A stretch of 64,000 bases of DNA. Origin: Patescibacteria group bacterium (GTDB lineage Bacteria > Patescibacteriota > JABMPQ01 > JAQVVF01). Shown piece after piece: positions 1 through 64,000 of this stretch. The position numbers and the translations under genes are program-made. The DNA lies in NCBI GenBank assembly GCA_041662665.1, contig JBAZSC010000001.1:321511-385510 (forward strand), given 5' to 3'. The notes under the pieces are model-generated. The model had not been told where the DNA came from. It searched no databases and saw only the letters and a program-made list of their open reading frames with translations. Positions within the stretch are counted from its first letter, which is position 1. Every line of letters begins with the position of its first letter.

Positions 1-1822
1 CAGATTCAAGCTGGAAGACACCGACAGTTTGCGCTTTTTGCAACAAATCATAAGTAGTTTTATCATCCATTTCTAATTTAGTGAAATCTACTTTTACACC
101 ATGTACTGCTTCGATAATTTCCAAAGCTTTTTCAATAATTGTTAAGTTTGCTAATCCTAAAAAGTCCATTTTAAGAAGCCCCAAATTTTCAATTGCATGC
201 ATCTCGTATTGCGTTGTGATTTCTTCGTCTCCTCTTGTAGAAAATTGATATGGCGTATAAGTGTCTAGTGGATCTTTAGTAATTACAACTCCGCAAGCAT
301 GAGTTGAAGAATGTCTTGCAACACCTTCTAATTTTTTCGCAGAATCAAATAATACTTTTGCTTGTGGATCGCCATTATAAAAAGCTGTTAATTCAGGATT
401 TATCTTTAAAGCTTCAGAAATAGTTGAGCCCAATGGAATCATCTTTGCTGCTTTATCGCAATAATCGTAAGGATAGCTCAAAACTCTTCCGCAATCGCGA
501 ACTGCAGCTTTTGCAGCCATTTTTCCAAAAGTAACAATTTGAGCTACATGATCAGCTCCGTATTTTCTTTTTACATATTGCAAAACTTCGCCTCTCCTTG
601 TGTCAGCAAAATCCATATCAATATCAGGCATGCTTATTCTTTCAGGATTCAAAAATCTTTCAAATAATAAATCATTTTTAATTGGATCAAGATCAGTAAT
701 TCTCAATAAATAGGCGATTAGTGAACCTGCCGCGGAACCCCTGCCTGGGCCGACCACTATGCCAGTATCTTTTGCCCAATTCACAAAATCAGAGACAATC
801 AAAAAATAAGAAGCAAAGCCAGTTTTTTCAATAACTGACATTTCATAATCTAGTCTTTCCACAATTATTTTATCAAGCTCATTTCTTCCTTTACCAAATC
901 TCTTTGTCAAGCCTTCCTCGCATTGTTGTTTTAAATAATCCATTGGAGTCAAATCCTTTGGCACAACAAAAAAAGGAAGCTTAGTTTTGCCTAATTCTAT
1001 TTCAACATTGCATTGCTCAGCGATTTTTAAAGTATTTGAAATTGCTTCTGGAGTATTAATAAAATCTCTTTCCATTTCTTCGGTCGGTTTCATTGAAAAA
1101 TCTTCACCCATCATTGACATTCTCTTCTTATCATCAACTTTTTTTTGCAATTGAATGCATAGCAAAATATCCTGGATTCTGTCATCTTCTTTTTTTAGAT
1201 AATGAATATCATTTGTTGCAACCAATGGTGCTCCAATTTCTTTTGCAATTGCAATTAATTTTTCATTTGCTTCAGCTTGTTTTTTGATAGTCGCATGATG
1301 TTGAAGTTCAAGATAATAATTTTCTTTACCAAATATTTCTTGATATTTCAAAGCAGTTTCTTTTGCTAAATTTACATTACTTAAAGCTTCTCGAGCAATC
1401 TGTCCTTCAATGCATGCCGAAAGTCCTATCAAGCCTTTGCAATTACTTTTTAGTAATTCAAAATCAATTCTTGGTTTATAATAAAAACCTTCAACATGTG
1501 CTTTTGAAATTAATTTCAGCAAATTTTGGTATCCTTCTTGGTTTCTTGCAAGTAAAATCAAATGGTAAGGTCTTACATCAATGTGAGCGCGTTTATCACT
1601 CATTTTGTTTGGCGCAACATATGTTTCAACGCCAAGTATAGGTTTAATGCCCGCATCCTTGCAAGCTTGATAAAATTCAACAATTCCATACATTACACCA
1701 TGATCAGTCAATGCTACAGCTGGCATGCCCAATTCTTTTGCACGCGAAACCAGCTCGTCAATTTTTGGCAAGCCATCAAGTAGGGAATAGTGGCTATGTG
1801 TGTGAAGATGAACGAAAGGCAT
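1..1822 (-). CDS. dnaE: DNA polymerase III alpha subunit, N-terminal part (gene continues past window start)
   Basis: Absent from the ORF track because it runs off the edge. Reverse-strand translation from the ATG at 1822-1820 reads MPFVHLHTHSHYSLLDGLPKIDELVSRAKELGMPAVALTDHGVMYG, a PHP-domain N-terminus typical of DnaE. Confidence 0.85.
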   Translation of the reverse strand, partial: MPFVHLHTHSHYSLLDGLPKIDELVSRAKELGMPAVALTDHGVMYGIVEFYQACKDAGIKPILGVETYVAPNKMSDKRAHIDVRPYHLILLARNQEGYQNLLKLISKAHVEGFYYKPRIDFELLKSNCKGLIGLSACIEGQIAREALSNVNLAKETALKYQEIFGKENYYLELQHHATIKKQAEANEKLIAIAKEIGAPLVATNDIHYLKKEDDRIQDILLCIQLQKKVDDKKRMSMMGEDFSMKPTEEMERDFINTPEAISNTLKIAEQCNVEIELGKTKLPFFVVPKDLTPMDYLKQQCEEGLTKRFGKGRNELDKIIVERLDYEMSVIEKTGFASYFLIVSDFVNWAKDTGIVVGPGRGSAAGSLIAYLLRITDLDPIKNDLLFERFLNPERISMPDIDMDFADTRRGEVLQYVKRKYGADHVAQIVTFGKMAAKAAVRDCGRVLSYPYDYCDKAAKMIPLGSTISEALKINPELTAFYNGDPQAKVLFDSAKKLEGVARHSSTHACGVVITKDPLDTYTPYQFSTRGDEEITTQYEMHAIENLGLLKMDFLGLANLTIIEKALEIIEAVHGVKVDFTKLEMDDKTTYDLLQKAQTVGVFQLES

Positions 1823-1825
1823 ACG

Positions 1826-1947
1826 AATTTTCAATTATCAATTTACAATTTTCAATTAATTACTCAATTTTCAATTTTCAACTCGTCGTTTACTGAAAAT
1901 TGACGTTTGAAAATTTAATGGAAATTGGTCATTGATTATTGAAAATT
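1826..1947. repeat. Long AT-rich word-built inverted repeat (ttttcaat / aattgaaaa words)
   Basis: The left arm aattttcaattatcaatttacaattttcaatt... faces the right arm ...aattggtcattgattattgaaaatt across a short loop. Confidence 0.7.
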
Positions 1948-2550
1948 TTATTTATGCTTGCTTTGAAAATAATAAACCGTTCCAACAACAAGAATTGCGA
2001 TTCCAGCTATTAATAAAATAATAAATAGAACCCAACTAAAAATCAGGTGGGAGAGCGAGACAAAAATATCGACTAGTATTCTGCCAAAACTTGTAGAATC
2101 AAGTAAAAAGATTGTTAAGAAAAAAATAAAAAAAATTAAAATATACTTTTTAAAAAAATCTTTTGGACTTGGCAAGAAAGTCTGTAAATATAGTTTTGTT
2201 TTTTTGAATGCTGATATTTTCTTTTTTCTATAATCACTCAAATCAGTTATCGCTTGATAATAAATTTCCAAGTTTTTAATTGTCTCAATTTTTGTCAGAG
2301 TAAAATTTTCTTTTTCGACAATTTTTTTGCATAATGCTCTTGTTTTTTCTAATTCATTTGCATCTGTATAAACAAAGCTTAAAGCCGAGATTTGTCTTTC
2401 TAAATCATCGCCTGGCAAATCAAAATCAGACACTGCTTCTTTAAAAAGTTTTTCAGTTTCAACTAAAGCCATCATATTTCCAGAATCAGTTTTTTCTGAT
2501 AAATATTTTTCTACTTTTTCCCATGACAATTCTTTGTTTTTTTCAGACAT
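1948..2550 (-). CDS. Hypothetical membrane protein (soluble N-terminal half, C-terminal TM helices)
   Basis: 200-aa ORF. The C-terminal half is hydrophobic (ILIFFIFFLTIFLL, VLFIILLIAGIAILVVG). I recognise no family. Confidence 0.5.
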   Translation of the reverse strand: MSEKNKELSWEKVEKYLSEKTDSGNMMALVETEKLFKEAVSDFDLPGDDLERQISALSFVYTDANELEKTRALCKKIVEKENFTLTKIETIKNLEIYYQAITDLSDYRKKKISAFKKTKLYLQTFLPSPKDFFKKYILIFFIFFLTIFLLDSTSFGRILVDIFVSLSHLIFSWVLFIILLIAGIAILVVGTVYYFQSKHK

Positions 2551-2615
2551 TTTTTATGTGATTTACGAATTTACCTTACAGATTATTATATAATAAAACA
2601 TACTTAAACTCAAAC

Positions 2616-2644
2616 AAAAAGCGGACCCTTCTGATCCGCTTTTT
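2616..2644. terminator. Bidirectional intrinsic terminator
   Basis: aaaaagcggacccttctgatccgcttttt: stem agcgga/tccgct flanked by an A-run and a T-run, lying between two minus-strand genes. Confidence 0.6.
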
Positions 2645-2651
2645 GGGAATT

Positions 2652-5393
2652 TTATTGTGCTACTTTACTGAAATCAGCGCTATTTAGGAATTCCTTTTTT
2701 ATTTCTTGAATTGATTTTTCAGTGCTATCCCAGTAGTTAACTCCGCCAACATCCGCTGCTCTAGCGTACAAAGTTTCATATAATTCTACAATTGCAGCTT
2801 TGCGGCCACTACTTTTTTCTATAGAAGCCAATCTATCATTATATTCTTTACTCGTCGCCAGTTTTTGTCTCATTTCTTTTGCATTTGATAATTTTGTCAA
2901 TGAAGCAATTCCAGTTTGGTCACCGCCACGTTTTAACACAATTTCATATGCAAGATTAGCTTGGGCTTTTTTCTGCTCATCTGCAGGCATTGCCGAAATA
3001 TTTCCAACTGATTCAGGGCTTACTGATATTGCAAATTTTGCGCCTACTATATCAATCTTATTATCATCATCTCTTTCAACTTGCTTTAGCCAATAATCAA
3101 CGCCATTCGGATCAGAAATTTTATCTAAATTATCAGCATAGATTCTATCATGTATTTTTCGATACAGCATTTCTATCGTTTTTTTATTGCCAATCTTTTT
3201 TTCAGTTGCTTGAATACGTTTGTCAAATTCTCCAAATTTTCTGTCATTTAGCAATGTAAACTGTACTCCTTTAAGACTTAATGGCTCTTGTCCTTCTGGT
3301 TTATAGAAAAAGCTTGGACCGCCAGCTCTTAAAGAGTTATCTGGTTGTTCATATTTTTCCAATTCAAAAGTATCGCCCAAAACTAAATTATAATAATAGA
3401 GAATAGTTTGAAATCTGTTTAAAGTTTTGAATTCTGAAGAATTTGAGGATTTATCGCCAAAACTTACTTGAAAATAATATGGTTTTCTACCATTTACAAA
3501 TCCGGCATCATTTTTATCTGACAATTGACCGCCTTGTAGATTTTCTAAAACGACATAATAAAGATCTTTTGTTTTATCATAATGCGTTTGTGCAGTTGTT
3601 TGATTTTCAAGAATAACAAAGCCATTAGCATCAGTTTGAATATTTTTTGGATCAACTGTTCCGTATGTAAATATTAAATCCTGATTTTTATAACTATCAT
3701 TGCCAACTTTCCATGTAATGATCTCACGATTTTCATTTCTTGGGATTACAGTTGGATTTACCATTAGAGCAGGTTCATTTCCATTATTTAAAACCGCCTC
3801 GCATTTATCATTTACCAAAACTTGACCTTCAGGACAATTGCCTTGAACTGATGTGCATTCTTCTGTACATCCATTTCGAGTCGTTCCAATAGGACAAACA
3901 AAATTATCCAAGCATACATTTCCTCCGTCATCTGGCGGTATAGGAGCTGTGCATTCTCCATTAACTATTTCTTGACCTTCTTCGCATTGTGTTGCGATAT
4001 TTGCGACAAATTTAATGGAAGTTAAAACTAAATGTGATGGCATTGTCACAACAACTGCAGAATTTACTTGTGTTGGTGGCATGCCTGGAACATCGCCCAA
4101 AGCGCCAACACAAGTATATAATTTTTGATAATTAGTAATTCCCGGATTTTTGGAGAAAAATTCTCCCATTAAGTAATCATTAAAATATTTAATTGGTTCT
4201 TTTAAGTGTTGTCCGGCAATACAAGTGGGCGCATCAACATTAATATCGGCATTGCCTTCAACTGGCAAATAGATCGGAGAAGTTCCACCCTGTCCTTCCA
4301 AAAGCCCAAAGTTATTACTGCCAAAATTATATCTTTGATTATAAACTTGCATAAAAGGACCGCTTCCATCTTTAGAATATTTATAAATTACAGCATATTG
4401 TAATTTTTTTCCTTGAGCATTTTGAGGCACATCATAAGCAAAATGATCTATATTATTTTGCATCGGAATCAACGGAATTCTCACCCATGTATTACCTTCA
4501 TTAAAGCTTACTAAAAATTTAATATTCTCAAAGAATGTCTTTTGATTGCTCGATGGGCTATAAGCAATGTCTCCTGTAACATTTCCAAAATTATTACTTG
4601 TATTTGCTAAATTATCTGAGAAAAAAAGACCATCAGTAAATTCTTTTTTAAAAGTACTATCAAAAAATGGTTGAACAGTACCAACGTTAGCATTTGAAAC
4701 ATTATTGAAAGTATAATCAGCCGGTTTGCCCTCATCTACTGTTAAAGCAATTTTATTGCTTACAATTCCGCAGATGCCAACTTGAATTTCAGAAGATCCT
4801 TGACCTATAGGCATTACTGTTCCATTGTTATAAACAAATAAAGCATCAGGATTATTTGATGACCATCTCAATAAATCGCTCCAGGCAACTGTGTCAAAAT
4901 TTACAAAATAATTTTTAAGATCAATATCTTGTATTGTTGAAGTATTTGCATCAATATCTTGAGAATTAATTTTTATCTTTACGAATTTATCAAGGCTTGG
5001 TTCATTTATTGAATTAGAATCAATTGCGGTCTGATTATTTGCAGTGCTAATTTCGATAGAAGATATTTTTTGTTTTAATTCATTAGGACAAAGATAGCCA
5101 ATTTTATCAGGACTCAAATCTCTATCAAAACTTGATTTATTGCTGTATATCGATAAATTTTTTTGAGCGAAACCTGCTTGAGGATTTAATTTTACATCAT
5201 CCTTCAAAACCAAATGTTCAGAATTAGAAAAATCTTCATCTACAGTTATTGACTGATCTAAAACTACTGCAGCAAAATACCAAATAGTAGTTCCAATTCC
5301 AACAGCAACTAGAATTGCTAAAACGATACCAGTTACAGTTCTGACTTTGCTGCTTGATGTCGTTTTTGTTATTGTTTTCTTTTGATTATTCAT
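2652..5393 (-). CDS. Giant N-terminally anchored surface protein, paralog 1 (Cys-rich EGF-like middle, DUF4214-like C-terminal repeats)
   Basis: 913-aa ORF with one N-terminal TM helix (GIVLAILVAVGIGTTIWYFAAVV). The central Cys-rich stretch is CEEGQEIVNGECT...CPEGQVLVNDKCE. The C-terminal block is shared with the next two genes (FKTLNRFQTILYYYN, DRIYADNL, GVDYW, ELYETLYARAADVGGVNYWDS). Confidence 0.8.
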   Translation of the reverse strand: MNNQKKTITKTTSSSKVRTVTGIVLAILVAVGIGTTIWYFAAVVLDQSITVDEDFSNSEHLVLKDDVKLNPQAGFAQKNLSIYSNKSSFDRDLSPDKIGYLCPNELKQKISSIEISTANNQTAIDSNSINEPSLDKFVKIKINSQDIDANTSTIQDIDLKNYFVNFDTVAWSDLLRWSSNNPDALFVYNNGTVMPIGQGSSEIQVGICGIVSNKIALTVDEGKPADYTFNNVSNANVGTVQPFFDSTFKKEFTDGLFFSDNLANTSNNFGNVTGDIAYSPSSNQKTFFENIKFLVSFNEGNTWVRIPLIPMQNNIDHFAYDVPQNAQGKKLQYAVIYKYSKDGSGPFMQVYNQRYNFGSNNFGLLEGQGGTSPIYLPVEGNADINVDAPTCIAGQHLKEPIKYFNDYLMGEFFSKNPGITNYQKLYTCVGALGDVPGMPPTQVNSAVVVTMPSHLVLTSIKFVANIATQCEEGQEIVNGECTAPIPPDDGGNVCLDNFVCPIGTTRNGCTEECTSVQGNCPEGQVLVNDKCEAVLNNGNEPALMVNPTVIPRNENREIITWKVGNDSYKNQDLIFTYGTVDPKNIQTDANGFVILENQTTAQTHYDKTKDLYYVVLENLQGGQLSDKNDAGFVNGRKPYYFQVSFGDKSSNSSEFKTLNRFQTILYYYNLVLGDTFELEKYEQPDNSLRAGGPSFFYKPEGQEPLSLKGVQFTLLNDRKFGEFDKRIQATEKKIGNKKTIEMLYRKIHDRIYADNLDKISDPNGVDYWLKQVERDDDNKIDIVGAKFAISVSPESVGNISAMPADEQKKAQANLAYEIVLKRGGDQTGIASLTKLSNAKEMRQKLATSKEYNDRLASIEKSSGRKAAIVELYETLYARAADVGGVNYWDSTEKSIQEIKKEFLNSADFSKVAQ

Positions 5394-5541
5394 ATTATTT
5401 TTTTATTTTTTTTGGCATTTAAAATTAAAATCATAAATTTAGTATACATTATTTTATAAAAATCGTAAACAAATATTTAGTAACAAAGGAAAAAAATCAA
5501 AATAAAAACGGGCTTAATTCAGCCCGTAATATTTTATCAAA

Positions 5542-8500
5542 CTATTCAGAAGCTGCAGTTCTAAATTCATCGCTATTTAGGAATTCTGCTTTGATCTCTG
5601 GTATCGATTGTCCTGTACTATCCCAGTAATCAACACCTGCTTTATCAGCTGGTCTTGCATAAATTGTCTCATATAATTCTGTAATTGCGCCTTTTTTGCC
5701 AGATGCTTTTTCAATATCTATTAATCTCTGATTATATTCCTGGCTATTAAACAGATTTTCTCTCATTCCTAGTTGGCTATCAAATGTATCCATTAAGTAT
5801 TTCACGCCATTTTTATCACCAGCGCGTTTTAGTACAACTATATAGGCAAATTCTGCTTGAGCTTCATTTTCACTAGCTGCCATTTCTGCTAATTGATCTC
5901 GATATTCATTACTTACAGAAATTCCGTATTTAACTGCTGATTTGTTCAAGCGATCTGCTTCAGCAATATCAGTCATTTGACTTAGCCAGAAATCAGCTCC
6001 TTCACCAGCAAACTTGTATAAATTATCATCGTAGATTCTATCCAAAATCTTTTTATACAACCAAGTCACCAAATTCATATTTTTCTTTTTCTTGTCCAAT
6101 GTTTCATCAAAGACTTTGAATTTGCGGTCATTGATCATTGCAAATCTGATGCCAGGCAAGCTTAGATTTGTATCGTACCAGAATTTTACGCCGCCATTTT
6201 GTTCTTTATTCCAGTCATAATCTTTAGTCAAATCATAATTTCTGTCAAAGATCCAATTGTAATAGTAGAGGACTGTTCTCATGCGATTTAGCGTTTTGAA
6301 GCTTGCTAGAGTAGTTGTTTTGTTGCTATCAACATACAAGCCCTTATCTCCAACCATGAAGCGATAATAATATTTCATTCTTCCATCAGTAAAGCCATTA
6401 TCATTGAATCCTTGCTTTTCTCCACCTTCCAATTTTCTTAATACCACATAATATTGATTAGCTTTATCATCATATCTTACTTCTGCTTCTTTGTTTAAAT
6501 TATTCTTATCAGTTCCATATTTGAATGTTAAAGTCTTAGCGTCAAAAGCAGTTTTAACTTCATTTTTTGAATTATCATCATTGCCTAAAATTTTCACAAT
6601 TACGCGATCACTGCCTCTGAAAATATTAGTTGCAGTTACAGAAACATTTGGCAATCCTTGCATTCCAGTTGTATCTGTTTCAATGTCGCTCGGATTCTGT
6701 GTGCCTGGATCAACTTGATCACCAACATTTTCTCCATCACTAGTAGATTCAGCAACATTGATTTGAATAGTATTTGAACTGATAGGTGAATTACCAAGAA
6801 AAGTCAATTTTGCATTATAAACACCTGGATTTTCATATGTATGTTTTGGAGATTTCAGATTTGTGAAACTAGCTGATCCTTGCTGATCTCCAAACACCCA
6901 TCCGTAAGAAGCTGAGTTAATGCTACCTTCTTTAATACCAAATTGAACTTCGCAAGGCGCTTTATCGCATGATGTAGGGGTTGCTGTAATCGTCGCTGCT
7001 TGTCCTACTGGAGTTGGCGTTGTTGCTGTCGCTGAAGTTGTAGCTACCTTAAATTTTAAATTAGTTAAAATCAAATCAGAAGGTAACGTTACTACTGCAA
7101 TCGATCTTAACTCAAAATCACCACCAGCGATATAGTTTTCTTTTTGATAGTTTGAAATACCTGGTTCTTTAGAAGCAAAAGGGCTCATTAAAAAATCATC
7201 ATAAAGTTCTGCATTATAAGCATGTCTGGCTAATTCTTGATCAGTAATACGCGTATAGTCATTTTGAAACTCAATATTTGAAGAAACATTATTCTGATTC
7301 AAAAACAAAACTTTATTTTGAGCAAGACCATCTGTATTATTGCCTGGTGTATAAAATATCCCTTTTACTTCTTCTCCTCCAAGAAGTGGTTTACTTTTTA
7401 CAACATTAGGAAGACTCTTGGAAATATCCTTATTATATTGATATGCCACAGCCCATTTCAATTTTTTACTTTTTAGTAAGCTGTCGTCTGGAACATTATA
7501 AGAAAATGAAAAACCATCTGTCGTTTTTGTGTTAGAAATTGGCACAAAATTCCAAGACTCTCCATCGTCAAAACTAAAATATAGTTGGACTTGTGATTTT
7601 ATTACTTGATCATCATTATATTTCAAGAAACCTTCTACATTTTTTATTACATTATTTTCATTTTTTATTTTTCCTGCAAGAGTATTTATTATATTATCAG
7701 AACTAATGCTTCCTGAAATTTCACCAATGTAATCTTTTGATGTAACTAATCTATTAGTATATTTATTAGCAAAAAAACTTTTTGTTGTGCCAATTCCAGC
7801 TGTTGTAGTATTATCAAAAGTATATTTCTCAGTTGGTTGAGAAACATTTTGCCCTGGATTAACATCAATGACAATATTCAATACATCCGTGTTTGATTTA
7901 TCGCACAAATTCATAAAAACACCAGCAGCACCTGGCATAACTGGCCATACAGATCCATTATTTTGTACGATTAATTTGGTTGGATCTGTTACCCATCGTA
8001 CTAAATCTGATAATTTTACATCAGGTTTATTCTTAATTAGTGTTTTTAAATCTATATTTGATCCTTTTAAATTAAAAGTACTTGAATTCAAATCAACATT
8101 GTTGCCATTAATTTTCAGCTTTATGAAATTTTCGAATTTTGTTGCGTTATTAGATAAATCACTAGTATTTATATGATAATAATTTTGATAATCCGGATCA
8201 CTTGAATGCTGTAAGGCTTCACTATCAACATAAAGTTCTACTGTATCTATTGCATCCTTTAACTGTTTCGGACAAATATTATTTTGTTCTCTATTCGAAA
8301 AACTTTTATCCGTACTTGGTAGAATTAATTTATCATCTCTGTCGCTACTATCTCGAATATTTAATGCTTCTTTTTTCAGATTCATATGATCTACTTTTCC
8401 AAAACTTTCATTTATGTATTCAGATGAAAATGTTGGCGCGACCGCAAAATTCCAAATCGCAAAACCAATTCCAGCTAAAGCTGCTACTCCCGCGACAATA

Positions 8501-8553
8501 CCCACAATCAAGCCGGTTTTTGACCGAGTCTTGACACTTGTATCAGTTGTCAT
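5542..8553 (-). CDS. Giant N-terminally anchored surface protein, paralog 2 (PKD-like domain, DUF4214-like C-terminal repeats)
   Basis: 1003-aa ORF with an N-terminal TM helix. It has a PKD-like segment (YGWVFGDQQGSASFTNLKSPKHTYENPGVYNAKLTF). Its C-terminal ~330 aa are colinear with paralog 3 (RMKYYYRF, TLNRMRTVLYYYNWIFDR, LVTWLYKKILDRIYDDNLYKF, ELYETIYARPADKAGVDYWDST). Confidence 0.8.
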   Translation of the reverse strand: MTTDTSVKTRSKTGLIVGIVAGVAALAGIGFAIWNFAVAPTFSSEYINESFGKVDHMNLKKEALNIRDSSDRDDKLILPSTDKSFSNREQNNICPKQLKDAIDTVELYVDSEALQHSSDPDYQNYYHINTSDLSNNATKFENFIKLKINGNNVDLNSSTFNLKGSNIDLKTLIKNKPDVKLSDLVRWVTDPTKLIVQNNGSVWPVMPGAAGVFMNLCDKSNTDVLNIVIDVNPGQNVSQPTEKYTFDNTTTAGIGTTKSFFANKYTNRLVTSKDYIGEISGSISSDNIINTLAGKIKNENNVIKNVEGFLKYNDDQVIKSQVQLYFSFDDGESWNFVPISNTKTTDGFSFSYNVPDDSLLKSKKLKWAVAYQYNKDISKSLPNVVKSKPLLGGEEVKGIFYTPGNNTDGLAQNKVLFLNQNNVSSNIEFQNDYTRITDQELARHAYNAELYDDFLMSPFASKEPGISNYQKENYIAGGDFELRSIAVVTLPSDLILTNLKFKVATTSATATTPTPVGQAATITATPTSCDKAPCEVQFGIKEGSINSASYGWVFGDQQGSASFTNLKSPKHTYENPGVYNAKLTFLGNSPISSNTIQINVAESTSDGENVGDQVDPGTQNPSDIETDTTGMQGLPNVSVTATNIFRGSDRVIVKILGNDDNSKNEVKTAFDAKTLTFKYGTDKNNLNKEAEVRYDDKANQYYVVLRKLEGGEKQGFNDNGFTDGRMKYYYRFMVGDKGLYVDSNKTTTLASFKTLNRMRTVLYYYNWIFDRNYDLTKDYDWNKEQNGGVKFWYDTNLSLPGIRFAMINDRKFKVFDETLDKKKKNMNLVTWLYKKILDRIYDDNLYKFAGEGADFWLSQMTDIAEADRLNKSAVKYGISVSNEYRDQLAEMAASENEAQAEFAYIVVLKRAGDKNGVKYLMDTFDSQLGMRENLFNSQEYNQRLIDIEKASGKKGAITELYETIYARPADKAGVDYWDSTGQSIPEIKAEFLNSDEFRTAASE

Positions 8554-8710
8554 TTGTTTTAATTAATTTATTATTTAAAAATTTAATAAAAAATAAAAAT
8601 TTTTATTCAAATATTTACAAATATATTTTGCAATCAAACTTAAAATTGACTGAATATATTATATCATAAAAAATGAAACATCATATCAACAGCTTTAACA
8701 ATTCGTATTT

Positions 8711-11605
8711 TTATTTTAAAACATTTGTAAATTCATCGCTCTTTAAGAAATCCTCTTTAATTTGTGGGATTGTCTTATTGCTTTCTGCCCAATAATCAAC
8801 TCCAGCAACATCAGCAGGCCTTGAATACAATGTTTCATATAGTTCAGCAATTGCTGCTTTTCTGCCATTATCTTTTTCAATTGTTTCTAGTCTATTATTG
8901 TATTCAAAACTATTTGCCAAATCTTCGCGCATTCTTTTTTGAGAATCCTTGAAAGTATCAACTAAATAATTTACACCGCCTTGATCACCACCACGTTTCA
9001 AAACAACATTGTAAGAAAATTCTGCATTCGCTTCATTTTTTGCTGCAAATAATTCTTGCAATTCATTTCTTGATTCAGTGCTTGCGCTAATTGCAAATTT
9101 TACGCCTTCTCTGGAAATTCTATCTCTGGATCTTATTTTTGTCATTTGTCGATACCAATAATTTACTCCATCATCATCTGCGAATTTATACAAATTATCG
9201 TCATAAATTCTATCTAAACTTTTTTTATATAGCCAAGTTACTAATTTTTTAGTTACTTTTTTCTTATTTAAATAATTATTAAATTCTTTGTATTTTCGAT
9301 CATTTAACATCATAAATCTAATGCCAGGCAAGGTGATATTAGTATCGTACCAGAAATTTACGCCGCCATCTTGGACTTTTGCAAAATCATATTCTTTATT
9401 TAAATCATATTTTCTATCAAAGATCCAATTGTAATAATAGAGGATTGTTCTTTTTCTATTTAAAGTTAAAAATGTACCAAGAGTTGTTTTCTTTTCGCTA
9501 TCCAAGAAAATTCCTTTATCTCCAATAGAAAAGCGATAATAATATTTCATTCTGCCATCATTAAAGCCATCTTGATTAAATCCATCTTTTTCACCGCCTT
9601 GTAAATCTCTTAATACCGCATAATATTTATTTGCTTTACTATCAAAATATACCTTTGCATTTTTATCAAGATTATTCTTGTCAGTTCCATAATTAAATTT
9701 AAGATTATTGCTATCAAGAGCATTATCTAGTTTATTATTTGCATCAGTATCATTGCCAGAAATCTCTGCAATAACTCGATTTGCGCCTCTATAGATGTAT
9801 GTTGTTGTACCGGAAATATCACCATTTGGATTTGGATCATTTGGATCAGGTAATGGAGGATTAGGATCACCAGGTCCGTCAGGTCCATCAGGATCAACTT
9901 CGTCAGTTTTTGTAGCTGTGTAAGAAATATCTAAGTTATCAATATTTAAATATGTATTTGGAATAACCAAAATAGAAAATTCTTTTCTAGCCACTAATAC
10001 AGGAATTCCACCAGATATTATATAGGAAACTCTTATTTTTCCAAAACCAGATTTTTTTCCATTCATTGATACTCCAACTAACGGAAGGTTAGAAAGTTGT
10101 CCAACACGTTGAGAAGCGCTAACATTTTTGTTTTCTTTCGTATTATCAAAGACCTGAACAATATCCGGAGTCAAGCTTTCAATCGTTACATTTGCTTTTT
10201 CAAATCGTGAATCTATGTCATTAGGACCTAAATCTGGCCAAAAAGATTTTTCTAAAAAATAAAATTCTTTAGTTGCATCAGGGCTTGCGACTAAAATTCC
10301 TCCTGGTACTAAATCTTTTTCCAGCATTGGATTTTCGTCACTATTTTGATTTATATTAAAAACTTCAGAACCTGTCATTCCAATTTCAAAATTATCAGCA
10401 GCTCCGCCATTTTCAAAATTTTCATTTTCTTGAAGATTTTCAGCTTGTGCGAGAACTTGTGAATGAAGACCAGTTTCATCAGACTGAATAATTGCTGCCC
10501 ATTTTAGTTCATTACCATCAGAATTAGTGAAATCATAACGAAAACCTTTGCCTGGCATTTTATCTATCCAATTGTCAGATTCATTTGAGATATTATTCCA
10601 GTTTGTTCCGTCATTTGAAAAACTGGATGGAGTATACCAAGTCGCTCCATTATCATTAGAAGCTAATAAAATGATTGTTCCTTTTATATTTTTAGGGCTA
10701 TTTGGCAACAAGATACCGTCAATATCTGCTATTTTTAAATTAATTTCTGCAGATTTTATATTATAATTATCATTTAAATTAGTTGAAATATTCTTTGATA
10801 CAGTCAAGCCTTGGATAAATCTAGTATCCAAAATTTGATTTGTTGGATCAAAAATATCAAAACCAGAATTTTGCACTGGAAATTTATAATTATCTTTGTA
10901 TTCTCCGCAAGCGCTTAGTTGCAAAGTTGCTTCCGAATCAGGAGAAATCGGCAAAATACGCGGTTTTTTTGTTCCATAAAAATCATTATAGACAATTGCT
11001 GAAACAGGCGTCTGTGAATCAATCATTGCTAATGCATTTGGATTATTTTCGCCGTTGTCTCTTCTTGCTGTTAAATTAAGATCATATGGTAATGTTGTAT
11101 ATTGTCCTAAATGTGCATCATCAAAATTTAAAACTTGTTCTTGAAGTTGTACATTATTTTTAGTCAAAGGACTAGCTATGATAGTGGCCATTTGCGAAAG
11201 AGAAATATCATTTGTACAAGTGTCATTTGAACAAAAGGTACCGCAAAGTTGTTTTGTGTAGTTAACATTTCGATCTAAAGGAGCATTTTGCCTTTTTAGA
11301 TTTATCAAGACATTTGGTTTTAAAACATCTCTGCCACCTTCAACAACCATTTGTGCATCAGTTTTAGTTTGATCAATATTATTATTGTTCGCAAAGCTTT
11401 CCAAAAAACTGCATTTAAATGTTCCATCATCTTGAGTCTGGCATCCAGAGGGTGGAATAATTCCAGCGAAAAAAATCGCAGTTCCAATTGCTGTTATCAC
11501 AACCAGAGCAGTAACAATACCAACTACAACTCTTGATCGAGTAGAAACTCTAGTCTTTGTTTGGATGCTTTCTATTAGATTATTCGTATTGTTTTTGTTG
11601 TTCAT
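8711..11605 (-). CDS. Giant N-terminally anchored surface protein, paralog 3 (Pro/Asp-rich linker, DUF4214-like C-terminal repeats)
   Basis: 964-aa ORF with an N-terminal TM helix and the linker DPDGPDGPGDPNPPLPDPNDPNPNGD. The C-terminal block is near-colinear with paralog 2 (RMKYYYRFSIGDKG, TLNRKRTILYYYNWIFDRKYDL, ELYETLYSRPADVAGVDYW). Confidence 0.8.
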   Translation of the reverse strand: MNNKNNTNNLIESIQTKTRVSTRSRVVVGIVTALVVITAIGTAIFFAGIIPPSGCQTQDDGTFKCSFLESFANNNNIDQTKTDAQMVVEGGRDVLKPNVLINLKRQNAPLDRNVNYTKQLCGTFCSNDTCTNDISLSQMATIIASPLTKNNVQLQEQVLNFDDAHLGQYTTLPYDLNLTARRDNGENNPNALAMIDSQTPVSAIVYNDFYGTKKPRILPISPDSEATLQLSACGEYKDNYKFPVQNSGFDIFDPTNQILDTRFIQGLTVSKNISTNLNDNYNIKSAEINLKIADIDGILLPNSPKNIKGTIILLASNDNGATWYTPSSFSNDGTNWNNISNESDNWIDKMPGKGFRYDFTNSDGNELKWAAIIQSDETGLHSQVLAQAENLQENENFENGGAADNFEIGMTGSEVFNINQNSDENPMLEKDLVPGGILVASPDATKEFYFLEKSFWPDLGPNDIDSRFEKANVTIESLTPDIVQVFDNTKENKNVSASQRVGQLSNLPLVGVSMNGKKSGFGKIRVSYIISGGIPVLVARKEFSILVIPNTYLNIDNLDISYTATKTDEVDPDGPDGPGDPNPPLPDPNDPNPNGDISGTTTYIYRGANRVIAEISGNDTDANNKLDNALDSNNLKFNYGTDKNNLDKNAKVYFDSKANKYYAVLRDLQGGEKDGFNQDGFNDGRMKYYYRFSIGDKGIFLDSEKKTTLGTFLTLNRKRTILYYYNWIFDRKYDLNKEYDFAKVQDGGVNFWYDTNITLPGIRFMMLNDRKYKEFNNYLNKKKVTKKLVTWLYKKSLDRIYDDNLYKFADDDGVNYWYRQMTKIRSRDRISREGVKFAISASTESRNELQELFAAKNEANAEFSYNVVLKRGGDQGGVNYLVDTFKDSQKRMREDLANSFEYNNRLETIEKDNGRKAAIAELYETLYSRPADVAGVDYWAESNKTIPQIKEDFLKSDEFTNVLK

Positions 11606-11721
11606 TTAATTATTTTAAAAATATAATGCTTATACAAAATTAATAAATCCAAACTAAACTAAAAGTTTGTACTAAAAAATTATTTGAGAACAAAATTTAA
11701 ATTTTTTATAAACTTTATAAA

Positions 11722-12021
11722 CTAGGAATTTTCGATAGGTTTGCTAATTTCTTTTACAACTCTTCTAGCTCTTTTTTTAAATTCATTTACTCCAGTTTTT
11801 GTTTGCTCTGAAATTTCTTGCGCTTTTTTCATGCCTGCTTCTTTTAATTCATCAGCTTTTTCCATTCCAGCTTCTTTCCATTCATTAGCTTTTTTCTTAA
11901 TATCTTCTCTAGTTTCTTTTCCTGATTTTGGCGCATATAAAATTCCTAAGGCAGCTCCAATTAAAGCGCCTAAAACGATTCCTCCGATTAAACTGCCACC
12001 GTTGCAATTGTTGCATGACAT
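11722..12021 (-). CDS. YtxH-like small membrane/stress protein
   Basis: The Gly-rich N-terminus GGIVLGALIGAALGILYAPKSGKETREDIKKK matches the YtxH signature. It is followed by a K/E-rich helix. Confidence 0.65.
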   Translation of the reverse strand: MSCNNCNGGSLIGGIVLGALIGAALGILYAPKSGKETREDIKKKANEWKEAGMEKADELKEAGMKKAQEISEQTKTGVNEFKKRARRVVKEISKPIENS

Positions 12022-12143
12022 AATGTTTGTTTTAATTTTTAAATTCTAATTAATAATTTCTATCTAATTTCTAATTAATTAATTTTCAATTCAATTTAAT
12101 GTTTGTTAAAAAATTAGAAATTGAAAATTAGAAATTTAGTAAT

Positions 12144-12449
12144 TTATTCTTGTTTAAAAGCTCCTACGATATTTCTAACTTTTTTAAAAACTTGCGAAAC
12201 AGATGCAATTGGTTTTAATAAATTGTTATTGATATCTTGGATCGTTGTTGTTAAACCATTAACTGTAGTTGTCAAATCGCGAACCATTGGATCAATTTCG
12301 TTTAATTTTCTGTTGACATCTTCAACAGTTTTTTTTGATTCTTGGACAATCTTTGTAAGATTGAATACAAGATGACACAAGAATCCTGTAAATGCCAAAA
12401 TTGCTATGCTCGACGCAATAAGCAAAATGTCGTTGCTTGTTTCTAACAT
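12144..12449 (-). CDS. DUF948-like membrane protein
   Basis: 101 aa with an N-terminal TM helix followed by a helical region. It is adjacent to a YtxH-like gene, a pairing common in other bacteria. Confidence 0.55.
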   Translation of the reverse strand: MLETSNDILLIASSIAILAFTGFLCHLVFNLTKIVQESKKTVEDVNRKLNEIDPMVRDLTTTVNGLTTTIQDINNNLLKPIASVSQVFKKVRNIVGAFKQE

Positions 12450-12620
12450 GTGTTTAATTGTTAATTTGTTTTAATAAAACATTTATTACATATATAATAA
12501 CATGATTAAATATAGTCAACAACTGTTGATAACCCGAGATTGTTTTATTGTTTTTTTGTTTTATTGTTTTTTATGTAAAATTATGTTATTTTAAAATCAA
12601 AATAAATATAAACAAAAATT

Positions 12621-13466
12621 ATGGCCAAACAAATTCCACATGAAGAATATATAGAATATGAACAAAAGCAAGTTTCAAAAGATTTTGATCGAAAAAGAAT
12701 GATTTTGAAATATGAAAAAACTGTTATGATAGCAATAATTGTTGTAGTTGTTTTAATTGTTTCGGCAACAATTGGTTTTCTAGTCTATCGCCAAAACAAA
12801 CCAATCGAAAATCAGGCAATCAATCAAACTGTTGAAGCTCCTCCAGCAGGTTTTGCAATCACTACCAAACAAGTTGACATTATAAAAGAAAGTGAAAATA
12901 AATATGATGCTTTTCTTAGAGTTGTTGATTCTGACCAGAATTGGGGAGTGTCAAAATTAGATTATAAAATTTCGTTGAAAGGAGCTGACAAAAGTGTTGT
13001 TGGCGAAAGAACAGGAGTAACCTACATTTTGCCAAATCAAGAAAAATCAATTATTGAACTTGGAATTGATACTACAGCAGCAGCAGCCTCAGTTACAACT
13101 GATTTACAAATTAAAGAAGTTCAAAAATTAACTGAATCGCCAGCATTAAATTTTACAACCGAAAATTTAGCTTATCAGGTCGCGGATAACAAAAGCAAAG
13201 TTACTGGCACAATTGTCAATCAAACACTTTTTGGTTTTCCTGAAATTATGATTAATGTCTTAGTTTATGAAGAAAATAAATTAGTTGGCTATAATTATAC
13301 AACTGTCAATGATTTGACTCCAAATCAAAAAAGAGATTTTACAGTTTTCTGGCGCAAAGATCTCAATGTTAAAAATCCCAAAATAGTAGTTGAACCATAC
13401 GTTAATCCATTTAATTCTCAGCCATTCTTAGATATTTACAGTCAAGGACAGATGCTGGAATATTAA
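12621..13466 (+). CDS. Hypothetical single-pass membrane protein
   Basis: 281-aa ORF with a TM helix (VMIAIIVVVVLIVSATIGFLVY). I recognise no family. Confidence 0.55.
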   Translation: MAKQIPHEEYIEYEQKQVSKDFDRKRMILKYEKTVMIAIIVVVVLIVSATIGFLVYRQNKPIENQAINQTVEAPPAGFAITTKQVDIIKESENKYDAFLRVVDSDQNWGVSKLDYKISLKGADKSVVGERTGVTYILPNQEKSIIELGIDTTAAAASVTTDLQIKEVQKLTESPALNFTTENLAYQVADNKSKVTGTIVNQTLFGFPEIMINVLVYEENKLVGYNYTTVNDLTPNQKRDFTVFWRKDLNVKNPKIVVEPYVNPFNSQPFLDIYSQGQMLEY

Positions 13467-13545
13467 CCATTAACAATTAACCTTTAACCTTTAACTTTTA
13501 ACAGCTGGTGTTAACTGTTGATTGTTAATTGTTAACTGTTGAATC

Positions 13546-14646
13546 GTGCTCAAGTTTCTCCAAATTTTTAAAAAACTTGATTGGTTTTTATTTTCGTCAA
13601 TGATTTTATTGGCGATTTTAGGTTTAGCAGCAATTATTAGCACTACTTATCAGCAAGGATTGCAGGATTTTGTTATTAAGCAAATTATTGCAGTGATCTT
13701 AGGCCTAGTCTTATTTTTTATATTAATAATATTAGATTATCGAATTTTTCAAAGCTATGCATATATTCTTTATGCCTTTTTCACAATTTCATTAGTTTTA
13801 GTACTTTTTTTCGGTACAATTTTTCAAGGTACAAAAGGCTGGTTTAATCTCGGATTCTTTCAGTTTCAGCCAGCAGAGTTTATAAAAATTGCCTTGATTA
13901 TTATTTTAGCTCGATATTTTGTCTATGCAAAAAAACAAAGTATTTTGAAACATGTAATTGTTTCCGGAATTATCATGGCTATTCCTTCCTTCTTAATTAT
14001 GTTGCAACCTGATATGGGTTCAGCATTAGTTCTGGTTGTTATTTGGTTTGGCATGTTGTTGATTTCTGGGTTAAAACGTTCTTATGTTATGACAATTGCC
14101 ATTATTGGTCTTGCACTCGCATCTATTGTCTGGAATTTCTTTTTATATGATTATCAAAAAAATAGAATTACTAGTTTTATTAATCCTGAAAATGATCCAT
14201 TAGGTCAAGGTTATAACATGATTCAAGCCAAAATTGCCATTGGTTCAGGTGAATTGTCTGGTCAAGGTTTAGGCCATGGCAGTCAAAGTCAATTAAAATT
14301 TTTGCCAGCCCAGCATACCGATTTTATTTATGCTGTAATTTGCGAAGAACTTGGTTTTATTGGCAGCGCATTTTTATTAGTTTTATTTTTCGTACTTATC
14401 TTTAGAATTCTAAGAACAGCTATGAAAGCGCGCGATGAATTTGGATTAATGGTTTGTTGTGGTATTGCAATTGGTTTCACTTTTCAGATTCTTGTTAATA
14501 TTGGAATGAATTTAAGTATAATGCCAATTGCTGGAGTTCCATTGCCATTAGTTAGCTATGGAGGTAGCGCCATGATTGCCAGCATGATTTCATTAGGAAT
14601 CGTTCAAAGCATCTTTGTAAGAATTAAAGGACTAGAATTCAAATAG
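13546..14646 (+). CDS. SEDS family peptidoglycan polymerase (FtsW/RodA/SpoVE family)
   Basis: 366 aa and polytopic. Conserved blocks are FQPAEFIKIALIIILA, LQPDMGSALV, TDFIYAVICEELGFIG and PLPLVSYGGSAM. Confidence 0.85.
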   Translation: MLKFLQIFKKLDWFLFSSMILLAILGLAAIISTTYQQGLQDFVIKQIIAVILGLVLFFILIILDYRIFQSYAYILYAFFTISLVLVLFFGTIFQGTKGWFNLGFFQFQPAEFIKIALIIILARYFVYAKKQSILKHVIVSGIIMAIPSFLIMLQPDMGSALVLVVIWFGMLLISGLKRSYVMTIAIIGLALASIVWNFFLYDYQKNRITSFINPENDPLGQGYNMIQAKIAIGSGELSGQGLGHGSQSQLKFLPAQHTDFIYAVICEELGFIGSAFLLVLFFVLIFRILRTAMKARDEFGLMVCCGIAIGFTFQILVNIGMNLSIMPIAGVPLPLVSYGGSAMIASMISLGIVQSIFVRIKGLEFK

Positions 14647-14716
14647 TTGTCAAAATTGTTTTATTGTTTTATTATTAAATTGTTATGGGAACTTCTAGTT
14701 TAACCGATTTTTATTT

Positions 14717-15052
14717 ATGCTAAATAACTCTAAAAAAGAATCATCATTTTTAGATAAAGTCAAATGGTTATCCATTTGTCCATTTTGTAATACAAAATTC
14801 AGTATTGATCAAGCCAGAATTATTTCTGAAAAAAAGGATTCTTTCCTTTTACATGCTTATTGCCAAAAGTGCAAATGTTCAGTTTTAGCGAGTTTAATAG
14901 CTAATCCGATGGGTATTAGTTCTATTGGCCTAGTTACTGATTTAACATATGAAGATGTCTTAAGATTCAAAAAGGCAAGTGAAATAAATTCTGATGACAT
15001 TATTTGTGCATATCAAGATCTATCAAAAACAAAATATAAATTTAAAAATTAG
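14717..15052 (+). CDS. Hypothetical zinc-ribbon protein
   Basis: 111-aa ORF with the CPFC ... CQKCKC cysteine pairs. Confidence 0.45.
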   Translation: MLNNSKKESSFLDKVKWLSICPFCNTKFSIDQARIISEKKDSFLLHAYCQKCKCSVLASLIANPMGISSIGLVTDLTYEDVLRFKKASEINSDDIICAYQDLSKTKYKFKN

Positions 15053-15200
15053 TATTGCCAAAAAAAATAAAGATGCTATACTTATTCATGATTGATTTTG
15101 CGAAAAATAGTCTTTTTATTTTTATTAAATTTATAATTGTTAGCGGTTCTTAAGTTAAACTAATTCTGTTAACTGTTAACTGTTAACTGTTTACTAATCT

Positions 15201-15902
15201 ATGTCAGAACCAAAATTAGAAGCAAAGACCAGAGACCTAAAAAAATCTTTGAATGAATCTAGAAAAAACAAGATGATTCCAGCTGTTTTGTATGGAAAAA
15301 ATTTCAAACCATTACACATTGAGCTAAAATACAATAATTTCGTTAAGATTTATAAAGAAGAAGGCGAGAGTACAATTATTGCTTTGGATATTGATGGCAA
15401 AAAAGAAAACGCTCTTATTAAGGATGTTCAATTTGATCCGATCAAAGATACTGTTATTCATATTGACTTTTTAAGAGTTGACATGAATCAAAAAATCACT
15501 GCAAATGTTGAATTAAAATTTATCGGTCTATCAAAAGCTGTTAAAGATTTAGAAGGTATTTTAGTCAAAAATATCAATGAAATTGAAGTTGAATGTTTGC
15601 CAGCTAATTTGCCAAAAGAAATAATCGTTGATATTTCATCTCTTAACACATTTGAAGACGTTATTAAAATAAAAGATCTTCCTCTTCCTCAAGATGTTCA
15701 TACAGCATTAGATCAAGAAGAAGTTGTCGCAACAGTAACTCCTCCTCGTTCAGAAGCAGAGCTTGAATCTTTAAAAGAAGATGTTGAAGAAGATGTTGAA
15801 AAAGTAGAAGGTGTTAAAAAGGAAGAGCCAGAAGCAAAAGAAGAAGCTACAGAAACAGAAAGCAAAGCTGTTCCAGAAAAAAAAGAAGCTAAAAAAGAAT
15901 AA
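15201..15902 (+). CDS. rplY: 50S ribosomal protein L25/Ctc-type with acidic C-terminal tail
   Basis: IPAVLYGK ... ALIKDVQFDPIKDTVIHIDFLRV is typical of the L25/Ctc family. Confidence 0.85.
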   Translation: MSEPKLEAKTRDLKKSLNESRKNKMIPAVLYGKNFKPLHIELKYNNFVKIYKEEGESTIIALDIDGKKENALIKDVQFDPIKDTVIHIDFLRVDMNQKITANVELKFIGLSKAVKDLEGILVKNINEIEVECLPANLPKEIIVDISSLNTFEDVIKIKDLPLPQDVHTALDQEEVVATVTPPRSEAELESLKEDVEEDVEKVEGVKKEEPEAKEEATETESKAVPEKKEAKKE

Positions 15903-15952
15903 TTAAAAAGGCAAAAGCCAGATCATGGTTTTTGCCTTTATTTTTATAAAAG

Positions 15953-16213
15953 ATGCCTCAAAAACAAATAATCACACCGAAAGAATTTTCTGCTATTCGG
16001 CTTTCATTACAGTTTGGCTATACGATTATAATTCCTTTAATAATTTTTTTACTGATTGGCATTTTTCTTGATAATCGGTTCAAGACATCACCATTATTCA
16101 TTTTTATTGGTGTTATTCTCTCGATAGTTATCTCGACAATCGGTATCTATAAAGCAATTTTACCTTTTTTGGAAATATCTAAAAAAGATAATAATCCTAA
16201 AGATAAAAAATAA
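15953..16213 (+). CDS. Small membrane protein at the head of the atp operon (AtpZ/AtpI-like)
   Basis: 86 aa with two TM helices, located immediately upstream of atpB. Confidence 0.5.
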   Translation: MPQKQIITPKEFSAIRLSLQFGYTIIIPLIIFLLIGIFLDNRFKTSPLFIFIGVILSIVISTIGIYKAILPFLEISKKDNNPKDKK

Positions 16214-16247
16214 ATAGGGAACAAGAAATTTTGTTCCAGATAAATAT

Positions 16248-17165
16248 ATGAAGATATCTTTAGTCGCAGAAGAATTATTTCATATCGGAGGTTTTCCTAT
16301 TACTAATACTCTAATTGTTTCTTGGATTGTAATGGCTGTTTTGGTTATTGTTTCAATTTTAGCGACTAGAAACATGAAGCTTGTTCCAACTGGTTTACAA
16401 AATTTGATGGAAACAGTTATCGAAATGCTTTTCAAGCTTTTTAATACAATCACTCAAAGCGAAAAATTGACTCGCAAGTTTTTTCCACTTGTTGCAACTA
16501 TCTTTTTATTTGTAATAATGTCTAATTGGACTGAAGCTTTACCAGGATTAGATAGTATTGGTTTAAAACCACAGCACGAGGTTACAGCTGAAAAAACAGT
16601 TAGCTCTGGCTTGCCAAGTTTAATTGCTATTGTCAAAGCCAGTAAAAATGAAGGACCAGAATCAATCAATGCATACGAGAATGCTGAAAAAGCTGATACT
16701 TTAAATATTGAATCAAAGCCAGGAGAGGAAGATGCCGAAGGTGCAACAGAATCAAAAGCAGAAGAGCACATTATTCCTTTTCTTCGTTCTCCAAGTTCTG
16801 ATTTAAACTTCACTTTAGCGTTAGCTATAATTGCTGTTGTTAGTATTCAAGTTTTTGGAGTTGTCTTGGTTGGCTTTAGAAATTATTCAAAAAAATTCTT
16901 TAATTTTTCTGGCCCAATTCAGTTTGCTGTTGGATTGCTTGAGCTTGTCTCAGAATTTTCAAAATTACTTTCATTCTCTCTTCGTCTCTTTGGCAATATT
17001 TTTGCTGGTGAAGTCTTATTGATTGTTATTTCATTTTTAGTTCCGTATTTAGTTCCAATTCCTTTTATGGGAATGGAATTATTTGTTGGCTTCATTCAAG
17101 CTTTGATTTTTTCAATGTTGACCTTAGTTTTTCTTACAATGGCTGCAACAGCTGAAGAACATTGA
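16248..17165 (+). CDS. atpB: F0F1 ATP synthase subunit a, with a ~70-aa acidic loop insertion
   Basis: Conserved SPSSDLNFTLALAI and LSFSLRLFGNIFAGE motifs. An extra hydrophilic segment (approx nt 16550-16780) precedes the first motif. Confidence 0.85.
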   Translation: MKISLVAEELFHIGGFPITNTLIVSWIVMAVLVIVSILATRNMKLVPTGLQNLMETVIEMLFKLFNTITQSEKLTRKFFPLVATIFLFVIMSNWTEALPGLDSIGLKPQHEVTAEKTVSSGLPSLIAIVKASKNEGPESINAYENAEKADTLNIESKPGEEDAEGATESKAEEHIIPFLRSPSSDLNFTLALAIIAVVSIQVFGVVLVGFRNYSKKFFNFSGPIQFAVGLLELVSEFSKLLSFSLRLFGNIFAGEVLLIVISFLVPYLVPIPFMGMELFVGFIQALIFSMLTLVFLTMAATAEEH

Positions 17166-17316
17166 TTCCAAGTAATTAGCAATCAGTAATTAGTAACTAG
17201 CAACCATTAAAAGTTTTTTGTTACTAATTACGGTTTACCAATTATTAATTCCTAGCAGTCAATTGCCGACTCAAAACAAAAACTTTTAGTCGTAAGCATG
17301 GCTGTTAGACAATAAC

Positions 17317-17544
17317 ATGGATTTAGCAGTAGCAAAGGTCGTGTTCGCTGGCATTACAATTGCCATCGGCGCAGTAGGCCCAGCATTGGGTATCGGATTA
17401 TTGGCTGGAAAAGGTTTGCAAGCGATTGGTCGCAATCCTGAAGCAGCTCCAAAAATTCAAACAGCTATGATTCTAGCTATGGCTTTCACTGAAGCCATCG
17501 CTATTTATGCATTAGTTGTTGCATTGATTATCAAATTCGTTTAG
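17317..17544 (+). CDS. atpE: F0F1 ATP synthase subunit c
   Basis: 75 aa. GIGLLAGKGLQAIGRNPEA ... AFTEAIAIYALVVALI is a typical c-subunit hairpin. Confidence 0.9.
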   Translation: MDLAVAKVVFAGITIAIGAVGPALGIGLLAGKGLQAIGRNPEAAPKIQTAMILAMAFTEAIAIYALVVALIIKFV

Positions 17545-17654
17545 TAAGTTTTACAGATCAGCACAAGTAACAAGATTAGTTACTTGTGCAAATTTGTAAG
17601 AATTGCGTTGAATATTTTTAATTTTTCATTTTTACTTTTTAATTTTTTAAAAAT

Positions 17655-18167
17655 ATGGAAGTCTTTACTCAACTAGGTATCAAGCCATTACTATTAGTAG
17701 CACAAATCATTAATTTTTTAATATTAATGTTTTTATTAAAAAGATTTTTATACAAACCTATTTTAAAAATGCTTGATGACAGAAAAAAGAAAGTTGAAGA
17801 AAGCATGCAACAAGCAAAAGATATTGAACAACAATTGCAGAATGCTGAAAAAATGAAATTAGAAAAGCAGGAAGAGGCAAAAAAGCAAGCTTCCAAAATT
17901 CTTGATCAAGCCAAAAAAGATGCGGAAATGGTCAGAAAAGATATTTTGACAAAATCAGATGATGATGCAAAAAGAGTTATAAAAAAAGCAACTGATGAGA
18001 TGAAAGGCGAAAAAGAAAAAATGTTAAGTGATGTAAAAAAACAAGCTGCTGATCTTACAATGCTTGCTACTCAGACAGTTCTAAAGAAGGGCTTAGATGA
18101 ACAAAGGCAACGTGAATTAATCGGTGAAGCAATCCAAGAAATTGACAATTTTAAAATTAAGTCTTAA
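17655..18167 (+). CDS. atpF: F0F1 ATP synthase subunit b
   Basis: N-terminal TM helix, a long charged helix, and its position in the operon. Confidence 0.8.
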   Translation: MEVFTQLGIKPLLLVAQIINFLILMFLLKRFLYKPILKMLDDRKKKVEESMQQAKDIEQQLQNAEKMKLEKQEEAKKQASKILDQAKKDAEMVRKDILTKSDDDAKRVIKKATDEMKGEKEKMLSDVKKQAADLTMLATQTVLKKGLDEQRQRELIGEAIQEIDNFKIKS

Positions 18168-18178
18168 AGAAAAAATTT

Positions 18179-18718
18179 GTGCAAAAAGGTTTATTAGAAA
18201 TTAAACAATATGTCGAAGCATTTTACAGTCTTGCCAAGCAAGAAAATATTTTGGATAAGATAAATTTAGAATTACAACTTTTTATTGCCAAAGTATCCGA
18301 AGATTTGAAATTAAAAAAATATCTTTCTAATCCAATTGAAAATATTGCTGATAAAAAAGCAACTATTAAAGATTTATTCCAGGATCAATTATCAACTTAT
18401 ACCCATAATTTTATTTACATTTTTTTGAAAAAGAATGAATTAGAAGTTTTAGAATCAGCTCAATTATATTTAGAGAAATTGATTAAGGAAAGACAGAATG
18501 TTATTGACGCCAAAATTGTTTCTGCAATTCCTTTGACAAAAGAAGAAGAAACCCAGATCAAAGAAAAATTAGCTTCTCAAACTAACAAAAAAATTAATTT
18601 AAATATTACTGTCGATCCAAATATTTTAGGCGGCTTAGTTATCCAAACTAAAGACCAAATGATCGATGCCAGTCTTTTAGGCAAAATCAACAATTTAAGA
18701 CATTCAATAGTTGACTAG
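18179..18718 (+). CDS. atpH: F0F1 ATP synthase subunit delta
   Basis: Operon position, plus the C-terminal ILGGLVIQTKDQMIDASL motif typical of OSCP/delta. Confidence 0.75.
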   Translation: MQKGLLEIKQYVEAFYSLAKQENILDKINLELQLFIAKVSEDLKLKKYLSNPIENIADKKATIKDLFQDQLSTYTHNFIYIFLKKNELEVLESAQLYLEKLIKERQNVIDAKIVSAIPLTKEEETQIKEKLASQTNKKINLNITVDPNILGGLVIQTKDQMIDASLLGKINNLRHSIVD

Positions 18719-18817
18719 GGCTTAGTTTCTTAGGTACTTAGGTTTCATTTCCCTAGGTTCCTAAGTACCCAAGCCCTAAGTATCTAAAATAAGTAACTAA
18801 TCTAACACTTTAAATTT

Positions 18818-20404
18818 ATGGCAGAAACAATATTAGAATCATTAAAAGACAAGATTAAATCTTTTGAAGCGAAAACTAAATTAGATAAAATTGGCATTGT
18901 CACAAAAATCGGTGATGGCATTGCTCAAGTTTATGGCCTTTCCGACTGTGCAAGTTTAGAAATGCTTGAATTTGTAACATCTGAAAATGAATCAGTTTTT
19001 GGTGTTGCTTTGAACTTGGAAGAAGATAATGTTGGTGTCATTATTTTGGGAGATTATCTAAAGATTAAAGAAGGCGATACTGTAAAATCAACTGGTAGAA
19101 TTCTTGAAGTTAACGTCGGCAATAATTTAGTCGGTCGTGTTGTTAATGCATTAGGCGAGCCAATTGATGGCAAAGGTGAGATTAAAGCAGATAAGAATTA
19201 TCCAATTGAAAAAATTGCTCCTGGCGTTTTGGCCAGACAAAATGTTGATACCCCAGTTCAAACTGGTATTAAAGCTATTGATTCAATGATTCCTGTTGGT
19301 CGAGGACAAAGAGAATTAATTATTGGTGATCGTCAAACTGGAAAGACAGCTATTGCTTTGGATACAATTATTAATCAAAAAGGAAAAAATTTGATTTGTA
19401 TCTATGTTGCTATCGGCCAGAAAGAATCGAAGATTGCTAGAATTGTTAACGAGTTAGAAAAGAATGGTGCTATGGAGCACACAATTGTTGTTGTTGCTGG
19501 TGCATCTGATCCAGCTCCATTATGGTATATTGCACCATACACAGGTTGCGCAATGGGCGAGTATTTTATGGATAACAAAAAAGATGCTTTAATTATTTAT
19601 GATGATTTATCCAAGCATGCTTGGGCTTATCGTCAGATTTCATTATTACTTAGACGTCCACCAGGTCGCGAAGCTTATCCAGGCGATATTTTTTATCTTC
19701 ACTCCAGACTTTTGGAAAGAGCAGCTCGTCTTAATGAAAAATTAGGCGGAGGCTCATTAACGGCTCTTCCAATCATTGAAACTCAAGCTGGTGATATGTC
19801 TGCTTATATTCCTACAAACGTTATTTCTATTACTGATGGCCAGATTATTTTGGAATCAGATCTATTTTATGCAGGTACACGTCCAGCTGTAAATCCAGGT
19901 CTTTCAGTTTCACGTGTCGGTTCAGCTGCTCAAACAAAAGCCATGAAAAAAGTTGCTGGCAAAATCAGATTGGACTTGGCTCAATTTAGAGAATTAGCTG
20001 CTTTTGCTCAATTTGGTTCTGAATTAGACAAAGAAACACAAAACAAATTAGAGCGAGGTAAAAGAGTTACAGAAATTTTGAAGCAAGGACAATATAGTCC
20101 GCTTTCAGTTGGCAATCAAGTTACAATTATTTTTGCTGCCACAAAAGGTTTATTGGATGATATTAAGGTTGAAAAAGTCGCTGAATTTGAAAGTAAATTG
20201 CATGAAAATTTCAATAATGAAAGAAAAGAATTATTAAAAAAGATTGAAGAAACAAAAGATTTCGATACTGTTGAACCAGAATTAATTTCTGCAATTGAAG
20301 ATTTCAAAAAGAATGTTGTTCCAAAAGAATGGTTTGTTGTAAAAGAATCCGCCTCCGCTGATGCTTCGGCGGACAAGGAAGAAAAGCAAGATGAGAAAAA
20401 ATAA
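18818..20404 (+). CDS. atpA: F0F1 ATP synthase subunit alpha (with an acidic C-terminal extension)
   Basis: Walker A motif GDRQTGKT, plus the [20 protein letters not shown] block. Confidence 0.95.
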
Positions 20405-20430
20405 TTTTTTTAAAAAATAGCTAAAAAAAT

Positions 20431-20799
20431 ATGGGAGAAGGAGAACCAAAAGAATTACCTAAAGAAATATACTCAGAAAATAGAAAAAAGATTCTGGAAT
20501 GCAAAAAATGGATAGAGGTTTTTCGTGAGCAAATAGATGGAGTATTGCAAAAAATTGAAGAGACCCAAAATGAAATGCAACAAATGTTAGAATCTGGTAG
20601 TGAGCTTTCTATTAATACAGAAAAAGGCAAAGAAAGATTTTCAGATTATCAGCAACGTTCCATTGATGGCTTGAAAGAATTATTAGAAGTATCCAAAAAG
20701 GAAAAAGAAAATCAAGAAAGATTACTTCAATATTTAGAAGAACAAGAAAAATATCTTACGGAGTTAGCAACTAGTGTTAGCGATCAGCAGAGTAATTAA
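20431..20799 (+). CDS. Hypothetical coiled-coil protein inserted between atpA and atpG
   Basis: 122-aa E/K/Q-rich ORF with no recognisable domain. An ORF at this position in the operon is unusual. Confidence 0.45.
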   Translation: MGEGEPKELPKEIYSENRKKILECKKWIEVFREQIDGVLQKIEETQNEMQQMLESGSELSINTEKGKERFSDYQQRSIDGLKELLEVSKKEKENQERLLQYLEEQEKYLTELATSVSDQQSN

Positions 20800-20894
20800 T
20801 TTATTTCTTAAAATAAAGGTTTTAAGAAATTAAAAATTTGTATTTTAAATTTATTTAGGGTTTAGGATTTATAGTTTGGAATTTTTATAATAAT

Positions 20895-21809
20895 ATGGCC
20901 TCAACTAGAGATATCAAAAGAAGAATAAAATCAATTAATAACACTCGCCAGATCACCAAAGCAATGCAGATGGTTTCTGCTGCTAAGATGAAAAAAGCGC
21001 AAGTGGCTGCTTTGCGTACTCGATATTATGCAAATACTGCACTAGAAGTTTTAGGAAGCATATCAGAAAATATGCAAAAAGGAGCTCATCCATTATTGAA
21101 TAAAAGAGATGTTAAAAAAATATTGTTGATTATTATTTCTCCTGACAAAGGTCTTTGTGGCGGATTAAATTCAAATCTTTTCAAAAAAGTTTTAAAATTT
21201 TTAGACAAAGCCAAAAAAGAAAACAAAGAATTAGATTTTATTTGTGTTGGCAAAAAGGGAATTGATTTTGCTAAAAAAATTGGCAATATTATTGCTGAAT
21301 ATGAAAAAATTGGCGATAAAATTAAAATTACTGATGCCACTTCCATTGCCCAAATTCCAATCAATAATTTTACGAATTCGAAATACGATCAAGTTAATAT
21401 TATTTTTACCGAATATGTTTCGACTCTGAAGCAAGAAGCTCGAGAACAACAGATTTTGCCATTCGAAAAAGACAAATTGATTGACCTGACAAAAGCTGGT
21501 AAAAAAGAAGAAGAAAAAATTGAAGAAAAGATTTTAAATAAATCAAAAGCAGATTACCTTTTTGAACCATCAGCCAGACAAATTTTAGCAACTTTATTGC
21601 CAAGATTAGTTGATATGCAAGTTTATCAAGCAATTGTTGAATCAAATGCTTCAGAACATTCTGCCAGAATGGTTGCCATGCAAAATGCGTCTGAAAATGC
21701 AAAAGACATGATTGCAGATTTAAGCTTCACATATAATCAAGCTCGCCAAGCAAACATTACTCGCGAATTATCAGAAATCACTGCTGGTGCCGAGGCATTG
21801 AAGAAATGA
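20895..21809 (+). CDS. atpG: F0F1 ATP synthase subunit gamma
   Basis: N-terminus RDIKRRIKSINNTRQITKAMQMVSAAKM and C-terminus ITRELSEITAGAEAL. Confidence 0.9.
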   Translation: MASTRDIKRRIKSINNTRQITKAMQMVSAAKMKKAQVAALRTRYYANTALEVLGSISENMQKGAHPLLNKRDVKKILLIIISPDKGLCGGLNSNLFKKVLKFLDKAKKENKELDFICVGKKGIDFAKKIGNIIAEYEKIGDKIKITDATSIAQIPINNFTNSKYDQVNIIFTEYVSTLKQEAREQQILPFEKDKLIDLTKAGKKEEEKIEEKILNKSKADYLFEPSARQILATLLPRLVDMQVYQAIVESNASEHSARMVAMQNASENAKDMIADLSFTYNQARQANITRELSEITAGAEALKK

Positions 21810-21909
21810 TGTGTTAGTCACTAATATCTTAATATCCGAATTTCCGAATATCTTCGTGTTTAAATAATGAGATATTAAGAAATTCGGAAATTAAGAAATT
21901 ATAATTTAA

Positions 21910-23292
<1,383 letters not shown>

Positions 23293-23293
23293 C

Positions 23294-23403
23294 TAAATCC
23301 CAAATTACAAATTCCAAACAAATTACAAATAACAAGCCACAAAATAATTTTTGTAATTTGTATTTTGGATATTGTAATTTGTTTGGGATTTGAAATTTGT
23401 AAT
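23294..23403. repeat. Word-built inverted repeat (aaattac/aaatccc/aaattcc words) after atpD
   Basis: ctaaatcccaaattacaaattccaaacaaattacaaat... faces ...tgtaatttgtttgggatttgaaatttgtaatt. Pairing is imperfect and operates at the level of words. Confidence 0.7.
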
Positions 23404-23413
23404 TTTTTATAAA

Positions 23414-23839
23414 ATGTCTAAATTAATTTTAGAAATCATCAGTTTAGAAAAGCAGGTTTTTAATAACGAAGTTGACTCCGTTATTTTGCCAACCGAAGAA
23501 GGTGAGATCGGAATTTTGCCAAACCATGTCCATTTAGTTACCTCATTAGCTCCTGGAGAAATCAAAATTAAGCAAGGCAATGAAGAAACGGTTTTGGCTT
23601 GTTCTGGAGGTTTTGCGCAAATTAATCCAGATAAGGCAATTGTTTTAGCTGATGCTGCCGAACACGCCGAAGAAATTGATGAACAAAAAGCAGAAGAAGC
23701 GATAAAAAAAGCCAAAGAAACAATGGCAAAGAAAGATTTGAAAAAAGAAGAATATGAAGAAGCAGCTGCTGAAGTTCGTCGTTCATTGGCTAGACTTAAG
23801 GTTGTCAAGAAAAGAAGATCAAAGAAAGCCTATCGTTAA
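23414..23839 (+). CDS. atpC: F0F1 ATP synthase subunit epsilon
   Basis: The start is moved to the internal MSKLILEIIS. The ILPNHVHLVTSL motif and operon position support the call. Confidence 0.85.
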   Translation: MSKLILEIISLEKQVFNNEVDSVILPTEEGEIGILPNHVHLVTSLAPGEIKIKQGNEETVLACSGGFAQINPDKAIVLADAAEHAEEIDEQKAEEAIKKAKETMAKKDLKKEEYEEAAAEVRRSLARLKVVKKRRSKKAYR

Positions 23840-23965
23840 AATCCCAAATAACAAATCCCAAAAAACAAACAAATCACAAATTCCAAATCACAAACCTTCG
23901 CAGTCAACTTTTGTAATTTGTTTTTTGTAATTTGTTTGGGATTTGGGATTTGTAATTTTATTTTT

Positions 23966-24403
23966 ATGCCATACAATTTTATCAACGAACATCACGCCGA
24001 AGCAGCTGCATTATTTTGCATAGATTTTAGATTTAAAGATGCAGTAATCAAATTCTTAAGTCAAGAATTAAAATTAAAAAAAGCAGATATTATTGTTTTG
24101 GCTGGCGCTTCAAAAAATTTTGCTGATCCAAAAGATTTGGCCAATAAAAAAACAGCTTTGACTCAATTAGAAATTTCAGCAAAATTGCACGGCATTAAAA
24201 AAATTATTTTAATTGATCATGCTGATTGCGGTGCTTATGGCGGATTAAAAGCTTTTAACAATGATGCAGAATTAGAAAAAAAAGCTCATCTCAAAAATCT
24301 AAAAAAAGCGCAGAGCATTTTATCAAAGAAATTTAAAAGCATTGAAATAATTTTGTATTTCGCAAATCTTAAAAACAAAAAAATAATATTTGAGAAAGCC
24401 TAG
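23966..24403 (+). CDS. Hypothetical protein
   Basis: The start is moved to MPYNF because the upstream part of the track ORF overlaps a word hairpin. It contains IDHADCGAYGG. I assign no family. Confidence 0.5.
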   Translation: MPYNFINEHHAEAAALFCIDFRFKDAVIKFLSQELKLKKADIIVLAGASKNFADPKDLANKKTALTQLEISAKLHGIKKIILIDHADCGAYGGLKAFNNDAELEKKAHLKNLKKAQSILSKKFKSIEIILYFANLKNKKIIFEKA

Positions 24404-24511
24404 TTACAGAAACTTATAACTGTCAACTGTTAACTTATAACTTTGCGGTTATTAACACCTGACAAAAAGTAATAAATATGTTATTTTAAATTTATCTACA
24501 AAGATAATTTT

Positions 24512-25096
24512 ATGTTAACAAAAAAAGACCTAAAAGAAATACTTAAAGAAGAATTTGATAAAAGAGATAAAAAATTAGATCAAAAGTTTGAAAAATCAGA
24601 AAATAAATTTGATCAAAAACTTAGTATTTTAGAAAAAAATTTTGATAACAAGCTAGATCTATTTGAGAAAAATATTGATATAAAATTAGGCGTTTTTCAG
24701 AAAAATGTTGATAAGAAGCTAGGTGTATTTGAGAATAAGATGGACAACAAAATTGATAATTTAGCTTTAATTGTCAAAAAAGGCTTTGATCAAGTTGATG
24801 AAAATTTCAAACTAGTATACAAAAAATTTGAACAAATTGATAAAGAATTTAGGCAGATCAGTAAACGATTTGACAATATGAACGTAGAGATATCTGAAAT
24901 TAAACAAAAAATAGAAATTATCGAATTAAGATTAACAAGTATTTCAAGCAAATTAGAACAATTAGAACGAGATGATTATAGAATCTCAAAAACAGAACAA
25001 GACGATGTTGATGTCTTAGCTTCAGATTTAGAGAATGTAAAAGGCAAAGTCAATGGTTTGGCATTACAAGTAAAAAAAATAGCTTTAAAACAATAA
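24512..25096 (+). CDS. Coiled-coil protein with ~11-aa periodic repeats
   Basis: Reiterated xKNxDxKLxxFE units (EKNFDNKLDLFEKNIDIKLGVFQKNVDKKLGVFENKMDNKID). Confidence 0.55.
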   Translation: MLTKKDLKEILKEEFDKRDKKLDQKFEKSENKFDQKLSILEKNFDNKLDLFEKNIDIKLGVFQKNVDKKLGVFENKMDNKIDNLALIVKKGFDQVDENFKLVYKKFEQIDKEFRQISKRFDNMNVEISEIKQKIEIIELRLTSISSKLEQLERDDYRISKTEQDDVDVLASDLENVKGKVNGLALQVKKIALKQ

Positions 25097-25113
25097 TTAA
25101 TAAATTTTAAAAC

Positions 25114-26316
25114 ATGGACAAAAAACCAAGTTTAGACATTAAATCAGGAAAAACATTTCAAATGAAACCAACTTTAAATTCAAAAGAAGTTATTAAATCT
25201 GATCAAAAAGCTGATCCTAAAAAATCAGATCAAGTTGTAAAAAAACCAAACAAGATTATTCAATTCTTCAAAGACAATCGCTGGGCACAAATTGTCGGAA
25301 TTATCGTTGCAGTTTTATTATTAATTGGAATTGGTTTCGGTATCTATTGGCTTATTACAAAAGACAAAGGAGTAACATTCCAAGAACAGCTCAAGATGGC
25401 AAAAGATCAGCCAAAAGAAATGGCAAGACGACTTGATGGAGTTATCGTGCCAACTGCTGATGCTAATAAATATCCTGTAGCAGTAATGATTGAAAATCTT
25501 GTTGATGTCCGTCCACAGCACGCATTAAGCCAAGCTCAAGTTGTTTATGAAACAGTTGTTGAAGGTAATATTACTAGATTCATGGCGCTTTATGCTGGAA
25601 ATCAGGCCGACGAAATTCATCCTGTCAGATCAGCTCGCCCATATTACTTGCAATGGGCTTCAGAATATGATGCGCTATATGCTCATTGCGGCGGTTCTCA
25701 AGAAGCTCTTGATGCAATTCTAAGTTTTGGCATCAAAGATCTAGATCAGATTGGCGCTGGCGCTCCATATTTCTGGAGAGGCGAAGGCGAAGCTCCTCAT
25801 AATCTTTTTGCATCAACAAAAACTTTAAATTTAGCCTTGCGTGACCGAAAATTAGATACAGTCAAGCCAAAATATGATTCCTGGAAATTCAAAGATGAAA
25901 TCAGAAAAGAAAATCGTCCAACAACAATTCAAGATATTAAAATTAATTTTGCTGGCGATTATTCAGTAGAATACAAGTATGATCCAGAAACAAATACTTA
26001 TCTTCGTTTCAATCCAATTGGTGTTGAGCACAAAGACGCAGTCAATGACAGCCAGATTGCTCCAAAAAATGTTGTAATTCAATATGTTCCAAAAGAACAA
26101 GTTATGGATGATTATGGCAGATTGCAATTAGTCGTAACGGGCGAGGGCAAGGTTCAAGTTTTCCGCGATGGCGAAATGGTAGAAGGAGCTTGGAAGAAAA
26201 ATAGCAGAACTGACAGAACAAAATTCTACGATTCTACAGGTTCAGAAATAAAACTAAATCGCGGCCAGACTTGGATCACAGTTGTGCCTGACGGTTTCAG
26301 TGTCGAAGTCCTGTAA
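25114..26316 (+). CDS. DUF3048-domain membrane-anchored protein (YerB-like)
   Basis: VAVMIENLVDVRPQHALSQAQVVYETVVEGNITRFMALY is characteristic of DUF3048. Confidence 0.7.
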   Translation: MDKKPSLDIKSGKTFQMKPTLNSKEVIKSDQKADPKKSDQVVKKPNKIIQFFKDNRWAQIVGIIVAVLLLIGIGFGIYWLITKDKGVTFQEQLKMAKDQPKEMARRLDGVIVPTADANKYPVAVMIENLVDVRPQHALSQAQVVYETVVEGNITRFMALYAGNQADEIHPVRSARPYYLQWASEYDALYAHCGGSQEALDAILSFGIKDLDQIGAGAPYFWRGEGEAPHNLFASTKTLNLALRDRKLDTVKPKYDSWKFKDEIRKENRPTTIQDIKINFAGDYSVEYKYDPETNTYLRFNPIGVEHKDAVNDSQIAPKNVVIQYVPKEQVMDDYGRLQLVVTGEGKVQVFRDGEMVEGAWKKNSRTDRTKFYDSTGSEIKLNRGQTWITVVPDGFSVEVL

Positions 26317-26331
26317 TTCGCGAATTGCACG

Positions 26332-26346
26332 AATGCCTTAAGACCA
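26332..26346 (-). repeat. Copy 1 of the 15-mer palindromic core TGGYCTTAAGGCATT (inverted on the plus strand)
   Basis: The plus strand reads aatgccttaagacca, embedded in the words cgaattgcac / ctaatctcacgaat. It starts 16 nt after the DUF3048 stop codon. Confidence 0.7.
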
Positions 26347-26411
26347 CTAATCTCACGAATATATAAAACCACGCTTTAAGCGTGGTTTTTAGTTTGATTT
26401 TTGATACAAAA

Positions 26412-26440
26412 TTGACAAAAATAATGTTAAGTGTTATACT
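26412..26440 (+). promoter_or_regulatory. Sigma70-type promoter of the NYN cassette
   Basis: TTGACA (26412-26417), a 17-nt spacer, then TATACT (26435-26440). Confidence 0.6.
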
Positions 26441-26483
26441 CAAAAATACTGTTATCGTGGTCCAGGGAAGGAGGAAAGACAGA

Positions 26484-27383
26484 ATGGAAAAGGACGCACA
26501 ACCTCGTATCGCTCTTTTTATCGACTTTGATAATATGCTTGATTTTCTTACTCCTGATTCAATTTCCAGATTACTAAATAAGCTTCGTGATCTTGGTAGA
26601 ATAGAGCATGCAGGAATTTATACTGATGTTTGTTTTGTTGCGAACTCCGGTAAAACAAAAGACTATGGAATCATTCTTCGTGCCTATGAACAGGGTTGTA
26701 AAATCTTTCATTGCCCAAAGCTAAATGGTCGAGAAAAGCCGAAAGATACAGTGGATGAGAATATTATCACTGATATCCATACGTTGCTTGAAACTCGACC
26801 TGACATTAGTCACTTTGTTCTCGCTTCCCATGATTCAAATTTTCTTAGGTCTGCAAATGCAGTTAGTTTTCGAGGTAAAAATCTTGTTGTTGTCATGAAT
26901 GATCCAGCAGGTAATAGGAGACTAGAACAAATTGCGGATGATGTCATTTTTCTAAGTGAGCTAGAAACGCCAGAAAATAAGGAACCAGCCCCTCCGAATA
27001 ATCCCTTGGCTGAATTCTTAAACCAAAGATTTGCAGATCCAGAAAGCCTATACAAAGCTGTGAGAGAACTTGGCCTCAACAAAAACGATAGGTTAAGACT
27101 TGCCCTAGATGCTGTAATTAATATTAATAGTATGCCTCAAGGAGAATATCCTTACAAATACCTTGTAGATTACCTAGCTCATCAGGGTCAATTCACTTTT
27201 GCTCAGCGAACAGATGAAGGCGCAATTAGAGGTGCGATAAATGATTTGATCGGTTGTAACATTTTACTCAGACAAACAAAACCTGATTTCAAATTCTATG
27301 TTCTAGATCCAACTCATATGTTTGTAATCGTCGCACTCAATTCTGTACATCTTGAAGTCCTCAAAGCTCTTTTGCAAGATTAG
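26484..27383 (+). CDS. NYN-domain (LabA-like) putative RNase; SD-led cassette gene
   Basis: Start reassigned to MEKDAQPRIALFIDFDNM, preceded by gggaaGGAGGaaagacaga. The IALFIDFDN and VLASHDSNF motifs are typical of NYN/LabA. The stop codon lies inside the hairpin agattag..ctaatct plus T-run. Confidence 0.7.
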   Translation: MEKDAQPRIALFIDFDNMLDFLTPDSISRLLNKLRDLGRIEHAGIYTDVCFVANSGKTKDYGIILRAYEQGCKIFHCPKLNGREKPKDTVDENIITDIHTLLETRPDISHFVLASHDSNFLRSANAVSFRGKNLVVVMNDPAGNRRLEQIADDVIFLSELETPENKEPAPPNNPLAEFLNQRFADPESLYKAVRELGLNKNDRLRLALDAVININSMPQGEYPYKYLVDYLAHQGQFTFAQRTDEGAIRGAINDLIGCNILLRQTKPDFKFYVLDPTHMFVIVALNSVHLEVLKALLQD

Positions 27384-27401
27384 ATCTACTCTAATCTTTT
27401 T

Positions 27402-28274
27402 TTATACCCAAATTATCATCACTCTCTCACATCCTCCTAAATCATTTTTGATTTCATATTTTGCTTCTGGCATTTTTTCTTTAACCAGATTTATCATTTT
27501 GTCTTTAAAAACTGGATCAATCTCAAAAAATATAATGCCATTTTTATTCAGATATCTTGGCGCTTGATCTAGTAATTCAGAATACAAAGTTGTTTCTTCT
27601 TTTACAATCAAAGCGGTTTTTGGTTCAAATTTTCTGACATCTTCTTCAGTTAAATCTAATTGTTCAACTGTAATATATGGTAAATTAGCGCAAATTATGT
27701 CAACTTTATTTTCAAGTAATGGTTCTAATAAATTTCCTTGCAATAACTCAACATTTGCTTTATTTTTTTCAACATTTATTTTTGCAACTTCTAGAGCATC
27801 ATAAGATAAATCAATTGCAAAAATTTTAGCATTTTCCAAATTTTTAGCCAGGCTTACAGCAATACATCCAGATCCAGTTCCGACGTCAGCAATTTTTAAT
27901 TCAAGTCTCGAAGACGCTCGGCTTTCTCCGGAAAAAGCCGAGCGTCTTAGTTTTTGTTCACGAATTACTTCTTCAACGAGTATTTCAGTTTCAGGTCTTG
28001 GAATTAAAACTCGTTTATCAACGTAAAAATTTAGTCCGAAAAATTCTTTATTATTAATAATATAGGCAATTGGCTCATGTTTCTTTCTTCTTTCTAAAAG
28101 CTGATTAAATTGTTCAATTTGTTTTTCGTTTAATTCAATTTCAGAATTCGCAAATAAATATTCTTTATTTTTTTTCAAAACAAAAGATAACAAAATTTCG
28201 CAATCCAAATCTGGAGAAGAAGAAATGCCTTTTAATTCTTTTATCGATTTATTTAATAAATTTTTTATAGACAT
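27402..28274 (-). CDS. prmC: Release factor glutamine N5-methyltransferase
   Basis: IADVGTGSGCIA SAM motif and the ICANLPY (NPPY-like) motif. It lies downstream of prfA. Confidence 0.85.
   Translation of the reverse strand: MSIKNLLNKSIKELKGISSSPDLDCEILLSFVLKKNKEYLFANSEIELNEKQIEQFNQLLERRKKHEPIAYIINNKEFFGLNFYVDKRVLIPRPETEILVEEVIREQKLRRSAFSGESRASSRLELKIADVGTGSGCIAVSLAKNLENAKIFAIDLSYDALEVAKINVEKNKANVELLQGNLLEPLLENKVDIICANLPYITVEQLDLTEEDVRKFEPKTALIVKEETTLYSELLDQAPRYLNKNGIIFFEIDPVFKDKMINLVKEKMPEAKYEIKNDLGGCERVMIIWV
27911..27948. repeat. 38-bp GC-rich near-perfect palindrome inside the prmC coding sequence
   Basis: aagacgctcggctttctccggaaaaagccgagcgtctt. It encodes ...SAFSGESRASSRL... just upstream of the SAM-binding motif. 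Confidence 0.8.
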
Positions 28275-28310
28275 TTTATTATTATGTTATTTTTAATTTT
28301 ATTATTCGCA

Positions 28311-29480
28311 TTATCCGATCCAATACCAGTTCGCGAGCATTACAGTAAACAAACTTAACATCATTGAAAATAGCATGATTATAAAATAATTTAACCATTC
28401 TCTTTTTATTGTAAATTTGGCAAGCAGAATAAAGACTGGAAATAAAACTAATGTAAATCTGGTCATAGAAATTAACGATCCAGTCAAGAAGGGAATTAAC
28501 AATGCCAAAAAACAATATAATCCATAAGACTTTCTTAATCTAAAAAATACAACAATAGATAAAATTAAAAAAGTTATAAAAAAGAAAAATTCAAAATCAT
28601 TTCTTAAAGAAAAAGCAAAATTTTGCGAAGGTTGAAAAATATCGTGGACATGATTTTTCAGATCAATCCATATGCCCCAAAAATCAAATCCAATCTTTCT
28701 GTCCCAAGCAGTTTGCGCCTGCATAAATAAAAAAGCATTTTTAAATTTGATCCATAAAAACAGCATATAACTTGCAAGACCAGCAGGCACCAGCAAAGTC
28801 CATAAAATATCTAATTTAATTTCTTTAAAACTAAATTTTCTTTGTTCAATATATTCTAAAATTAAAACCAGAAACAAGATAATGCCAATTGGACGACATG
28901 TGGCTACAAAAAAACCAAAGCTTGAAGCAATCGCAAATCTTCTAGTTCTCGCAAAATACAAACAAGCAACAGCTAAAAATATAAATAATGATTCAGTATA
29001 AATTGATGCCAGAAAAATCGCAGTTGGAAAAATCAAAAAATAAAAAACAGATTTTAGCGCAGAATTATTATCTTGCAATTCAATCTTAGCGAGCTTATAC
29101 AAAAAATAACAAACGCCAAAAGTAGCTAGCGTTGAAATGATTATTCCAGAAATTACTTGAGATTGAAAAACATAACTAAATATTTTAATCAACAACGGAT
29201 AAAGAGGGAAGAAAGCAGTATTGTACAAATTTTTTGCTTGATCAAAAAAATAACCAGATTTAGCAATTTCCAAATAAAAACCAGAATCCCATTTTACAAA
29301 ATACTGCAAAAATTCTGGTAGTTTATCAATAGACCAAGGACTTAAATGATCATAAGCATTATCTGTTGATAAAAAAAGTCTATATTTACCAAGAAAAGCA
29401 ATAAATTGTACAACAACACGCCAACCAATAAATAACAGAATGATGTTCCAGATTTCTTTTTTTGTTAGTTTTTGTTTCAT
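28311..29480 (-). CDS. Polytopic membrane protein, probable glycosyltransferase (PMT_2/mannosyltransferase-like)
   Basis: About 390 aa with many TM helices. The start is moved to MKQKLTKKEIWN because the track start overlaps the divergent promoter. The family call is tentative. Confidence 0.55.
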   Translation of the reverse strand: MKQKLTKKEIWNIILLFIGWRVVVQFIAFLGKYRLFLSTDNAYDHLSPWSIDKLPEFLQYFVKWDSGFYLEIAKSGYFFDQAKNLYNTAFFPLYPLLIKIFSYVFQSQVISGIIISTLATFGVCYFLYKLAKIELQDNNSALKSVFYFLIFPTAIFLASIYTESLFIFLAVACLYFARTRRFAIASSFGFFVATCRPIGIILFLVLILEYIEQRKFSFKEIKLDILWTLLVPAGLASYMLFLWIKFKNAFLFMQAQTAWDRKIGFDFWGIWIDLKNHVHDIFQPSQNFAFSLRNDFEFFFFITFLILSIVVFFRLRKSYGLYCFLALLIPFLTGSLISMTRFTLVLFPVFILLAKFTIKREWLNYFIIMLFSMMLSLFTVMLANWYWIG

Positions 29481-29524
29481 ATATTTTAAAAAAATGTTTT
29501 GACTTAATCGGTTTAGTAAAAAAC

Positions 29525-29553
29525 TTGACATTTACATAGCTGTATGCTATAAT
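29525..29553 (+). promoter_or_regulatory. Consensus sigma70-type promoter of the Cys-rich lipoprotein cassette
   Basis: TTGACA (29525-29530), a 17-nt spacer, then TATAAT (29548-29553). Confidence 0.65.
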
Positions 29554-29593
29554 TAAAAAAGTTCAATCCAGCTGCAGCAGAGGAGGAAAGAAG

Positions 29594-29968
29594 ATGAGAA
29601 GAACACTAATAGCAGTGATTTTCTTCAATCTCATTGGATTTGGTTTTGGTTGTACTCTCAAACCACAGCAATGCCCGTCACAAGGTCTTAAGATTGATGA
29701 AGGACAAGAAAAAAAAAGCTTGCTCATTGTTGAAGAAGCAAAAACTAGCGATTGTTGTGATCCCATTACCCATGGATTGATGAGTACGATTCACGGACGA
29801 GAAACCTATTTCTTTGATAGTTGTCATGGAGACAAGCCATTATATCCTCTTTGCAAGTTTTCTGCAAAGCGCGAATGTTGCGACCGTGCAACAGGACGAT
29901 GGGTTGGTTCTGACGGTTATCTTTCGACGCTTGTAACATGTAGTGGAACAGTTTTTTGTACTTTGTAA
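29594..29968 (+). CDS. Small Cys-rich secreted/lipoprotein; SD-led cassette gene
   Basis: SD agaGGAGGaaagaag precedes the ATG. The signal peptide MRRTLIAVIFFNLIGFGFGC has a lipobox-like Cys, and there are about 10 further Cys residues. The terminator gggccaatgtggctc plus T-run follows. Confidence 0.65.
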   Translation: MRRTLIAVIFFNLIGFGFGCTLKPQQCPSQGLKIDEGQEKKSLLIVEEAKTSDCCDPITHGLMSTIHGRETYFFDSCHGDKPLYPLCKFSAKRECCDRATGRWVGSDGYLSTLVTCSGTVFCTL

Positions 29969-30012
29969 GGGCCAATGTGGCTCTTTTTTTCTATAAAAAT
30001 TGGTGCAATTCG

Positions 30013-30027
30013 AGGCCTTAAGGCATT
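30013..30027 (+). repeat. Copy 2 of the 15-mer palindromic core
   Basis: aggccttaaggcatt, flanked by gtgcaattcg and agtgagattag. It abuts the prfA stop codon. Confidence 0.7.
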
Positions 30028-30034
30028 AGTGAGA

Positions 30035-31099
30035 TTAGTTTATCCCCATTTTGAGACGCTGATCTTCTTCTTTCAATTTATCAATTATTGGATCTAGGTC
30101 ACCGCCCAAAACATAGGGTATACCGTTAGTCGTAAATTTGATTCTATGATCAGTAACTCTATCTTGTGGAAAATTATAAGTTCTAATTTTTTCTGATCGA
30201 TCACCAGTTCCGATTTGCATTTTTCTTTCAGCTCCAGCTTTTTTTGTTCTCTCTTCTTCCTGTTGTGCTAGTACTCTTGATCTCAAAACTTTCATCGCTT
30301 TTGCTTTATTTTTTTGTTGAGATCTTTCATCTTGGCAGGAAGCAACAATGCCAGTAGGTAAGTGTGTAATTCTAATTGCTGAATAAGTTGTATTAACACT
30401 TTGTCCGCCAGCGCCTTGAGAACAAAAAGTATCAATTCTTAAATCTTTCGGTTCTATTTTAAATTCAACTTCTTCTACTTCTGGCAAAACAACAATTGTT
30501 ACAGTTGATGTTTGAATTCTACCTTGTTTTTCTGTTACTGGCACTCTTTGAACGCGATGAACGCCACTTTCATATTTTAAATCTCGATAAACATTATCGC
30601 CTTTGACCGCAAAAATAATTTCTTTAAAACCTCCAATACCTGTTCGATTAGAATTCATTATCTCAATTTTCCAACCTTTTTTTTCAGCAAATCTGGAATA
30701 CATTCTAAATAATTCTGCTGCAAATAAGGCAGCTTCCTCTCCACCAGCTCCAGCTCGAATTTCCATAATCGCATTTTTTGAATCATTTGGATCTTTTGGC
30801 AATAGCTCAACTTCTAAATCTTTCTTCAATTTTTCAAATTCTATTTTTAAATTAGTTAAATCTTCATTTGCCATTTCAATCAATTCTTTATCATTTTCAG
30901 ACTTAATTAATTCTTCATTATCTTTAATTTGTTTCGTTATTTCCTCATATTTATTTATCAAATCAACAGTATCTCTTAATTCAGCAGCTCTTTTAGATAA
31001 TTTTGTCAATTTTAAACTGTCTGAAACTATTTCAGGAGAGCTTAATTCTTGATTTATTTTATTATATTCTTCTTTAATCTTTTTTAATTTTTCTTCCAT
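30035..31099 (-). CDS. prfA: Peptide chain release factor 1
   Basis: GGQ motif (SQGAGGQSVNTTYSAIRITHLPTG) and a PVT tripeptide (RVQRVPVTE). Confidence 0.9.
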   Translation of the reverse strand: MEEKLKKIKEEYNKINQELSSPEIVSDSLKLTKLSKRAAELRDTVDLINKYEEITKQIKDNEELIKSENDKELIEMANEDLTNLKIEFEKLKKDLEVELLPKDPNDSKNAIMEIRAGAGGEEAALFAAELFRMYSRFAEKKGWKIEIMNSNRTGIGGFKEIIFAVKGDNVYRDLKYESGVHRVQRVPVTEKQGRIQTSTVTIVVLPEVEEVEFKIEPKDLRIDTFCSQGAGGQSVNTTYSAIRITHLPTGIVASCQDERSQQKNKAKAMKVLRSRVLAQQEEERTKKAGAERKMQIGTGDRSEKIRTYNFPQDRVTDHRIKFTTNGIPYVLGGDLDPIIDKLKEEDQRLKMGIN

Positions 31100-31223
31100 A
31101 TAATTTAATTATTTTATTTATCTGTGTCTCTGTGTGCATCTGTAAAGTATCTGTGTAAGATTTGTGACACATTAATTATAACAAAAAACAGAGTATTAAT
31201 AAAAACACTCTGCTTTAAAATCG

Positions 31224-31490
31224 CTATTTATTTGCTGCTTTTTCTTTTCTAATTCTTGGCTTTTTTTCTTTCTTGTCTTGTGTAAATTTCAAGAATTTTT
31301 CTTGTCTTGCCTTGAATTTGTCAAGCATTCCAGCTGTATCAACAAATTTGGCTTTGCCAGTAAATGTTGGATGGCAAGCTGAGCAAATTTCAACATGCAT
31401 CTCCGGAATTGTAGATGCTGTTTTGATTGTATTCCCGCAAGCACATTTGATTGTTGCAGGACCAAATTTAGGATGGATTTTTTCTTTCAT
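31224..31490 (-). CDS. rpmE: 50S ribosomal protein L31
   Basis: MKEKIHPKF ... VEICSACHPTFTGK is a typical L31. Confidence 0.9.
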   Translation of the reverse strand: MKEKIHPKFGPATIKCACGNTIKTASTIPEMHVEICSACHPTFTGKAKFVDTAGMLDKFKARQEKFLKFTQDKKEKKPRIRKEKAANK

Positions 31491-31600
31491 GAGCTTAAAA
31501 ATATAAAAACCTAAAAATATAAAAATTTAGATTTATAAAACAATTATACACAAAACACAGAAAAATGCAAGAGTAAATAAAAAAACCGCTTCAAAGCGAT

Positions 31601-31819
31601 TTAAAATCCGAAAGATCTTGATTTCTTTTTATCAAGGTACAATCGTACTTGTTCAGGGGTAACAAGAGAAACTTTCACAGCCATATCTGCGACACATGCA
31701 CCACAAAATATTTTATTGCCCAAGTTTTTTAATTGTACGCCACATTCAAAATGAAAACCGTTTCCACAAATTGAACATGTCATTGCCGAGTTACTGCCAC
31801 AAACTTTGCACAATGCCAT
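31601..31819 (-). CDS. Stand-alone zinc-ribbon protein; SD-led cassette gene, paralogous to the N-terminus of the adjacent Prs
   Basis: Start reassigned to MALCKVCGS, preceded by GGAGGaaaggg. The pattern CxxC..CSIC..GNKIFCGAC..VTPEQ aligns with the Prs N-terminal domain. Confidence 0.6.
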   Translation of the reverse strand: MALCKVCGSNSAMTCSICGNGFHFECGVQLKNLGNKIFCGACVADMAVKVSLVTPEQVRLYLDKKKSRSFGF

Positions 31820-31917
31820 CCCTTTCCTCCTTTTCCTCTGCCAAAAGAACATTTATATTATACAAAAAATGCAAAGAATCGCAAGAGTAAATAAAAAAAC
31901 TGCCAAAAAGCAGTTAT

Positions 31918-33039
31918 CTAGTCAAAAAGTGCAGAAACAGAACCATACTCATAAATAGCCTTAATCGCATCAGCAATTAATTTATCAACAGACACAACTC
32001 TTATTTTTTCATGTAACTTTCTTTCTGGAATATGAACAGTATCAGTAACAGCTAGAAAATCTAGACAAGATAGTTGAATTCGTTCTGCTGCTCCTTCTGT
32101 CAATTCACCATGGATCCCACCTCCAACAACTTTTATTGCTCCATTTTTTAAGCAAGCTTGACCCATTTTAATCATTGTTCCAGCTGATTTCACAATATCA
32201 TCAATAATCAAAACAACTTTACCAGATACATTTCCAATAATCGTTATCTGATCAACTCTATCATCTGTAGTATCTCGACCTTCCTTGTGAGCAACGGCAA
32301 AGCCAACTCCGAATTTCCTAGCATAAGCGCCAACTACTTTGGCATAGCCTGCATCAGTCAAAAAAACAGTTCGATTAGAATCGATCAAATCAGCAAAAGC
32401 TTCTTTCAAAAGCAATGGTGTTGCCCAAAGATGATCAACCGGCTTGTTCGTAAAGCCTTGAATCGCACCAGCATGCAGATCCACAAAAACAAATCTATCG
32501 GCACCAGCTGTTTCAAACAAATCAATCATTAATCTTGCTGAAATAGCAATTCTTGGTTGAGTTTTTCTCTCTTGCCGTTGATAAGCAAAATCAGGAATCA
32601 CTACGCAAACTTCTTGAGCTGAAGCTTGTTTTGCGGCCCTTATCATTATTAGCAATTCTTCTCTAACCTTTGCACCAAGTTCATCTTCGCTAGCAACGGT
32701 TGGCTGAATAATAAAGACTCTTCTTCCTCTTAAGTTCTCAAGAAACTGAGGTCTCATTTCACTGCCTTCAAAATCAGTAAATCTCATTTTTCCAAGTTCA
32801 ACGCCCAGCTTATTACAAACTCTTTGTGCCAAAAGCTCATTAGATCTGCCAGAAAAGATTGCTAATTGATGAGGAGTAACAGATCTATAGAGAGTTTTGC
32901 CACAATCGCGACAAATAAATTTTTTTCCAATTTTTGTCAGGCATTGCGAACAAAAACATTGATCGCAGAACATACAAATTCCTTCTGCCGAATTTTCTTG
33001 ATGCAAGATGCAATGAACTCCAAAACTTTTTTCTGTCAT
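31918..33039 (-). CDS. prs: Ribose-phosphate pyrophosphokinase fused to an N-terminal zinc-ribbon domain; SD-led
   Basis: Start reassigned to MTEKSFG, preceded by aAGGAGGagaga. The Prs blocks are RVFIIQP, IPDFAYQRQERK and VVLIIDDIVKSAGT. The N-terminus is CMFCDQCFCSQCL..GKKFICRDCG. Confidence 0.8.
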   Translation of the reverse strand: MTEKSFGVHCILHQENSAEGICMFCDQCFCSQCLTKIGKKFICRDCGKTLYRSVTPHQLAIFSGRSNELLAQRVCNKLGVELGKMRFTDFEGSEMRPQFLENLRGRRVFIIQPTVASEDELGAKVREELLIMIRAAKQASAQEVCVVIPDFAYQRQERKTQPRIAISARLMIDLFETAGADRFVFVDLHAGAIQGFTNKPVDHLWATPLLLKEAFADLIDSNRTVFLTDAGYAKVVGAYARKFGVGFAVAHKEGRDTTDDRVDQITIIGNVSGKVVLIIDDIVKSAGTMIKMGQACLKNGAIKVVGGGIHGELTEGAAERIQLSCLDFLAVTDTVHIPERKLHEKIRVVSVDKLIADAIKAIYEYGSVSALFD

Positions 33040-33196
33040 TCTCTCCTCCTTGGCAAGGATTTCTCCTTGCATTAAACGGAATGAACTTCATTTCATAATC
33101 TACCTATTTTGTAACAATCAAAAAAGAAACAACCTAGAATTTATTGTCCGCCGTAGTCCCGCAGGACGAAGGCGGATTGAATTTTAAGGAACAAAA

Positions 33197-34843
33197 TTAT
33201 TTTATTTTTTTAATCATGTAGCTATCCTGAAATTTATATCCTTGTTTTCGATAATAATCTCTAACACCGACACCAGAAATAACTGCAATTTTGTTTAATC
33301 TAAATTCTTTTTTAACAATTTTTTCTGCTTCTTTCATCAAACTTTTACCTAAGCCCATGTGTTGTGAAGCCTTCAAATTTTTCTTATCAATTTCAACCAT
33401 TTGTCCTAAACTTTTCAATTCTCTAATTATAGCACAATTATTTAATACATTAATATAATGTTTTTCATGAGTAAAATATTGTGATGGAATTCTTAATCTA
33501 AGATAAGCTAATATTTTATTATTTTTTTCATCCTCATAGCTTAGAAAAATTTCTTTTCCATTTGAGGCATTATAATCCATCCTGGTTAATTTTATATCTC
33601 CCATTTCCCATTTCCCATTTCTCACTTCACGACATCGAATGCATTTGCACAACAAATTTTGTTCAATCATTTTTGCATGAACAACTTGTCTAATATTTGA
33701 CATTTTATTTCCAGCCACAATATCTGGAGCCGGAATATCTCGACCAAGTCTCATTATTCTAACATATTTTGGAATTTTTTGTTTAATTTTAATTAGCAAT
33801 TCAACAATTTCTTTATCGCTGTATGGTTTATATTTTCCTGCTTTCCAAACTTTATATAATTTAGAATTCTTCGTCAAAACACAAGGATAAATTTTTAACA
33901 TATCAGGCTGAAAAGAAGAATCAGAAAATAATTCTTCAAACATTTGCAAATCTTTATTATTATTACTTTTTGGTAAATTCGGCATCATGTGATAATTGAT
34001 TTTAAAACCTGCATCTTTCAGCAATTGTGTTGCCTGTATAGTTTTATCAATCAAATGTCCGCGATTATTGAACTTTAAAACATTATCATAAATACTTTGC
34101 ACGCCTAGTTCAATTCTGGTAGCTCCAAGTTTTCGCATTCTGATTACTTCTTTCTCATCAATCAAATCAGGTCTTGTTTCAAGAGTCATTCCAATAATTC
34201 TATGTTTCGCTTTTTCATTTCGCTTTTGTTCGTCAGTTAAAGTCGTTTGTTTATTTGTTTTATTGTTTTTTTGTTTATTAAAATGATTAGCCGTTTTAAA
34301 ACATTTTAACACAAAATTATTTTGATAATTTTTTGGTAGGGCAGTCCACGATCCTCCCATAATAATCAGCTCAATTTTATCAGTTTTATGTCCGCAAATA
34401 TTTAATGCTTCTAATCTTGTTTCAATCTGTTTTTTTGGCGAGTAATTACAAAGAATTGCTCTCATTACAGCTGGCTCATCATTCAAGTAGCTTTTTGGCA
34501 TTTTTGGTTGACTCGGACAATACAAACATTTTCCAGGACATTTGTATGGCTTTGTAAAAATTGCAATTGAAGCAATGCCAGATAATGTTCTGGTCTTTTG
34601 TTTTTTTAATAATTCCTCAAAATTTTTGTCTTGCTTAATCTTTTTCTCTTTGATTAAATTTCTATAAACTGATAAAATATTAATATTAGTTAGTAAATTG
34701 CATTTATATTTTTTCGAAATCTTTCTTTTTTCCAATTCAAATTTGGATCTTAAAAAAGATTTTTGCTTCAAAGTTTTAATTATAAGTTCTTCAACTGGTT
34801 TCATAAGACTAATTATATTATAATAATAAACCATTTTTGTCAA
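33197..34843 (-). CDS. Elp3-like radical SAM / GNAT acetyltransferase (tRNA uridine-34 carboxymethyl synthase family)
   Basis: A CPGKCLYCP radical-SAM cluster motif, about 540 aa in length, and a C-terminal GNAT-like end (VISGVGVRDYYRKQGY). The true start may be the internal MKPVEEL. Confidence 0.75.
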   Translation of the reverse strand: MTKMVYYYNIISLMKPVEELIIKTLKQKSFLRSKFELEKRKISKKYKCNLLTNINILSVYRNLIKEKKIKQDKNFEELLKKQKTRTLSGIASIAIFTKPYKCPGKCLYCPSQPKMPKSYLNDEPAVMRAILCNYSPKKQIETRLEALNICGHKTDKIELIIMGGSWTALPKNYQNNFVLKCFKTANHFNKQKNNKTNKQTTLTDEQKRNEKAKHRIIGMTLETRPDLIDEKEVIRMRKLGATRIELGVQSIYDNVLKFNNRGHLIDKTIQATQLLKDAGFKINYHMMPNLPKSNNNKDLQMFEELFSDSSFQPDMLKIYPCVLTKNSKLYKVWKAGKYKPYSDKEIVELLIKIKQKIPKYVRIMRLGRDIPAPDIVAGNKMSNIRQVVHAKMIEQNLLCKCIRCREVRNGKWEMGDIKLTRMDYNASNGKEIFLSYEDEKNNKILAYLRLRIPSQYFTHEKHYINVLNNCAIIRELKSLGQMVEIDKKNLKASQHMGLGKSLMKEAEKIVKKEFRLNKIAVISGVGVRDYYRKQGYKFQDSYMIKKIK

Positions 34844-34856
34844 AGGTAATTAATTT

Positions 34857-34943
34857 AACTTATCTAATTAGTCTAACTAATCTAACTTATCTAATTAGTC
34901 TAACTAATCTAACTTATCTAATTAGTCTAACTAATCTAACTCG
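34857..34943. repeat. 27-bp tandem repeat, about 3.2 copies, each containing the palindrome ctaattag
   Basis: The unit aacttatctaattagtctaactaatct starts at 34857, 34884 and 34911. It lies in the divergent gap between the Elp3-like and methyltransferase genes. Confidence 0.85.
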
Positions 34944-34954
34944 TATTTTAAACT

Positions 34955-35671
34955 ATGGACAAAGAATACGCTCAAAAATTAATAGATAAAACCAAGCAGG
35001 ACTACAAATCCTTGGCTAAAGAGTTTTCCGCAACTCGTGCTTTTTCATGGCAAGAATTAGAAGATCTCGTAAAATTTATAAAGCCAAATCAAAATGTTCT
35101 TGATGCGGGCTGTGGCAATGGACGTCTTTATCAATTACTGAAAAATAAAAATATTAAATATTTAGGTATTGATAATAGCGAGGCATTAATTAATGAAGCT
35201 AAAACAAAATATCAATTTGGAAATTTCAGACAAATGGATTTGTTAGATCAACATTTTGAAGCAGAAACTTTTGACATAATTTTTTGCATTGCTGCTTTGC
35301 AACATATTCCATCTAAAGAATTCCGCTTGCAAGTTTTGCGAGATTTTTATCACATCTTAAAACCAAATAGTTATTTATTAATGACTAATTGGAATCTTTG
35401 GCAAGCAAAATATTTTTGGCAAACTATTAAATATTCATTTTTAAGTATTGCTGGCAAGCACAAAGAATTAGATTTGAAAGATGTTTATATGCCATGGAAA
35501 GCAAGATTTGGCGTTGTTGATCGTTATTATCATGCTTTCACCAAAAAAGAATTGGCAAGTTTATTGCAAGAAGTTGGTTTTAAAGTAGAAGATCAGTATT
35601 ATGTTAAAAAAGGTGAAAAATCAAATTGGCGAAATGGATATAATCTAATTACGATTGCTAAAAAAATATAG
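34955..35671 (+). CDS. Class I SAM-dependent methyltransferase, Trm9-like
   Basis: EFSATRAFSW...VLDAGCGNGRLY resembles the FSxTR..W plus GCGNG signature of Trm9/ALKBH8-type methyltransferases. Confidence 0.65.
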   Translation: MDKEYAQKLIDKTKQDYKSLAKEFSATRAFSWQELEDLVKFIKPNQNVLDAGCGNGRLYQLLKNKNIKYLGIDNSEALINEAKTKYQFGNFRQMDLLDQHFEAETFDIIFCIAALQHIPSKEFRLQVLRDFYHILKPNSYLLMTNWNLWQAKYFWQTIKYSFLSIAGKHKELDLKDVYMPWKARFGVVDRYYHAFTKKELASLLQEVGFKVEDQYYVKKGEKSNWRNGYNLITIAKKI

Positions 35672-35673
35672 TA

Positions 35674-35702
35674 TTGACATTATTAGTATTTTTGTATAAA
35701 AT
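35674..35702 (+). promoter_or_regulatory. Sigma70-type promoter of a secreted-protein cassette
   Basis: TTGACA (35674-35679), a 17-nt spacer, then TAAAAT (35697-35702). Confidence 0.6.
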
Positions 35703-35736
35703 AATTAGTCTTAATTCAGTCAAGGAGGAGGAAGAG

Positions 35737-36198
35737 ATGAGAAGAGCAGTTCTGATTGTTCTCTCTGCAATTATATTCAGTTCCAATGCCTTTGCACAAA
35801 AACAACTCACTGTTCCAAAAGAAATTGTTGTAGAAATGGAAAAAACTGGTTGTCAAGTTATCCCATCTTACGTTAGTACTCAGAGCAATTACATCAACTT
35901 TGACATTGATAACCAAAATATCCCAAAATGTGTTGTCATTCCGATCGCAGCCAATTTCTCAACGCTTACTTTCCTTGTCCAAGCGCCATACAATTATGAT
36001 GTTACGGCTGAATTTTCTGATGGCAATCTGCAATTTTACAGGCATCAGAAAGAACGAAGTAAGCTTCAAATCAATCTCTGGAATTGCTTCAATCTTGGTC
36101 GTAATAGTTGGCTATTCGTCAAAGTTTCTATCTATAATCAAGATCCCAAAGCTCAACCAAACCAGAAAATTTATTTCGGAGCTCGTGCCAGGCAATAG
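35737..36198 (+). CDS. Small secreted protein; SD-led cassette gene
   Basis: Start reassigned to MRRAVLIVLSAIIFSSNAFAQ (signal peptide), preceded by cAAGGAGGAGGaagag. The terminator agatcggtttaccgatct plus T-run follows. Confidence 0.6.
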   Translation: MRRAVLIVLSAIIFSSNAFAQKQLTVPKEIVVEMEKTGCQVIPSYVSTQSNYINFDIDNQNIPKCVVIPIAANFSTLTFLVQAPYNYDVTAEFSDGNLQFYRHQKERSKLQINLWNCFNLGRNSWLFVKVSIYNQDPKAQPNQKIYFGARARQ

Positions 36199-36335
36199 CT
36201 CATTTCAGATCGGTTTACCGATCTTTTTTATTTCTCTTGCCAAAATTTTTTTCTCATGTTATATTGCTAACAGTAAACCATTAACACTTCACAGTTAACT
36301 GTTAAATGTTAAAAGTTAATTGTTAATACACCACA

Positions 36336-36456
36336 CGTTTTCCGACCACCAGCCTTCCTCTCATTAACAAATCTTGTTAAATTGAGTGGCATGGTGGAAT
36401 GACGAAAACGGCGGACTAAGGACAAATCTTCTTAGTTCGCCATGGGCGAATTTTTT
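36336..36456 (+). ncRNA. Candidate structured RNA / attenuator-like leader upstream of rpsB
   Basis: Long helix cgttttc..ccacc..gcc / ggc..ggtgg..gaaaacg (36336-36410). A 10-bp hairpin gcggactaag/cttagttcgc (36411-36440) overlaps a small terminator ttcgcc-atg-ggcgaa plus T6 (36436-36456). Confidence 0.3.
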
Positions 36457-36548
36457 AATTTTGTTATTAATTTTAGTTATTTATAATTTAGTTATTTTGT
36501 TATTTTTGTTATAATACAAAGTACTAGATTATATAATCAAATCTAATT

Positions 36549-37289
36549 ATGAAGACCCCAACGATTCAAGAGCTACTAAAGGCAGGTGCACATTTTGGCC
36601 ACAAAGCAGCAAAATGGAATCCAAAAATGAAACAATATGTCTTTGCAAAAAAAGAAGGCATTTATATTATCAACCTTTCCAAAACAAAAGAAATGCTTGA
36701 AAAAGCATTAGAATATGTTGCCGAAATTGCCAAAAAAGGCGGAAAAATTGTTTTTATCTGCACAAAAAGACAAGGCAAAGATATTGTTAAAAAAGCTGCA
36801 ATTTCTTGCAATATGCCTTATGTTACAACAAGATGGCTTGGCGGAACTTTGACAAATTTCAAAACAATTCACAACTTAATTCAAAAATTAAGAACATTGG
36901 AAAGAAAAAAAGAAACTGGTGAAATGGAAAAGAATTATACAAAATATGAAAAGCAATTAATGCTTGAAGATATTGAAAAATTAAATAACAAAATCGGTGG
37001 TTTGAAGAATTTAGACAAATTGCCAGAAGCTTTATTTTTAATCGATGTTATGGATAACAAATCAGCAGTTAAAGAAGCAAGAGTTGTCAATCTTCCAACA
37101 GTTGCATTAGTTGATGCAAATGCCAATCCAGAAATCATCAATTATCCAGTTCCTTGCAATGATGATGCTATCAAAGTTATTGATTTAATGGCAAATACAT
37201 TTGCAGAATGCATTAAAGAAAATTATAAAGAACAAAAGCCAACAGTAGGCAATGTAACAAAAGTTACAGGCCCACAAAATTTGAGATAA
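36549..37289 (+). CDS. rpsB: 30S ribosomal protein S2
   Basis: LLKAGAHFGHKAAKWNPKM and TTRWLGGTLTNF motifs. Confidence 0.95.
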   Translation: MKTPTIQELLKAGAHFGHKAAKWNPKMKQYVFAKKEGIYIINLSKTKEMLEKALEYVAEIAKKGGKIVFICTKRQGKDIVKKAAISCNMPYVTTRWLGGTLTNFKTIHNLIQKLRTLERKKETGEMEKNYTKYEKQLMLEDIEKLNNKIGGLKNLDKLPEALFLIDVMDNKSAVKEARVVNLPTVALVDANANPEIINYPVPCNDDAIKVIDLMANTFAECIKENYKEQKPTVGNVTKVTGPQNLR

Positions 37290-37302
37290 ATAATAAAATA
37301 AA

Positions 37303-38715
37303 ATGGAAAATCAAAATCAAACATCCTATGATGCTTGGTTGAAAGAGTGTGATTTTCTAGCAAAAGTCAGAAAAGAAAACCCAAAAAAGATAGAACGACA
37401 AAACCCAATTATCGAGGATCAAAAATTACTTCAAGATTACGGAATTGAAATAATTTCTGATCTACCTTTGGGTTTTTTGCGTTTTTCGCCAGCTGATTTC
37501 ATTGTTGAAGAAATTACTCAAGATGGCAGAATTACAACTATTGATCCAGAAAATGATCCAAGCTTAGCAGATCAAGAAGGCGAGACAGTTTATGCTGATG
37601 TAGTTAAAATTGGCATTCCAACATTAGAAGCAATTGATCGTATTGCCAAAAAATTGAATGTAGGCTTAGGACAAATTGGCTATTCTGGCATGAAAGATGC
37701 CATTGCTATTACTTCTCAAAAATTTAGTTTTAGAAAAATATCCAGAGATAAAATAAAAGAATTAAAACTTCCAAATATTTATTTAAAAAATATAATTGTT
37801 AGCAAAGGCGCTTTGCAACCAGGAAATTTGATTGGTAATAGATTTAATATTTTTATCCGAACAAAAGGTTTGTACGATCCAAATTTGTTATTAGAAAAAT
37901 TAAACCATATTAAAGAAGTTGGCTTTTATAATTTTTTTGGCAGTCAACGATTTGGCGGAGCTAGGGGAATTGGCCACAAGCTTGGTATAATTTTACTTCG
38001 TGGTGATTATGAGTTAGCAGTTAAAGCATTTTTAATTGCTCAAGGCAAGAATGAAATTCCATTAATCCAAGAATTAAGAAACAAAGCCAAAGCAATTTAT
38101 GGCAATTGGAATGATATGATCAAAATTTATGAACAAATGCCATATACTTTTTCTGGCGAAATAAGAGTTTTAAAAGCTTTGACGCATGAACCAAGTGATT
38201 ATATTAATGCCTTATTAGCAATCAAAGAACAAGTCAAACTTTGGGCTTATGCTTACGGTAGCTATTTATTTAATAAAAAAATCTCACAATTAGTTCGCAA
38301 CAAAATTAATCTGCCAGCTAAATTGCCATTATTTTTGAGCAATGAAAGATCAGACAAAGATTTGTATGAAGACTTTTTAGAAAGCGATAAAACAAAAAAT
38401 TTCCGAGAATCAGCTCGTCCATTTCCATTTATCCAGTTGCGTCATTATGAAGTTCCAACATTATTATCTCCAAAAATTAATTCTTTTACTTGTACAGAAG
38501 ATGGAGTTGCCATTAATTTTGAATTACACAAAGGTGCCTATGCCACAACATTTTTATCTCATATCTTTACTTTGACAATGGGCTTGCCATTGCCAAGTTG
38601 GGTCTCACAAAAAGAAATTGATACCTTAAAAATATTAGAGCTAGGCACAATAGAAAATATCAAAAAAGTTTTTGAAGAATACTGGTCAAATGTTTTAACA
38701 AATTCTGGTAAATAA
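37303..38715 (+). CDS. truD: tRNA pseudouridine synthase D
   Basis: GYSGMKDAIAITSQKFS (GxKD motif) and FGSQRFG are typical of TruD. Confidence 0.8.
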   Translation: MENQNQTSYDAWLKECDFLAKVRKENPKKIERQNPIIEDQKLLQDYGIEIISDLPLGFLRFSPADFIVEEITQDGRITTIDPENDPSLADQEGETVYADVVKIGIPTLEAIDRIAKKLNVGLGQIGYSGMKDAIAITSQKFSFRKISRDKIKELKLPNIYLKNIIVSKGALQPGNLIGNRFNIFIRTKGLYDPNLLLEKLNHIKEVGFYNFFGSQRFGGARGIGHKLGIILLRGDYELAVKAFLIAQGKNEIPLIQELRNKAKAIYGNWNDMIKIYEQMPYTFSGEIRVLKALTHEPSDYINALLAIKEQVKLWAYAYGSYLFNKKISQLVRNKINLPAKLPLFLSNERSDKDLYEDFLESDKTKNFRESARPFPFIQLRHYEVPTLLSPKINSFTCTEDGVAINFELHKGAYATTFLSHIFTLTMGLPLPSWVSQKEIDTLKILELGTIENIKKVFEEYWSNVLTNSGK

Positions 38716-38806
38716 TTCTGCGTTTTCTGCGTTCGATTCTGCGTATTTCTGCGGAATCGTTTTTAACGCAGACTAACGCAGAATCTAACGCAGAACGTGC
38801 AGAAAA
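38716..38806. repeat. Word-built inverted repeat (ttctgcg / cgcagaa words)
   Basis: ttctgcgttttctgcgttcgattctgcgtatttctgcgg faces aacgcagactaacgcagaatctaacgcagaacgtgcagaa. Confidence 0.75.
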
Positions 38807-38829
38807 TAATCTACACGTTTTTTTTGTGC

Positions 38830-38860
38830 AAAAAAAAGACCGACTCGGACGAGTCAGTCT
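38830..38860 (-). terminator. Intrinsic terminator of high-GC cassette C
   Basis: The minus strand reads agactgactcgtccgagtcggtct followed by T8. Confidence 0.7.
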
Positions 38861-38905
38861 AGGTAGGGTGCGAAAGGAACGGGTGTTGTGAGTGTGTGGG
38901 TAGGT

Positions 38906-39493
38906 CTATCGGGTGGGGGGGCTCAGCGTGTAGGTGTAGCGACCGGGGGCGAAGCTGATGTGCAGCTCTTCCTGGGTCACCATGCCGTCGCGGGGGACTG
39001 GCACGTTCACGGTGTCGAGCCTGTACAGCTCTTCACCCTTCTCGTTGACGTTGGCCCAGACGTTGCAGTAGGGTGTGGTCTGGTTGAAGAGGTTGACGAC
39101 ACGATCGGGCAGCTTGAGATCTTTTCCTGTCTGAGTGAGCACCAGCTGCAGGAACCTCTTCCTGCCACGCTTATCCTCACGCCAGAACCAGAAGGCATCC
39201 GTCACCTTGTAGCCAGCCATGCCGAGCTCGCTCAGGAGTGCGCTCATGTCGACCATCTGCCGATTGGCAGCGATGTTCGTGCCGGTGTCATCCATGCCGT
39301 CTCTCTTGACACCGAACTCGATTCCGAGATCCTTTGCCTCCTTGCGGTGCTTCGCAGCCACCGCCTTTGCATCGTACTCCTTCTGAGGGAGCAGAGCCTC
39401 GATCCAGCCGCCGATTCCGGCGACCTTCACGAGGATGATGAGGGGCATGAGCCCCAGACCTTCGAACTGATCAACCAGGACCGTGCGGCTCAT
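38906..39493 (-). CDS. High-GC (about 60%) SD-led ORF of unknown function, 195 aa (module C)
   Basis: Start reassigned to MSRTVLVDQFEG, preceded by acaGGAGGtttccg. Codons mostly end in G or C. There is one hydrophobic segment (LGLMPLIILVKVAGIGGWIEALL). I recognise no family. The plus-strand ORF 38888..39583 is its antisense shadow. Confidence 0.65.
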   Translation of the reverse strand: MSRTVLVDQFEGLGLMPLIILVKVAGIGGWIEALLPQKEYDAKAVAAKHRKEAKDLGIEFGVKRDGMDDTGTNIAANRQMVDMSALLSELGMAGYKVTDAFWFWREDKRGRKRFLQLVLTQTGKDLKLPDRVVNLFNQTTPYCNVWANVNEKGEELYRLDTVNVPVPRDGMVTQEELHISFAPGRYTYTLSPPTR

Positions 39494-39542
39494 CGGAAAC
39501 CTCCTGTCAGTGGTGGCACTCACCCCGATTCCAGGGCTTTTC

Positions 39543-39571
39543 ATCATATCACAGCACCCTATTTTTGTCAA
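39543..39571 (-). promoter_or_regulatory. Sigma70-type promoter of module C
   Basis: On the minus strand, TTGACA (39571-39566), a 17-nt spacer, then TATGAT (39548-39543). Confidence 0.6.
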
Positions 39572-39657
39572 TGGCATTTTTGAAGTGGGAAGTGGGATCT
39601 TGGGATATGAGAAATGGGAACCTTAAATAAGCCAAAAAAAGATATTTGTGCGATTAG

Positions 39658-39672
39658 TGGCCTTAAGGCATT
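39658..39672 (+). repeat. Copy 3 of the 15-mer palindromic core TGGCCTTAAGGCATT
   Basis: Identical 15-mer to copy 4, with flanks atatttgtgcgattag / cgtgcgatttg. It lies just 3' of the MYG1 terminator. Confidence 0.75.
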
Positions 39673-39730
39673 CGTGCGATTTGTAAGCATAAAAAAAGAG
39701 GTAAAAACCTCTATCTAAAAGAACGCTTAA

Positions 39731-40708
39731 TTATGCTTTGAGTGCAACCTTCGCTAGTGCAATCGCTCCTTCTCTTGATTTCGCTACTACAATATGCCCA
39801 TCTTTATGGCAGTTATCAGCATCAGCAACTCCAGTCAATTTGACCAAAGTTGAGCCGCGCTGTCCATGCCATGCTTTTGGCAAGTTTTTACGATAGCGTT
39901 TGCCAGTCCCATATCCAGCATTCACAACATGTACCATCCAGCCATTGTTAACGCGATGAACAACAAATTTGATCAGCGGTAATTCTTTAACAACTGATGA
40001 CCAAGGCATCGGATCATTCAATACAACAATTCTTGGATCATCAGATTCAGGTACCGCTTTCAACACCAGCTCTTCAGCTCTGATGACGCCTGCAGCTCTT
40101 GCAATTGTCCTTTTTAGATAGACCTTGGCAAATTCCAAAGCTTCAAAAAAAGCAACATCTGGATCTCGATCATTTTCATCCCAAGCTGGATTATAATTAT
40201 CAATCACATTTGAAATAGTGTGTGCAGAGATATCTTCCACTTTTCCTTGAAAAATCTTGTAGCCATTGTCCTGTGCATCAATTGGAATCACCAGCCACTT
40301 TTCTACAAGCTTAGCTACTTTTTCATTTCCATCACAAATTGCTACTCCAAACTTTTTCCAGACCAATCCAAAAGAAGCATAGGGCAGATGTGCGGTCACT
40401 TTCTTGCCAAACAATTTCCACATCAGCAAGTTGATAATATGCTTGAAAATCCAAGCAAACCGCAAGACTTTGAAAAAGCCTTCACGTATTCCAGCTCCGC
40501 CAAACATGTGATGATCAAAGTCGCCAGTATTTGGATCATTTTCGCCGCCGACATCAACTCGAAAATCAGCCTTTTCGTAAACTTCCTGATCGCGAGTCCG
40601 AAAAATTTGAATGATAAAGAGCAATGCCAATGCTGCACACGCAAACACATCATCAGCATGAAACCTTCCATTATGCGTTGCAACAACCTTATGTTCCTTC
40701 TCAATCAT
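39731..40708 (-). CDS. MYG1/UPF0160 family metal-dependent hydrolase; SD-led cassette gene
   Basis: The N-terminus VATHNGRFHADDVFACAAL is the MYG1 signature. The SD is GAGGAGGaagaggaa. The terminator agaggtttttacctct plus T-run follows. Confidence 0.8.
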   Translation of the reverse strand: MIEKEHKVVATHNGRFHADDVFACAALALLFIIQIFRTRDQEVYEKADFRVDVGGENDPNTGDFDHHMFGGAGIREGFFKVLRFAWIFKHIINLLMWKLFGKKVTAHLPYASFGLVWKKFGVAICDGNEKVAKLVEKWLVIPIDAQDNGYKIFQGKVEDISAHTISNVIDNYNPAWDENDRDPDVAFFEALEFAKVYLKRTIARAAGVIRAEELVLKAVPESDDPRIVVLNDPMPWSSVVKELPLIKFVVHRVNNGWMVHVVNAGYGTGKRYRKNLPKAWHGQRGSTLVKLTGVADADNCHKDGHIVVAKSREGAIALAKVALKA

Positions 40709-40742
40709 TTCCTCTTCCTCCTCTTCGTTTTCGCAGCTAATT

Positions 40743-40771
40743 AAAATATCAGAAAATAACTAAAATGTCAA
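40743..40771 (-). promoter_or_regulatory. Sigma70-type promoter of the MYG1 cassette
   Basis: On the minus strand, TTGACA (40771-40766), a 17-nt spacer, then TATTTT (40748-40743). Confidence 0.55.
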
Positions 40772-40800
40772 CTGAATGTAAAATATATTTGTGTTATTTG

Positions 40801-40815
40801 TGGCCTTAAGGCATT
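40801..40815 (+). repeat. Copy 4 of the 15-mer palindromic core TGGCCTTAAGGCATT
   Basis: tggccttaaggcatt with flanks atatttgtgttatttg / tgtgcatattcg. It lies just 3' of the TPR gene stop/terminator. Confidence 0.75.
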
Positions 40816-40847
40816 TGTGCATATTCGAGAGTATAAAAAATCAGCCG

Positions 40848-42353
40848 TTATTTCGACTGATCAACTCGGTTAAAGGACATTCCAAATGCGACTCTGTAGG
40901 CCGCGTACGCAGGTTCAAGGTACTCTCTTTCATCTGAACAAATATGTTGTTCACAACAAGTCAAGAAATAGTCAGCCTGTTTTTTGTCATGTCTCTTCGG
41001 CATTGTGAAAAAGTAGACAAAAGGCAGATACATTTCTGGCCTGCGTTTGTCATCATCAACCAGCATTTCCAAAGCTTGCAAAGTCCTCAGCATTTCAGAT
41101 AGCTTTGATCTGCCAATTCTTGATTTCTCAAGATAGATGAACAGAAGATTAACAGAAATTGCAGCAATGATTTCAGTATCATCAAAGGCCTTGATTGCTT
41201 CTTTGCATGTTGTTGCAAGAACATCAAGCCTTGTTGCTTTCATTTCTGGATCCGGAAGATGAGCGATTGTATGCCGATGTTCTTTCAGATGTCCAAGAAA
41301 TGCGCGTGTTGCCTGAATTGACTTTTCATCATCAACTCCAGCTTCGCGGCATTTTACCAAGTACTCGATTGCTTTCGCAAAAGTGCTTGGCTTTCTGGCA
41401 TAGAAAAAGACAAAAGCTGCATAGATTCTTGGTGGAACTCTGACACTCAAACCTTCAGCTTTTGCAAGCAGTTCATGCATTTCTTTTGATTTATCATCTC
41501 TGAATTTCTTTGACCATTCCAGATAGACATACAACAATCCTTCTATGGCTTGAATCAAGAAAGTAGGCGAATCTTGTAGATAGCTGATCGCTTCCAAAAA
41601 GAGCATCTCAGCTTCAGCAAGCTTTAGTCTTTGTTCATCAAGATCTTCAATCTCTTTGACAGCTTTGCGTTGATGTTCAGCATAAGCAGAACAAGCAGTT
41701 CCAACAAAGCTCAAGGCCAGAGATCTATTTTCTTTGAACTGAACAAAGAAAATCAATGCATCAGCAAACTTGTCCTTGGCGATCATCACTTCAATGTAAT
41801 CTTTCACCAGATAACCAACTTGTTTATTTTCACCATAATACTTCAGTAAGTGGGCAAGTTGAACTTGCGCTTTTTCAAAATCATCTTGAGCAAGATAGAT
41901 TCTTGCCATCATGCAATTTGCCTGACAAGAGAAGGGATTGATTCTCAAGGCGTCTTCAGCGTATTGCCTTGCATCATCAAATCTCTTTTGCTCGAGGCAA
42001 GTCTTAGCCTGAATCAGATAGAAATCAGTATCTTCATCAGAATCGCTAAACAATGCAGTGAGTTCGCTGATTTTTGCATTTTCGCGATCAGGAAAGAATC
42101 TCATCAAATAGCTTAGCTTTGCCATCGCCTGATCTTTTTGACCAGATTTATGCAAAGCATGAATCTGAAGATTCATTGCCAAACCATTGCAAGGATCTTC
42201 TCCAAGAGCTTTTTCGCAATGAACTAATACACCAGCAAAATCATTCTGTCCTAAACAAGTCGCCGCTTTTGCACAAGAATCAGGTTCAAGTGTTGATGAA
42301 TCACCAAGCAATTCAAGTAAATCACCAAGATTAAGATCTTCTGGCTCAGCCAT
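40848..42353 (-). CDS. TPR-repeat protein; SD-led cassette gene
   Basis: 501 aa with repeated A..Y...AL..(D/N)P helical-pair motifs (FDDARQYAEDALRINP, FEKAQVQLAHLLKYY). The SD is GAGGAGGaagaga. Confidence 0.7.
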   Translation of the reverse strand: MAEPEDLNLGDLLELLGDSSTLEPDSCAKAATCLGQNDFAGVLVHCEKALGEDPCNGLAMNLQIHALHKSGQKDQAMAKLSYLMRFFPDRENAKISELTALFSDSDEDTDFYLIQAKTCLEQKRFDDARQYAEDALRINPFSCQANCMMARIYLAQDDFEKAQVQLAHLLKYYGENKQVGYLVKDYIEVMIAKDKFADALIFFVQFKENRSLALSFVGTACSAYAEHQRKAVKEIEDLDEQRLKLAEAEMLFLEAISYLQDSPTFLIQAIEGLLYVYLEWSKKFRDDKSKEMHELLAKAEGLSVRVPPRIYAAFVFFYARKPSTFAKAIEYLVKCREAGVDDEKSIQATRAFLGHLKEHRHTIAHLPDPEMKATRLDVLATTCKEAIKAFDDTEIIAAISVNLLFIYLEKSRIGRSKLSEMLRTLQALEMLVDDDKRRPEMYLPFVYFFTMPKRHDKKQADYFLTCCEQHICSDEREYLEPAYAAYRVAFGMSFNRVDQSK

Positions 42354-42583
42354 TCTCTTCCTCCTCGTTTTTGCCTTTGACTTTCTGCTTTCTTTCTGTT
42401 ATTCTGAATCTGGAAGTTATCAATTTTATCCGCGTGCAATCCGATAAATCCGCGTTATTCGAAAAGCTGATTTTAACGGATTACATGCGGATAAAACTGA
42501 AAAATTAGTTATTTTGTTAAGAGCAAGAAAAAAAGAGCACTAAACATTATATAATATAATTATTAATTTGTCAATTTAAACGT

Positions 42584-43174
42584 ATGACACAAATAAAAAT
42601 GGAAGACGTCAAAAAATTACGCGAAATGTGTGGAGCTGGTTTTATGGACTGCAAAAAAGCTCTAGATGAAGCAAACGGAAATTATAATGAAGCAGTAAAA
42701 TTATTAAAGAAAAGAGGACAAGAGATCATGGCCAAAAAAGCTGGACGTGAAGCAACAGAAGGAATTATTGATTGCTATGTTCATGCTAATAAAAAAATTG
42801 GTTCAATGGTTGAAATCTTATGCGAAACAGATTTTGTCGCTAGAAATTCTGATTTTCAAGCTATGGCTCATGATATTGCAATTCAAGTTGCAGCTTCTAA
42901 TCCAATTTGTGTTTCACCAAATGATGTTCCAGCAGAAAAGTTAGCTGAATTAAAAAAAGAATGGCAAGAAGAAATCAACAAAATGGGCAAGCCAAAAGAA
43001 ATTGCAGATAAAATTATGGAAGGCAAAATTAAAAAATATTGTGAAGAAAACGCTTTAACAACTCAAGCCTTAGTTAAAGATCCAGAAAAAACTGTTCAAG
43101 AATTGTTGACTGAAACAACTGCAAAGTTGGGAGAAAAACTCGTGATAAAACGATTTGAACGTTTTGAAATATAA
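42584..43174 (+). CDS. tsf: Translation elongation factor Ts
   Basis: VKKLREMCGAGFMDCKKALDEANGNYNEAVKLLKKRG is a UBA-like EF-Ts N-terminus. Confidence 0.9.
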   Translation: MTQIKMEDVKKLREMCGAGFMDCKKALDEANGNYNEAVKLLKKRGQEIMAKKAGREATEGIIDCYVHANKKIGSMVEILCETDFVARNSDFQAMAHDIAIQVAASNPICVSPNDVPAEKLAELKKEWQEEINKMGKPKEIADKIMEGKIKKYCEENALTTQALVKDPEKTVQELLTETTAKLGEKLVIKRFERFEI

Positions 43175-43190
43175 ATTTAAAAATTAATAG

Positions 43191-43270
43191 TGTCATTCTG
43201 AGGCCTAAGCCGAAGAATCCCGTGATTGTTATCTGATTTACGGGATCCTTCACTGCGGTTCAGGATGACA
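43191..43270. repeat. GTCATYCTGAG-family hairpin repeat
   Basis: tgtcattctgaggcctaagccgaagaatcccg ... cgggatccttcactgcggttcaggatgaca. Confidence 0.75.
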
Positions 43271-43304
43271 GTATATTTTTCGTTATTACTTTTAAAACAA
43301 AATT

Positions 43305-44003
43305 ATGTACAACAGAATAATGCTCAAATTATCTGGTGAATTAATGATGGGCAACAAGGATTTTGGTATTGATCAAAAAACAGTTAGTAAATATGCTTCT
43401 CAAATTGTTGAATTAGTAAAAATGGGCAAACAAGTGATTGTTGAAATTGGAGCTGGAAATATTTATCGAGGTAGAGAAGAAAAAGAAATGAAAAGAACAA
43501 TTGCTGATAATTTAGGAATGTTAGGTAGTGTCATGAATGCAATAAATTTGCGAGAAGCTATTGATAAATTTGGCCATCAAGAAGCAAGAGCTTTGTCACA
43601 AATTTACATGCCATTTATTATTCAATATTACACTCCAGGAAAAGCAATTCATTATATGGATGAAAAAAAGATTGTTATTATGGGCGGAGGAACAGGAAAT
43701 CAATTTTTTTCAACTGACACTGGAGCAGTACTTCATGGATTGCAAACAGGATGCGATGTTGTTTTAAAAGCAACAAATGTTGATGGTGTTTATAATTCTG
43801 ATCCAAATGAAAATAAAGATGCAAAAAAATACGATACTCTTTCTTATGATGAAGTTTTGTCTAAAAAATTAGCAGTCATGGATCAAACAGCTTTTGCACT
43901 CGCTCGTGATAATGGATTGACAATCGTTGTTTTTAATGTTACAAAAGAAGGTAACTTGAAGAAAGCAGCAATGGGTGAGAAAATAGGAACGATTGTGAAG
44001 TAA
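43305..44003 (+). CDS. pyrH: UMP kinase
   Basis: IMLKLSGE ... GGGTGNQFFSTDTGAVL ... ATNVDGVYNSDP. Confidence 0.9.
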   Translation: MYNRIMLKLSGELMMGNKDFGIDQKTVSKYASQIVELVKMGKQVIVEIGAGNIYRGREEKEMKRTIADNLGMLGSVMNAINLREAIDKFGHQEARALSQIYMPFIIQYYTPGKAIHYMDEKKIVIMGGGTGNQFFSTDTGAVLHGLQTGCDVVLKATNVDGVYNSDPNENKDAKKYDTLSYDEVLSKKLAVMDQTAFALARDNGLTIVVFNVTKEGNLKKAAMGEKIGTIVK

Positions 44004-44112
44004 ATTAATATAATACGAATCTACAAATGGATGCTAATCTACGAAAATACGAATACGACAATTCGCATATTTGTAGATTAGCATAAAATTCGTAGATTCG
44101 TATTACATATAT

Positions 44113-44904
44113 ATGAAAATAATTGCAGGTATCAAATTTAATGTTTTAGACAAGATCTATAATTTTGACCAAAATAATATTATACTAAATAAGGGTGATA
44201 AGGTCATTGTTGAGACAGAACAAGGTACAGAAATTGGCACCGTTGTTTTTGCTAACAAAAATGTTGATGAAACAAAGCTTGAATTTGCTTTAAAGCCAAT
44301 TTTAAGAAAAGCAACAACAACTGATACTGAAAAGCTTGATAATTATAAGATTAAGCAGGAAGAAGCTTTAAAAGTATGCAAAGAATTAGTTGGCAAACAC
44401 AATTTAGATATGAAAATAGTTGCTGCTAATTATACTTTTGATGGTTCAAAAATAATTTTTTATTTTACTGCTGAAAGCAGAGTTGACTTCAGAGAATTAG
44501 TAAAAGACTTAACAAAAAAATTTCAAAAATCAATTCGCTTGCAACAAGTAGGATCCAGAGATGTTGCTGCAAAATGCGGCGGATGCGGAATGTGCGGTAA
44601 GGAATTATGTTGCACAAAATTCTTAAAAGATTTTGCTAGCATCACAACAGATATGGCACGAGAACAACAAATGGTTCAGCGAGGATCAGATAGAATTTCA
44701 GGTTGTTGCGGAAGATTATTATGTTGTTTAGCATACGAAACAGAATTATATCAAGATTTAGCTAAAGATTTTCCAACAGTTGGCAAAAGAGTTAGAACAA
44801 AACAAGGAGTTGGAACAGTTATTGGCAGAAATCTATTAACCAGAAATTTGGATATATTGCTTGATGATAAGACAAGAATATCAGTTAAGCTCCCGGAGAG
44901 ATAA
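44113..44904 (+). CDS. PSP1-domain protein (YaaT/RicT-like)
   Basis: The length, and the Cys cluster CGGCGMCGKELCC ... CCGRLLCCL near the C-terminus, are typical of the PSP1/RicT family. Confidence 0.7.
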   Translation: MKIIAGIKFNVLDKIYNFDQNNIILNKGDKVIVETEQGTEIGTVVFANKNVDETKLEFALKPILRKATTTDTEKLDNYKIKQEEALKVCKELVGKHNLDMKIVAANYTFDGSKIIFYFTAESRVDFRELVKDLTKKFQKSIRLQQVGSRDVAAKCGGCGMCGKELCCTKFLKDFASITTDMAREQQMVQRGSDRISGCCGRLLCCLAYETELYQDLAKDFPTVGKRVRTKQGVGTVIGRNLLTRNLDILLDDKTRISVKLPER

Positions 44905-45042
44905 TTTCTAATTATAAATTTCTAATTTCTATTAAATTCTTAATGAATTAATTTTCAAACCTAACGGCTAGTATAGACATTAGAAATTAATGCATTATTA
45001 ATTTAATAAAAATTAGAAATTAGAAATTGAAAATTAATAACG

Positions 45043-45678
45043 ATGTTTACATTGCAAACTTTAATTCCCGAAATAATTATTATTCTAGCCCTCGCTGGAA
45101 TTATTATGATTGCTGCAAAAAAATTTCCAGAAGTAGCGAAAATTAAAGTTGAGAATAAAAATAAAGAAAAATCATTATTTCAAAAAGCGGGCAAGTCAAT
45201 AATTGATTTTTCAGTAAGTGTAGCAAAAGCAGTTTTTGCTAGAATCGCTAATCTAAAAAATCTTAAAGATAAAATTAAAAAAGAAGAAAAAAAGGATGTT
45301 GATAATATCAGTAGACCAAGGCAAGAATTAAGAAAATTAATTCTCAATCGTCCAAAATCAAAACCGAAAGTTTTGCCAATTGCAAAAACGGAAACAAAAT
45401 CTCCAATCAGTTTGCGTGCAAAAGCTGAGCTTTTGACTGGAAAAAAAGAATACAAAGAAGCAGAAAAAGTTTATTTAGAATTAATTAAAAAAGATCCAAG
45501 AGATATAGTTGCATATAAAGGTTTAGGAAAAATATATTTTATTCAACAGATTTTAAGCGATGCGCAATCAGCTTATGAGCAAGCCGTAAAATTAAATCCA
45601 GATGATTTGGAATCTCAGACTGAAATTTACAAAATCAGAAATTTAAAAAAGGATTTGTCAATTAGAGGAAGGAAATAA
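45043..45678 (+). CDS. Membrane-anchored TPR protein
   Basis: An N-terminal TM helix and C-terminal TPR motifs (AEKVYLELIKKDP, AQSAYEQAVKLNP). Confidence 0.6.
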   Translation: MFTLQTLIPEIIIILALAGIIMIAAKKFPEVAKIKVENKNKEKSLFQKAGKSIIDFSVSVAKAVFARIANLKNLKDKIKKEEKKDVDNISRPRQELRKLILNRPKSKPKVLPIAKTETKSPISLRAKAELLTGKKEYKEAEKVYLELIKKDPRDIVAYKGLGKIYFIQQILSDAQSAYEQAVKLNPDDLESQTEIYKIRNLKKDLSIRGRK

Positions 45679-45789
45679 AATTTCATTCTGTCATCGCTGG
45701 TTAAATTTGTTGGTGTCAACAAATTTAACCAGCGAAGGATCCCATGATTTATTGCTGATTAATGGAATAATTGCGTAAACTTTTAACGG

Positions 45790-45972
45790 GCCGTTGTAGC
45801 TCAGTCGGCAGACCTGCCCGCCATCGCCCGAGCCATTGTAGCTCAGTTGGTAGAGCAATTCCATGGTAAGGAGTAGGTCACCGGTTCAATTCCGGTCAAT
45901 GGCTCAGGCGAGGGCAGGCGGGGTAATTCCATGGTAAGGAGTAGGTCGGCGGTTCGATTCCGCCCAACGGCT
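45790..45972 (+). tRNA. tRNA-Thr(GGU) interrupted between positions 23 and 24 (D-arm) by a 110-nt insertion
   Basis: The 5' part GCCGTTGTAGCTCAGTCGGCAGA (45790-45812) plus the 3' part GTAATTCCATGGTAAGGAGTAGGTCGGCGGTTCGATTCCGCCCAACGGCT (45923-45972) reconstitute a canonical 73-nt cloverleaf. It has acceptor GCCGTTG/CAACGGC, a D-stem with a G10-U25 wobble, and anticodon loop ATGGTAA. Confidence 0.6.
45832..45904 (+). tRNA. tRNA-Thr(GGU), complete, nested in the insertion of the outer tRNA
   Basis: GCCATTG TA GCTC AGTTGGTA GAGC A ATTCC ATGGTAA GGAGT AGGTC ACCGG TTCAATT CCGGT CAATGGC T: a full cloverleaf with anticodon GGT. Confidence 0.85.
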
Positions 45973-46056
45973 TTGCCCACCGAAGTTTTGCAAAGCAAAA
46001 CGAAGGAGGGCTTTGTCTTGATATTTTTTTAAAAAAAGATTAAAATATTAACAATT

Positions 46057-46139
46057 GGGTAGGTACCAAAGCGGTCAAATGGATCAGGCTGTAAACCTGA
46101 TGCCCTCGGGCTTCGCAGGTTCGAACCCTGCCCTACCCA
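46057..46139 (+). tRNA. tRNA-Tyr(GUA), class II with a long variable arm
   Basis: Acceptor GGGTAGG/CCTACCC, anticodon loop CTGTAAA, variable arm TGCCCTCGGGCTTC, and T-arm GCAGG TTCGAAC CCTGC. Confidence 0.9.
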
Positions 46140-46155
46140 AACGTGAATTTAAATC

Positions 46156-46226
46156 GCCCTCTTAGTTCAGTGGCAGAACAGCAGTTTTGTAAACTGCATA
46201 TGTCAGTTCGATTCTGACAGAGGGCT
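46156..46226 (+). tRNA. tRNA-Thr(UGU)
   Basis: Acceptor GCCCTCT/AGAGGGC, anticodon loop TTTGTAA, and T-arm GTCAG TTCGATT CTGAC. Confidence 0.9.
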
Positions 46227-46336
46227 TTCGAAAATTACAAATGTCAAATTCCAAATTCCAAACAAATTACAAATCACAATATACAAAATCTTTGTAATTT
46301 GTTTGGAATTTGTTATTTGTAATTTTATTTAATCTC

Positions 46337-47089
46337 ATGTCTCTTTTATCACAGGAGCTAATTAAATTAGGTCTATCTGACAAAGAAGCAAAAGTATATT
46401 TGGCTTCATTGGAATTAGGATATGACACAGTTTTAAATATTGCAAAAAAAGCAGGGATCAATCGACCAACTGCTTATTTTATTTTAGAGTCATTACAAAA
46501 AAAGGGGATTGTTACAACTTTTGAAAAAGATAAAAAAACTTATTTTGCATCCGAATCTCCTGACAAGTTAGTTACATTATTAAATCAGCAAAAAGAAGAT
46601 CTTAATCAAAAGCAAAAAGAATTTGAAAATATTTTGCCAGAATTTAAAGCTTTATTTAATTTGCCAACAGAAAAACCAACTGTCAGATTCTTTGAAGGCA
46701 GGCAAGGATTGTTATCAATGCGCGAGGATTTTTTGAAAACTACAGACAAAAAAATTGAGGCAATGTATTGTCTAGATGATCTTAACAAAGTTTTTACTCC
46801 TGAAGAAAATGCAAAGTTTACAGACAGAAGAGCTGAAAAAAATATTGAAACTTTCGCTATATATACTTCAATCAATGGTCCAACAAAAAGACCAAAGGCT
46901 CCAGGTGAAAGACGTTTTATTCCTTTCGATAAATTTCCTGTGACTGCTGATATTACAATATATAATAATAAAGTTGCCATTGCATCTTTGAAAGGAAAGC
47001 TATCAGGAGTAATTATTGAAAATAAAGAAATTGCTAATACAGTACGTTCACTATTTTATTTAGGTTGGGAATCAGCCAAAAAAGTATAA
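46337..47089 (+). CDS. TrmB-family transcriptional regulator
   Basis: The start is moved to MSLLSQELIKLGLSDKEAKVYLASLELGYDTVLNIAKKAGINRPTAYFILESLQKKGIV, which is a TrmB-type winged HTH. Confidence 0.75.
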   Translation: MSLLSQELIKLGLSDKEAKVYLASLELGYDTVLNIAKKAGINRPTAYFILESLQKKGIVTTFEKDKKTYFASESPDKLVTLLNQQKEDLNQKQKEFENILPEFKALFNLPTEKPTVRFFEGRQGLLSMREDFLKTTDKKIEAMYCLDDLNKVFTPEENAKFTDRRAEKNIETFAIYTSINGPTKRPKAPGERRFIPFDKFPVTADITIYNNKVAIASLKGKLSGVIIENKEIANTVRSLFYLGWESAKKV

Positions 47090-47098
47090 GAACATGCT

Positions 47099-47963
47099 AG
47101 AAACTCGGTTTTCTATTAATCAAAAAAATAAACTTATTGTAAGTAAAAACAAGGTATAAAAAATAATCATTTAATTAAGATAAAACCGAGTTTCGCGTGA
47201 ATTCAAAAATAGAAATGCGCAAAACAAATTTTACAAATGAATCATTTTATCATATCTACAATCGCGGTACTGAAAAACGCGATATTTTTTTGCAAAATTA
47301 TGATTATTTTCAATTTATTAAATTATTAAGAAAATATAAAAATAATTTAGTTGAAATAATCTGCTATTGCTTAATGCCGAATCATTTTCATTTATTGCTA
47401 AAACAATTAAATAATAATGGAATCAGCAAGTTCATGCATTTATTAACAATAAGTTATGCAAAATATTTTAACAAAAAATATGATCATAGCGGAGTTTTAT
47501 TTCAGGGAAAATTTAAAGATGTCCAGATTTTGAGCTATATTCAATTGCTAAATATTTCAAAATACATCCATATAAATCCAGCTAAAGATCAGAATATTTT
47601 ATTAAAACAAAAAATAATTACATTAGAAAATTATCCTTGGTCTTCTTATAAAGATTATATAAATATCAGAAACGGAACATTATGTAATAAAACCGAAATA
47701 ATAAATTGTGTAGAAGGTAATTTTGTAAAAGAGTATAAAGAATTAATAAAGGCACATTTGATGAATTATAATGAGAGAAATTTGGATAAATTAATACTTG
47801 AATGAGTGAAATAGAAACTCGGTTTTCTATTAATCAAAAAAATAAACTTAATGTAAGTAAGAACAAGGTATGAAAAATAATCATTTAATTAAGATAAAAC
47901 CGAGTTTCATCATGTTGTAAATAATTGACACACGAAACTCGGTTTCTTCGGAAACCGAGTTTC
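47099..47963 (+). mobile_element. IS200/IS605-like (RAYT-type) Y1 transposase element with hairpin-forming flanks
   Basis: The transposase ORF is flanked by two 96-bp direct repeats (47099-47194 and 47813-47908). Each repeat is bounded by gaaactcggtttt ... aaaaccgagtttc. A third minimal hairpin gaaactcggtttcttcggaaaccgagtttc lies at 47934-47963. Confidence 0.75.
47197..47805 (+). CDS. IS200-like / REP-associated tyrosine transposase (HUH Y1 family)
   Basis: FYHIYNRGTEKRDIF, the HUH motif in CYCLMPNHFHLLLKQ, and YIHINPAK. The track start is GTG. An ATG 18 nt downstream is an alternative start. Confidence 0.8.
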   Translation: MNSKIEMRKTNFTNESFYHIYNRGTEKRDIFLQNYDYFQFIKLLRKYKNNLVEIICYCLMPNHFHLLLKQLNNNGISKFMHLLTISYAKYFNKKYDHSGVLFQGKFKDVQILSYIQLLNISKYIHINPAKDQNILLKQKIITLENYPWSSYKDYINIRNGTLCNKTEIINCVEGNFVKEYKELIKAHLMNYNERNLDKLILE

Positions 47964-47984
47964 AAAGAATGTGTTAATTTTCGC

Positions 47985-48245
47985 GCAAAATAAAACCGGG
48001 CAAAAGCTCGGTTAAGGGAACAAAGGGCAAAAAATCGATTCATCCAATTGGCGTTCATTTTATTGTCTTCTCCGTCAGGAGTTGGGGGAGTCGCTTGGCA
48101 CTTATAACTGTTAACTTTCAACTGTTAACTAGTTTTCAGTCGCCCATGACGTCCTCCTCTACCAATGGGGTAGAGGTTAGCATCGCCATAGTTTCAGGCG
48201 CGCCTTCCTCGACCCAGGGAACCAAAGATCAAGATGATTTATAAC
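47985..48245 (-). ncRNA. Candidate noncoding transcript with a GC-rich 5' domain
   Basis: It is bounded by a consensus promoter (48251-48278, minus strand) and a hairpin plus T-run (minus strand aaccgagcttttgcccggttttatttt, near 47990-48015). The GC-rich segment at 48135-48225 contains the hairpin cctctacc/ggtagagg and the palindrome aggcgcgcct. Confidence 0.3.
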
Positions 48246-48250
48246 AATGT

Positions 48251-48278
48251 ATTATAGCAAGCCTGTAGTATTTGTCAA
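48251..48278 (-). promoter_or_regulatory. Consensus sigma70-type promoter (minus strand)
   Basis: On the minus strand, TTGACA (48278-48273), a 16-nt spacer, then TATAAT (48256-48251). Confidence 0.6.
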
Positions 48279-48481
48279 TAGATTTGGACAATTTAGTGTA
48301 ATTAGTAATGAGTAACTAGTAATTAGGCGAAAAAACTTGCAAAATTATTAATACCTGATATTATCAAAATTGTCAGTAATAATAGACAAAATAAGCTAAA
48401 ATAGCTTGTTTTTATTTTGCCTTGTTTAAAGCAAAATATGTCAAAATATCGAAAAAGATAATAAATATTTGTAAAAACCTC

Positions 48482-48510
48482 TTGACATGATAAAAATAGA
48501 GTAATATAAT
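48482..48510 (+). promoter_or_regulatory. Perfect consensus sigma70 promoter (plus strand)
   Basis: TTGACA (48482-48487), a 17-nt spacer, then TATAAT (48505-48510). Confidence 0.65.
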
Positions 48511-48574
48511 GCAGAGTTCTAAGCTCAAACCAAGCTCATTCCAAAATGTCAATCAGAGCAAACTAGTTTAACAG

Positions 48575-48654
48575 TCTAACCAGTTTAGGTTAACCAGTCT
48601 AACTAGTCTAACCAGTTTAGGTTAACCAGTCTAACTAGTCTAACCAGTTTAACC
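48575..48654. repeat. 32-bp tandem repeat, about 2.5 copies
   Basis: The unit tctaaccagtttaggttaaccagtctaactag starts at 48575 and 48607, with a partial copy at 48639. There are no unique spacers. Confidence 0.85.
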
Positions 48655-48663
48655 GCATTTCCG

Positions 48664-48751
48664 TCTATTTATTAGAGGAGGTGAAATGGTCTCCAGGGAA
48701 TAAATCTTTTCTTTAGTCCTTGCTGAGCCACTTCGGCCTCTAATAAATGGG
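48664..48751 (+). ncRNA. Hairpin-closed structured element containing an SD-led 5-codon mini-ORF
   Basis: A 15-bp closing stem: tctatttattagagg (48664-48678) pairs with cctctaataaatggg (48737-48751). Inside is aGGAGGtgaaATGgtctccagggaaTAA (MVSRE), with an inner stem caggga/tccttg and a cttcgg loop. Confidence 0.35.
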
Positions 48752-48974
48752 CAGAATGAAATTTCCAATTACCAATTTCCAATTCACAATAAATTTTCAA
48801 TAAGCAATTTTCAATGACGACAGTGACGATTTGAAAATTAGTAATTGGTCATTTATTGTAAATTGATAATTGGAAATTAGAGATATGTAATCAGTAACTA
48901 GTAATCAAAAAATTGATTCCTAAATACTGATTGCGTGCGAGAGGGGACCAAGAGTCCTCGAGGAGGAAAGGACA

Positions 48975-49196
48975 ATGGCGAATTGCATCATCTGCCACCA
49001 GCGCGTTGCGAGCGGCGGTGACCGGCATGCCAAGGGGCAGTGTCCGGCGAAGAAGAAGGAGCGCGAGCAGAAGGAGAACGAGGTGCAGGCCGGCGATCTC
49101 GCGACCCCGGGTCGCGGAGACGTCGTGCCGCTGGCCGGCAAGACCAGCACCCAGCTCTCCAACAAGGGCAAGTCCCGGGGGTCCAAGTCGGGCTGA
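48975..49196 (+). CDS. High-GC SD-led small basic protein, 73 aa (module A)
   Basis: The SD cGAGGAGGaaaggaca precedes the ATG. Of the overlapping ORFs here, this is the frame I picked because its codons mostly end in G or C. The protein is MANCIICHQRV...GQCPAKKKEREQKE... I recognise no family. Confidence 0.55.
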   Translation: MANCIICHQRVASGGDRHAKGQCPAKKKEREQKENEVQAGDLATPGRGDVVPLAGKTSTQLSNKGKSRGSKSG

Positions 49197-49392
49197 GCCT
49201 GACACGACCCACAAGACGAGCCCAAGTACTAGGTTCTAGTGTCGTTCCGTTTCATCCCCAAGTTCCCCAGATTTTTCTTCAGTTTTCCGCCAGTACCTTC
49301 CATGCCAGACTCTTGTCTGGCCCCACCTGAAATAATAATGATTACATTGTTATTTGAGGCGGTACATTAAAAAATGATCAATTTACAATTTT

Positions 49393-49547
49393 TCACCCTT
49401 CGGGTGACCACCCGCAGGGTGGCAATAAATTACCAATTACCAATTTTCAAAGCGACGATGGTCGTAATTGGAAATTGTTCATTGAAAATTTATTGGAAAT
49501 TGCAAAATTGGTAATTGCCACCCTACGGGTGGTCACCCGAAGGGTGA
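49393..49547. repeat. About 155-nt composite inverted repeat with GC-rich self-complementary ends
   Basis: tcacccttcgggtgaccacccgcagggtggcaa ... ttgccaccctacgggtggtcacccgaagggtga. The AT-rich ccaatt/aattgg words sit in the middle. Confidence 0.8.
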
Positions 49548-49639
49548 GAAATTAGGGTTTGCGGTAAAGCAAAGATCTTAAAAAAGATTTTCGCCTTGCT
49601 GCAAAGTGCAGCCTATAGCAGAGAAGGAAAAGTAAACGA

Positions 49640-49816
49640 TGAACGATCAGATGGACGCGGCGGACCGGCGGATCATGGACGAAACGACTGTTCGGCTCGA
49701 AGGCCGGCAGGTCAAGTCCAGCCAGGGAGCTGGTTCCAGGTCGGCAGAAGTGCCAATCTGGAAGATCCGCGCGAGCCGTCGTGCTCTCCCCGCCATGGCA
49801 GTCTACGGCGACTAGA
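49640..49816 (+). CDS. Possible high-GC small ORF, 58 aa (module B)
   Basis: Below the ORF-track length cut-off. ATG at 49640 with only a weak SD (agaaGGAaaagtaaacg). The protein is MNDQMDAADRRIMDETTVRLEGRQVKSS..., and the frame has mostly G/C-ending codons. Confidence 0.35.
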
Positions 49817-50061
49817 CCTACCCCCAACTCTTCAGTTTTCCGCTCGTACCCTCCTGTGGTCACTTTTCGTGGCCACCTCAGCTTAAGCAACGATGTGATC
49901 GTTGAGTAAGTAGAGAACGTTACAAAATTATCAATTTCCAATTTACAATTCTCAATAAATTTTCAATGAACGATTTCCAATGGCGATACTCGGTCTGAAA
50001 ATTGAAAATTGGTAATTTATTGGAAATTGTAAAATTGATAATTGGAAATTAAATCTAGCTT

Positions 50062-50106
50062 TCAGCAGTTTGCCTCAAATTATTTTGAGACACACTATTG
50101 ATAGCT
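50062..50106 (+). promoter_or_regulatory. Conserved ~45-nt leader element, copy 1
   Basis: tcagcagtttgcctcaaattattttgagacacactattgatagc. It is about 80% identical to copy 2 and contains the hairpin ctcaaa/tttgag. Confidence 0.45.
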
Positions 50107-50148
50107 ACATCTCGTCCTTTCACCAACTGAAGCACACAAGGAGGAAAA

Positions 50149-50814
50149 ATGCCAAGTAAAGACAAGCCAAGACATGTTTTTGTTAATTGCTTGTTTCATG
50201 AAAACGAAAGGCTTACAGTCACCAACAAGGATGGTGAATTAAAAGCCTGGGGATTTGATGGCGATGTAATAAGTATCATCTCGGAATCCATGTTGCTTAG
50301 CATATCGGGTTCCAATCTGCAACTTGATAAAAGAAAAAAAGCATTGTGTAGATATTTAAAGCTTTTCTTCAACGAAGGAAAACAACCTCCAGCAATTTGT
50401 TTTGAGCATGCAAGGAAGTTGGAATCTGTGTTGTTGCAAATGCGACGATTTCTTCCTAAGGAAAAAGCTAATGTCCAGATTTCTATGATTCCATATCAAG
50501 AAAGTCTGGATAAATGGGCAATCTGGGTAGCCGAAGTAAAAAGAAATAGAGATATTGAAGCTACGAGATTGTGGCGTGAGATTATTTCTAAGCATTTTCC
50601 AGATGATGAAAGTATTGCAGACGAGCAAGACGCAAAAGTGCTTGCTGATCGTCTGTCTTCTGAATGTGTTAGAGAATTATTTGATAAGATACGCAATACT
50701 GCACTTTACCGCAAATCAGAAAAATCTGAATTGCTGAAACAGATCGGATTGTACTTAGCAGAAAAAGCGTATGAAGAAGCAAAAATAAAACATGAAATAG
50801 ATTCTTGGAAGTAG
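50149..50814 (+). CDS. Hypothetical protein, 221 aa; SD-led cassette gene
   Basis: The SD cAAGGAGGaaaa precedes the ATG. GC content is intermediate. I recognise no family. Confidence 0.6.
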   Translation: MPSKDKPRHVFVNCLFHENERLTVTNKDGELKAWGFDGDVISIISESMLLSISGSNLQLDKRKKALCRYLKLFFNEGKQPPAICFEHARKLESVLLQMRRFLPKEKANVQISMIPYQESLDKWAIWVAEVKRNRDIEATRLWREIISKHFPDDESIADEQDAKVLADRLSSECVRELFDKIRNTALYRKSEKSELLKQIGLYLAEKAYEEAKIKHEIDSWK

Positions 50815-50943
50815 ATGACTGCATTTTAACCTCTGTATGTTTCCAGTTTTTATCAAGTTTTTAATGAATAATTTGCAATAGTTTGAAAATTAATTCATTG
50901 AAAATTTAATAAAAATTAATAATTAGAAATTAAAAATTCGCTG

Positions 50944-50987
50944 TCAGCCTTTTGCCTCAAATCATTTGGAGACAAAAGATTGATAGC
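50944..50987 (+). promoter_or_regulatory. Conserved ~45-nt leader element, copy 2
   Basis: tcagccttttgcctcaaatcatttggagacaaaagattgatagc. It lies upstream of high-GC module D. Confidence 0.45.
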
Positions 50988-51247
50988 CTGTCCCGTACTA
51001 TGTTTCTGGTGAATATAAAAAAACATTGATTACTTTAGGAATTTAATCAATGCAACAAACAATATTTATTAGATACTTAGTATGGGATTAATGCTAGAAC
51101 ACTGACAACTTGGAAGGTAAAAATAATAGTCAAAAGTGTTAACTGTTAAGTGTTAATGGTTAACTGTTTGAAGTTGGCACATCGCGGCCAGGCAAGGCCG
51201 CGTTCGCGCGCGAGTAGATTCCGCTTGTGTCAGAGGAGGAGAGCGAC

Positions 51248-53515
51248 ATGTCGACCAACTGCGAGCCGAAGAGCGTCAGCACCGTCAACACCGTCACCGA
51301 GGAGAAGGAGGTGAAGCCCGCCCGGGTGCGCAAGCCCCGGGTGAAGGTCGAGAAGGAAGAGCAGGAGCAGTTCAACGAGGATGGCACGAAGAAGGATGTG
51401 AAGGACGAGGCCCCGCCCAAGAAGCGGAGCCACCACAAGAAGGTCGAGAAGTCCGTCGCCGTCGAGACCGAGACCGCCGAGCCCGCCCCGCCCGCCGAGT
51501 CCACCCCCAAGGTGGCGTCGGTGGCGGTGGTCGAGCAGCCGGTCCAGGTCGCCCCGCCCGCCGCGCCCCAGCCCGAGCCCCCCAAGAAGGGCGAGGTCGA
51601 GGACGTCAACGAGGACGAGGACAAGGACGGCGAGAGCGAGGGTGAGGACGAGGAGCAGGAGACCAGCGAGGAGGCGCTGGAGGACGCCCAGATCAACGAC
51701 CTGGAGTTCCAGAAGAAGATGAGCGAGCTCCCCCGGCACGAGCAGATCCGGCGGCAGAAGGCCCGCAACCGGGTCATCACGAGCAACCGGCGCAGCCGCA
51801 AGACGGCGGCGCAGGACAAGAACCGCGCGGAGCACAACGAGATGCGCGAGGCCGGGCGGCCGGAGGTGAAGATCACCATCCCGGACCCCCTGATCTGCAG
51901 CGCCCACGCCGGTGAAGTCCTGAAGCTCGAGGACGCCTACTCGCTGAACAGCAGCGTGGTCTACGAGCTGACCCAGGTGAGCCAGGAAGGCAAGACCGAG
52001 GCGCAGACCAAGATCCTGAAGTTCGTGGTGAGCAAGCTCGCTCCGCTGTTCCGGTTCAACTGCGAGACCATCCCGGCCTACTGCAAGACGGTGGTGGACG
52101 TGCTGGCGAAGAACATCGCGGCCGTCCAGCCCCTCATCGCGCACGAGAAGAAGGCGCGGTGGGAGAGCCGGATCGTCATGCCCTACGCGGCCGCGCTCCG
52201 GCACTTCGCCGAGAGCAAGGCCGCGGTCGAGGGCAAGCAGCAGAACGTCAAGGACCGGCAGAACAAGGAGGCGTGGGCCTGGTTCGACGAGAACATCGGC
52301 AAGTTTCACGCCGAGCTGGTCGGGCTGCGCAGCGTCGAGGAGATCGTCGGCAAGATCGACATCCTGAACGGCCTGAACGACAAGTGTCTCGACACCTTGC
52401 GCCACCACTTCCTCGAGACCCTGCCCGTGATGCGCTACAGCGAGCCCGGCAAGATGCTGGGTCAGCTGCTGCGCGAGCGGGGCAAGAAGTACGAGCAGGT
52501 GCAGATCGAGGAGCAGCGGGCCCGCAAGGCCGAGGCCGACGAGAAGCGCAGGAAGGAGGAAGAGAAGGCTCTGGCCGGGCTGGGCGAGCTCGAAGGGCTG
52601 TTCGGTGGCGAGGAGAAGCAGGGCGAGGAGCAGGACGAGGAGCCCAGCGAGCGTGACGAGAACGAGAAGCGGATCGGCAAGTGGCTGGAGAAGCTTGTCG
52701 GCGGGAAGATGCACAGCGCGGCCGGGCTGATGACGCCCAGCGCCCTGCGCGAGATCTTCGCCGCGGATCCGGGCGCCGAGGTCTACTCGGCCTGCCCGTT
52801 CAGCCAGCAGGCGCCGGGGACCCAGTACTCCACCTACGTGAACCGGAAGGGCGACAACGAGCCCCTCTTCGCGACGGTGACGGTCCCGACCCTCGTGGTC
52901 GAGACCGACGACGAGGGTCAACCGATCTGCGACGGCAAGGGGCGGCCCAAGCCGTGGATCAACCCCCGTACGAGCAAGACGCAGTACGAGGGGCAGATCG
53001 CGGTGCTGACGAAGCACGAGGCCCGCTGGGCCGCGTCGATCCGCATCCGCCAGATGGCCGAGGAGCAGGTGAACAACGGCCGGTACGACTCGCTGGAGGA
53101 GGCCATCAACGGCATCCATCAGGAAGTCAACCAGGCCAAGACCAACCTCTGGGCGGCCAAGAAGGAGTTCAACGAGGCCAAGGTCTCCGGCGACCAGAGC
53201 CGCATCGACGCGGCCGAGGAGCGCCTGAACCAGGCCAAGGAGGTCATGAACCATCTGAGCGACGACCGTCGTCCGTGGTACCAGGGGATGCTCGAGGGAA
53301 GCCTCGGTGTCCTCAAGTACTACGATCTCAAGAACACGGTCGAGATGCTCAACAAGCCCCGTGAAGAGCGGCCCGCCAAGCGCAACACGCGCGGCGGCGG
53401 GACCCACGGCAACTACGAGCAGGAGCAGTCCCAGGGCGCGAGCGCGGAAGAGCAGGAGGCCTTCTTCCGCAGCCAGAACAACCAGAGCTTCGCCAACAAG
53501 GCCCGCCAGGTCTGA
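51248..53515 (+). CDS. High-GC, GC3-saturated SD-led ORF of unknown function, 755 aa (module D)
   Basis: ATG at 51248 preceded by caGAGGAGGAGagcgac (the track start at 51227 is GTG). By my manual read, about 30-odd of ~755 codons end in A or T. The protein is K/E/Q/N-rich with an acidic/basic low-complexity N-terminal ~200 aa. I recognise no domain. Confidence 0.75.
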   Translation: MSTNCEPKSVSTVNTVTEEKEVKPARVRKPRVKVEKEEQEQFNEDGTKKDVKDEAPPKKRSHHKKVEKSVAVETETAEPAPPAESTPKVASVAVVEQPVQVAPPAAPQPEPPKKGEVEDVNEDEDKDGESEGEDEEQETSEEALEDAQINDLEFQKKMSELPRHEQIRRQKARNRVITSNRRSRKTAAQDKNRAEHNEMREAGRPEVKITIPDPLICSAHAGEVLKLEDAYSLNSSVVYELTQVSQEGKTEAQTKILKFVVSKLAPLFRFNCETIPAYCKTVVDVLAKNIAAVQPLIAHEKKARWESRIVMPYAAALRHFAESKAAVEGKQQNVKDRQNKEAWAWFDENIGKFHAELVGLRSVEEIVGKIDILNGLNDKCLDTLRHHFLETLPVMRYSEPGKMLGQLLRERGKKYEQVQIEEQRARKAEADEKRRKEEEKALAGLGELEGLFGGEEKQGEEQDEEPSERDENEKRIGKWLEKLVGGKMHSAAGLMTPSALREIFAADPGAEVYSACPFSQQAPGTQYSTYVNRKGDNEPLFATVTVPTLVVETDDEGQPICDGKGRPKPWINPRTSKTQYEGQIAVLTKHEARWAASIRIRQMAEEQVNNGRYDSLEEAINGIHQEVNQAKTNLWAAKKEFNEAKVSGDQSRIDAAEERLNQAKEVMNHLSDDRRPWYQGMLEGSLGVLKYYDLKNTVEMLNKPREERPAKRNTRGGGTHGNYEQEQSQGASAEEQEAFFRSQNNQSFANKARQV

Positions 53516-53621
53516 ACCTTCCAACAACCCGCCCCCGGGACAAGTCCAAGCTTTAAGCTTGTAACCTTGCTCCCTGGCGCGCGGCACACTACCATTCCAG
53601 TTCTTTCATTCCCGTTCCTTC

Positions 53622-53650
53622 AGAAGACCCTTACCGGTCTTCTTTTTTTT
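53622..53650 (+). terminator. Intrinsic terminator of module D
   Basis: agaagaccc tta ccggtcttct followed by T8. Confidence 0.7.
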
Positions 53651-53701
53651 CACTAAGTTATCAGTTAACAGTTGAAAGTTATAAGTTACGTCAATTTACT
53701 C

Positions 53702-53730
53702 TTGCCATTTTTCAAGATTCCTGCTATCAT
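53702..53730 (+). promoter_or_regulatory. Sigma70-type promoter of rpmG
   Basis: TTGCCA (53702-53707), a 17-nt spacer, then TATCAT (53725-53730). Confidence 0.5.
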
Positions 53731-53773
53731 TGCAGTATAGCTTATAACTTACAACTTTTAACTTATAACTTCG

Positions 53774-53929
53774 ATGCCACAAGATAATCTCATTAAATTA
53801 GAATGCACTGTTTGCAAGAGCATTAATTATTATTCTCGCAAGAACAAAAAAGTTCTTAAAAATAAAATTGAGATCAAAAAATTCTGCAAGAAATGCAAGA
53901 AACATACTCTACACAAAGAGACTAAATAA
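53774..53929 (+). CDS. rpmG: 50S ribosomal protein L33
   Basis: Below the ORF-track cut-off. It translates to MPQDNLIKLECTVCKSINYYSRKNKKVLKNKIEIKKFCKKCKKHTLHKETK, a typical Zn-ribbon L33. Confidence 0.9.
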   Translation: MPQDNLIKLECTVCKSINYYSRKNKKVLKNKIEIKKFCKKCKKHTLHKETK

Positions 53930-54043
53930 CAAATTCCAAATTCCAAACAAATCCCAAATTACAAAAAACAAACCAATAAAACAATTTTGTAGTTTGTGAT
54001 TTGTAATTTGTTTGTGTTTTTGGGATTTGGGATTTTAACACAA

Positions 54044-54114
54044 GGGGATGTAGTTAAATGGTATAACTGCGGTCTCCAAAACCGCTGTCGAGGGTTCGAT
54101 TCCTTCCATCCCCG
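54044..54114 (+). tRNA. tRNA-Trp(CCA)
   Basis: Acceptor GGGGATG/CATCCCC, anticodon loop CTCCAAA, and T-loop TTCGATT. The usual rpmG-tRNA-Trp neighbourhood is present. Confidence 0.9.
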
Positions 54115-54138
54115 TTCTATTTATGCTACAATATTAAT

Positions 54139-54328
54139 ATGAGCACAAATAGTCGGGAAAATTTTTTAAAGATCTATGCCAATATACCATTGAGTATTAG
54201 GCAAGAGATTGTTATAACTTTAGATGATAAGCCAATCACATGGGATGTGGCTTTTTTTTGAGATTCAAAATAGTACTAAGAAAAGCAAAATAATTTTAGA
54301 AAAATTAGAATTATTAGAAATTATTTAA
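54139..54328 (+). pseudogene. Small ORF split by a frameshift at a T8 homopolymer
   Basis: MSTNSRENFLKIYANIPLSIRQEIVITLDDKPITWDVAFF stops at the TGA at 54259. With T7 instead of T8 (54252-54259) it would continue EIQNSTKKSKIILEKLELLEII to the TAA at 54326. Confidence 0.4.
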
Positions 54329-54337
54329 GATAATAAT

Positions 54338-54616
54338 ATGAAAAATAACGACACTTTAATTAAAAAAGCTGATGTTCAAAAAATCGCTGACAACGGAACA
54401 AGAATTTACGAAAAAGTAAAAACAGAATATGATCCAAAAGAAAAAGGAAAATTTTTAGCAATTGATATTGATAGCAAAAAATTATATTTAGGAAAAACAA
54501 GCATTGAGGCAGTTGAAAAGGCAAAGCAAGTACATCCAAACAAAGTTTTTTTTGTTGTTAAAATAGGCTACGATACCGTAGAATCAATGGCAAGATTATT
54601 TTCTAAAACAAAATAA
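54338..54616 (+). CDS. Small protein of the type found paired with retropepsin-like proteases (DUF5678-like; tentative)
   Basis: 92 aa. Its stop codon is 2 nt before the start of the protease-like gene. The family name is from memory and unverified. Confidence 0.4.
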   Translation: MKNNDTLIKKADVQKIADNGTRIYEKVKTEYDPKEKGKFLAIDIDSKKLYLGKTSIEAVEKAKQVHPNKVFFVVKIGYDTVESMARLFSKTK

Positions 54617-54618
54617 AA

Positions 54619-54987
54619 ATGATTAAGGGAATTTTTATTGAAAATACGCCTTTCATTAAAATTATTATTGGCTGGGAACAATCAATACAAACGCCTTTTG
54701 CAATACTTGATACAGGATTTACCGGTGATTTACAAGTTACTCCAAAAATTGCCAAAGAATTAGGATTAGAAGTAATTGAAGTTATCAAGATGCAAATGGC
54801 AAACGGACAAATTGTTGAAATTCCAGCTGCTCATGCCGTAGTTGTAATGGAAGGCAAAAAGGAATTAGTTCAAGTTTTAATTTCTGAAAATCTGCCTTTA
54901 ATTGGCATCAGCTTATTATCGAAATTTAAGTACAAAGCTATTCTAAATTGCAAACATAAAACAGTTGAATTAGAAAAAGCTAAATAA
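54619..54987 (+). CDS. Retropepsin-like (clan AA) aspartic protease
   Basis: ILDTGFTGDL contains the D-T-G active-site motif, and the protein is about 120 aa. Confidence 0.65.
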   Translation: MIKGIFIENTPFIKIIIGWEQSIQTPFAILDTGFTGDLQVTPKIAKELGLEVIEVIKMQMANGQIVEIPAAHAVVVMEGKKELVQVLISENLPLIGISLLSKFKYKAILNCKHKTVELEKAK

Positions 54988-55006
54988 ATTTCAATAAAAC
55001 AAAAAA

Positions 55007-55372
55007 ATGACAAAAGAAGACATAAAAGAAATGCGTAAGATAGTTTCTGAAACAACTGGAAAATTAATTAAGGATTCAGAAGAAAGAATGGAGAAAAAAA
55101 TGCGCATAGTTTTTTGCGAAGGCGCAGAAAAATTGATTTTGCCAAGTGTTAAAAGTATGATTAAAGATTCAGAAAATAAAATAGATCTTAAGTTGGAAAA
55201 ACAAAAAAAAGAAATTGTGCATGAATTACAAGATAGCAATGATGCTTTGGCTAAAGAAGTAAAAGATTTCAGAGAAGAACAGGCTTCGAAGAGTTATGTT
55301 TTGGAACAATTAGACGAAAAATATATTGATCATGAAAAGCGCATTATCGTTTTGGAAGAAAAAACAGCTTAA
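55007..55372 (+). CDS. Hypothetical coiled-coil protein
   Basis: 121-aa K/E-rich ORF. Confidence 0.5.
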   Translation: MTKEDIKEMRKIVSETTGKLIKDSEERMEKKMRIVFCEGAEKLILPSVKSMIKDSENKIDLKLEKQKKEIVHELQDSNDALAKEVKDFREEQASKSYVLEQLDEKYIDHEKRIIVLEEKTA

Positions 55373-55391
55373 ATTTTAATATAAAACAAAA

Positions 55392-56783
55392 ATGACAAAA
55401 AAATTATCAACAATTTTAGCGCTAATTTTCGGGCTATTTTTTTTGTTTCAAAATTCTCATGCAGCTAATCCTTGGCCAGCTGGAACTGGCACTGATATTG
55501 GCACAAATTTACCGCCAGACCCTATAGTTTATGAACCAAGCGGTCTTGCGTGGCAAAGCAGATTAGGTACTTTGTTTGTCGTAGGCGATTCAGGCAATAT
55601 TACAGAAATGACTAACGATGGCAGTATTTTACATAATTGGTATTATGGCAGCGCCTTTGATTTAGAAGGCATCGCCGTTGCCAATCCAGATTCTAATTAT
55701 GTTTATGTCGGTCGTGAAGATAATCGCACAATTTATGAATTTGATTTAAATACTTGGCAATTATCTGGAAAATCTTGGGATTTGTCATCTTGGATGCCGG
55801 ATATTCCAAATCAAGGCTTAGAGGCATTAACATATGTTCCAAATGGGGATCATCCATATTCTAATTCTGCTTCAGGTGGTTTATTTTACGCCGGTCATCA
55901 AAGTGATGGCAAAATTTATGTTTTTGATGTCAATTTAAGTGCTAGCGGTTCAGTCAATTTTATCAGCACAATTACTCCTCAAGCTGGAACAACAGATTTA
56001 TCAGGTCTTGATTTTGAGCCATCAACCCAAATTTTATATGCCATTTTTGATAGTTCAGATTTATTAGTAGAAATGCAAGCAAATGGCACAGTTTTAAATA
56101 GCTATAATGTGCCAGGAACAGCACAAGAGGGAATTTCTGTACAACCAAATTGTCCAAACACAACTACAAATATTTATTTAGCAGAAGATGCTACTCCACA
56201 GATTTTTAAATATTCAAATTATCCAAATTATTATCAAAATTGTACACAAGTTATTGAAGAGGAAGAAAGACAACAAGAAGAAGAGAATCTTCAAGACGAT
56301 TCAAGAATAACTTTAGTGCAAGCTTTAAATGGCTATACTTTAACTGGTCAAAAATTAATAATTTATTTCAAGAATTTACCAAGCAATTTAACAAAAGATT
56401 CAGCCTATTGGATGAAATGGACACAATATAATAAATATCCTCCAAAATGGATTAATAAAGAAAATAAGACTCTAAAAAGATATTGGCGTCTTGAAACAAA
56501 TCTCAAAAATTACGTTCCAGCTGATTCTACACAAAAATATAAGATTCAAGTTACTTTTAAATATAATAAAAAGCTTTATAATAATTTAAAGAAAAAACAA
56601 AGTGATCTAAAAAAATCAGATTTAATTTTAAAATTTAGAACAAAAAAAACAGAATGGAAAAAATTAACTAAATACTGGAAGAACACAAAAATTGTTCACG
56701 TCAAAAATAAAAGACAAATTAAAGTTAAATATTTTACGAAATTCAAAAAGACAAATTACTATTTCGGCATTGGCGTTGAATAG
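55392..56783 (+). CDS. Secreted beta-propeller-like protein (SdiA-regulated/YjiK-like N-terminal domain) with a Lys-rich C-terminus
   Basis: A signal peptide (FGLFFLFQNSHA), then YEPSGLAW...LFVVGDSG...DLEGIAV. Confidence 0.55.
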   Translation: MTKKLSTILALIFGLFFLFQNSHAANPWPAGTGTDIGTNLPPDPIVYEPSGLAWQSRLGTLFVVGDSGNITEMTNDGSILHNWYYGSAFDLEGIAVANPDSNYVYVGREDNRTIYEFDLNTWQLSGKSWDLSSWMPDIPNQGLEALTYVPNGDHPYSNSASGGLFYAGHQSDGKIYVFDVNLSASGSVNFISTITPQAGTTDLSGLDFEPSTQILYAIFDSSDLLVEMQANGTVLNSYNVPGTAQEGISVQPNCPNTTTNIYLAEDATPQIFKYSNYPNYYQNCTQVIEEEERQQEEENLQDDSRITLVQALNGYTLTGQKLIIYFKNLPSNLTKDSAYWMKWTQYNKYPPKWINKENKTLKRYWRLETNLKNYVPADSTQKYKIQVTFKYNKKLYNNLKKKQSDLKKSDLILKFRTKKTEWKKLTKYWKNTKIVHVKNKRQIKVKYFTKFKKTNYYFGIGVE

Positions 56784-56954
56784 TTTTTTTACGAGAATTA
56801 TGAATAATGAATCAGGAATCATGACTTGAATAATGAGTAATGAATTTAGAATTCGATATTCTTAATTCATGCTTCAAATCATGATTCATAATTCGTTATT
56901 CATAATTCTTTTTTGATTGACTTTATTTTAATCTCAGAATAAACTATACCAGTT

Positions 56955-58148
56955 ATGACAAGAAAACCAGAAATAATGAGCCCAATTCGCGATTTTGCCT
57001 CACTAGCCGCCTGCAAAAATTATGCAGATGCAGTCTATTTTGGCATCTCTGATAGTCTAAGCATGCGCGCTCATTCAGGTATTAAGATAGGCTATATGGC
57101 TAAATTCATTAAAAAATGCCACTCCTTTAAGATCAAGGCCTATCTAACAATTAATAGCGCTATCTATAATAACGATTTAACTAGAGCAGAAAAACTGATA
57201 AAAAAGGCTAAGGCATCAAAAATAGATGCCATTATCATCTGGGATTTGAGTTTAATTGAAATAGCTAAAAAATACCGCCTACCTTTTTTCATCTCAACTC
57301 AAGCCAATATTTGTAATTTTAAAACAGCCCAATTTTACCAAAAATTAGGCGCCAAAAGAATCGTTTTAGCGAGAGAAATGTCTTTAAAACAAATTAAAGA
57401 ATTAAGAAAAAAAGTTAAAATTGAAATAGAAACATTTGTTCATGGCGCAATGTGTTTGGCAATTTCTGGACGCTGTATTCTATCAAGCTATTTATATGAC
57501 ACATCTGCAAATTGCGGAGCCTGTGCACAGCCTTGCCGTAAAGAATGGATTTTGCAAGATTCAGAAGGAAACAAATTAGTTAATCAAGGCCAATATTTTA
57601 TGTCTGCCAAAGATTTGTGCATGATTAAATATGTTCCAGAATTAATTAAAGCAGGTATAGATTCATTTAAGATTGAAGGCAGACGCAGAGATCCAAGATA
57701 TATTGAAGTTACTTCTCGCTGTTATAAAGAAGCAGTTGATTCATATTTTGATAAAACCTTTAGCTTAGAAAAAGTAAAAAAATGGCAATCAGAATTAAAT
57801 ACTGTTTATAATCGAGGCTATTCAACTGGTTTTTATTTTAGCAAACCAGATAAGTCAGGCATTAGTTATGAAAAAGCTGATAATGCAAGCATTGTTAAAA
57901 AAGTTTTAATTGGCTATGTCACAAATTATTATGCTAATATAAATGTTGCTGAAATTGATTTAAAACATCATTCGCTAAAAATTGGTGATAAAATTTTAGT
58001 AGAAGGCAAGACTTCTTTCTTTGAACTAAAAATTAGTTCACTTGAAAATAATCATCATAAAATTCAGAAAGCTAAAAAAGGCGAAATTGTCGCTGTTAAA
58101 ATGGATAAGAGAGTAAGAAAAAATGACAAAATTTTTATTTTAGAATAA
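56955..58148 (+). CDS. Peptidase U32 family protein (PrtC/TrhP-like)
   Basis: PEIMSPIRDF...ADAVYFG, FVHGAMCLAISGRCILSSY and CAQPCR motifs. Confidence 0.8.
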   Translation: MTRKPEIMSPIRDFASLAACKNYADAVYFGISDSLSMRAHSGIKIGYMAKFIKKCHSFKIKAYLTINSAIYNNDLTRAEKLIKKAKASKIDAIIIWDLSLIEIAKKYRLPFFISTQANICNFKTAQFYQKLGAKRIVLAREMSLKQIKELRKKVKIEIETFVHGAMCLAISGRCILSSYLYDTSANCGACAQPCRKEWILQDSEGNKLVNQGQYFMSAKDLCMIKYVPELIKAGIDSFKIEGRRRDPRYIEVTSRCYKEAVDSYFDKTFSLEKVKKWQSELNTVYNRGYSTGFYFSKPDKSGISYEKADNASIVKKVLIGYVTNYYANINVAEIDLKHHSLKIGDKILVEGKTSFFELKISSLENNHHKIQKAKKGEIVAVKMDKRVRKNDKIFILE

Positions 58149-58150
58149 TT

Positions 58151-58226
58151 TGTCATTCTGAGCGAAGCGAAGAATCCCATTAATGAGCAATATAATCATG
58201 GGATCCTTCGCTTCGCTCAGGATGAC
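58151..58226. repeat. GTCATYCTGAG-family hairpin repeat
   Basis: tgtcattctgagcgaagcgaagaatcccat ... atgggatccttcgcttcgctcaggatgac. The arms are nearly perfectly complementary. Confidence 0.85.
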
Positions 58227-58286
58227 CGTAATAAAAAGGTCGAACCTTACACAAATTCCCCCGTAGAAAAAAAGGAGGGACGAGCA

Positions 58287-58592
58287 ATGGAGGGAATCAA
58301 TAACAGATATGTATTGATGGCTCTAATTGCCGATCCATACAATTCATCATATGGCAAAGCATTGAAGTCAGGTTTAGAAATTGAATTTCAGCTTTGGGAC
58401 GGTCGAATTATTTCAGTTAGCAATTTCAAAGAAGAGGGAAAAATTCCTGATTTTCGCACTTCAAACTATTGGTTTCCTGACCACATTGTTGTGCCATTGA
58501 TGGACAAGCTCATTATCGAAAATCGTTCCTTTGTTCTGAGTGCTGGACGCGGCGATTTGCGTTGTACTATTATTTGGCAGGTCAAGAGTTGA
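58287..58592 (+). CDS. Small hypothetical protein, paralog a; SD-led
   Basis: The SD aAAGGAGGgacgagca precedes the ATG. It shares LQLWDGRII and C..T(I/V)IW(Q/E)(V/F)K with the next ORF. Confidence 0.6.
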   Translation: MEGINNRYVLMALIADPYNSSYGKALKSGLEIEFQLWDGRIISVSNFKEEGKIPDFRTSNYWFPDHIVVPLMDKLIIENRSFVLSAGRGDLRCTIIWQVKS

Positions 58593-58622
58593 GCAAGTTT
58601 TCCACATACAAAGGAGTGAGAA

Positions 58623-58931
58623 ATGCTGATAAAAATGAAAGACAAGAAGGATCTGGCCTCATGGATTGTATTTCATCATGAATATCAAATAGATATAGAT
58701 AAAACTGATGAATTACAGCTTTGGGATGGTAGGATTATAGTAGGCAGACTTTTACCAGAGAATCCAGAAAAAGTTGACCTTTGGATAGAAAGAAACAACG
58801 TGCGTAGCAAGAGAAAGCTATTTAATCAACTTCTCGATCGATTGCTAAGCTCCAGATCTTCTTTTACAATCCAATGTGAAAATATTTTGAAGGTGTGCAG
58901 GTTTACTGTTATTTGGGAATTCAAAAAATAA
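58623..58931 (+). CDS. Small hypothetical protein, paralog b; SD-led
   Basis: The SD cAAAGGAGtgagaa precedes the ATG. The terminator aaggct...agcctt plus T-run follows. Confidence 0.6.
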   Translation: MLIKMKDKKDLASWIVFHHEYQIDIDKTDELQLWDGRIIVGRLLPENPEKVDLWIERNNVRSKRKLFNQLLDRLLSSRSSFTIQCENILKVCRFTVIWEFKK

Positions 58932-59016
58932 TTAAATGTACTTTTGTATCTAAGGCTTGATCATTTTTGATAGCCTTTTTTATTTACGCAAAGTAAAATT
59001 TAAGGTAAAATAACAC

Positions 59017-59092
59017 TGTCATCCTGAGCCACAGCGAAGGATCCCGTTAATGAACAATGGTCTCGAGATTCTTCACTGCGGTTCAGAATGAC
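59017..59092. repeat. GTCATYCTGAG-family hairpin repeat
   Basis: tgtcatcctgagccacagcgaaggatcccg ... cgagattcttcactgcggttcagaatgac. The two arms differ from perfect complementarity only by transition-type changes. Confidence 0.8.
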
Positions 59093-59106
59093 GGATTATA
59101 AATATC

Positions 59107-60573
59107 ATGAATCAAAATCCTACAGAAAATTTAAAAAAATATTTAGATTTAGCGAGAAAATCAAAAACTTTTGAATTTCTTAATATCTTAATATCAGAAT
59201 ATCCGAAGGCTAGTATCTATTTAGTCGGTGGTTTTGTGCGTGACCAAATTTTAGGTTTAGAATCCAAAGATTTAGATTTTGTTGTTACAAAAATTAAGGC
59301 AGATGATCTGAAAAAATTTTTAGGAAAATATGGTTCTGTAGAATTAGTCGGTGCTTCGTTTGGTGTTTTTAAATTTGTGCCAAAAGAATCAGAATTTATG
59401 AATCAGAAAATGGAAGCTTTTGATATTGCTCTTCCTCGAACAGAAAAATCTTTAGGAACTGGCGCATATCGAGATTTTGATGTCCAATCAGATCCAGAAT
59501 TGCCAATAGATGTTGATTTATCAAGACGCGATTTGACAATCAATGCCATTGCTTATGATATCAAAAATGATTCTATAGTTGATCCATATTTTGGTCAAAA
59601 AGATTTAGCTAATAAAATAATCAAAGCAGTTGGCGAGCCAAAACAAAGATTCCAAGAAGATTATTCCAGAATTTTAAGGGCAATAAGATTTGCTCTAAAA
59701 TTTAATTTTCAAATTGAAGATAATACTTGGCAAGCAATTAAAGATGACGCTCCAAAAATTTTAGATGCAGTTCCATTTGAAACAATTTCTAAAGAATTAT
59801 TGAAATCTTTAGACGCAAATCCAGTTAGATTTTTAGATCTTTATGATCAAAGCAAATTATTAAATATAATTTTGCCAGAAGTAGAAGAATGCAAAGGTGT
59901 TATTCAGCCAAAAGAATTTCATGAAGAAGGCGATGTTTATGAACATACAAAATTAGCGTTAACTTTTATTCCCAAAAATTCTACTGTCAGATTTAAACTA
60001 GCAACTTTATTGCATGACATTGGCAAACCAAGCACAACTAAAACTCCAGAAAAAGATGGTGTTGAAAGAGTGCGCTCTGACGAACATGCCGAAGTCGGTG
60101 CAGAAATTACTGGCTATATATGCAATCGCTTAAAATTGCCAAATAATTTATCAAACGAAATAGTTTGGCTGGTAAAATACCACATGTTTTTTGTTTCAGG
60201 AAAAGTTGAAGATATGCGTCCAAACACAATCAAAAAATATTTTATTGATAATCCAAAATTAGGTGATGAACTTTTGGATTTATATTATGTTGATACAAAG
60301 GCATCATTTGGTCCAACTCAAGAAAAAAATTTAGCAAGAATTACTGAAGTTCGCGATTATATTAATAATATGCGTGAACAATTTAGAAAATCAGAAATAA
60401 AAACTTTCCGACATGTTATCGATGGACAAGATATTATGAAAGAATTTAATTTAAAACCTGGAAAAGAAATTGGAGAATATTTGGAAAAAGCAGATAAATT
60501 TATTTTGGAATTTGTTACCAAAAATGGGGAAGAGCCTAGTAAAGAAGAAGTCCTAAAAAGTCTAAAATCCTAA
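59107..60573 (+). CDS. cca: CCA-adding enzyme / tRNA nucleotidyltransferase with HD domain
   Basis: YLVGGFVRDQILGLESKDLDF, RRDLTINAIAY and LLHDIGKP. Confidence 0.8.
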   Translation: MNQNPTENLKKYLDLARKSKTFEFLNILISEYPKASIYLVGGFVRDQILGLESKDLDFVVTKIKADDLKKFLGKYGSVELVGASFGVFKFVPKESEFMNQKMEAFDIALPRTEKSLGTGAYRDFDVQSDPELPIDVDLSRRDLTINAIAYDIKNDSIVDPYFGQKDLANKIIKAVGEPKQRFQEDYSRILRAIRFALKFNFQIEDNTWQAIKDDAPKILDAVPFETISKELLKSLDANPVRFLDLYDQSKLLNIILPEVEECKGVIQPKEFHEEGDVYEHTKLALTFIPKNSTVRFKLATLLHDIGKPSTTKTPEKDGVERVRSDEHAEVGAEITGYICNRLKLPNNLSNEIVWLVKYHMFFVSGKVEDMRPNTIKKYFIDNPKLGDELLDLYYVDTKASFGPTQEKNLARITEVRDYINNMREQFRKSEIKTFRHVIDGQDIMKEFNLKPGKEIGEYLEKADKFILEFVTKNGEEPSKEEVLKSLKS

Positions 60574-60702
60574 ATTCTAAATCCTAAACAAATTCAAATG
60601 ACTAAAATCAAAATGATCAAAAGTCGATTTGAAATTTAGTATTTGAATTTTTAATTTGTTTAGAGTTTAGGATTTAGTGCTTTGAGTTTTAATTAAAAAA
60701 AT

Positions 60703-61611
60703 ATGTTATACGATTTAATTATAATTGGTGCCGGACCAGCAGGTTACACATCAGCAATTTACGCAGCTAGATACAAAATCAATACTTTAGTTTTGGCAAA
60801 AGAAATCGGTGGTCTAGCAATGTCTGCTCCGAAAGTAGAGAACTGGCCAGGTGTTTTAGGAAAAACAGGAATTGAATTAATGGCTGATTTTAAAAAACAC
60901 GTTGAGCATTATGGTGTTAAAATTTTAATGGAAGAAATTTCAGATATTAAAAAAGAAAATAATCTTTTCACAATTTTAACAGAAACTCAACATTATCAAG
61001 CAAAGTCAATAATCTTAGCGCTAGGTTCAGAAAGACGAAAATTAAATATTCCTGGCGAAAAAGAATTAACTGGCAAAGGTGTTGCTTATTGCGCCACTTG
61101 TGATGCAATTTTCTGCAAAAATAAAATCATTGCAGTAGTTGGTGGTGGAAATTCAGCTGCTGTTTCAGCATTACTTTTATCTGAATATGTGAGCAAAGTT
61201 TACATGATTTATCGTAAATCAAAATTAAAAGCCGAACCAATATGGGTTGACCAGATTTTAAAAAATAAAAAAATAGAAATTATATATAATGCAAATGTAA
61301 TTGAAGCAAAGGGTGAAAAATTTTTAGAAAAAATTGTTTTAGACAATAAAAAAGAATTACAAGTTGGCGGATTATTTATAGAAATTGGAGCTAAACCTCA
61401 AACAGAATTAGCAAAATGTTTAAATGTTAAATTAGATAAAAATAATTTAATCATTATTGATCAAGCTTGCAAAACAAATGTTGACGGCGTATTTGCAGCT
61501 GGCGATATTACAACTGGCTCAAATGAATTAAAACAAATTGTAACTGCAGCATCCGAAGGTGCAATTTCCGCTACATCAGTTTATGAATACTTAAAGGCGA
61601 GTAACAAGTAA
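60703..61611 (+). CDS. trxB: Thioredoxin-disulfide reductase
   Basis: IIGAGPAGYTSAIYAAR, the redox-active CATCD motif, and GGGNSA. Confidence 0.9.
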   Translation: MLYDLIIIGAGPAGYTSAIYAARYKINTLVLAKEIGGLAMSAPKVENWPGVLGKTGIELMADFKKHVEHYGVKILMEEISDIKKENNLFTILTETQHYQAKSIILALGSERRKLNIPGEKELTGKGVAYCATCDAIFCKNKIIAVVGGGNSAAVSALLLSEYVSKVYMIYRKSKLKAEPIWVDQILKNKKIEIIYNANVIEAKGEKFLEKIVLDNKKELQVGGLFIEIGAKPQTELAKCLNVKLDKNNLIIIDQACKTNVDGVFAAGDITTGSNELKQIVTAASEGAISATSVYEYLKASNK

Positions 61612-61659
61612 CTAGTAACAAGTAACTAGGATGAGATAATACTGTCATTTAGTTTTTTA

Positions 61660-61688
61660 TCGACAAAAATATTATTTTGTAATATATT
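61660..61688 (+). promoter_or_regulatory. Putative promoter of an SD-led cassette
   Basis: TCGACA (61660-61665), a 17-nt spacer, then TATATT (61683-61688). Confidence 0.4.
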
Positions 61689-61730
61689 TATATATCGTAC
61701 TTTTTGATCGAGCCAAAGGAGGAGGAGAAA

Positions 61731-62111
61731 ATGGAAGAACGAATAACACAAAGTCTAGTAAAAACATGTTCTCTCTGTTTAAATAATTTTGCAGATTTGG
61801 TGGAAGTTTCAAAGATAGCCGGCTATGATTTTATGCTTCCAGATGATAAAGAAAAACATGTTATTGGTTTGATTCCAGATTGTGTAACTTATTTAGTTTT
61901 CATTCTCACAGAAGGAAAGTTCGAACTCAAGTCTGCAAATCAGATCTTCTCATCTCGTGGATTAGATTTTGTCGCAAGTGTAATGGAACGATTTGCCGGA
62001 GATTTTCATATCATTTATATCAAAGACAGCAGTTTCATTTACGAATTAAAGATTGAAAAAGGCAAAAGAACAGTTGAAAGAAGAGTCGAATTAGATGAGT
62101 TCCTTCATTAG
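61731..62111 (+). CDS. Hypothetical protein, 126 aa; SD-led cassette gene
   Basis: Start reassigned to MEERITQ, preceded by cAAAGGAGGAGGAGaaa. The terminator agatgattaatttcatct plus T-run follows. Confidence 0.55.
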   Translation: MEERITQSLVKTCSLCLNNFADLVEVSKIAGYDFMLPDDKEKHVIGLIPDCVTYLVFILTEGKFELKSANQIFSSRGLDFVASVMERFAGDFHIIYIKDSSFIYELKIEKGKRTVERRVELDEFLH

Positions 62112-62323
62112 ATGATTAATTTCATCTTTTTTTATTTCTTGTCTCAATCCGTCAAATTTGGTAAAATAACTATATAAAAATTCAATAAACAAATTCCAAA
62201 TCCTAAACAATTTACAAATTACAAAACACAAAATATCTTTGTAATTTGATTAAAAAAATTGTATTCCAATTTTTTTAATTGTGGTTTGTTTGGAATTTGA
62301 GATTTGTAATTTAATTTAACTTT

Positions 62324-63409
62324 ATGTTAAAAATTGTAATTCTAGCAGGAGGAACAGGAACTCGTTTTTGGCCACAAAGTAGAGAATCAACTCCAAAACA
62401 ATTCAGTAAAATCATTGCTGACAAGACAATGATTGAATTAACTTATGAAAGGTTTTTGGCTGATTTCAAAAAAGAAGATATCTATTTTTCAACCAATCAA
62501 AAATTCGCCAAAATTATTAAAAAAATATTTCCAAAAGTTAGCAAGGAAAATATTATTATTGAGCCAGAAAAAAGAGATACAGCACCAGCAATGGGTTTTG
62601 TTGCTGCATATTTAGACAACAAATTTCCAAATGATCCTATGGTTTTTATTCCATCAGATCATTATATTGCAGATGTTAAAAAATTTATCCAATCATTAAA
62701 GTTGGCAAGTAAATTTATTGAAAAAACTGGCAAGATGATGGACATTGCAATTACTCCAAATTTTCCAAGCACCGTTTTAGGATACACTCATATTGGCAAA
62801 AAAAGCCAAGAAACAAATGGCATTAAAATTTATGAATTTAAAGGTCATGTTGAAAAGCCAGATTACAAAACAGCAGAACGATATTTAAAAGCTGGCGATT
62901 ATTTATGGCATGCTAATTTTTATATGTGGACTCCAAAATTATTTTTAGAAGCTTACAAAAAATATTCACCAATCCATTACAAATCTTTAGCCAAAATTAA
63001 AGAATATTTAAAAAACAAAGATCTAAAAAAGGCAGATGATGAATTTAAGAAAATGCCAAAAGATTCAATTGATTATGCTATTACTGAAAAAATGGATCCA
63101 AAAGATGTCTTAATTATCAAAGGTGAATTTGGCTGGAGTGATATTGGCGCTTGGGATGTTTTGTATGATCAATTATCAAAAGAACAAGATGCTTCAAAGA
63201 ATATGGTCAAAGCAGTTTGGGAAGGTTTAGATACAACAGGCTGTTTAGTTTACGGCCCAAAGGATAAAATCATTGCCACAATTGGTGTAGATGATATGAT
63301 CATTATCGACACTCCTGATGCCTTATTAGTCTGTCCGCAAAGCAGAGCCCAAGATGTCAAGAAAATTGTGGAGAGTTTGAAAGCGAAGAAGAAGGAGAAA
63401 TATTTATAA
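62324..63409 (+). CDS. Sugar-phosphate nucleotidyltransferase (mannose-1-phosphate guanylyltransferase-like)
   Basis: The N-terminus ILAGGTGTRFWPQSRESTPKQF is typical of ManC/CpsB-type NTP transferases. Confidence 0.8.
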   Translation: MLKIVILAGGTGTRFWPQSRESTPKQFSKIIADKTMIELTYERFLADFKKEDIYFSTNQKFAKIIKKIFPKVSKENIIIEPEKRDTAPAMGFVAAYLDNKFPNDPMVFIPSDHYIADVKKFIQSLKLASKFIEKTGKMMDIAITPNFPSTVLGYTHIGKKSQETNGIKIYEFKGHVEKPDYKTAERYLKAGDYLWHANFYMWTPKLFLEAYKKYSPIHYKSLAKIKEYLKNKDLKKADDEFKKMPKDSIDYAITEKMDPKDVLIIKGEFGWSDIGAWDVLYDQLSKEQDASKNMVKAVWEGLDTTGCLVYGPKDKIIATIGVDDMIIIDTPDALLVCPQSRAQDVKKIVESLKAKKKEKYL

Positions 63410-63511
63410 TGAAGTATGAATAATGAATTATGAATTATGACTAGAATAATGAATCTAGAATAGAGAATCATTCTTTATTCATTATTCTTAATTCATAATT
63501 CTTGATTTAAC

Positions 63512-64000
63512 ATGGACATCATCAAAAAAGCAATCAGTAAAAATAATATTCAAGCAAATAAGCCATCAAAATATCTTAACCAAAAGAATTACAATCTCTC
63601 TAGGTTAATAATTGTTGCAGTTATTGCTGTTTTGTTTTTGTTTGCAATATATTTTAACCATCAATTTTATAAATCAAATAGCAAAACAAGCAAATTTATA
63701 GAATTCAATGTTTCGCAAGGAGAAAATATTTCACAAATTGCTAAAGATTTGCATAGCCAAAATTTAATTCGCAGCGAATTTTATTTTAAAACTTATGTTT
63801 CTTTGAAGCATGCAAGCCAAAAAATTAATCCAGGCAAATATGAGCTTAATCAAAAAATGAGCGTTGCTGATATTGCTGGCATGATCATCGGCAACAAATC
63901 TTCAAAGCAACAAAAAATAGTGATTATAGAGGGCTGGAATTCCAAACAAATTGCAGAATATCTTGGCGATCTATATGCAAAAATAATGCCAGCAAGAATG
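63512..64000 (+). CDS. mltG: Endolytic transglycosylase MltG/YceG-like, N-terminal part (continues beyond the window)
   Basis: Absent from the track because it runs off the edge. ATG at 63512, then a TM helix and FNVSQGENISQIAKDLHSQNLIRSEFYFKTY ... INPGKYELNQKMS. Confidence 0.7.
   Translation, partial: MDIIKKAISKNNIQANKPSKYLNQKNYNLSRLIIVAVIAVLFLFAIYFNHQFYKSNSKTSKFIEFNVSQGENISQIAKDLHSQNLIRSEFYFKTYVSLKHASQKINPGKYELNQKMSVADIAGMIIGNKSSKQQKIVIIEGWNSKQIAEYLGDLYAKIMPARM

Follow-up and report, generated by a model that had tools for sequence, protein, structure and literature searches.

How a tRNA gene comes to hold a complete tRNA gene with the same anticodon, and which of the two copies works, are the questions raised by positions 45790-45972 of the window (the whole 64-kb stretch of DNA analysed here, which is bacterial and AT-rich, with 34% GC overall). 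These positions are a copy of tRNA-Thr(GGU) that is interrupted in its D-arm by a 110-nt insert (45813-45922).

A tRNA-Thr(GGU) gene lies in the D-arm of a second copy

The insert lies between D-stem positions 23 and 24 of the outer tRNA-Thr(GGU) and consists, in order, of a 19-nt arm, a whole tRNA-Thr(GGU) and an 18-nt arm. The features of the locus are as follows.

45790..45812, + strand: outer tRNA-Thr(GGU), 5' part, positions 1-23; called by ARAGORN once joined to 45923-45972
45813..45831, + strand: left GC-rich arm, CCTGCCCGCCATCGCCCGA; pairs with 45905-45922 in the MFE fold
45832..45904, + strand: inner complete tRNA-Thr(GGU), presumed working gene; ARAGORN, Rfam RF00005 67.9 bits
45905..45922, + strand: right GC-rich arm, CAGGCGAGGGCAGGCGGG; pairs with 45813-45831 in the MFE fold
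45923..45972, + strand: outer tRNA-Thr(GGU), 3' part, positions 24-73; completes the cloverleaf with 45790-45812

The outer 5' part comprises the 5' strand of the acceptor stem, the 5' strand of the D-stem, the D-loop, G22 and A23. When the uncut sequence was searched, ARAGORN and Rfam matched the inner tRNA-Thr(GGT) at 45832-45904/5 (67.9 bits in Rfam) and missed the outer copy; at such a locus, standard tRNA finders report the inner gene only. Deletion of 45813-45922 joins 45790-45812 to 45923-45972 and gives a canonical 73-nt tRNA-Thr(GGU), which ARAGORN calls as tRNA-Thr(GGT) and whose cloverleaf energy equals the MFE (-27.1 kcal/mol). The nested anatomy described in the initial annotation was thus confirmed. 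The cloverleaf of the inner tRNA is likewise its MFE fold. The inner and the spliced outer copy are identical at 63/73 positions. Three compensatory pairs (4:69, 49:65 and 50:64) account for six of the ten differences, one further difference makes G10-C25 into G10-U25 and three are in loops, and the outer copy of the window is structurally intact except for G10-U25. The run of identity between the two copies, earlier put at 24 nt, is present and measures 23 nt (positions 26-48).

The 183-nt sequence folds into one cloverleaf nested in another (-85.4 kcal/mol, z = -6.3), and none of 200 shuffled sequences folded as well. Folded alone, the 110-nt insert reached -57.9 kcal/mol (z = -6.0). The arms form a helix of 18 opposed positions, with 14 Watson-Crick pairs, one G-U pair and three mismatches (C x A, A x G and C x A), which passes through A(-1):U73 to join the acceptor stem of the inner tRNA. 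An earlier description of this helix as about 15 bp with one wobble and two mismatches was correct as to the helix and the wobble, and undercounted the mismatches. The helix begins directly at both junctions, and unpaired AGA and GUA are opposed at its base with no 4-bp stagger. A bulge-helix-bulge motif, in which two 3-nt bulges are separated by a 4-bp helix, was absent from the junctions in the MFE fold. A group I intron was rejected as well, as neither RF00028 nor another Rfam intron family was matched (gathering threshold or E <= 1), 110 nt is too short, and the site is D-stem 23/24 rather than the anticodon loop.

The nested architecture recurs in independent assemblies

The nested architecture was found in five further independent contigs, representing three lineages of one Patescibacteria clade. 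L001, a separate JGI contig, is identical in sequence to the window locus. The contigs L058-L060, from three more JGI metagenomes, have the same 23/24 junction, arms and architecture; L058 reads GGCAGA, then 110 nt, then GCAATTCC, and the flanking bases are not duplicated. The architecture is also present in L029, a Logan assembly of a more distant lineage, in which the contig stops inside the inner tRNA. The insert junctions are identical in the window, L058 and L029. Upstream of the locus, the DNA of the window and that of the outgroup L029 are wholly different, and the conserved block begins exactly at outer position 1. An assembly chimera was rejected because the same structure is found in six assemblies, and its presence in independent contigs rules out an assembly artefact in general.

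An empty site and relics of older copies occur at the same locus in relatives

The locus lies in a conserved gene order, PSP1 - TPR - tRNA-Thr(GGU) - tRNA-Tyr - tRNA-Thr(UGU) - TrmB. Protein identities placed the lineages as ((window, L028), (L002, (L004, L012, L058))), followed by L029, then L006 with L007, and then L010. The close locus L012 was new and came from a genome scan with the PSP1 protein, in which the other two matches were loci known already; a metagenome scan with a clade-specific tRNA-Tyr pattern gave no additional locus. A search with TrmB homologues for the 3' half of the L029 locus returned L062, whose contig begins 34 nt ahead of the gene, together with L063 and L064, both of other lineages. 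In L028, the closest relative, the contig ends 36 nt past the TPR gene.

The more distant L007, L010 and L015 have plain single genes. In L002, one uninterrupted tRNA-Thr(GGU), reading GGCAGA directly followed by GCAATTCC, is a precise empty site at the same locus. The first 23 nt of this gene equal the outer 5' half of the window, and the gene departs from the outer type of the window at 49:65 and 50:64, both of them T-stem pairs. In L004, an intact gene with the same 23-nt start is identical to the spliced outer copy of the window save for C25, and it is followed by the 3' fragment of an older copy that is split in its T-loop by GC hairpins. An intact outer tRNA in related genomes, named in the initial annotation as evidence that would tell against its reading, is therefore present in part, as a close variant at the locus in L002 and as an all but exact match in L004.

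At the GGU locus of L012, a 5' fragment carries a 52-nt GC palindrome in its D-loop (19/20), an intact tRNA is inserted at 33/34 of the older copy, and the same 3' fragment as in L004 follows. The L012 5' relic reads GGCAGAGCAATTCCAT and has no insert at 23/24. Downstream of the intact tRNA-Thr(UGU) of L012 lies another 3' fragment, which holds the reverse complement of the palindrome (50/52) at 35/36 and an inverted-repeat insertion of ~110 nt in its T-loop. A tRNA-Thr(UGU) relic of the L012 type is also found in L063 and L064. In L006, A23 and G24 of an outer tRNA-Thr(UGU) relic are separated by a 65-nt GC hairpin, and an intact tRNA-Thr(UGU) with a GIY-YIG ORF packed against it (Pfam E = 9e-18) lies at 34/35, in the anticodon loop of the older copy. 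This outer copy has further hairpins at 35/36 and in the T-loop, is without the 5' strand of the T-stem and therefore cannot be a tRNA. The possibility that the loop of the L006 23/24 hairpin is a D-arm remnant was dropped, as its fold is that of a plain hairpin.

The older copies in L012, L004 and L063 are fragments only, and an intact tRNA accompanied by a displaced 3' relic was the pattern in L004, L012, L063 and L064. The junctions vary, being precise in the window and associated with a 14-nt deletion in L012 and an 11-nt duplication in L006. The flanking genes of L004, L012 and L058 are 90-94% identical, and the locus is in a different state in each of the three, a sign of rapid turnover and not of stable inheritance. 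The tRNA copies are mosaics, indicating frequent gene conversion. Three states of a tRNA locus at 90-94% nucleotide identity make this clade a natural system for the study of tRNA gene turnover in reduced genomes, and also of gene conversion between nested tRNA copies. The contigs of L028, L029 and L006 end at or inside tRNA-Thr loci.

The arms belong to a family of GC-rich hairpins found at tRNA-Thr genes

The arms of the window and the palindromes of the relatives have common ends, CCYGCCCGC...GCRGGCGGG. The first 9 nt of the left arm, CCTGCCCGC, are also found in hairpins of L006 and L064, and so are the last 9 nt of the right arm, GCAGGCGGG, down to their U-G pair and C x A mismatch. The L006 hairpin at 23/24 (65 nt) contains CCTGCCCGC...GCAGGCGGG with both irregularities of the window included, and both arm ends are present in an L064 hairpin at 35/36. 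The remaining copies of the family start with CCCGCCCGC and finish with GCGGGCGGG, or with sequences close to these. The further copies number seven, among them those in L006 at 35/36, in L012 at 19/20 (D-loop), in L012 and L063 at 35/36, and in L064 at 35/36 twice. These seven copies measure 32-65 nt; like the arms they have 69-78% GC, and all fold stably (dG -17 to -43 kcal/mol). The hairpins sit in the D-loop, at D-stem 23/24 or at anticodon position 35/36 of tRNA-Thr fragments, and occur in either orientation, two of the L012 copies being mutual reverse complements (50/52).

Outside GC-rich protein-coding genes, the end motifs occurred only at tRNA-Thr loci (window and related loci, ~140 kb), and the 64-kb window holds one copy of the family. 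This family of hairpin insertions is previously undescribed. In the clade, 10 of 11 insertions lie in the loops of stem-loops (D-loop, anticodon loop, T-loop or hairpin apex). Neither the insertions as a group nor the junctions compared with the empty site showed a target-site duplication, and no common target or flanking motif was found across the insertion sites. Collectively, the restriction to tRNA-Thr sites, the placement in loops, the lack of duplication and the use of either orientation suggest a site-directed, probably mobile insertion. The specific hairpin sequence, mismatches included, is common to genomes that have only 45% identity between their TPR proteins, which argues for common descent of the element rather than de novo formation.

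The inner copy is presumed to be the working gene

The inner tRNA of the window differs from that of L058 at 2/73 positions, and both changes keep pairs (A4-U69 to G4-U69 and U28-G42 to C28-G42). The cloverleaf is the MFE fold in every intact copy, and all differences between inner copies preserve pairing. The outer copies of the window and L058 have three differences, each of which is the base carried by the inner copy; as read from these alignments, such outer-to-inner changes are the signature of gene conversion. In the outer 3' part of L058, CACCGG/CCGCCC breaks the T-stem pairs 49:65 and 50:64 (A49 x C65 and C50 x C64). Two of the five T-stem pairs are lost, the same sequence was obtained in three metagenomes, and the cloverleaf (-21.5 kcal/mol) is less stable than the MFE fold (-23.3 kcal/mol). 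The decay of the outer copy in L058, together with the dead outer copies of L006, L012, L004, L063 and L064, indicates that the inner tRNA-Thr(GGU) is almost certainly the working gene and the outer one a disrupted copy.

Other parts of the locus have changed little. The outer 5' part is identical in L058 and 1 nt different in L029. The left arm is identical in L058 and has two transitions in L029, one at a mismatch position and one making G-C into G-U, and the right arm differs in L058 at 1 of 18 positions, a C-to-T change that also makes G-C into G-U. All three arm substitutions are thus structure-neutral. In the 42 nt made up of the outer 5' half plus the left arm, no position differs between the window and L058, against ~82% identity in the flanking genes and 51-57% at four-fold sites; between the window and L029, 3/42 nt differ, and identity at four-fold sites is 38%. 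Both arms and the outer 5' half are thus conserved far beyond neutral DNA and on a par with working tRNAs. This degree of conservation is compatible with a recent spread of the unit into resident genes that still worked, or with selection acting on the entire nested structure, and it is the sole observation that leaves room for a function of the nested RNA.

Window genes and candidates for mobility

Genes of the window include bL33 followed by tRNA-Trp, as well as ATP synthase, RF1, S2 and TruD. A CCA-adding enzyme gene lies at 59107-60573, consistent with the tRNAs being without encoded CCA. A Pfam search of 41 proteins of the window, which is 64 kb of a contig of at least 645 kb, revealed no RtcB, EndA, other ligase or endonuclease families, homing nuclease or integrase, and no transposase, integrase or homing nuclease was linked to the 110-nt unit. 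One further feature was considered.

47197-47805: IS200/RAYT-like Y1_Tnp gene, 1.2 kb downstream of the locus; Pfam 40.6 bits, above the cut-off

Against the NCBIfam RAYT model this gene scored 45.6, where the cut-off is 80, and its flanking hairpins (GAAACTCGGTTTC type) differ in sequence from the insert arms. Viral-contig scans with the 5' junction, the arm/inner and the inner/arm sequences gave chance matches only, in coding regions of GC-rich phages, and therefore indicated no phage source for the 110-nt unit. When the 183 nt were compared by blastn with phage and plasmid collections, ordinary tRNA-Thr similarity was found, with no match covering at least 80% of the query.

Weighing the explanations

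If the outer gene works, the inner tRNA would be excised by RNase P and RNase Z or by RNase III, and the halves would be ligated into a tRNA-Thr or act as a two-piece one, held together through the acceptor stem and what remains of the GC helix. This would be the first bacterial tRNA with a tRNA as its 'intron' and the first bacterial split tRNA, and we regard it as very improbable. It is true that the spliced outer copy of the window is a faultless cloverleaf set apart from the inner one by three compensatory pair differences, that the arm helix begins at the junctions, and that the outer-specific G4, C17, G57, C64, C65 and C69 are kept in L058, as are G4 and C17, which belong to the 5' half, in L029, where the contig stops before the outer 3' half. 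However, L058 keeps the architecture despite its broken outer T-stem, and a helix rising from the middle of the 3' strand of the D-stem would disrupt the tRNA core. The bulge-helix-bulge motif is absent, as are RtcB, EndA and other ligase and endonuclease families among the 41 window proteins scanned. The inner tRNA has the same anticodon, so that a second product would bring no decoding gain, and every other interrupted copy in the clade is a dead fragment. The likening of the outer copy to a split or intron-containing tRNA, with Nanoarchaeum as the model, is not supported, given the missing motif, the bacterial host, the L058 T-stem and, in other relatives, GC hairpins in fragments that are unable to form any tRNA. 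A bacterial split or spliced tRNA in the source genome is unlikely.

The nested gene could instead be old, vertically inherited and under selection, with the arms and outer segments serving as a scaffold for processing or folding. The outer acceptor and D segments would then act as do the RNase III processing stalks on either side of rRNAs, and the relatives lacking the structure would have lost it. The distribution agrees with this in that the window, L058-L060 and the outgroup L029 all have the nested state, and L002, L004 and L012 fall inside that clade. So do the tRNA-like conservation of the outer 5' half and of the arms while four-fold sites are near saturation, the structure-neutral nature of all three arm substitutions, and the start of the conserved block exactly at outer position 1 below wholly different upstream DNA in L029 and the window. 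At least two precise losses would be needed, however (the exact empty site of L002 and the L012 5' relic, empty at 23/24), the three locus states of L004, L012 and L058 occur amid flanks that are 90-94% identical, in L006 a related hairpin occupies site 23/24 of another tRNA, and compensatory changes on both sides of the arms were not seen. We consider such a scaffold unlikely. Another explanation dispenses with a mobile element: GC palindromes or tRNA hairpins extruded from single-stranded DNA would be cut in their loops and mended by copying a homologous tRNA allele, so that an intact copy ends up nested in the remains of the old one. Insertions in stem-loop loops (10/11), the varied junctions (precise in the window, with a 14-nt deletion in L012 and an 11-nt duplication in L006) and the frequent gene conversion implied by the mosaic tRNA copies all suit a by-product of break repair. 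On the other hand, repair would have to account for hairpins of the same specific sequence and mismatches in genomes with TPR proteins 45% identical, and for identical junctions in the window, L058 and L029, and we judge it distinctly improbable.

The two alternatives already listed in the initial annotation, a disrupted outer pseudogene and a tRNA-derived mobile unit as the insert, are those that the comparative data favour. We lean, with some reserve, towards the explanation that the outer copy is non-functional and has been disrupted by a discrete, probably mobile, recently spread, tRNA-carrying unit of the palindrome family. Recent spread is favoured by the precise empty site, by the reuse of 23/24 in a different tRNA and by the three states at 90-94% identity. 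More specifically, and only tentatively, the 110-nt unit may be a self-compensating mobile element that homes to tRNA-Thr 23/24 with its own replacement tRNA. On the favoured explanation, the 110-bp insertion is a GC-rich palindromic element with a whole replacement tRNA-Thr(GGU) at its apex and with arms that are members of a lineage-specific family of GC-rich hairpins, and it would compensate for the gene it breaks by carrying the replacement. In the transcript, the two arms are predicted to form a helix of ~18 bp prolonging the acceptor stem of the inner tRNA, which would be released by ordinary bacterial enzymes, with RNase P acting at the 5' end, followed by 3' trimming and CCA addition, possibly after a cut by RNase III in the arm helix, and the two outer pieces would be by-products that are never rejoined into a tRNA. 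Were the unit mobile, it would represent a possible new insertion strategy, that of a small element able to occupy an essential RNA gene by virtue of the working copy it brings along, and it would reveal a hairpin-element family with a marked preference for tRNA gene loops.

Comparison with known systems

Among known systems, the hairpin insertions come closest to two groups, the mobile GC clusters and double-hairpin elements found in AT-rich genomes of mitochondria, for example the GC clusters of yeast mtDNA (PMC4478555), and the REP/RAYT elements. The likeness to the mitochondrial elements, drawn from literature descriptions, lies in short, GC-rich, palindromic and non-coding insertions in an AT-rich genome that differ in presence between close relatives, occur in either orientation and can be intragenic. 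Unlike GC clusters, the present insertions are bacterial, were found only in tRNA-Thr genes in the DNA examined, lie mostly in hairpin loops and have one form with a tRNA at the apex. REP/BIME elements (RAYT, IS200/IS605-type Y1) are likewise imperfect GC-rich palindromes that keep their mismatches and lack target-site duplications, and the Y1 transposase gene situated 1.2 kb downstream of the window locus matches the RAYT model weakly. In contrast, REPs are numerous and extragenic, whereas one copy is present in the 64 kb, inside a gene, and the own hairpins of the Y1 gene (GAAACTCGGTTTC type) differ from the arms.

The phage T4 SegB protein is a freestanding homing endonuclease encoded next to tRNA genes. 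Nucleases of this type and group I introns are, like the putative unit, selfish DNA that targets tRNA genes, and the GIY-YIG ORF of L006 lies against tRNA-Thr(UGU). A survey of Patescibacteria tRNAs places group I introns at 35/36 (PMC13011429), a position that also holds hairpin insertions here. Unlike these systems, the window unit has neither an ORF nor a ribozyme. We found nothing in the literature on nested tRNAs or D-arm insertions, the Patescibacteria tRNA intron survey included (PMC13011429).

The split tRNAs and non-canonical introns of archaea (Nanoarchaeum, Thermoproteales) are similar in form only, in the interruption of the D-arm rather than the anticodon loop and in the GC-rich helix that joins tRNA parts. 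They differ in that here the host is bacterial, the bulge-helix-bulge is missing, the outer copy decays in a sister lineage and the interrupted gene encloses an intact copy that shares its anticodon. The intervening sequences of bacterial rRNAs, which are removed by RNase III with no re-ligation, are likewise extra helices in an RNA gene, and the arms here would probably also be cut out. The fragments of such rRNAs stay functional, whereas at this locus the evidence points to a non-functional interrupted copy and a functional cargo. A MITE derived from a DDE transposon was rejected, since inverted-repeat arms are present but the junctions, compared with the empty site, show no target-site duplication. 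The relic of an integrase attL/attR pair was rejected because the window halves are complementary 5' and 3' parts around an intact gene, with no 3' duplicate; no integrase was found among the window proteins scanned. The tRNA-Thr loci of the clade consist of several layers of relics and hairpins, which break assemblies.

Threonine codon usage

The initial annotation had also linked the GGU anticodon to the use of ACC by GC-rich genes. The usage itself was confirmed, with ACC making up 23/37 threonine codons in GC-rich genes vs 5/129 in backbone genes. As an explanation of the locus it adds nothing, because the backbone genes need the same tRNA for ACU, which is also read by tRNA-Thr(GGU) and accounts for 45/129 of their threonine codons, and because one tRNA-Thr copy with a GGU anticodon at this position is standard in relatives.

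Inverted repeats and insertions at tRNA-Thr loci

Intact tRNA-Thr genes in related lineages lie beside relics, that is, dead fragments of an older tRNA-Thr copy. Such an arrangement was observed at the following loci:

L012 6663-6878 and 7125-7417, intact tRNA-Thr with flanking older-copy fragments
L063 290-580, intact tRNA-Thr with flanking older-copy fragments
L064 40-345, intact tRNA-Thr with flanking older-copy fragments

The UGU relics of L012, L063 and L064 each match the adjacent intact gene of their own lineage, though these genes vary among lineages. This likeness between relic and neighbour is concerted evolution. The 52-nt palindrome, a member of the GC-rich hairpin family that includes the window arms, is present in L012 in both orientations.

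A tRNA-Thr(UGU) locus with insertions was found on the related contig L006:

L006 11593-12190, degenerate tRNA-Thr(UGU) with insertions
L006 11695-11949, GIY-YIG ORF inside the degenerate locus

Position 23/24 of the degenerate gene holds a GC hairpin of 65 nt, and more hairpins are present at 35/36 and in the T-loop. An intact tRNA-Thr(UGU) begins 1 nt past the stop codon of the GIY-YIG ORF and is followed by an 11-nt duplication of positions 24-34. The locus looks like a nuclease-plus-tRNA cassette placed into a resident tRNA-Thr(UGU) gene.

At the upstream edge of tRNA-Thr(GGU), inverted-repeat elements end exactly at base 1 of the gene:

L012 6558-6665, inverted-repeat element
L029 975-1042, inverted-repeat element

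The L012 element is flanked by repeated GCCGTTG, which is the first 7 nt of tRNA-Thr(GGU). Because elements of this kind end at base 1, the DNA upstream of the nested gene is unrelated among lineages, up to position 1. Several short-read contigs of the clade also end at or inside tRNA-Thr loci (L028, end 1638; L029, 1143; L006, 12202), suggesting that repeats at these loci break assemblies and that databases under-represent such loci.

The region between tRNA-Thr(UGU) and rpmG, and the GC-rich islands of the window

In the window, 7.5 kb (46227-53775) separate tRNA-Thr(UGU) from rpmG/tRNA-Trp, a place that tuf occupies in many bacteria. This region contains a TrmB-like regulator, a Y1 transposase and GC-rich ORFs. 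Numerous AT-rich repeats of AACTGTTAAC type also occur there, surrounding the GC islands. The protein-coding islands of the window have 59-66% GC, compared to a genome background of 31-34%. They are listed with the amino acid identity of their L002/L058 homologues:

38906-39577, minus strand, GC-rich island, 65%
48975-49196, plus strand, GC-rich island, weak
49639-49815, plus strand, GC-rich island, 63%
51257-53515, plus strand, GC-rich island, 25%

The homologues in L002 and L058 are syntenic and also GC-rich (63-67% as measured in L002); for comparison, PSP1 is 87-92% identical. None of the four islands matched Pfam or NCBIfam. Their threonine codons are ACC (23), ACG (13), ACT (1) and ACA (0), and those of backbone genes are ACA (74), ACT (45), ACC (5) and ACG (5).

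Paired hairpins and the transposase gene were located as follows:

47197-47805, IS200-like Y1 transposase gene (Pfam Y1_Tnp, 40.6 bits)
49394-49422, GC hairpin CACCCTTCGGGTGACCACCCGCAGGGTGG, one of a pair with GCCACCCTACGGGTGGTCACCCGAAGGGTGAG
49518-49548, GC hairpin GCCACCCTACGGGTGGTCACCCGAAGGGTGAG, one of a pair with CACCCTTCGGGTGACCACCCGCAGGGTGG

The Y1 gene scored 45.6 against NCBIfam RAYT, under the cut-off of 80, and in L002 and L058 it is replaced by a 23S-rRNA-IVP/Avd-like gene. Hairpins of the GAAACTCGGTTTC type follow the Y1 gene (flanks 47813-47966). In L002 and L004, inverted repeats akin to these, CCCCGWACCAAGTTTCTG, adjoin tRNA-Thr(GGU) at its 5' end; in L012 and L063 they are found inside the UGU relic, within its T-loop. 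Between two GC-rich ORFs runs a long inverted repeat that is AT-rich and capped by the CACCCTTCGGGTGACCACCCGCAGGGTGG/GCCACCCTACGGGTGGTCACCCGAAGGGTGAG pair. This pair resembles the CCACCCTTTGGGTGGTCCCCCGAAGGGGGA hairpins by which, in L004, L012 and L063, the tRNA-Thr(GGU) relic is split in its T-loop.

Follow-up and report, generated by a model that had tools for sequence, protein, structure and literature searches.

A conserved leader hairpin with an SD-like motif upstream of GC-rich orphan genes in Patescibacteria: a candidate cis-acting RNA

Background

The STAB-SD of Bacillus thuringiensis cry3A, which Agaisse and Lereclus reportedly described in 1996, is an SD-like stabiliser in the 5' region of the mRNA. 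Hairpins processed by RNase III are found in phage T7 (R1.1) and in the rnc and pnp leaders of E. coli, and such sites require little sequence conservation. Among intergenic repeats, the REP/BIME/REPIN palindromes belong to proteobacteria and the heptamer STRR repeats to filamentous cyanobacteria. In Bacteroidetes, rpsU is a specific case of SD-dependent regulation. Bacteroidetes ribosomes carry an anti-SD and the genes are without SD (PMC7797042). About half of the Parcubacteria have been found to be without the anti-SD motif (PMC9297842).

Anatomy of the leader and comparison with known systems

The stretch of DNA analysed here (the window, 64,000 nucleotides) comes from a Patescibacteria (CPR) genome of about 31% GC. 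A reading made from the sequence alone (the sequence-only reading) had proposed that a promoter, a tandem repeat, a hairpin-closed element with a mini-ORF and a word hairpin form one long leader, possibly of the attenuation, leader-peptide or riboswitch type, that gates GC-rich genes. The same locus was found in three further genomes (L002, L003 and L005), L003 being the single additional genome given by a scan of genome contigs, and in all four the order is promoter, start-proximal block, slot 1, hairpin, slot 2 and first GC-rich gene. These repeats or genes were not found described in Patescibacteria in a literature search. The features of the window are as follows.

48482 to 48510, plus strand: predicted sigma-70-type promoter, TTGACA-N17-TATAAT, 12 of 12 matches
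48511 to 48554, plus strand: start-proximal leader block, from alignment, ending in invariant GTCAATC (48548-48554)
48561 to 48651, plus strand: variable slot 1, 32-bp tandem repeat (TRF: 2.9 copies, 95% matches, score 161)
48659 to 48756, plus strand: rod-like RNA hairpin of about 98 nt, sequence and fold conserved in four genomes
48659-48678 with 48737-48756, plus strand: hairpin P1, predicted fold
48682-48689 with 48728-48735, plus strand: hairpin P2, predicted fold
48691-48704 with 48712-48727, plus strand: hairpin P3, predicted fold
48705-48711, plus strand: apical loop of the hairpin, predicted fold
48674 to 48681, plus strand: SD-like AGAGGAGG, invariant in four of four genomes, half paired with invariant CCUCU (48737-48741)
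48686 to 48703, plus strand: mini-ORF ATG GTC TCC AGG GAA TAA, five codons, in the window; not conserved
48761 to 48884, plus strand: variable slot 2, word hairpin of AATTTCC-type words, a repeat family
48885 to 48936, plus strand: smaller second hairpin AATCAGTA...TACTGATT in slot 2, from MFE folds
48937 to 48974, plus strand: 5' UTR of module A, TTGCG.G.GAG.GGGA motif common to L002 and L005, small hairpin
48975 to 49196, plus strand: module A ORF, 73 aa, CxxC...GGD...C motif, basic tail, GC3 0.88
49639 to 49815, plus strand: module B ORF, 58 aa, present in four of four genomes
51248 to 53515, plus strand: module C ORF, 755 aa, orphan, GC3 0.96, last before the first canonical terminator
53622 to 53650, plus strand: canonical intrinsic terminator, GC-rich stem and T8 run, first downstream of the 48482 promoter

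As in the STAB-SD, a strong SD-like sequence is found in a long leader at a considerable distance ahead of the real start codon, and it is conserved with no need of an associated start codon: AGAGGAGG is invariant while the start codon that follows it is variable or absent. The predicted 5' end is about 160-190 nt away from this SD copy in three of the genomes (the window, L003 and L005) and about 100 nt away in L002. Unlike the STAB-SD, however, this copy is predicted to be half paired in a long helix instead of accessible, which argues against simple 30S loading. Moreover, binding of the 30S subunit to this copy is uncertain because the organism's own genes are without SD sites. The situation is similar to that in Bacteroidetes, as 37 of the 39 ordinary genes in the window are SD-less and a small gene class, together with the leader hairpin, carries a strong SD-like motif; unlike the rpsU case, the SD-led genes are here orphans and not ribosomal protein genes.

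RNase III substrates are similar to the hairpin in its unbranched helix of about 38 bp, its small internal loops and its position in the untranslated leader of a predicted multi-gene transcript, but the hairpin, unlike such sites, shows no variation in its apical third or in the AGAGGAGG/CCUCU helix. Like the trp, pyrBI and ermC attenuators and like riboswitches, the locus has a structured leader placed after a strong promoter and ahead of the first gene, and the window copy has an SD plus a short ORF; the locus differs from all of them in having no conserved ORF, terminator, alternative pairing, multi-helix aptamer or Rfam match. The likeness to REP/BIME/REPIN and STRR elements is confined to the tandem repeat and the word hairpin. 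These are imperfect palindromes of about 100 nt or word repeats of 7-9 nt which occupy intergenic spacers, often right after stop codons, and turn over rapidly between relatives, the differences being that several unrelated word families coexist, that the RAYT-flanking GAAACTCGGTTTC is another sequence and that the host belongs to the Patescibacteria.

Promoters and terminators

The perfect promoter that the sequence-only reading had placed at 48482-48510, diverged by about 200 bp from a minus-strand promoter, was recovered, the divergent site being TTGACA-N16-TATAAT at 48278-48251 with 204 bp between the -35 boxes. Across the 64 kb there are four perfect TTGACA-N16-18-TATAAT sites, where shuffles lead one to expect 0.10. 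The one at 48482 is kept without a mismatch in all four genomes (L003 1516-1544, L005 108-136, L002 517-545), and by its consensus hexamers, its spacing within 16-18 nt and its conservation it can be considered a predicted sigma-70-type promoter. Downstream of it, GTCAATC follows the -10 box after 37-38 nt in every genome, the start-proximal block of the window being 90% identical to that of L003 and 69% identical to that of L002. A separate promoter for module A had not been seen before and a scan of 48885-48975 gave none either, the nearest candidate being a 9/12 match inside the word-hairpin palindrome.

From the 48482 promoter to the terminator past module C no terminator-like hairpin followed by a U-tract was found, and a scan of 47800-51300 gave no terminator-like site in the leader. 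The single terminator-like match between the hairpin and module C lies inside a 221-aa ORF, in a scan for which shuffles give 2.9. A U-run 3' of the conserved hairpin is absent in all four genomes, and none follows the word hairpin. In this genome canonical terminators follow module C, module D and a tiny upstream unit, with none after the hairpin, and the one at 53622 is conserved in L003 (4808-4829). From the lack of terminator signals and of comparable promoter signals we infer that the leader is co-transcribed with the modules. Since a conserved unit of promoter and hairpin precedes the GC-rich genes with no canonical terminator or comparable promoter between, a long structured leader serving these genes would be the most economical reading. 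The extent of its control may be limited to modules A and B, because a weak but conserved promoter-like site precedes module C.

A short promoter-plus-terminator unit sits just upstream in the same spacer. Pairing of the tiny upstream RNA with the 5' arm of the hairpin was considered and rejected, as the 11-bp match with one bulge present in the window is not conserved in L003 or L002.

The conserved hairpin

The hairpin was compared in four genomes (the window, L002, L003 and L005), of which L003 and L005 are 97% identical in the element. Its closing stem, previously given as 15 bp, has 16 bp (48663-48678 with 48737-48752) and three more pairs are formed by 48659-48661 with 48754-48756. In the window it folds with -40.1 kcal/mol (z = -5.1) and none of 200 shuffles folds as well. 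The same rod is predicted in every genome (-38.6 to -47.4 kcal/mol; z from -5.1 to -8.4 in the three that were shuffle-tested), the RNAalifold consensus is an unbranched rod with no multi-helix junction, and the whole leader (48517-48980) gives -133.4 kcal/mol with z = -6.8. Owing to G.U pairs, the fold of the plus strand is more stable than that of the minus strand in three of the four genomes.

Conservation of the element, the absence of which would have spoken against a regulatory leader, was found in all four genomes. From TCCGT to the 3' end it measures 94-95 nt in each of them, with 81-97% identity, and it stands between flanks that have been replaced by non-homologous sequence (41-120 nt in slot 1, about 70-180 nt in slot 2). 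Between the window and L003 only 8% of the hairpin positions differ, compared with a synonymous-site dS of 0.82 in the adjacent gene for a TrmB-family regulator, a syntenic neighbour of the locus that is 88% identical in the two. In the consensus pairing 94% of cells are paired against 32-54% in slid controls. The variable positions concentrate in the stems and are mostly pair-preserving, with several changes from G.U to A-U or G-C in the variable base of P1 and in P2. The covariation analysis suggested earlier for 48664-48751 gave two compensatory, two-sided pair changes (C-G to U-A and G-C to A-U), at values that column shuffles equal with four sequences. The predicted structure rests on thermodynamics and on these few compensatory changes.

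The AGAGGAGG/CCUCU helix and the apical part of the hairpin are invariant across the genomes, the apical stem-loop being pyrimidine-rich (CCAGGGAAU.AAUCUUUUCUUUAGUCC). In every predicted fold GAGG of AGAGGAGG pairs with CCUC and AGG alone lies in an internal loop. This same motif is the SD of the SD-led gene class of this genome. The half-buried SD followed by the five-codon ORF is present in the window just as it had been described. In L002, however, the ORF has no start codon; in L003 it starts with ATG, TAA is changed to TTA and the frame runs for 38 codons; and in L005 it starts with GTG and reads through the same change of TAA to TTA. The proposed leader peptide is therefore not supported.

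Each locus has one copy of the hairpin, and the 64 kb contain it nowhere else. When the window and the loci were searched with a model (R1) derived from the four elements, no further copy came up, in agreement with an approximate string search. When metagenomes were scanned with a DNA pattern of the invariant core the only match (L004) was at chance level, within an unrelated gene, and a scan of viral contigs with the invariant core and module C gave no matches. At the gathering score Rfam recognised only four tRNAs in the window; at E <= 10, in the interval 47800-50200, nothing fell over 48655-48760 and the remaining matches were at chance level, so that the Rfam check proposed for the element assigned it to no family. 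The hairpin follows the cluster and not one gene, as it precedes module B in L003, where module A is absent.

The apical loop can pair over 7-10 bp with the ribosome-binding sites of the modules (-4 to -10.4 kcal/mol, with a host-gene mean of -2.1). The highest values in the host-control set of 39 genes, which includes the SD-led MYG1 and TPR, were -10.5, -9.3 and -7.2 and are in the range of the modules. This complementarity is real but not specific, since any strong purine-rich SD scores equally, and makes a weak idea for the function of the loop.

The GC-rich orphan genes

The genes downstream of the leader have a GC3 of 0.74-0.96, compared with about 0.2 for the genome. Module A is preceded by the SD GAGGAGG (48960-48966; strength -11.6 kcal/mol), and only two proteins of this kind were found in 5.8 billion clusters. 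It is missing from L003 and, compared with L002, shows dN 0.27 and dS 0.69. Module B, the first gene past the leader in L003, has a dN/dS of about 0.24-0.33. For module C an exhaustive HMMER search found three clusters in 1.84 billion representatives. A full-length word-indexed search, in which the low-complexity N-terminus swamped the results, returned the query alone. The window and L003 versions of the protein share 33% identity (dN/dS about 1), where those of TrmB share 88%, and AlphaFold reached a pLDDT of 51 from an alignment of three sequences. Searches with a profile of module B and with the module A protein led only to genomes already known. No credible function was obtained for modules A-D or for the 221-aa ORF from Pfam, PHROGs, PADLOC, NCBIfam or PDB sequence searches. 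An integron-like cassette array was also considered and rejected, neither an integrase nor attC-type core sites being seen on reading the sequence.

Possible function of the leader

The reading we favour, tentatively and at slightly less than an even chance, is that the hairpin is a new cis-acting 5'-UTR RNA which acts after transcription on the downstream SD-bearing genes. The region would then be the 5' control region of a lineage-specific cluster of modules A (optional), B and C, probably terminating at 53622. The consensus promoter would start a long untranslated leader in which only the 38-nt block and the hairpin are constrained, the repeat and the word hairpin filling the slots before and after the hairpin, where turnover is fast. 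The hairpin would lock a copy of the cluster's ribosome-binding motif AGAGGAGG against the anti-SD-like CCUCU and present the invariant pyrimidine-rich stem-loop at its apex. In this way it may be a recognition site for a protein, a ribonuclease or the 30S subunit, or an SD/anti-SD decoy, and could set the stability of the downstream SD-dependent messages or the access of ribosomes to them. Both the action at the RNA level and the mechanism are what we infer for the hairpin. Of the regulatory leader envisaged by the sequence-only reading there remain the promoter and the hairpin, conserved ahead of a GC-rich gene in four genomes; attenuation and the leader peptide do not.

The mechanisms envisaged earlier, in which the leader switches between termination and read-through at about 48885 as an attenuator, as a sensor based on a leader peptide or as a riboswitch for a metabolite, are the least probable of the explanations considered. 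A long structured leader with a conserved core hairpin and, in the window, a strong SD and an ATG at ideal spacing would fit them, but the mini-ORF is not conserved, neither the hairpin nor the word hairpin has a U-tract after it in any genome, and the segments needed for alternative pairings are non-homologous between genomes. A riboswitch in particular is unsupported, Rfam being silent at E <= 10 and the unbranched rod being atypical and no multi-helix aptamer, although its apical part does contain invariant nucleotides and ligand sensing would still be conceivable. It is unlikely, too, that the block and the hairpin form a stand-alone small RNA gene, a non-coding RNA of about 240-370 nt with a 3' end that is fixed, or made by processing, at the slot-2 hairpin. 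Transcription of the GC-rich genes would in that case be separate, and the RNA could act in trans, for example with its pyrimidine-rich loop on SDs. Such a gene would account for the large hairpin found 3' of the element in every genome and for an invariant apical loop complementary to purine-rich SD regions generally, and the second short promoter-plus-terminator unit upstream makes the spacer look like a place that houses small transcription units. Nevertheless the slot-2 hairpins have no U-tract in a genome that ends its units with canonical terminators, and the interval from slot 2 to the first gene contains no comparable promoter. Moreover, word hairpins are also found between genes that are normally co-transcribed, as is the case of the one at 21822-21901, which past atpA separates two ORFs of which the second is the other ATP-synthase alpha/beta-type subunit.

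Two further explanations do without a function of the RNA, and both touch on the relation between L003 and L005. The whole leader of these two genomes, including the word hairpin in slot 1, is 96-99% identical, compared with 78% in neighbouring host-like genes, which points to a recent exchange of the segment; part of the hairpin conservation may for this reason not be selective. It is thus conceivable, and quite unlikely, that the hairpin is a functionless, repeat-derived palindrome conserved only through recent spread of the segment between lineages, in a genome that is full of intergenic palindromes. Against this, the hairpin persists at constant length in the more distant copies of the window and L002, with both flanks replaced, is not built of heptamer words, is found nowhere else in the 64 kb beyond its single copy, and varies in its stems mostly in ways that preserve pairing. 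The locus of L003 and L005 is moreover a mosaic of ORF bodies with about 50% identity and of a leader, UTRs and a terminator with 80-99%. This mosaic, the presence or absence of module A just downstream and the TrmB-family regulator next to the locus would suit an element acting as DNA, whose palindrome either binds a protein as an operator or serves recombination as a handle, in a locus where divergent gene bodies are exchanged between several conserved non-coding scaffolds of this kind. We hold this to be very unlikely, as the stems change through G.U intermediates and the plus strand folds better in three of the four genomes, which fits RNA better, as the insertion point of module A follows slot 2 and not the hairpin, and as an interrupted palindrome of 38 bp far exceeds the typical length of an operator.

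A broader proposal, doubtful at present, is that the leader is the control module of an undescribed kind of hypervariable locus, in which a conserved non-coding scaffold carries GC3-rich orphans whose bodies diverge fast or are swapped. The perfect promoter, the SD-mimic hairpin, the UTR hairpins of each gene and the terminator would frame genes whose bodies diverge or swap far faster than the flanking host genes. The extreme GC3 across four lineages could come from recombination-driven GC-biased conversion or from an SD-dependent translation regime, and the leader repeat, being variable in copy number, may tune expression.

If the cis-acting RNA is real, it would be among the few candidate leader RNA motifs from Patescibacteria. 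It could also offer a handle on two regimes of translation initiation in such organisms, because the hairpin carries a copy of a ribosome-binding motif that a small gene class has and ordinary genes lack. The genes that it precedes are themselves unusual, being orphans that only three or four genomes were seen to encode in searches of billions of proteins, with a near-saturated GC3 in an AT-rich genome and a divergence much faster than that of their own UTRs.

Repeats in the variable slots

All the features listed by the sequence-only reading are real and beyond chance, though neither the tandem repeat nor the word hairpin is peculiar to the locus. Its view that the three elements form one unit does not hold, as the copy number of the repeat varies within the species and the word hairpin is of a genome-wide palindrome type. 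These negative results narrow the follow-up, in which the mini-ORF and the two repeat elements need not be pursued as specific regulatory parts.

The word hairpin, expected at about 48765-48885, is formed by two arms of 54 nt (48761-48814 and 48831-48884) that are 78% complementary around a 16-nt loop. Other copies of the family lie at 49423-49517, 49925-50051, 50885-50938 and 1826-1947. A direct scan found 28 long inverted repeats in the 64 kb, compared with 0-1 in shuffles, and about 20 of them are word hairpins. In L002, L003 and L005 slot 2 is occupied by different, unrelated hairpins. As a dispersed, imperfect intergenic palindrome the word hairpin can be placed with the REP/REPIN type on its sequence features, and it is proposed to be a local instance of a genome-wide set with no sequence-specific role. 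A RAYT-like transposase gene is present at 47197-47805; the REP-like hairpins that flank it are GAAACTCGGTTTC and have no relation to the word repeats. Being genome-wide, the word hairpins merit a separate study.

For the tandem repeat, earlier described as about 2.5 copies at 48575-48654, the period of 32 was retained and the extent and copy number became those given by TRF. A further contig (L001) is 99.6% identical to the window (BLAST, 7.7 kb), and the differences in the alignment are one missing 32-bp unit (48573-48604) and one SNP. The repeat is a variable-number tandem repeat, its copy number differing between near-identical genomes. Elsewhere slot 1 is non-homologous and holds a 120-nt word hairpin in L003 and L005 and 41 nt of short direct repeats in L002. 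We propose that the 32-bp repeat, too, is a local instance of genome-wide intergenic repeats without a sequence-specific role. A similar repeat is also present in the window at about 34862-34940.

Occurrence of the locus in related genomes

With a GC content of about 31%, the window is rich in A+T; it encodes TruD, MYG1, an Elp3-like radical-SAM protein, TrmB-type proteins and subunits of the F-type ATP synthase. A 7.7-kb ENA metagenome contig obtained independently (L001) matches positions 46614-54364 of the window at 99.6% identity, so the junctions between AT-rich and GC-rich DNA are not assembly artefacts. Module A, the first GC-rich ORF, encodes a 73-aa product, which NCBI lists as a hypothetical protein from a 645-kb contig of a MAG labelled "Patescibacteria group bacterium". 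It has one homologue among 5.8 billion protein clusters, on contig L002. When species-representative genomes were scanned with the invariant hairpin core, L003 (Patescibacteria MAG STF1_73) was recovered, and module C as the query of an exhaustive HMMER search gave three clusters among 1.84 billion representatives, the third of which led to L005 and L006. The locus is known from four distinct genomes (the window, L002, L003 and L005), and its order is identical in all of them: two perfect promoters facing away from each other, a conserved block of 38 nt with GTCAATC at its end, a variable stretch (slot 1), the hairpin, a second variable stretch (slot 2) and the first GC-rich gene, which each time carries its own conserved 5' UTR.

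The conserved leader hairpin

The sequence-only reading had described a perfect promoter, a divergent minus-strand promoter, a 32-bp tandem repeat, a hairpin-closed element with a half-buried Shine-Dalgarno (SD) sequence, a mini-ORF and a word hairpin, that is, a palindrome made of short repeated words. These observations are confirmed, and all the elements are present in the window:

48278-48251, minus strand: second perfect promoter
48482-48510, plus strand: perfect promoter TTGACA-N17-TATAAT
48561-48651: 32-bp tandem repeat, 2.9 copies, 95% matches
48659-48756: hairpin, with a closing stem of 16 bp and 3 further pairs
48674-48681: AGAGGAGG, the SD sequence, half paired
48686-48703: mini-ORF ATG GTC TCC AGG GAA TAA
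48761-48814 and 48831-48884: the two 54-nt arms of the word hairpin

The leader as a whole also folds far more stably than shuffled sequence (z = -6.8). Within it the window hairpin folds at -40.1 kcal/mol (z = -5.1). Its length is constant at 94-95 nt across the four genomes, counted from TCCGT to the 3' end (the whole window hairpin has about 98 nt), and pairwise identities are 81-97%. The predicted fold is one and the same unbranched rod in every copy, the z values ranging from -5.1 to -8.4 for the three copies compared with shuffles. The upper part of stem P1 (UAUUAGAGG pairing with CCUCUAAUA), the AGG internal loop, P3 and the apical loop are invariant. The base of P1 and P2 vary, the changes being mostly pair-preserving and including two double changes; the covariation statistics, from four sequences, are not above column shuffles. 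Module A is missing from L003, and there the leader precedes module B; the hairpin is thus tied to the cluster rather than to any one gene. This conserved hairpin of about 98 nt, downstream of a conserved perfect promoter, is the novel and specific part of the leader.

Non-conserved parts of the leader

The 32-bp repeat, the word hairpin and the mini-ORF are no specific parts of a regulatory device. The contents of slot 1 are unrelated between genomes: the 32-bp repeat in the window, a 120-nt word hairpin of other words in L003 and L005, and 41 nt of short direct repeats in L002. Over the shared 7.7 kb, L001 lacks exactly one 32-bp unit of the window and has one SNP, with no other difference, which makes the repeat a within-species copy-number variant. 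The start codon of the mini-ORF is absent in L002 and is GTG in L005, and the TAA stop of the window is TTA in L003 and L005, so that the frame continues (38 codons in L003). Slot 2 holds a large hairpin in every genome, differing by lineage. Long ungapped inverted repeats number 28 in the window versus 0-1 in shuffles, and about 20 of them are word hairpins, nearly all intergenic and many beginning no more than a few bases from a stop codon. Between the two ORFs that come after atpA lies one of these (21822-21901); the second of the two ORFs is the other ATP-synthase alpha/beta-type subunit.

Promoters and the SD-led gene class

No SD is found in 37 of the 39 ordinary genes of the window. AGAGGAGG, which the hairpin contains, serves as ribosome-binding motif for a limited set of genes in this genome, namely modules A, C and D, a 221-aa ORF, an ORF at 29594, a TPR gene and the MYG1 gene; the site of module B is weaker and purine-rich. 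Four perfect promoter sites occur in the window against 0.1 expected, and all of them stand ahead of SD-led units.

The SD-led starts are at 29594, 40708(-), 42353(-), 39496(-), 48975, 49639, 50149 and 51248, with a very strong (A)GAGGAGG except at module B. In the units 29525-29990 and 39571-38830 the strong SD goes together with a canonical terminator and a TTGACA/TATAAT promoter that is perfect or nearly so.

Interpretation of the leader

The sequence-only reading had proposed an attenuator, leader-peptide or riboswitch device, and this interpretation is partly supported: the promoter and the hairpin stand as conserved elements, the repeat, word hairpin and mini-ORF do not stand as parts of a device. 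Leader-peptide control is rejected, because the mini-ORF has no start codon in L002 and reads on in L003 and L005. Terminator attenuation is rejected as well, since the terminator scan found no U-tract terminator-like hairpin in the leader and the flanks needed for alternative pairing are non-homologous between genomes. From the hairpin to module C only one terminator-like match occurs, within the 221-aa ORF (2.9 in shuffles), and the first canonical terminator on the plus strand is at 53622, after module C, conserved in L003. Canonical terminators are in use elsewhere in this genome, after modules C and D and after a tiny unit (48393-48418). The Rfam comparison that had been proposed gave no match for the leader even at E <= 10, and with an unbranched rod as the predicted shape a riboswitch is unsupported. 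An attenuator or riboswitch is the least probable of the explanations considered.

Our tentative preference is for a long 5' leader that serves the GC-rich cluster and has the promoter and hairpin as its conserved core. A post-transcriptional role in cis is suggested by the fact that AGAGGAGG is the SD of a special gene class while ordinary genes mostly lack one, and that perfect promoters precede SD-led units. The hairpin would then act on SD-dependent messages, affecting their stability or ribosome access. It might be a decoy helix of the SD/anti-SD kind whose apical stem-loop is sequence-specific, and it could be recognized by the small ribosomal subunit, a ribonuclease or a protein; each such mechanism is less certain than the cis-leader itself. 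The pyrimidine-rich apical loop can form 7-10 bp with the module ribosome-binding sites, although any strong SD pairs equally well. A stand-alone small RNA is unlikely, and a hairpin without function somewhat more so. In favour of the latter, the leader including its word hairpin is 96-99% identical between L003 and L005, compared with 78% for downstream host-like genes and about 50% for the module gene bodies; this makes the locus a mosaic, and recent exchange may account for some of the leader conservation. Nevertheless, the hairpin is retained with unchanged length in the more distantly related copies of the window and L002, whose flanks were both replaced, and a comparison of the window with L003 shows 8% of its positions to differ, against a dS of 0.82 at synonymous sites of the adjacent TrmB gene. 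A DNA-level operator or recombination handle is more doubtful still. The significance of a cis-acting leader would come mostly from the unusual genes and unusual translation signals tied to it.

GC-rich modules and their surroundings

Four GC-rich modules (59-67% GC) are present:

48900-49340
49560-49900
51170-53650
38830-39575, minus strand

The proteins of all four are orphans, and their genes have a GC3 of 0.74-0.96 versus about 0.2 in host genes. Searches of Pfam, PHROGs, PADLOC, NCBIfam and PDB gave nothing credible for the genes behind the leader; a scan of viral contigs for module C and the hairpin core found no relatives, and structure prediction gave no usable model for module C. Module B evolves under purifying selection (dN/dS about 0.24-0.33). 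For module C the window and L003 give dN 0.70 and dS 0.61 (dN/dS about 1), and residue identity is 33%, against 88% for TrmB and 98% for L33. The module UTRs are 80-92% conserved versus about 50% nucleotide identity in the coding bodies, which underlies the idea of a hypervariable locus.

Modules A, B and C are syntenic in the relatives and keep their extreme composition despite a dS of about 0.6-0.9. Modules A and B have a common 5' UTR start, (G/T)TTGCGG (48937-48950, 49555-49575), and a common 3' boundary motif CTTCAGTTTTCCGC..GTACC.TCC (49270-49300, 49838-49865) followed by a small and then an AT-rich hairpin; these motifs suggest a common cassette-like scaffold around unrelated ORFs. Between the two modules a 40-nt G+C-rich inverted repeat (49387-49426 with 49514-49553, 95% complementary, CACCCTTCGGGTGACCACCCGCAGGGTGGCAAT) surrounds a word hairpin, so that two hairpins are nested. 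The orphan 221-aa ORF (50149-50814), AT-rich, with a strong SD and found in the window lineage only, lies between modules B and C, flanked by 60-nt direct repeats 78% identical (50046-50105, 50928-50987) that are single copy in L002 and L003.

A RAYT/IS200-like Y1 (REP-associated tyrosine transposase) gene lies at 47197-47805. On either side stands one of two 97-bp direct repeats (47098-47194 and 47812-47908; identity 97%), itself a hairpin on GAAACTCGGTTTTC, and 47925-47975 holds another GAAACTCGGTTTTC palindrome. The orthologous site of L003 lacks the whole insert.

Other units near the promoters and word repeats

The divergent promoter heads a conserved minus-strand unit (window 48278-48030; L003 1311-1025; L002 about 312-60) with an anatomy like that of the plus-strand leader. 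AGAGGAGG (48160-48153) forms the 3' arm of its hairpin, followed by a tiny ORF ATG GGC GAC TGA (48147-48136), which is ATG GGC GAT TGA in L002 and ATG GGC GAC GGA GAC TGA in L003. The unit heads toward the 3' end of the TrmB-type gene and had no Rfam match. A tiny conserved unit lies between both promoters (window 48337-48436; L003 about 1369-1465; L002 371-470; L005 1-62):

48337-48364: promoter-like TTGCAA-16-TATTAT, then about 30 nt of conserved sequence
48393-48418: hairpin and T-run terminator

The terminator keeps its shape while its stem varies by genome (AAGCT/AGCTT, TTGTGCT/AGCACAA, AAGC/GCTT), and it overlaps the invariant palindrome TTTTGCCTTGTTTAAAGCAAAA (48415-48436). This unit could be an RNA gene of about 50 nt and/or an operator.

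Almost all intergenic spacers of the window hold an imperfect palindrome of about 70-120 nt built of 7-nt words from several unrelated families (for example 21822-21901, 23295-23405, 23846-23958, 44902-45036, 46239-46325, 53655-53771, 56794-56909, 60570-60677 and 63406-63499). Many span the spacer from the stop codon to the following start codon, and the relatives have them at the same positions with different words. A second word-built tandem repeat (about 34862-34940; about 3 copies of a unit of about 27 bp, TTATCTAATTAGTCTAACTAATCTAAC) sits in the spacer that separates the Elp3-like gene from the gene divergent to it, which starts at 34955.

Follow-up and report, generated by a model that had tools for sequence, protein, structure and literature searches.

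Four GC-rich gene modules and their 3′ tails

The DNA sequence analyzed (hereafter, the window) is a stretch of 64,000 nucleotides from a Patescibacteria group bacterium. Its overall GC content of about 31% and a GC content at third codon positions (GC3) of 0.19 in host genes correspond to AT-rich chromosomal DNA of a small bacterium. It includes ordinary genes (the ATP synthase operon, EF-Ts, pyrH and RF-1) as well as RNA and ribosomal genes (tRNA-Thr/Tyr/Thr and, later, rpmG and tRNA-Trp). Two-state GC segmentation delimits five GC-rich islands. One of them is the tRNA cluster; the others are termed A (48933-49329), B (49653-49882), C (51176-53639) and D (38838-39537, minus strand), and the genes that they contain have a GC3 of 0.73-0.96, versus 0.19 for host genes. 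Islands A and B had already been proposed by the first-pass annotation, at 48931-49329 and 49591-49915 and separated by a 155-nt composite hairpin. Both islands and the hairpin hold, the latter being about 167 nt long.

Related genomes were found by an exhaustive search with D (34 cluster representatives) and from the contigs of TrmB orthologues. They are referred to as L011 (JGI 3300027914), L014 (GCA_964574655.1) and L020 (GCA_028699085.1); L012 and L013 are short contigs. The features of the four modules are as follows.

38829-39537, minus strand: module D, whose GC-rich stretch extends roughly from the transcription start to the terminator, with its ORF at 38906-39493
39543-39571, minus strand: promoter of D, TTGACA-17-TATGAT with a TG extension
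39522-39537, minus strand: 5′ stem-loop of D
38861-38885, minus strand: box D, CACCCGTTCCTTTCGCACCCTACCT (CTTCAGTTCTGATTCGCACCCTACCT in the L011 orthologue)
38829-38860, minus strand: terminator of D, a 10-bp stem followed by T8
48482-48510, plus strand: perfect consensus promoter, upstream of a leader and the A-B-(221 aa)-C array
48933-49329, plus strand: module A, 62% GC, consisting of the ORF 48975-49196 (73-aa CxxC protein) and a 3′UTR, with orthologues in L011 and L014
49277-49301, plus strand: box A, CTTCAGTTTTCCGCCAGTACCTTCC
49304-49321, plus strand: hairpin A1, GCCAGAC-tctt-GTCTGGC, a 7-bp GC stem without U tract on its 3′ side
49326-49359, plus strand: hairpin A2, an AT-rich second stem-loop
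49387-49553, strand not applicable: composite hairpin of about 167 nt, with REP-like GC-rich outer arms enclosing an AT-rich inner hairpin
49598-49612, plus strand: 5′ stem-loop of B, GCTGCA-aag-TGCAGC, in a 5′UTR that is 89% conserved
49639-49815, plus strand: ORF of B, 58 aa, protein identity 59-65% to L011 (depending on the alignment) and 64% to L020
49830-49854, plus strand: box B, CTTCAGTTTTCCGCTCGTACCCTCC
49856-49876, plus strand: hairpin B1, GTGGTCAC-ttttc-GTGGCCAC, an 8-bp stem including one U·G pair, without U tract on its 3′ side
49877-49915, plus strand: hairpin B2, a second stem-loop
49920-50050, strand not applicable: long AT-rich hairpin 3′ of B, whose family recurs in many intergenic regions of the window
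51176-53650, plus strand: module C, with a 5′ stem-loop (51183-51202), a 755-aa ORF (51248-53515, GC3 0.96) and a 136-nt 3′UTR
53595-53621, plus strand: box C, a variant of the box, TTCCAGTTCTTTCATTCCCGTTCCTTC, in a 3′UTR 93% identical to that of L011
53622-53650, plus strand: terminator of C, an 8-bp stem followed by T8

The genes upstream of the array encode a TrmB-like regulator and a RAYT, and the 221-aa gene within it is AT-rich. A strong Shine-Dalgarno sequence precedes each of the genes A to D. GC content at the three codon positions is 0.62/0.50/0.88 in A, 0.64/0.51/0.73 in B (GC3 0.73-0.75, with or without the stop codon counted), 0.65/0.38/0.96 in C and 0.60/0.39/0.80 in D. Protein A is a small, basic, 73-aa CxxC protein, described as a zinc-ribbon. 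The 73-aa ORF of A and the ORF of B, which had been considered merely possible, are both real genes according to GC3 (0.88 and 0.73-0.75) and to the existence of orthologues.

The 25-nt boxes of A and B are identical at 22 of 25 positions and lie 553 nt apart in direct orientation. When the window is searched for the box allowing up to 3 mismatches, these two sites alone are obtained, and 100 shuffles give none. Hairpins A1 and B1 are both present in minimum-energy folds. The letters directly 3′ of the stems are CCCACCTGA for A1 and CTCAGC for B1, without any run of U. The first-pass annotation had described this pair of boxes, each followed by a GC hairpin and by a second hairpin, as direct repeats 554 bp apart. 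All of this holds, the hairpins fold as proposed, and the corrections needed are the spacing and the B coordinates, all of which were 1 nt too high. The similarity had been limited to the box and hairpin region, and this is too short; it begins at the box, continues into the first part of the long AT hairpin and covers about 120-140 nt in all (z=12.5 in a local alignment). The proposed covariation between the hairpins of A and B holds only in part. As both stems are 2 columns out of register in the sequence alignment, A versus B is not a case of clean column-wise covariation; compensatory changes do exist between orthologues.

The box is not limited to A and B. The terminators of C and D are each preceded by a pyrimidine-rich box similar to those of A and B, so a box plus a hairpin terminates the 3′UTR of all four GC-rich genes of the window. 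The stems of C and D are found in minimum-energy folds, and a terminator scan also picks them as canonical terminators. B and D have in common the motif TAGACCTACCC...ACAC directly 3′ of the stop codon (z=5.1); the similarity of the C and D tails is weak (z=3.0). A looser scan for the core plus a hairpin recovers A, B, D and 2 further sites, with 1.1 expected by chance. The box consensus is YTTCAGTT ... GYWCCYTYC. The four tails are sense-oriented, including that of D on the minus strand. Base composition flips at the stop codon: the ORFs have at least as much G as C, and the 3′UTRs are C-rich and G-poor (pooled, C 0.40 and G 0.13 over the 40-135 nt that follow the stop codon). The stems contain U·G pairs, which on the opposite strand correspond to A·C mismatches.

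A chimeric assembly can be ruled out, as the locus is 99.9-100% identical in 3 other independent assemblies and the same islands are present in 4 related genomes. That the modules are structured non-coding RNAs can also be ruled out, taking into account the strong codon-position GC periodicity, the conservation of the ORFs and the absence of Rfam matches. The Rfam scan gave nothing but tRNAs at or above the curated gathering threshold, and permissive scans of 47900-54100 and 38600-39800 returned only spurious miRNA-like hairpin matches. A full-length ORF on the reverse strand of C merely reflects the high GC3 of this gene.

None of proteins A to D matches a Pfam family, and in PHROGs only C shows a weak match (E 1.2e-4), the function of the matched family being unknown. 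Neither protein nor DNA matches to the modules were obtained in the phage collection, and a phage origin is thus unsupported. In word-index searches performed with C and B, the query itself was the sole match. A confident structure model was obtained for D, yet no known fold neighbour was found. Exact-pattern scans yielded 2 matches in public genomes, both of them chance matches inside coding DNA, and none in viral contigs or metagenome contigs; a protein-seeded metagenome scan also gave no matches, the collection evidently lacking this lineage. A full-text search of the literature found nothing describing such an element.

The tails and their genes in related genomes

GC-rich islands occur at matching positions in every related genome. 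D is located between TruD and EF-Ts, whereas A, B and C are located after TrmB, behind a conserved divergent pair of consensus promoters and a conserved leader. L011 and the window share 82-84% DNA identity in housekeeping genes, and the housekeeping proteins of L011, L014 and L020 are mostly 85-92% identical to those of the window (TruD of L014 is lower, 71%). GC3 of the orthologues of the modules is 0.63-0.93, versus 0.20-0.29 for the EF-Ts genes of the same genomes. The TTGACA-17-TATGAT promoter of D is retained at all six D loci (with TATGCT as the -10 sequence in L013), and its spacer is near-identical at four of them (window, L011, L014 and L020). The outer arms of the composite hairpin are missing downstream of A in L011 and L014.

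Orthologous tails of A, B, C and D are found at equivalent positions in 4 related genomes, L011, L014 and L020 among them. In L011, the A tail reads CTTCAGT-(19 nt)-CAGTACCTTTC followed by GCCACA-ttttc-TGTGGC, the B tail CTTCAGTTTTCCGCTCGCACCTTCC followed by GTGGTCAC-acttc-GTGGCCAT, and the D tail CTTCAGTTCTGATTCGCACCCTACCT followed by a terminator identical to that of the window. The 3′UTR of C is nearly unchanged in L011 and L020; L014 retains both ends and the terminator, with the middle rearranged. The sequence CTTCAGTT is missing from the D tails of L012, L013 and L014. The B box of L020 has diverged about as far as the ORF (about 15/25) and the hairpins are nearly identical there, so the box need not have strictly this sequence. 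A covariance model built from the 3 B tails alone recovers the 3 A tails (E=2e-7, 0.0015 and 0.01) and, weakly, the D tail of L011 (E about 0.1), with no other credible site in 160 kb. As the tails recur in related genomes, we consider them a real end-of-message signal and not a chance repeat. The first-pass annotation had proposed a functional 3′UTR element of a modular family, to be refuted if there were no further copies or no conservation. Neither is the case: related tails exist on C and D within the window, and the tails of A to D exist in 4 related genomes.

Between the window and L011, dS of housekeeping genes is 0.8-1.1 (dN/dS 0.04-0.13), so about 50% of synonymous sites differ and neutral sites are nearly saturated. 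Over the same distance, 3′UTR identity is 93% for D, 93% for C, 86% for B and 77% for A. The ORFs of the modules are 70-81% identical over alignable DNA, and amino-acid identity is 31% for C and 38-62% for the other three. Hence, the mRNA 3′ end (77-93%) is better conserved than the ORF. The most extreme case is D, the last 55 nt of which are identical in the window and in L011, versus 72-76% identity for the ORF DNA, depending on the alignment. Taking into account that 3′UTR conservation is far above that of synonymous sites, it is likely that the tails are under purifying selection.

Pairing is also kept. In A1, one G-C pair of the window is C-G in L011 and L014, and the closing pair of B1 is G-C, G-U and A-U across three genomes. 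The 5′ stem-loops of C and D show compensatory changes as well, and B has a conserved one. Support from covariation is nevertheless thin, because only 2-4 orthologues are available per tail and most stem pairs are invariant. Sense orientation, U·G pairs, the excess of C over G, sequence conservation and kept pairing together favour a function in the sense RNA.

The ORFs behave in a different way from the tails. dN/dS between the window and L011 is 0.46 for A, 0.25 for B, about 1.2 for C and 0.43 for D. L011 and L020 have housekeeping proteins that are 91-100% identical, yet B, C and D are only 52%, 42% and 35% identical, respectively (L020 has no A); for L011 and L014, a less related pair, C identity is 69%. 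At the D locus, L011 and L020 are 95-100% identical up to about 20 nt past the transcription start, identity then drops to about 50% across the 5′UTR, the ORF and the 3′UTR, and it recovers past the terminator. C is mosaic between both genomes. The breakpoints of the alleles are not consistently at the box: in B and D the variable part includes it, and in C the conserved part does. The B box of L020 resembles the C box, that is, box variants are mosaic among paralogues. Modules are also gained and lost, as had been predicted for the interval between the A and B repeats: L014 lacks B, L020 lacks A, and the 221-aa gene is confined to the window.

In the 4 full-length genomes, the observed GC3 is 0.91-0.96 for C and 0.74-0.86 for D; on the short contigs D has 0.63 (L012) and 0.88 (L013). 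A rough two-state model that starts from 0.96 and takes dS as about 0.8 and the host equilibrium GC3 as about 0.2 predicts about 0.4-0.5. Since the observed values exceed the predicted decay, selection or a biased process must hold the modules GC-rich. That their GC-richness is actively maintained across species is an inference which depends on this rough estimate.

Comparison with known systems

Stem-loops at 3′ ends stabilise processed mRNAs, such as the RNase III-cut early mRNAs of phage T7 or the messages of E. coli operons with REP stabilisers. The tails resemble intrinsic terminators and stabilising 3′ stem-loops in having a GC stem-loop soon after the ORF, U8 in C and D, and compensatory changes. 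Within the operon, they adjoin long hairpins which may be RNase III sites, another likeness to stabilising stem-loops. Unlike both of them, the tails have a sequence-conserved, single-stranded box before the stem that is common to four unrelated genes. The A and B tails differ further from intrinsic terminators in the lack of a U tract, processing being only inferred for them.

Small RNAs derived from 3′UTRs are known from enterobacteria, in the types CpxQ, SroC and DapZ. As in these, the tails are far better conserved than the ORF and have a conserved unpaired stretch directly 5′ of the terminator stem, but a single "seed" on four genes and the lack of a terminator U tract in two of the four tails set them apart. 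With rut sites the tails share an untranslated C-rich, G-poor tract running from the stop codon on; the tract of the tails is, in contrast, specifically sequence-conserved and has a fixed hairpin partner.

Integron cassettes are similar in that one strong promoter precedes short ORFs, each with a terminal imperfect palindrome and with presence/absence variation between strains. However, no IntI lies beside the array (upstream are the TrmB-like regulator and the RAYT; 38 ORFs were scanned), and the R''/R' core sites (RYYYAAC ... GTTRRRY) were not seen in the tails or in the AT hairpins at 49330-49560 and 49915-50050. In addition, long hairpins also occur between ordinary genes, and the cassettes of the array are positionally fixed across species. 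The targets of diversity-generating retroelements (DGRs), with their IMH and downstream hairpin, are alike in that a conserved sequence and a GC hairpin come after a coding region that is hypervariable. They are unlike in other respects: neither a reverse transcriptase domain nor a template/variable repeat pair is present in the window, variation extends across whole ORFs, and the sense strand has more A than T, without A depletion. Regarding REP/RAYT systems, the repeats on either side of the RAYT (47098-47194 and 47812-47908) show no relation to the tails, and the RAYT is missing at this site in L011, L014 and L020. Membership of the integron, REP/RAYT or DGR class is rejected, their defining features being unmet in the 64 kb covered.

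Phage "morons" and horizontally acquired islands share with the modules a deviating ORF composition and, in the case of D, an own promoter and terminator. There is no prophage context, however, and the genes occupy constant positions in five genomes. As module GC3 is 0.6-0.96 despite a dS of about 0.8, with constant positions, the modules do not correspond to a recent import drifting towards the host composition.

Proposed role of the tail and rival explanations

The tails constitute a sequence family that is conserved, shows compensatory changes and is restricted to these genes. The element is real, is wider than first described and is hitherto undescribed; its association with the 3′UTR and terminator is a matter of sequence, whereas its role at the 3′ end is inferred, and a role in cassette exchange remains possible. 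Our preferred reading is that the tail is a sense-strand RNA module which forms or protects the mRNA 3′ end, the box being a single-stranded site for a common binding factor. We assign to it a probability of roughly 0.5, since no transcript or binding data exist and RNA action, polycistron processing and factor binding are all inferred.

According to this reading, the mRNA would run past the stop codon into a C-rich, G-poor and mostly unpaired tract that closes with the box, and the GC stem-loop would come directly after. In C and D, the U8 following the stem indicates that the stem-loop would act as an ordinary intrinsic terminator. A and B lie inside an apparent operon transcribed from the promoter at 48482-48510, and their stem-loop, lacking a U tract, is followed by the second hairpin and then by a hairpin with arms of about 50 nt; the stem-loop would most likely be the protected 3′ end of a message cut from the polycistron. 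In view of the covarying 5′ stem-loops, the GC-rich body and the tail, each module appears to be built like a stable mRNA; against this, folding of whole modules is only mildly better than that of shuffles (z -1.2 to -2.7). The box may be the landing site of one common factor, protein or RNA, which would co-regulate the gene set. Pairing of the box with the ribosome-binding region of its own gene is no better than that of shuffled boxes.

The strongest rival, which we regard as possible, is a DNA-level recombination anchor. Tails, AT hairpins and 5′ stem-loops would be homology or recognition sites for gaining, losing and swapping GC-rich cassettes, and their conservation would reflect this role or repeated homogenisation. 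Several observations fit: modules are individually present or absent (B in L014, A in L020, the 221-aa gene), the A and B tails form direct repeats of about 140 nt on either side of B, and B, C and D have diverged to 35-52% between L011 and L020 in spite of housekeeping proteins at 91-100%, with C at 69% between L011 and L014. So do the sharp drop and recovery of identity at the D locus of L011 and L020, the mosaic C gene and the mosaic box variants, such as the C-like B box of L020. Against it, Pfam scans of 38 ORFs of the window (nearly all the long ones) detected no integrase, recombinase or reverse transcriptase, neither at the array nor elsewhere in the 64 kb, and the sole mobile-element gene is the RAYT, which L011, L014 and L020 lack at this site. 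Breakpoints are not consistently at the box, the flanking host DNA (95-100% identical) could itself supply the homology arms, and a strand-specific excess of C over G with U·G pairs is unexpected for a duplex DNA site. The suggestion of the first-pass annotation that the element is an attachment site has no support. Less favoured, and in our view unlikely, is a trans-acting small RNA: the box and terminator hairpin, which make up the last 50-70 nt, would be either released or transcribed as a unit of their own, and the C/U-rich box would act as a seed that pairs with G-rich stretches of other mRNAs, for example their ribosome-binding sites. That the window and L011 agree in all of the last 55 nt of D, versus 72-76% identity in the ORF, is a typical conservation pattern of such RNAs, the box is directly 5′ of the stem-loop, and its core (ACCTTCC, ACCCTCC or CCCTACC) is complementary to Shine-Dalgarno-like GGAGG and GGAAGG. 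But pairing with the start regions of the modules themselves does not exceed that of shuffled boxes, there are no known targets, A and B lack a U tract, and nearly one seed on four different genes would be unusual.

That the C-rich, G-poor untranslated stretch is a Rho loading (rut) tract, with the hairpin merely blocking 3′ trimming, is improbable. The composition of the 3′UTRs (40% C and 13% G over 40-135 nt from the stop codon) and the absence of a U tract after A1 and B1 would agree with it; however, rut sites depend on composition and do not call for a common 25-nt sequence, strong intrinsic terminators are already present in C and D, and rho was not seen among the scanned ORFs of the window, which represents 64 kb of the genome. 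A neutral relic, in which the B tail is a recent, functionless local duplicate of the A tail, can practically be discarded. The direct orientation of the copies, their spacing of 553 nt and the extension of homology into the adjacent hairpin speak for it, but both tails are retained in other genomes (L011, L014 and L020) at a dS of about 0.8-1, C and D have related tails 2-10 kb away and on both strands, and 3′UTR identity is as high as 93%. Local duplication accounts for only a part of the similarity of A and B.

A bolder reading can also be considered, although we judge it unlikely. The 5′ stem-loop and the 3′ box plus hairpin would delimit exchangeable, transcript-shaped ORF cassettes, which a dedicated process would swap and keep GC-rich against AT pressure. 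Such a process, no more likely than the reading it belongs to, could rely on an RNA or cDNA copy, or on targeted gene conversion for which the conserved ends serve as priming sites. If this were true, Patescibacteria would have a cassette or diversity system of a new type that uses the tail for recognition.

Whether the tail is the RNA 3′-end module that we prefer or an anchor for cassette exchange, the gene set that it marks is odd in three ways: its GC3 is far above that of the genome, its composition is kept across species, and its proteins diverge by 50-65% between strains with nearly identical housekeeping proteins. In the Patescibacteria (candidate phyla radiation), gene regulation and RNA biology are almost unknown, and the locus offers a conserved, unannotated cis-element. 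The tails provide a handle for finding such genes in other genomes, for mapping RNA ends and for separating a role in RNA stability or control from one in cassette exchange.

Leader region and divergent promoter upstream of the A-B-C array

The plus-strand array of GC-rich, fast-changing genes (modules A, B and C) is preceded by these features:

48482-48510: promoter, a perfect TTGACA-17-TATAAT, upstream of the leader hairpin
48570-48655: tandem repeat with units like AACCAGTCTAACTAGTCTAACCAGTTTAGGTT, between this promoter and the leader hairpin
48663-48752: leader hairpin of about 90 nt, downstream of the promoter
48278-48251, minus strand: second perfect promoter, opposite in direction to the leader promoter
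48136-48278, minus strand: small GC-rich stretch into which the second promoter reads

The leader hairpin is about 95% identical across four genomes, which far exceeds the neutral level, and folds with a minimum free energy of -40.7 kcal/mol (z -4.9), enclosing AGGAGG and an AUG within its stem. A match to the hairpin in Rfam was not found. It may represent an undescribed regulatory leader of the array. Copy number of the adjacent tandem repeat varies among otherwise identical assemblies, as shown by comparing the window with L001, another assembly carrying the same locus.

In the stretch read by the divergent promoter, a strong Shine-Dalgarno sequence is accompanied by a mini-ORF that is conserved: the window encodes MGD*, and the related loci L011 (JGI 3300027914) and L014 (GCA_964574655.1) encode MGDGD*. 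For a third related locus, L020 (GCA_028699085.1), MGDGD* is inferred from its near-identical sequence.

Mobile element, repeats and hairpins

The repeated and hairpin-forming sequences are as follows:

47197-47805: RAYT (IS200-like Y1 transposase), inside 47098-47908
49387-49426 and 49514-49553: paired small GC-rich REP-like hairpins, making up both outer arms of the composite hairpin between A and B
50046-50105 and 50928-50987: two copies of a 60-nt repeat, flanking the AT-rich 221-aa gene between B and C
46231-46340, 48761-48884, 49920-50050, 50860-50940, 53916-54035, 56795-56910, 60556-60651, 62176-62312 and 63397-63503: long AT-rich hairpins

RAYT lies between two 97-nt direct repeats (97% identical), each of them a hairpin; the whole element is missing at the corresponding site in L011, L014 and L020. 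The outer-arm hairpins (CACCC-ttcg-GGGTG and CCACCC-gca-GGGTGG) do not occur elsewhere in the window, and both L011 and L014 lack them downstream of A. In L011 (14230-14500), GC mini-hairpins resembling them form clusters beside a Y1 transposase.

The 60-nt repeat follows the pattern AGCTNTCAGC..TTTGCCTCAAA..TTGAGAC..ATTGATAGC. The 221-aa gene that it brackets is present in the window only, and L011, L014 and L020 have a single copy of the repeat, upstream of C. The repeat might mark the insertion of this gene, or might be another conserved element.

The long AT-rich hairpins have 25-55-nt arms with an internal periodicity of 7-8 nt. They fill many intergenic regions, both between ordinary genes and between GC-rich modules, and probably serve as terminators or processing sites throughout the genome.

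Neighbours of D and allele divergence

The minus-strand module D is adjoined by two genes:

39731-42574, minus strand: TPR protein and MYG1/UPF0160 protein

Their GC content is intermediate (about 40%), and a perfect consensus promoter (42574-42546, minus strand) precedes them. L013 has the pair, L012 (like L013, a short contig) and L014 have it in part, and L011 and L020 have lost it.

Elsewhere on the minus strand (2652-11605), three proteins of 913-1003 aa follow in succession, each with a DUF4214 domain and one of the three with an additional PKD domain; they are likely large surface proteins.

L011 and L020 were compared at the D locus (L011 9700-10900) and in the B-C region (L011 400-3420). 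Housekeeping proteins are 91-100% identical; D, C and B reach only 35, 42 and 52%, respectively. Divergence in the GC-rich genes begins and ends sharply, in the shape of transcripts, and C is mosaic. These boundaries, the mosaic structure and the low identity of the GC-rich genes point to either allele replacement or extreme local divergence.
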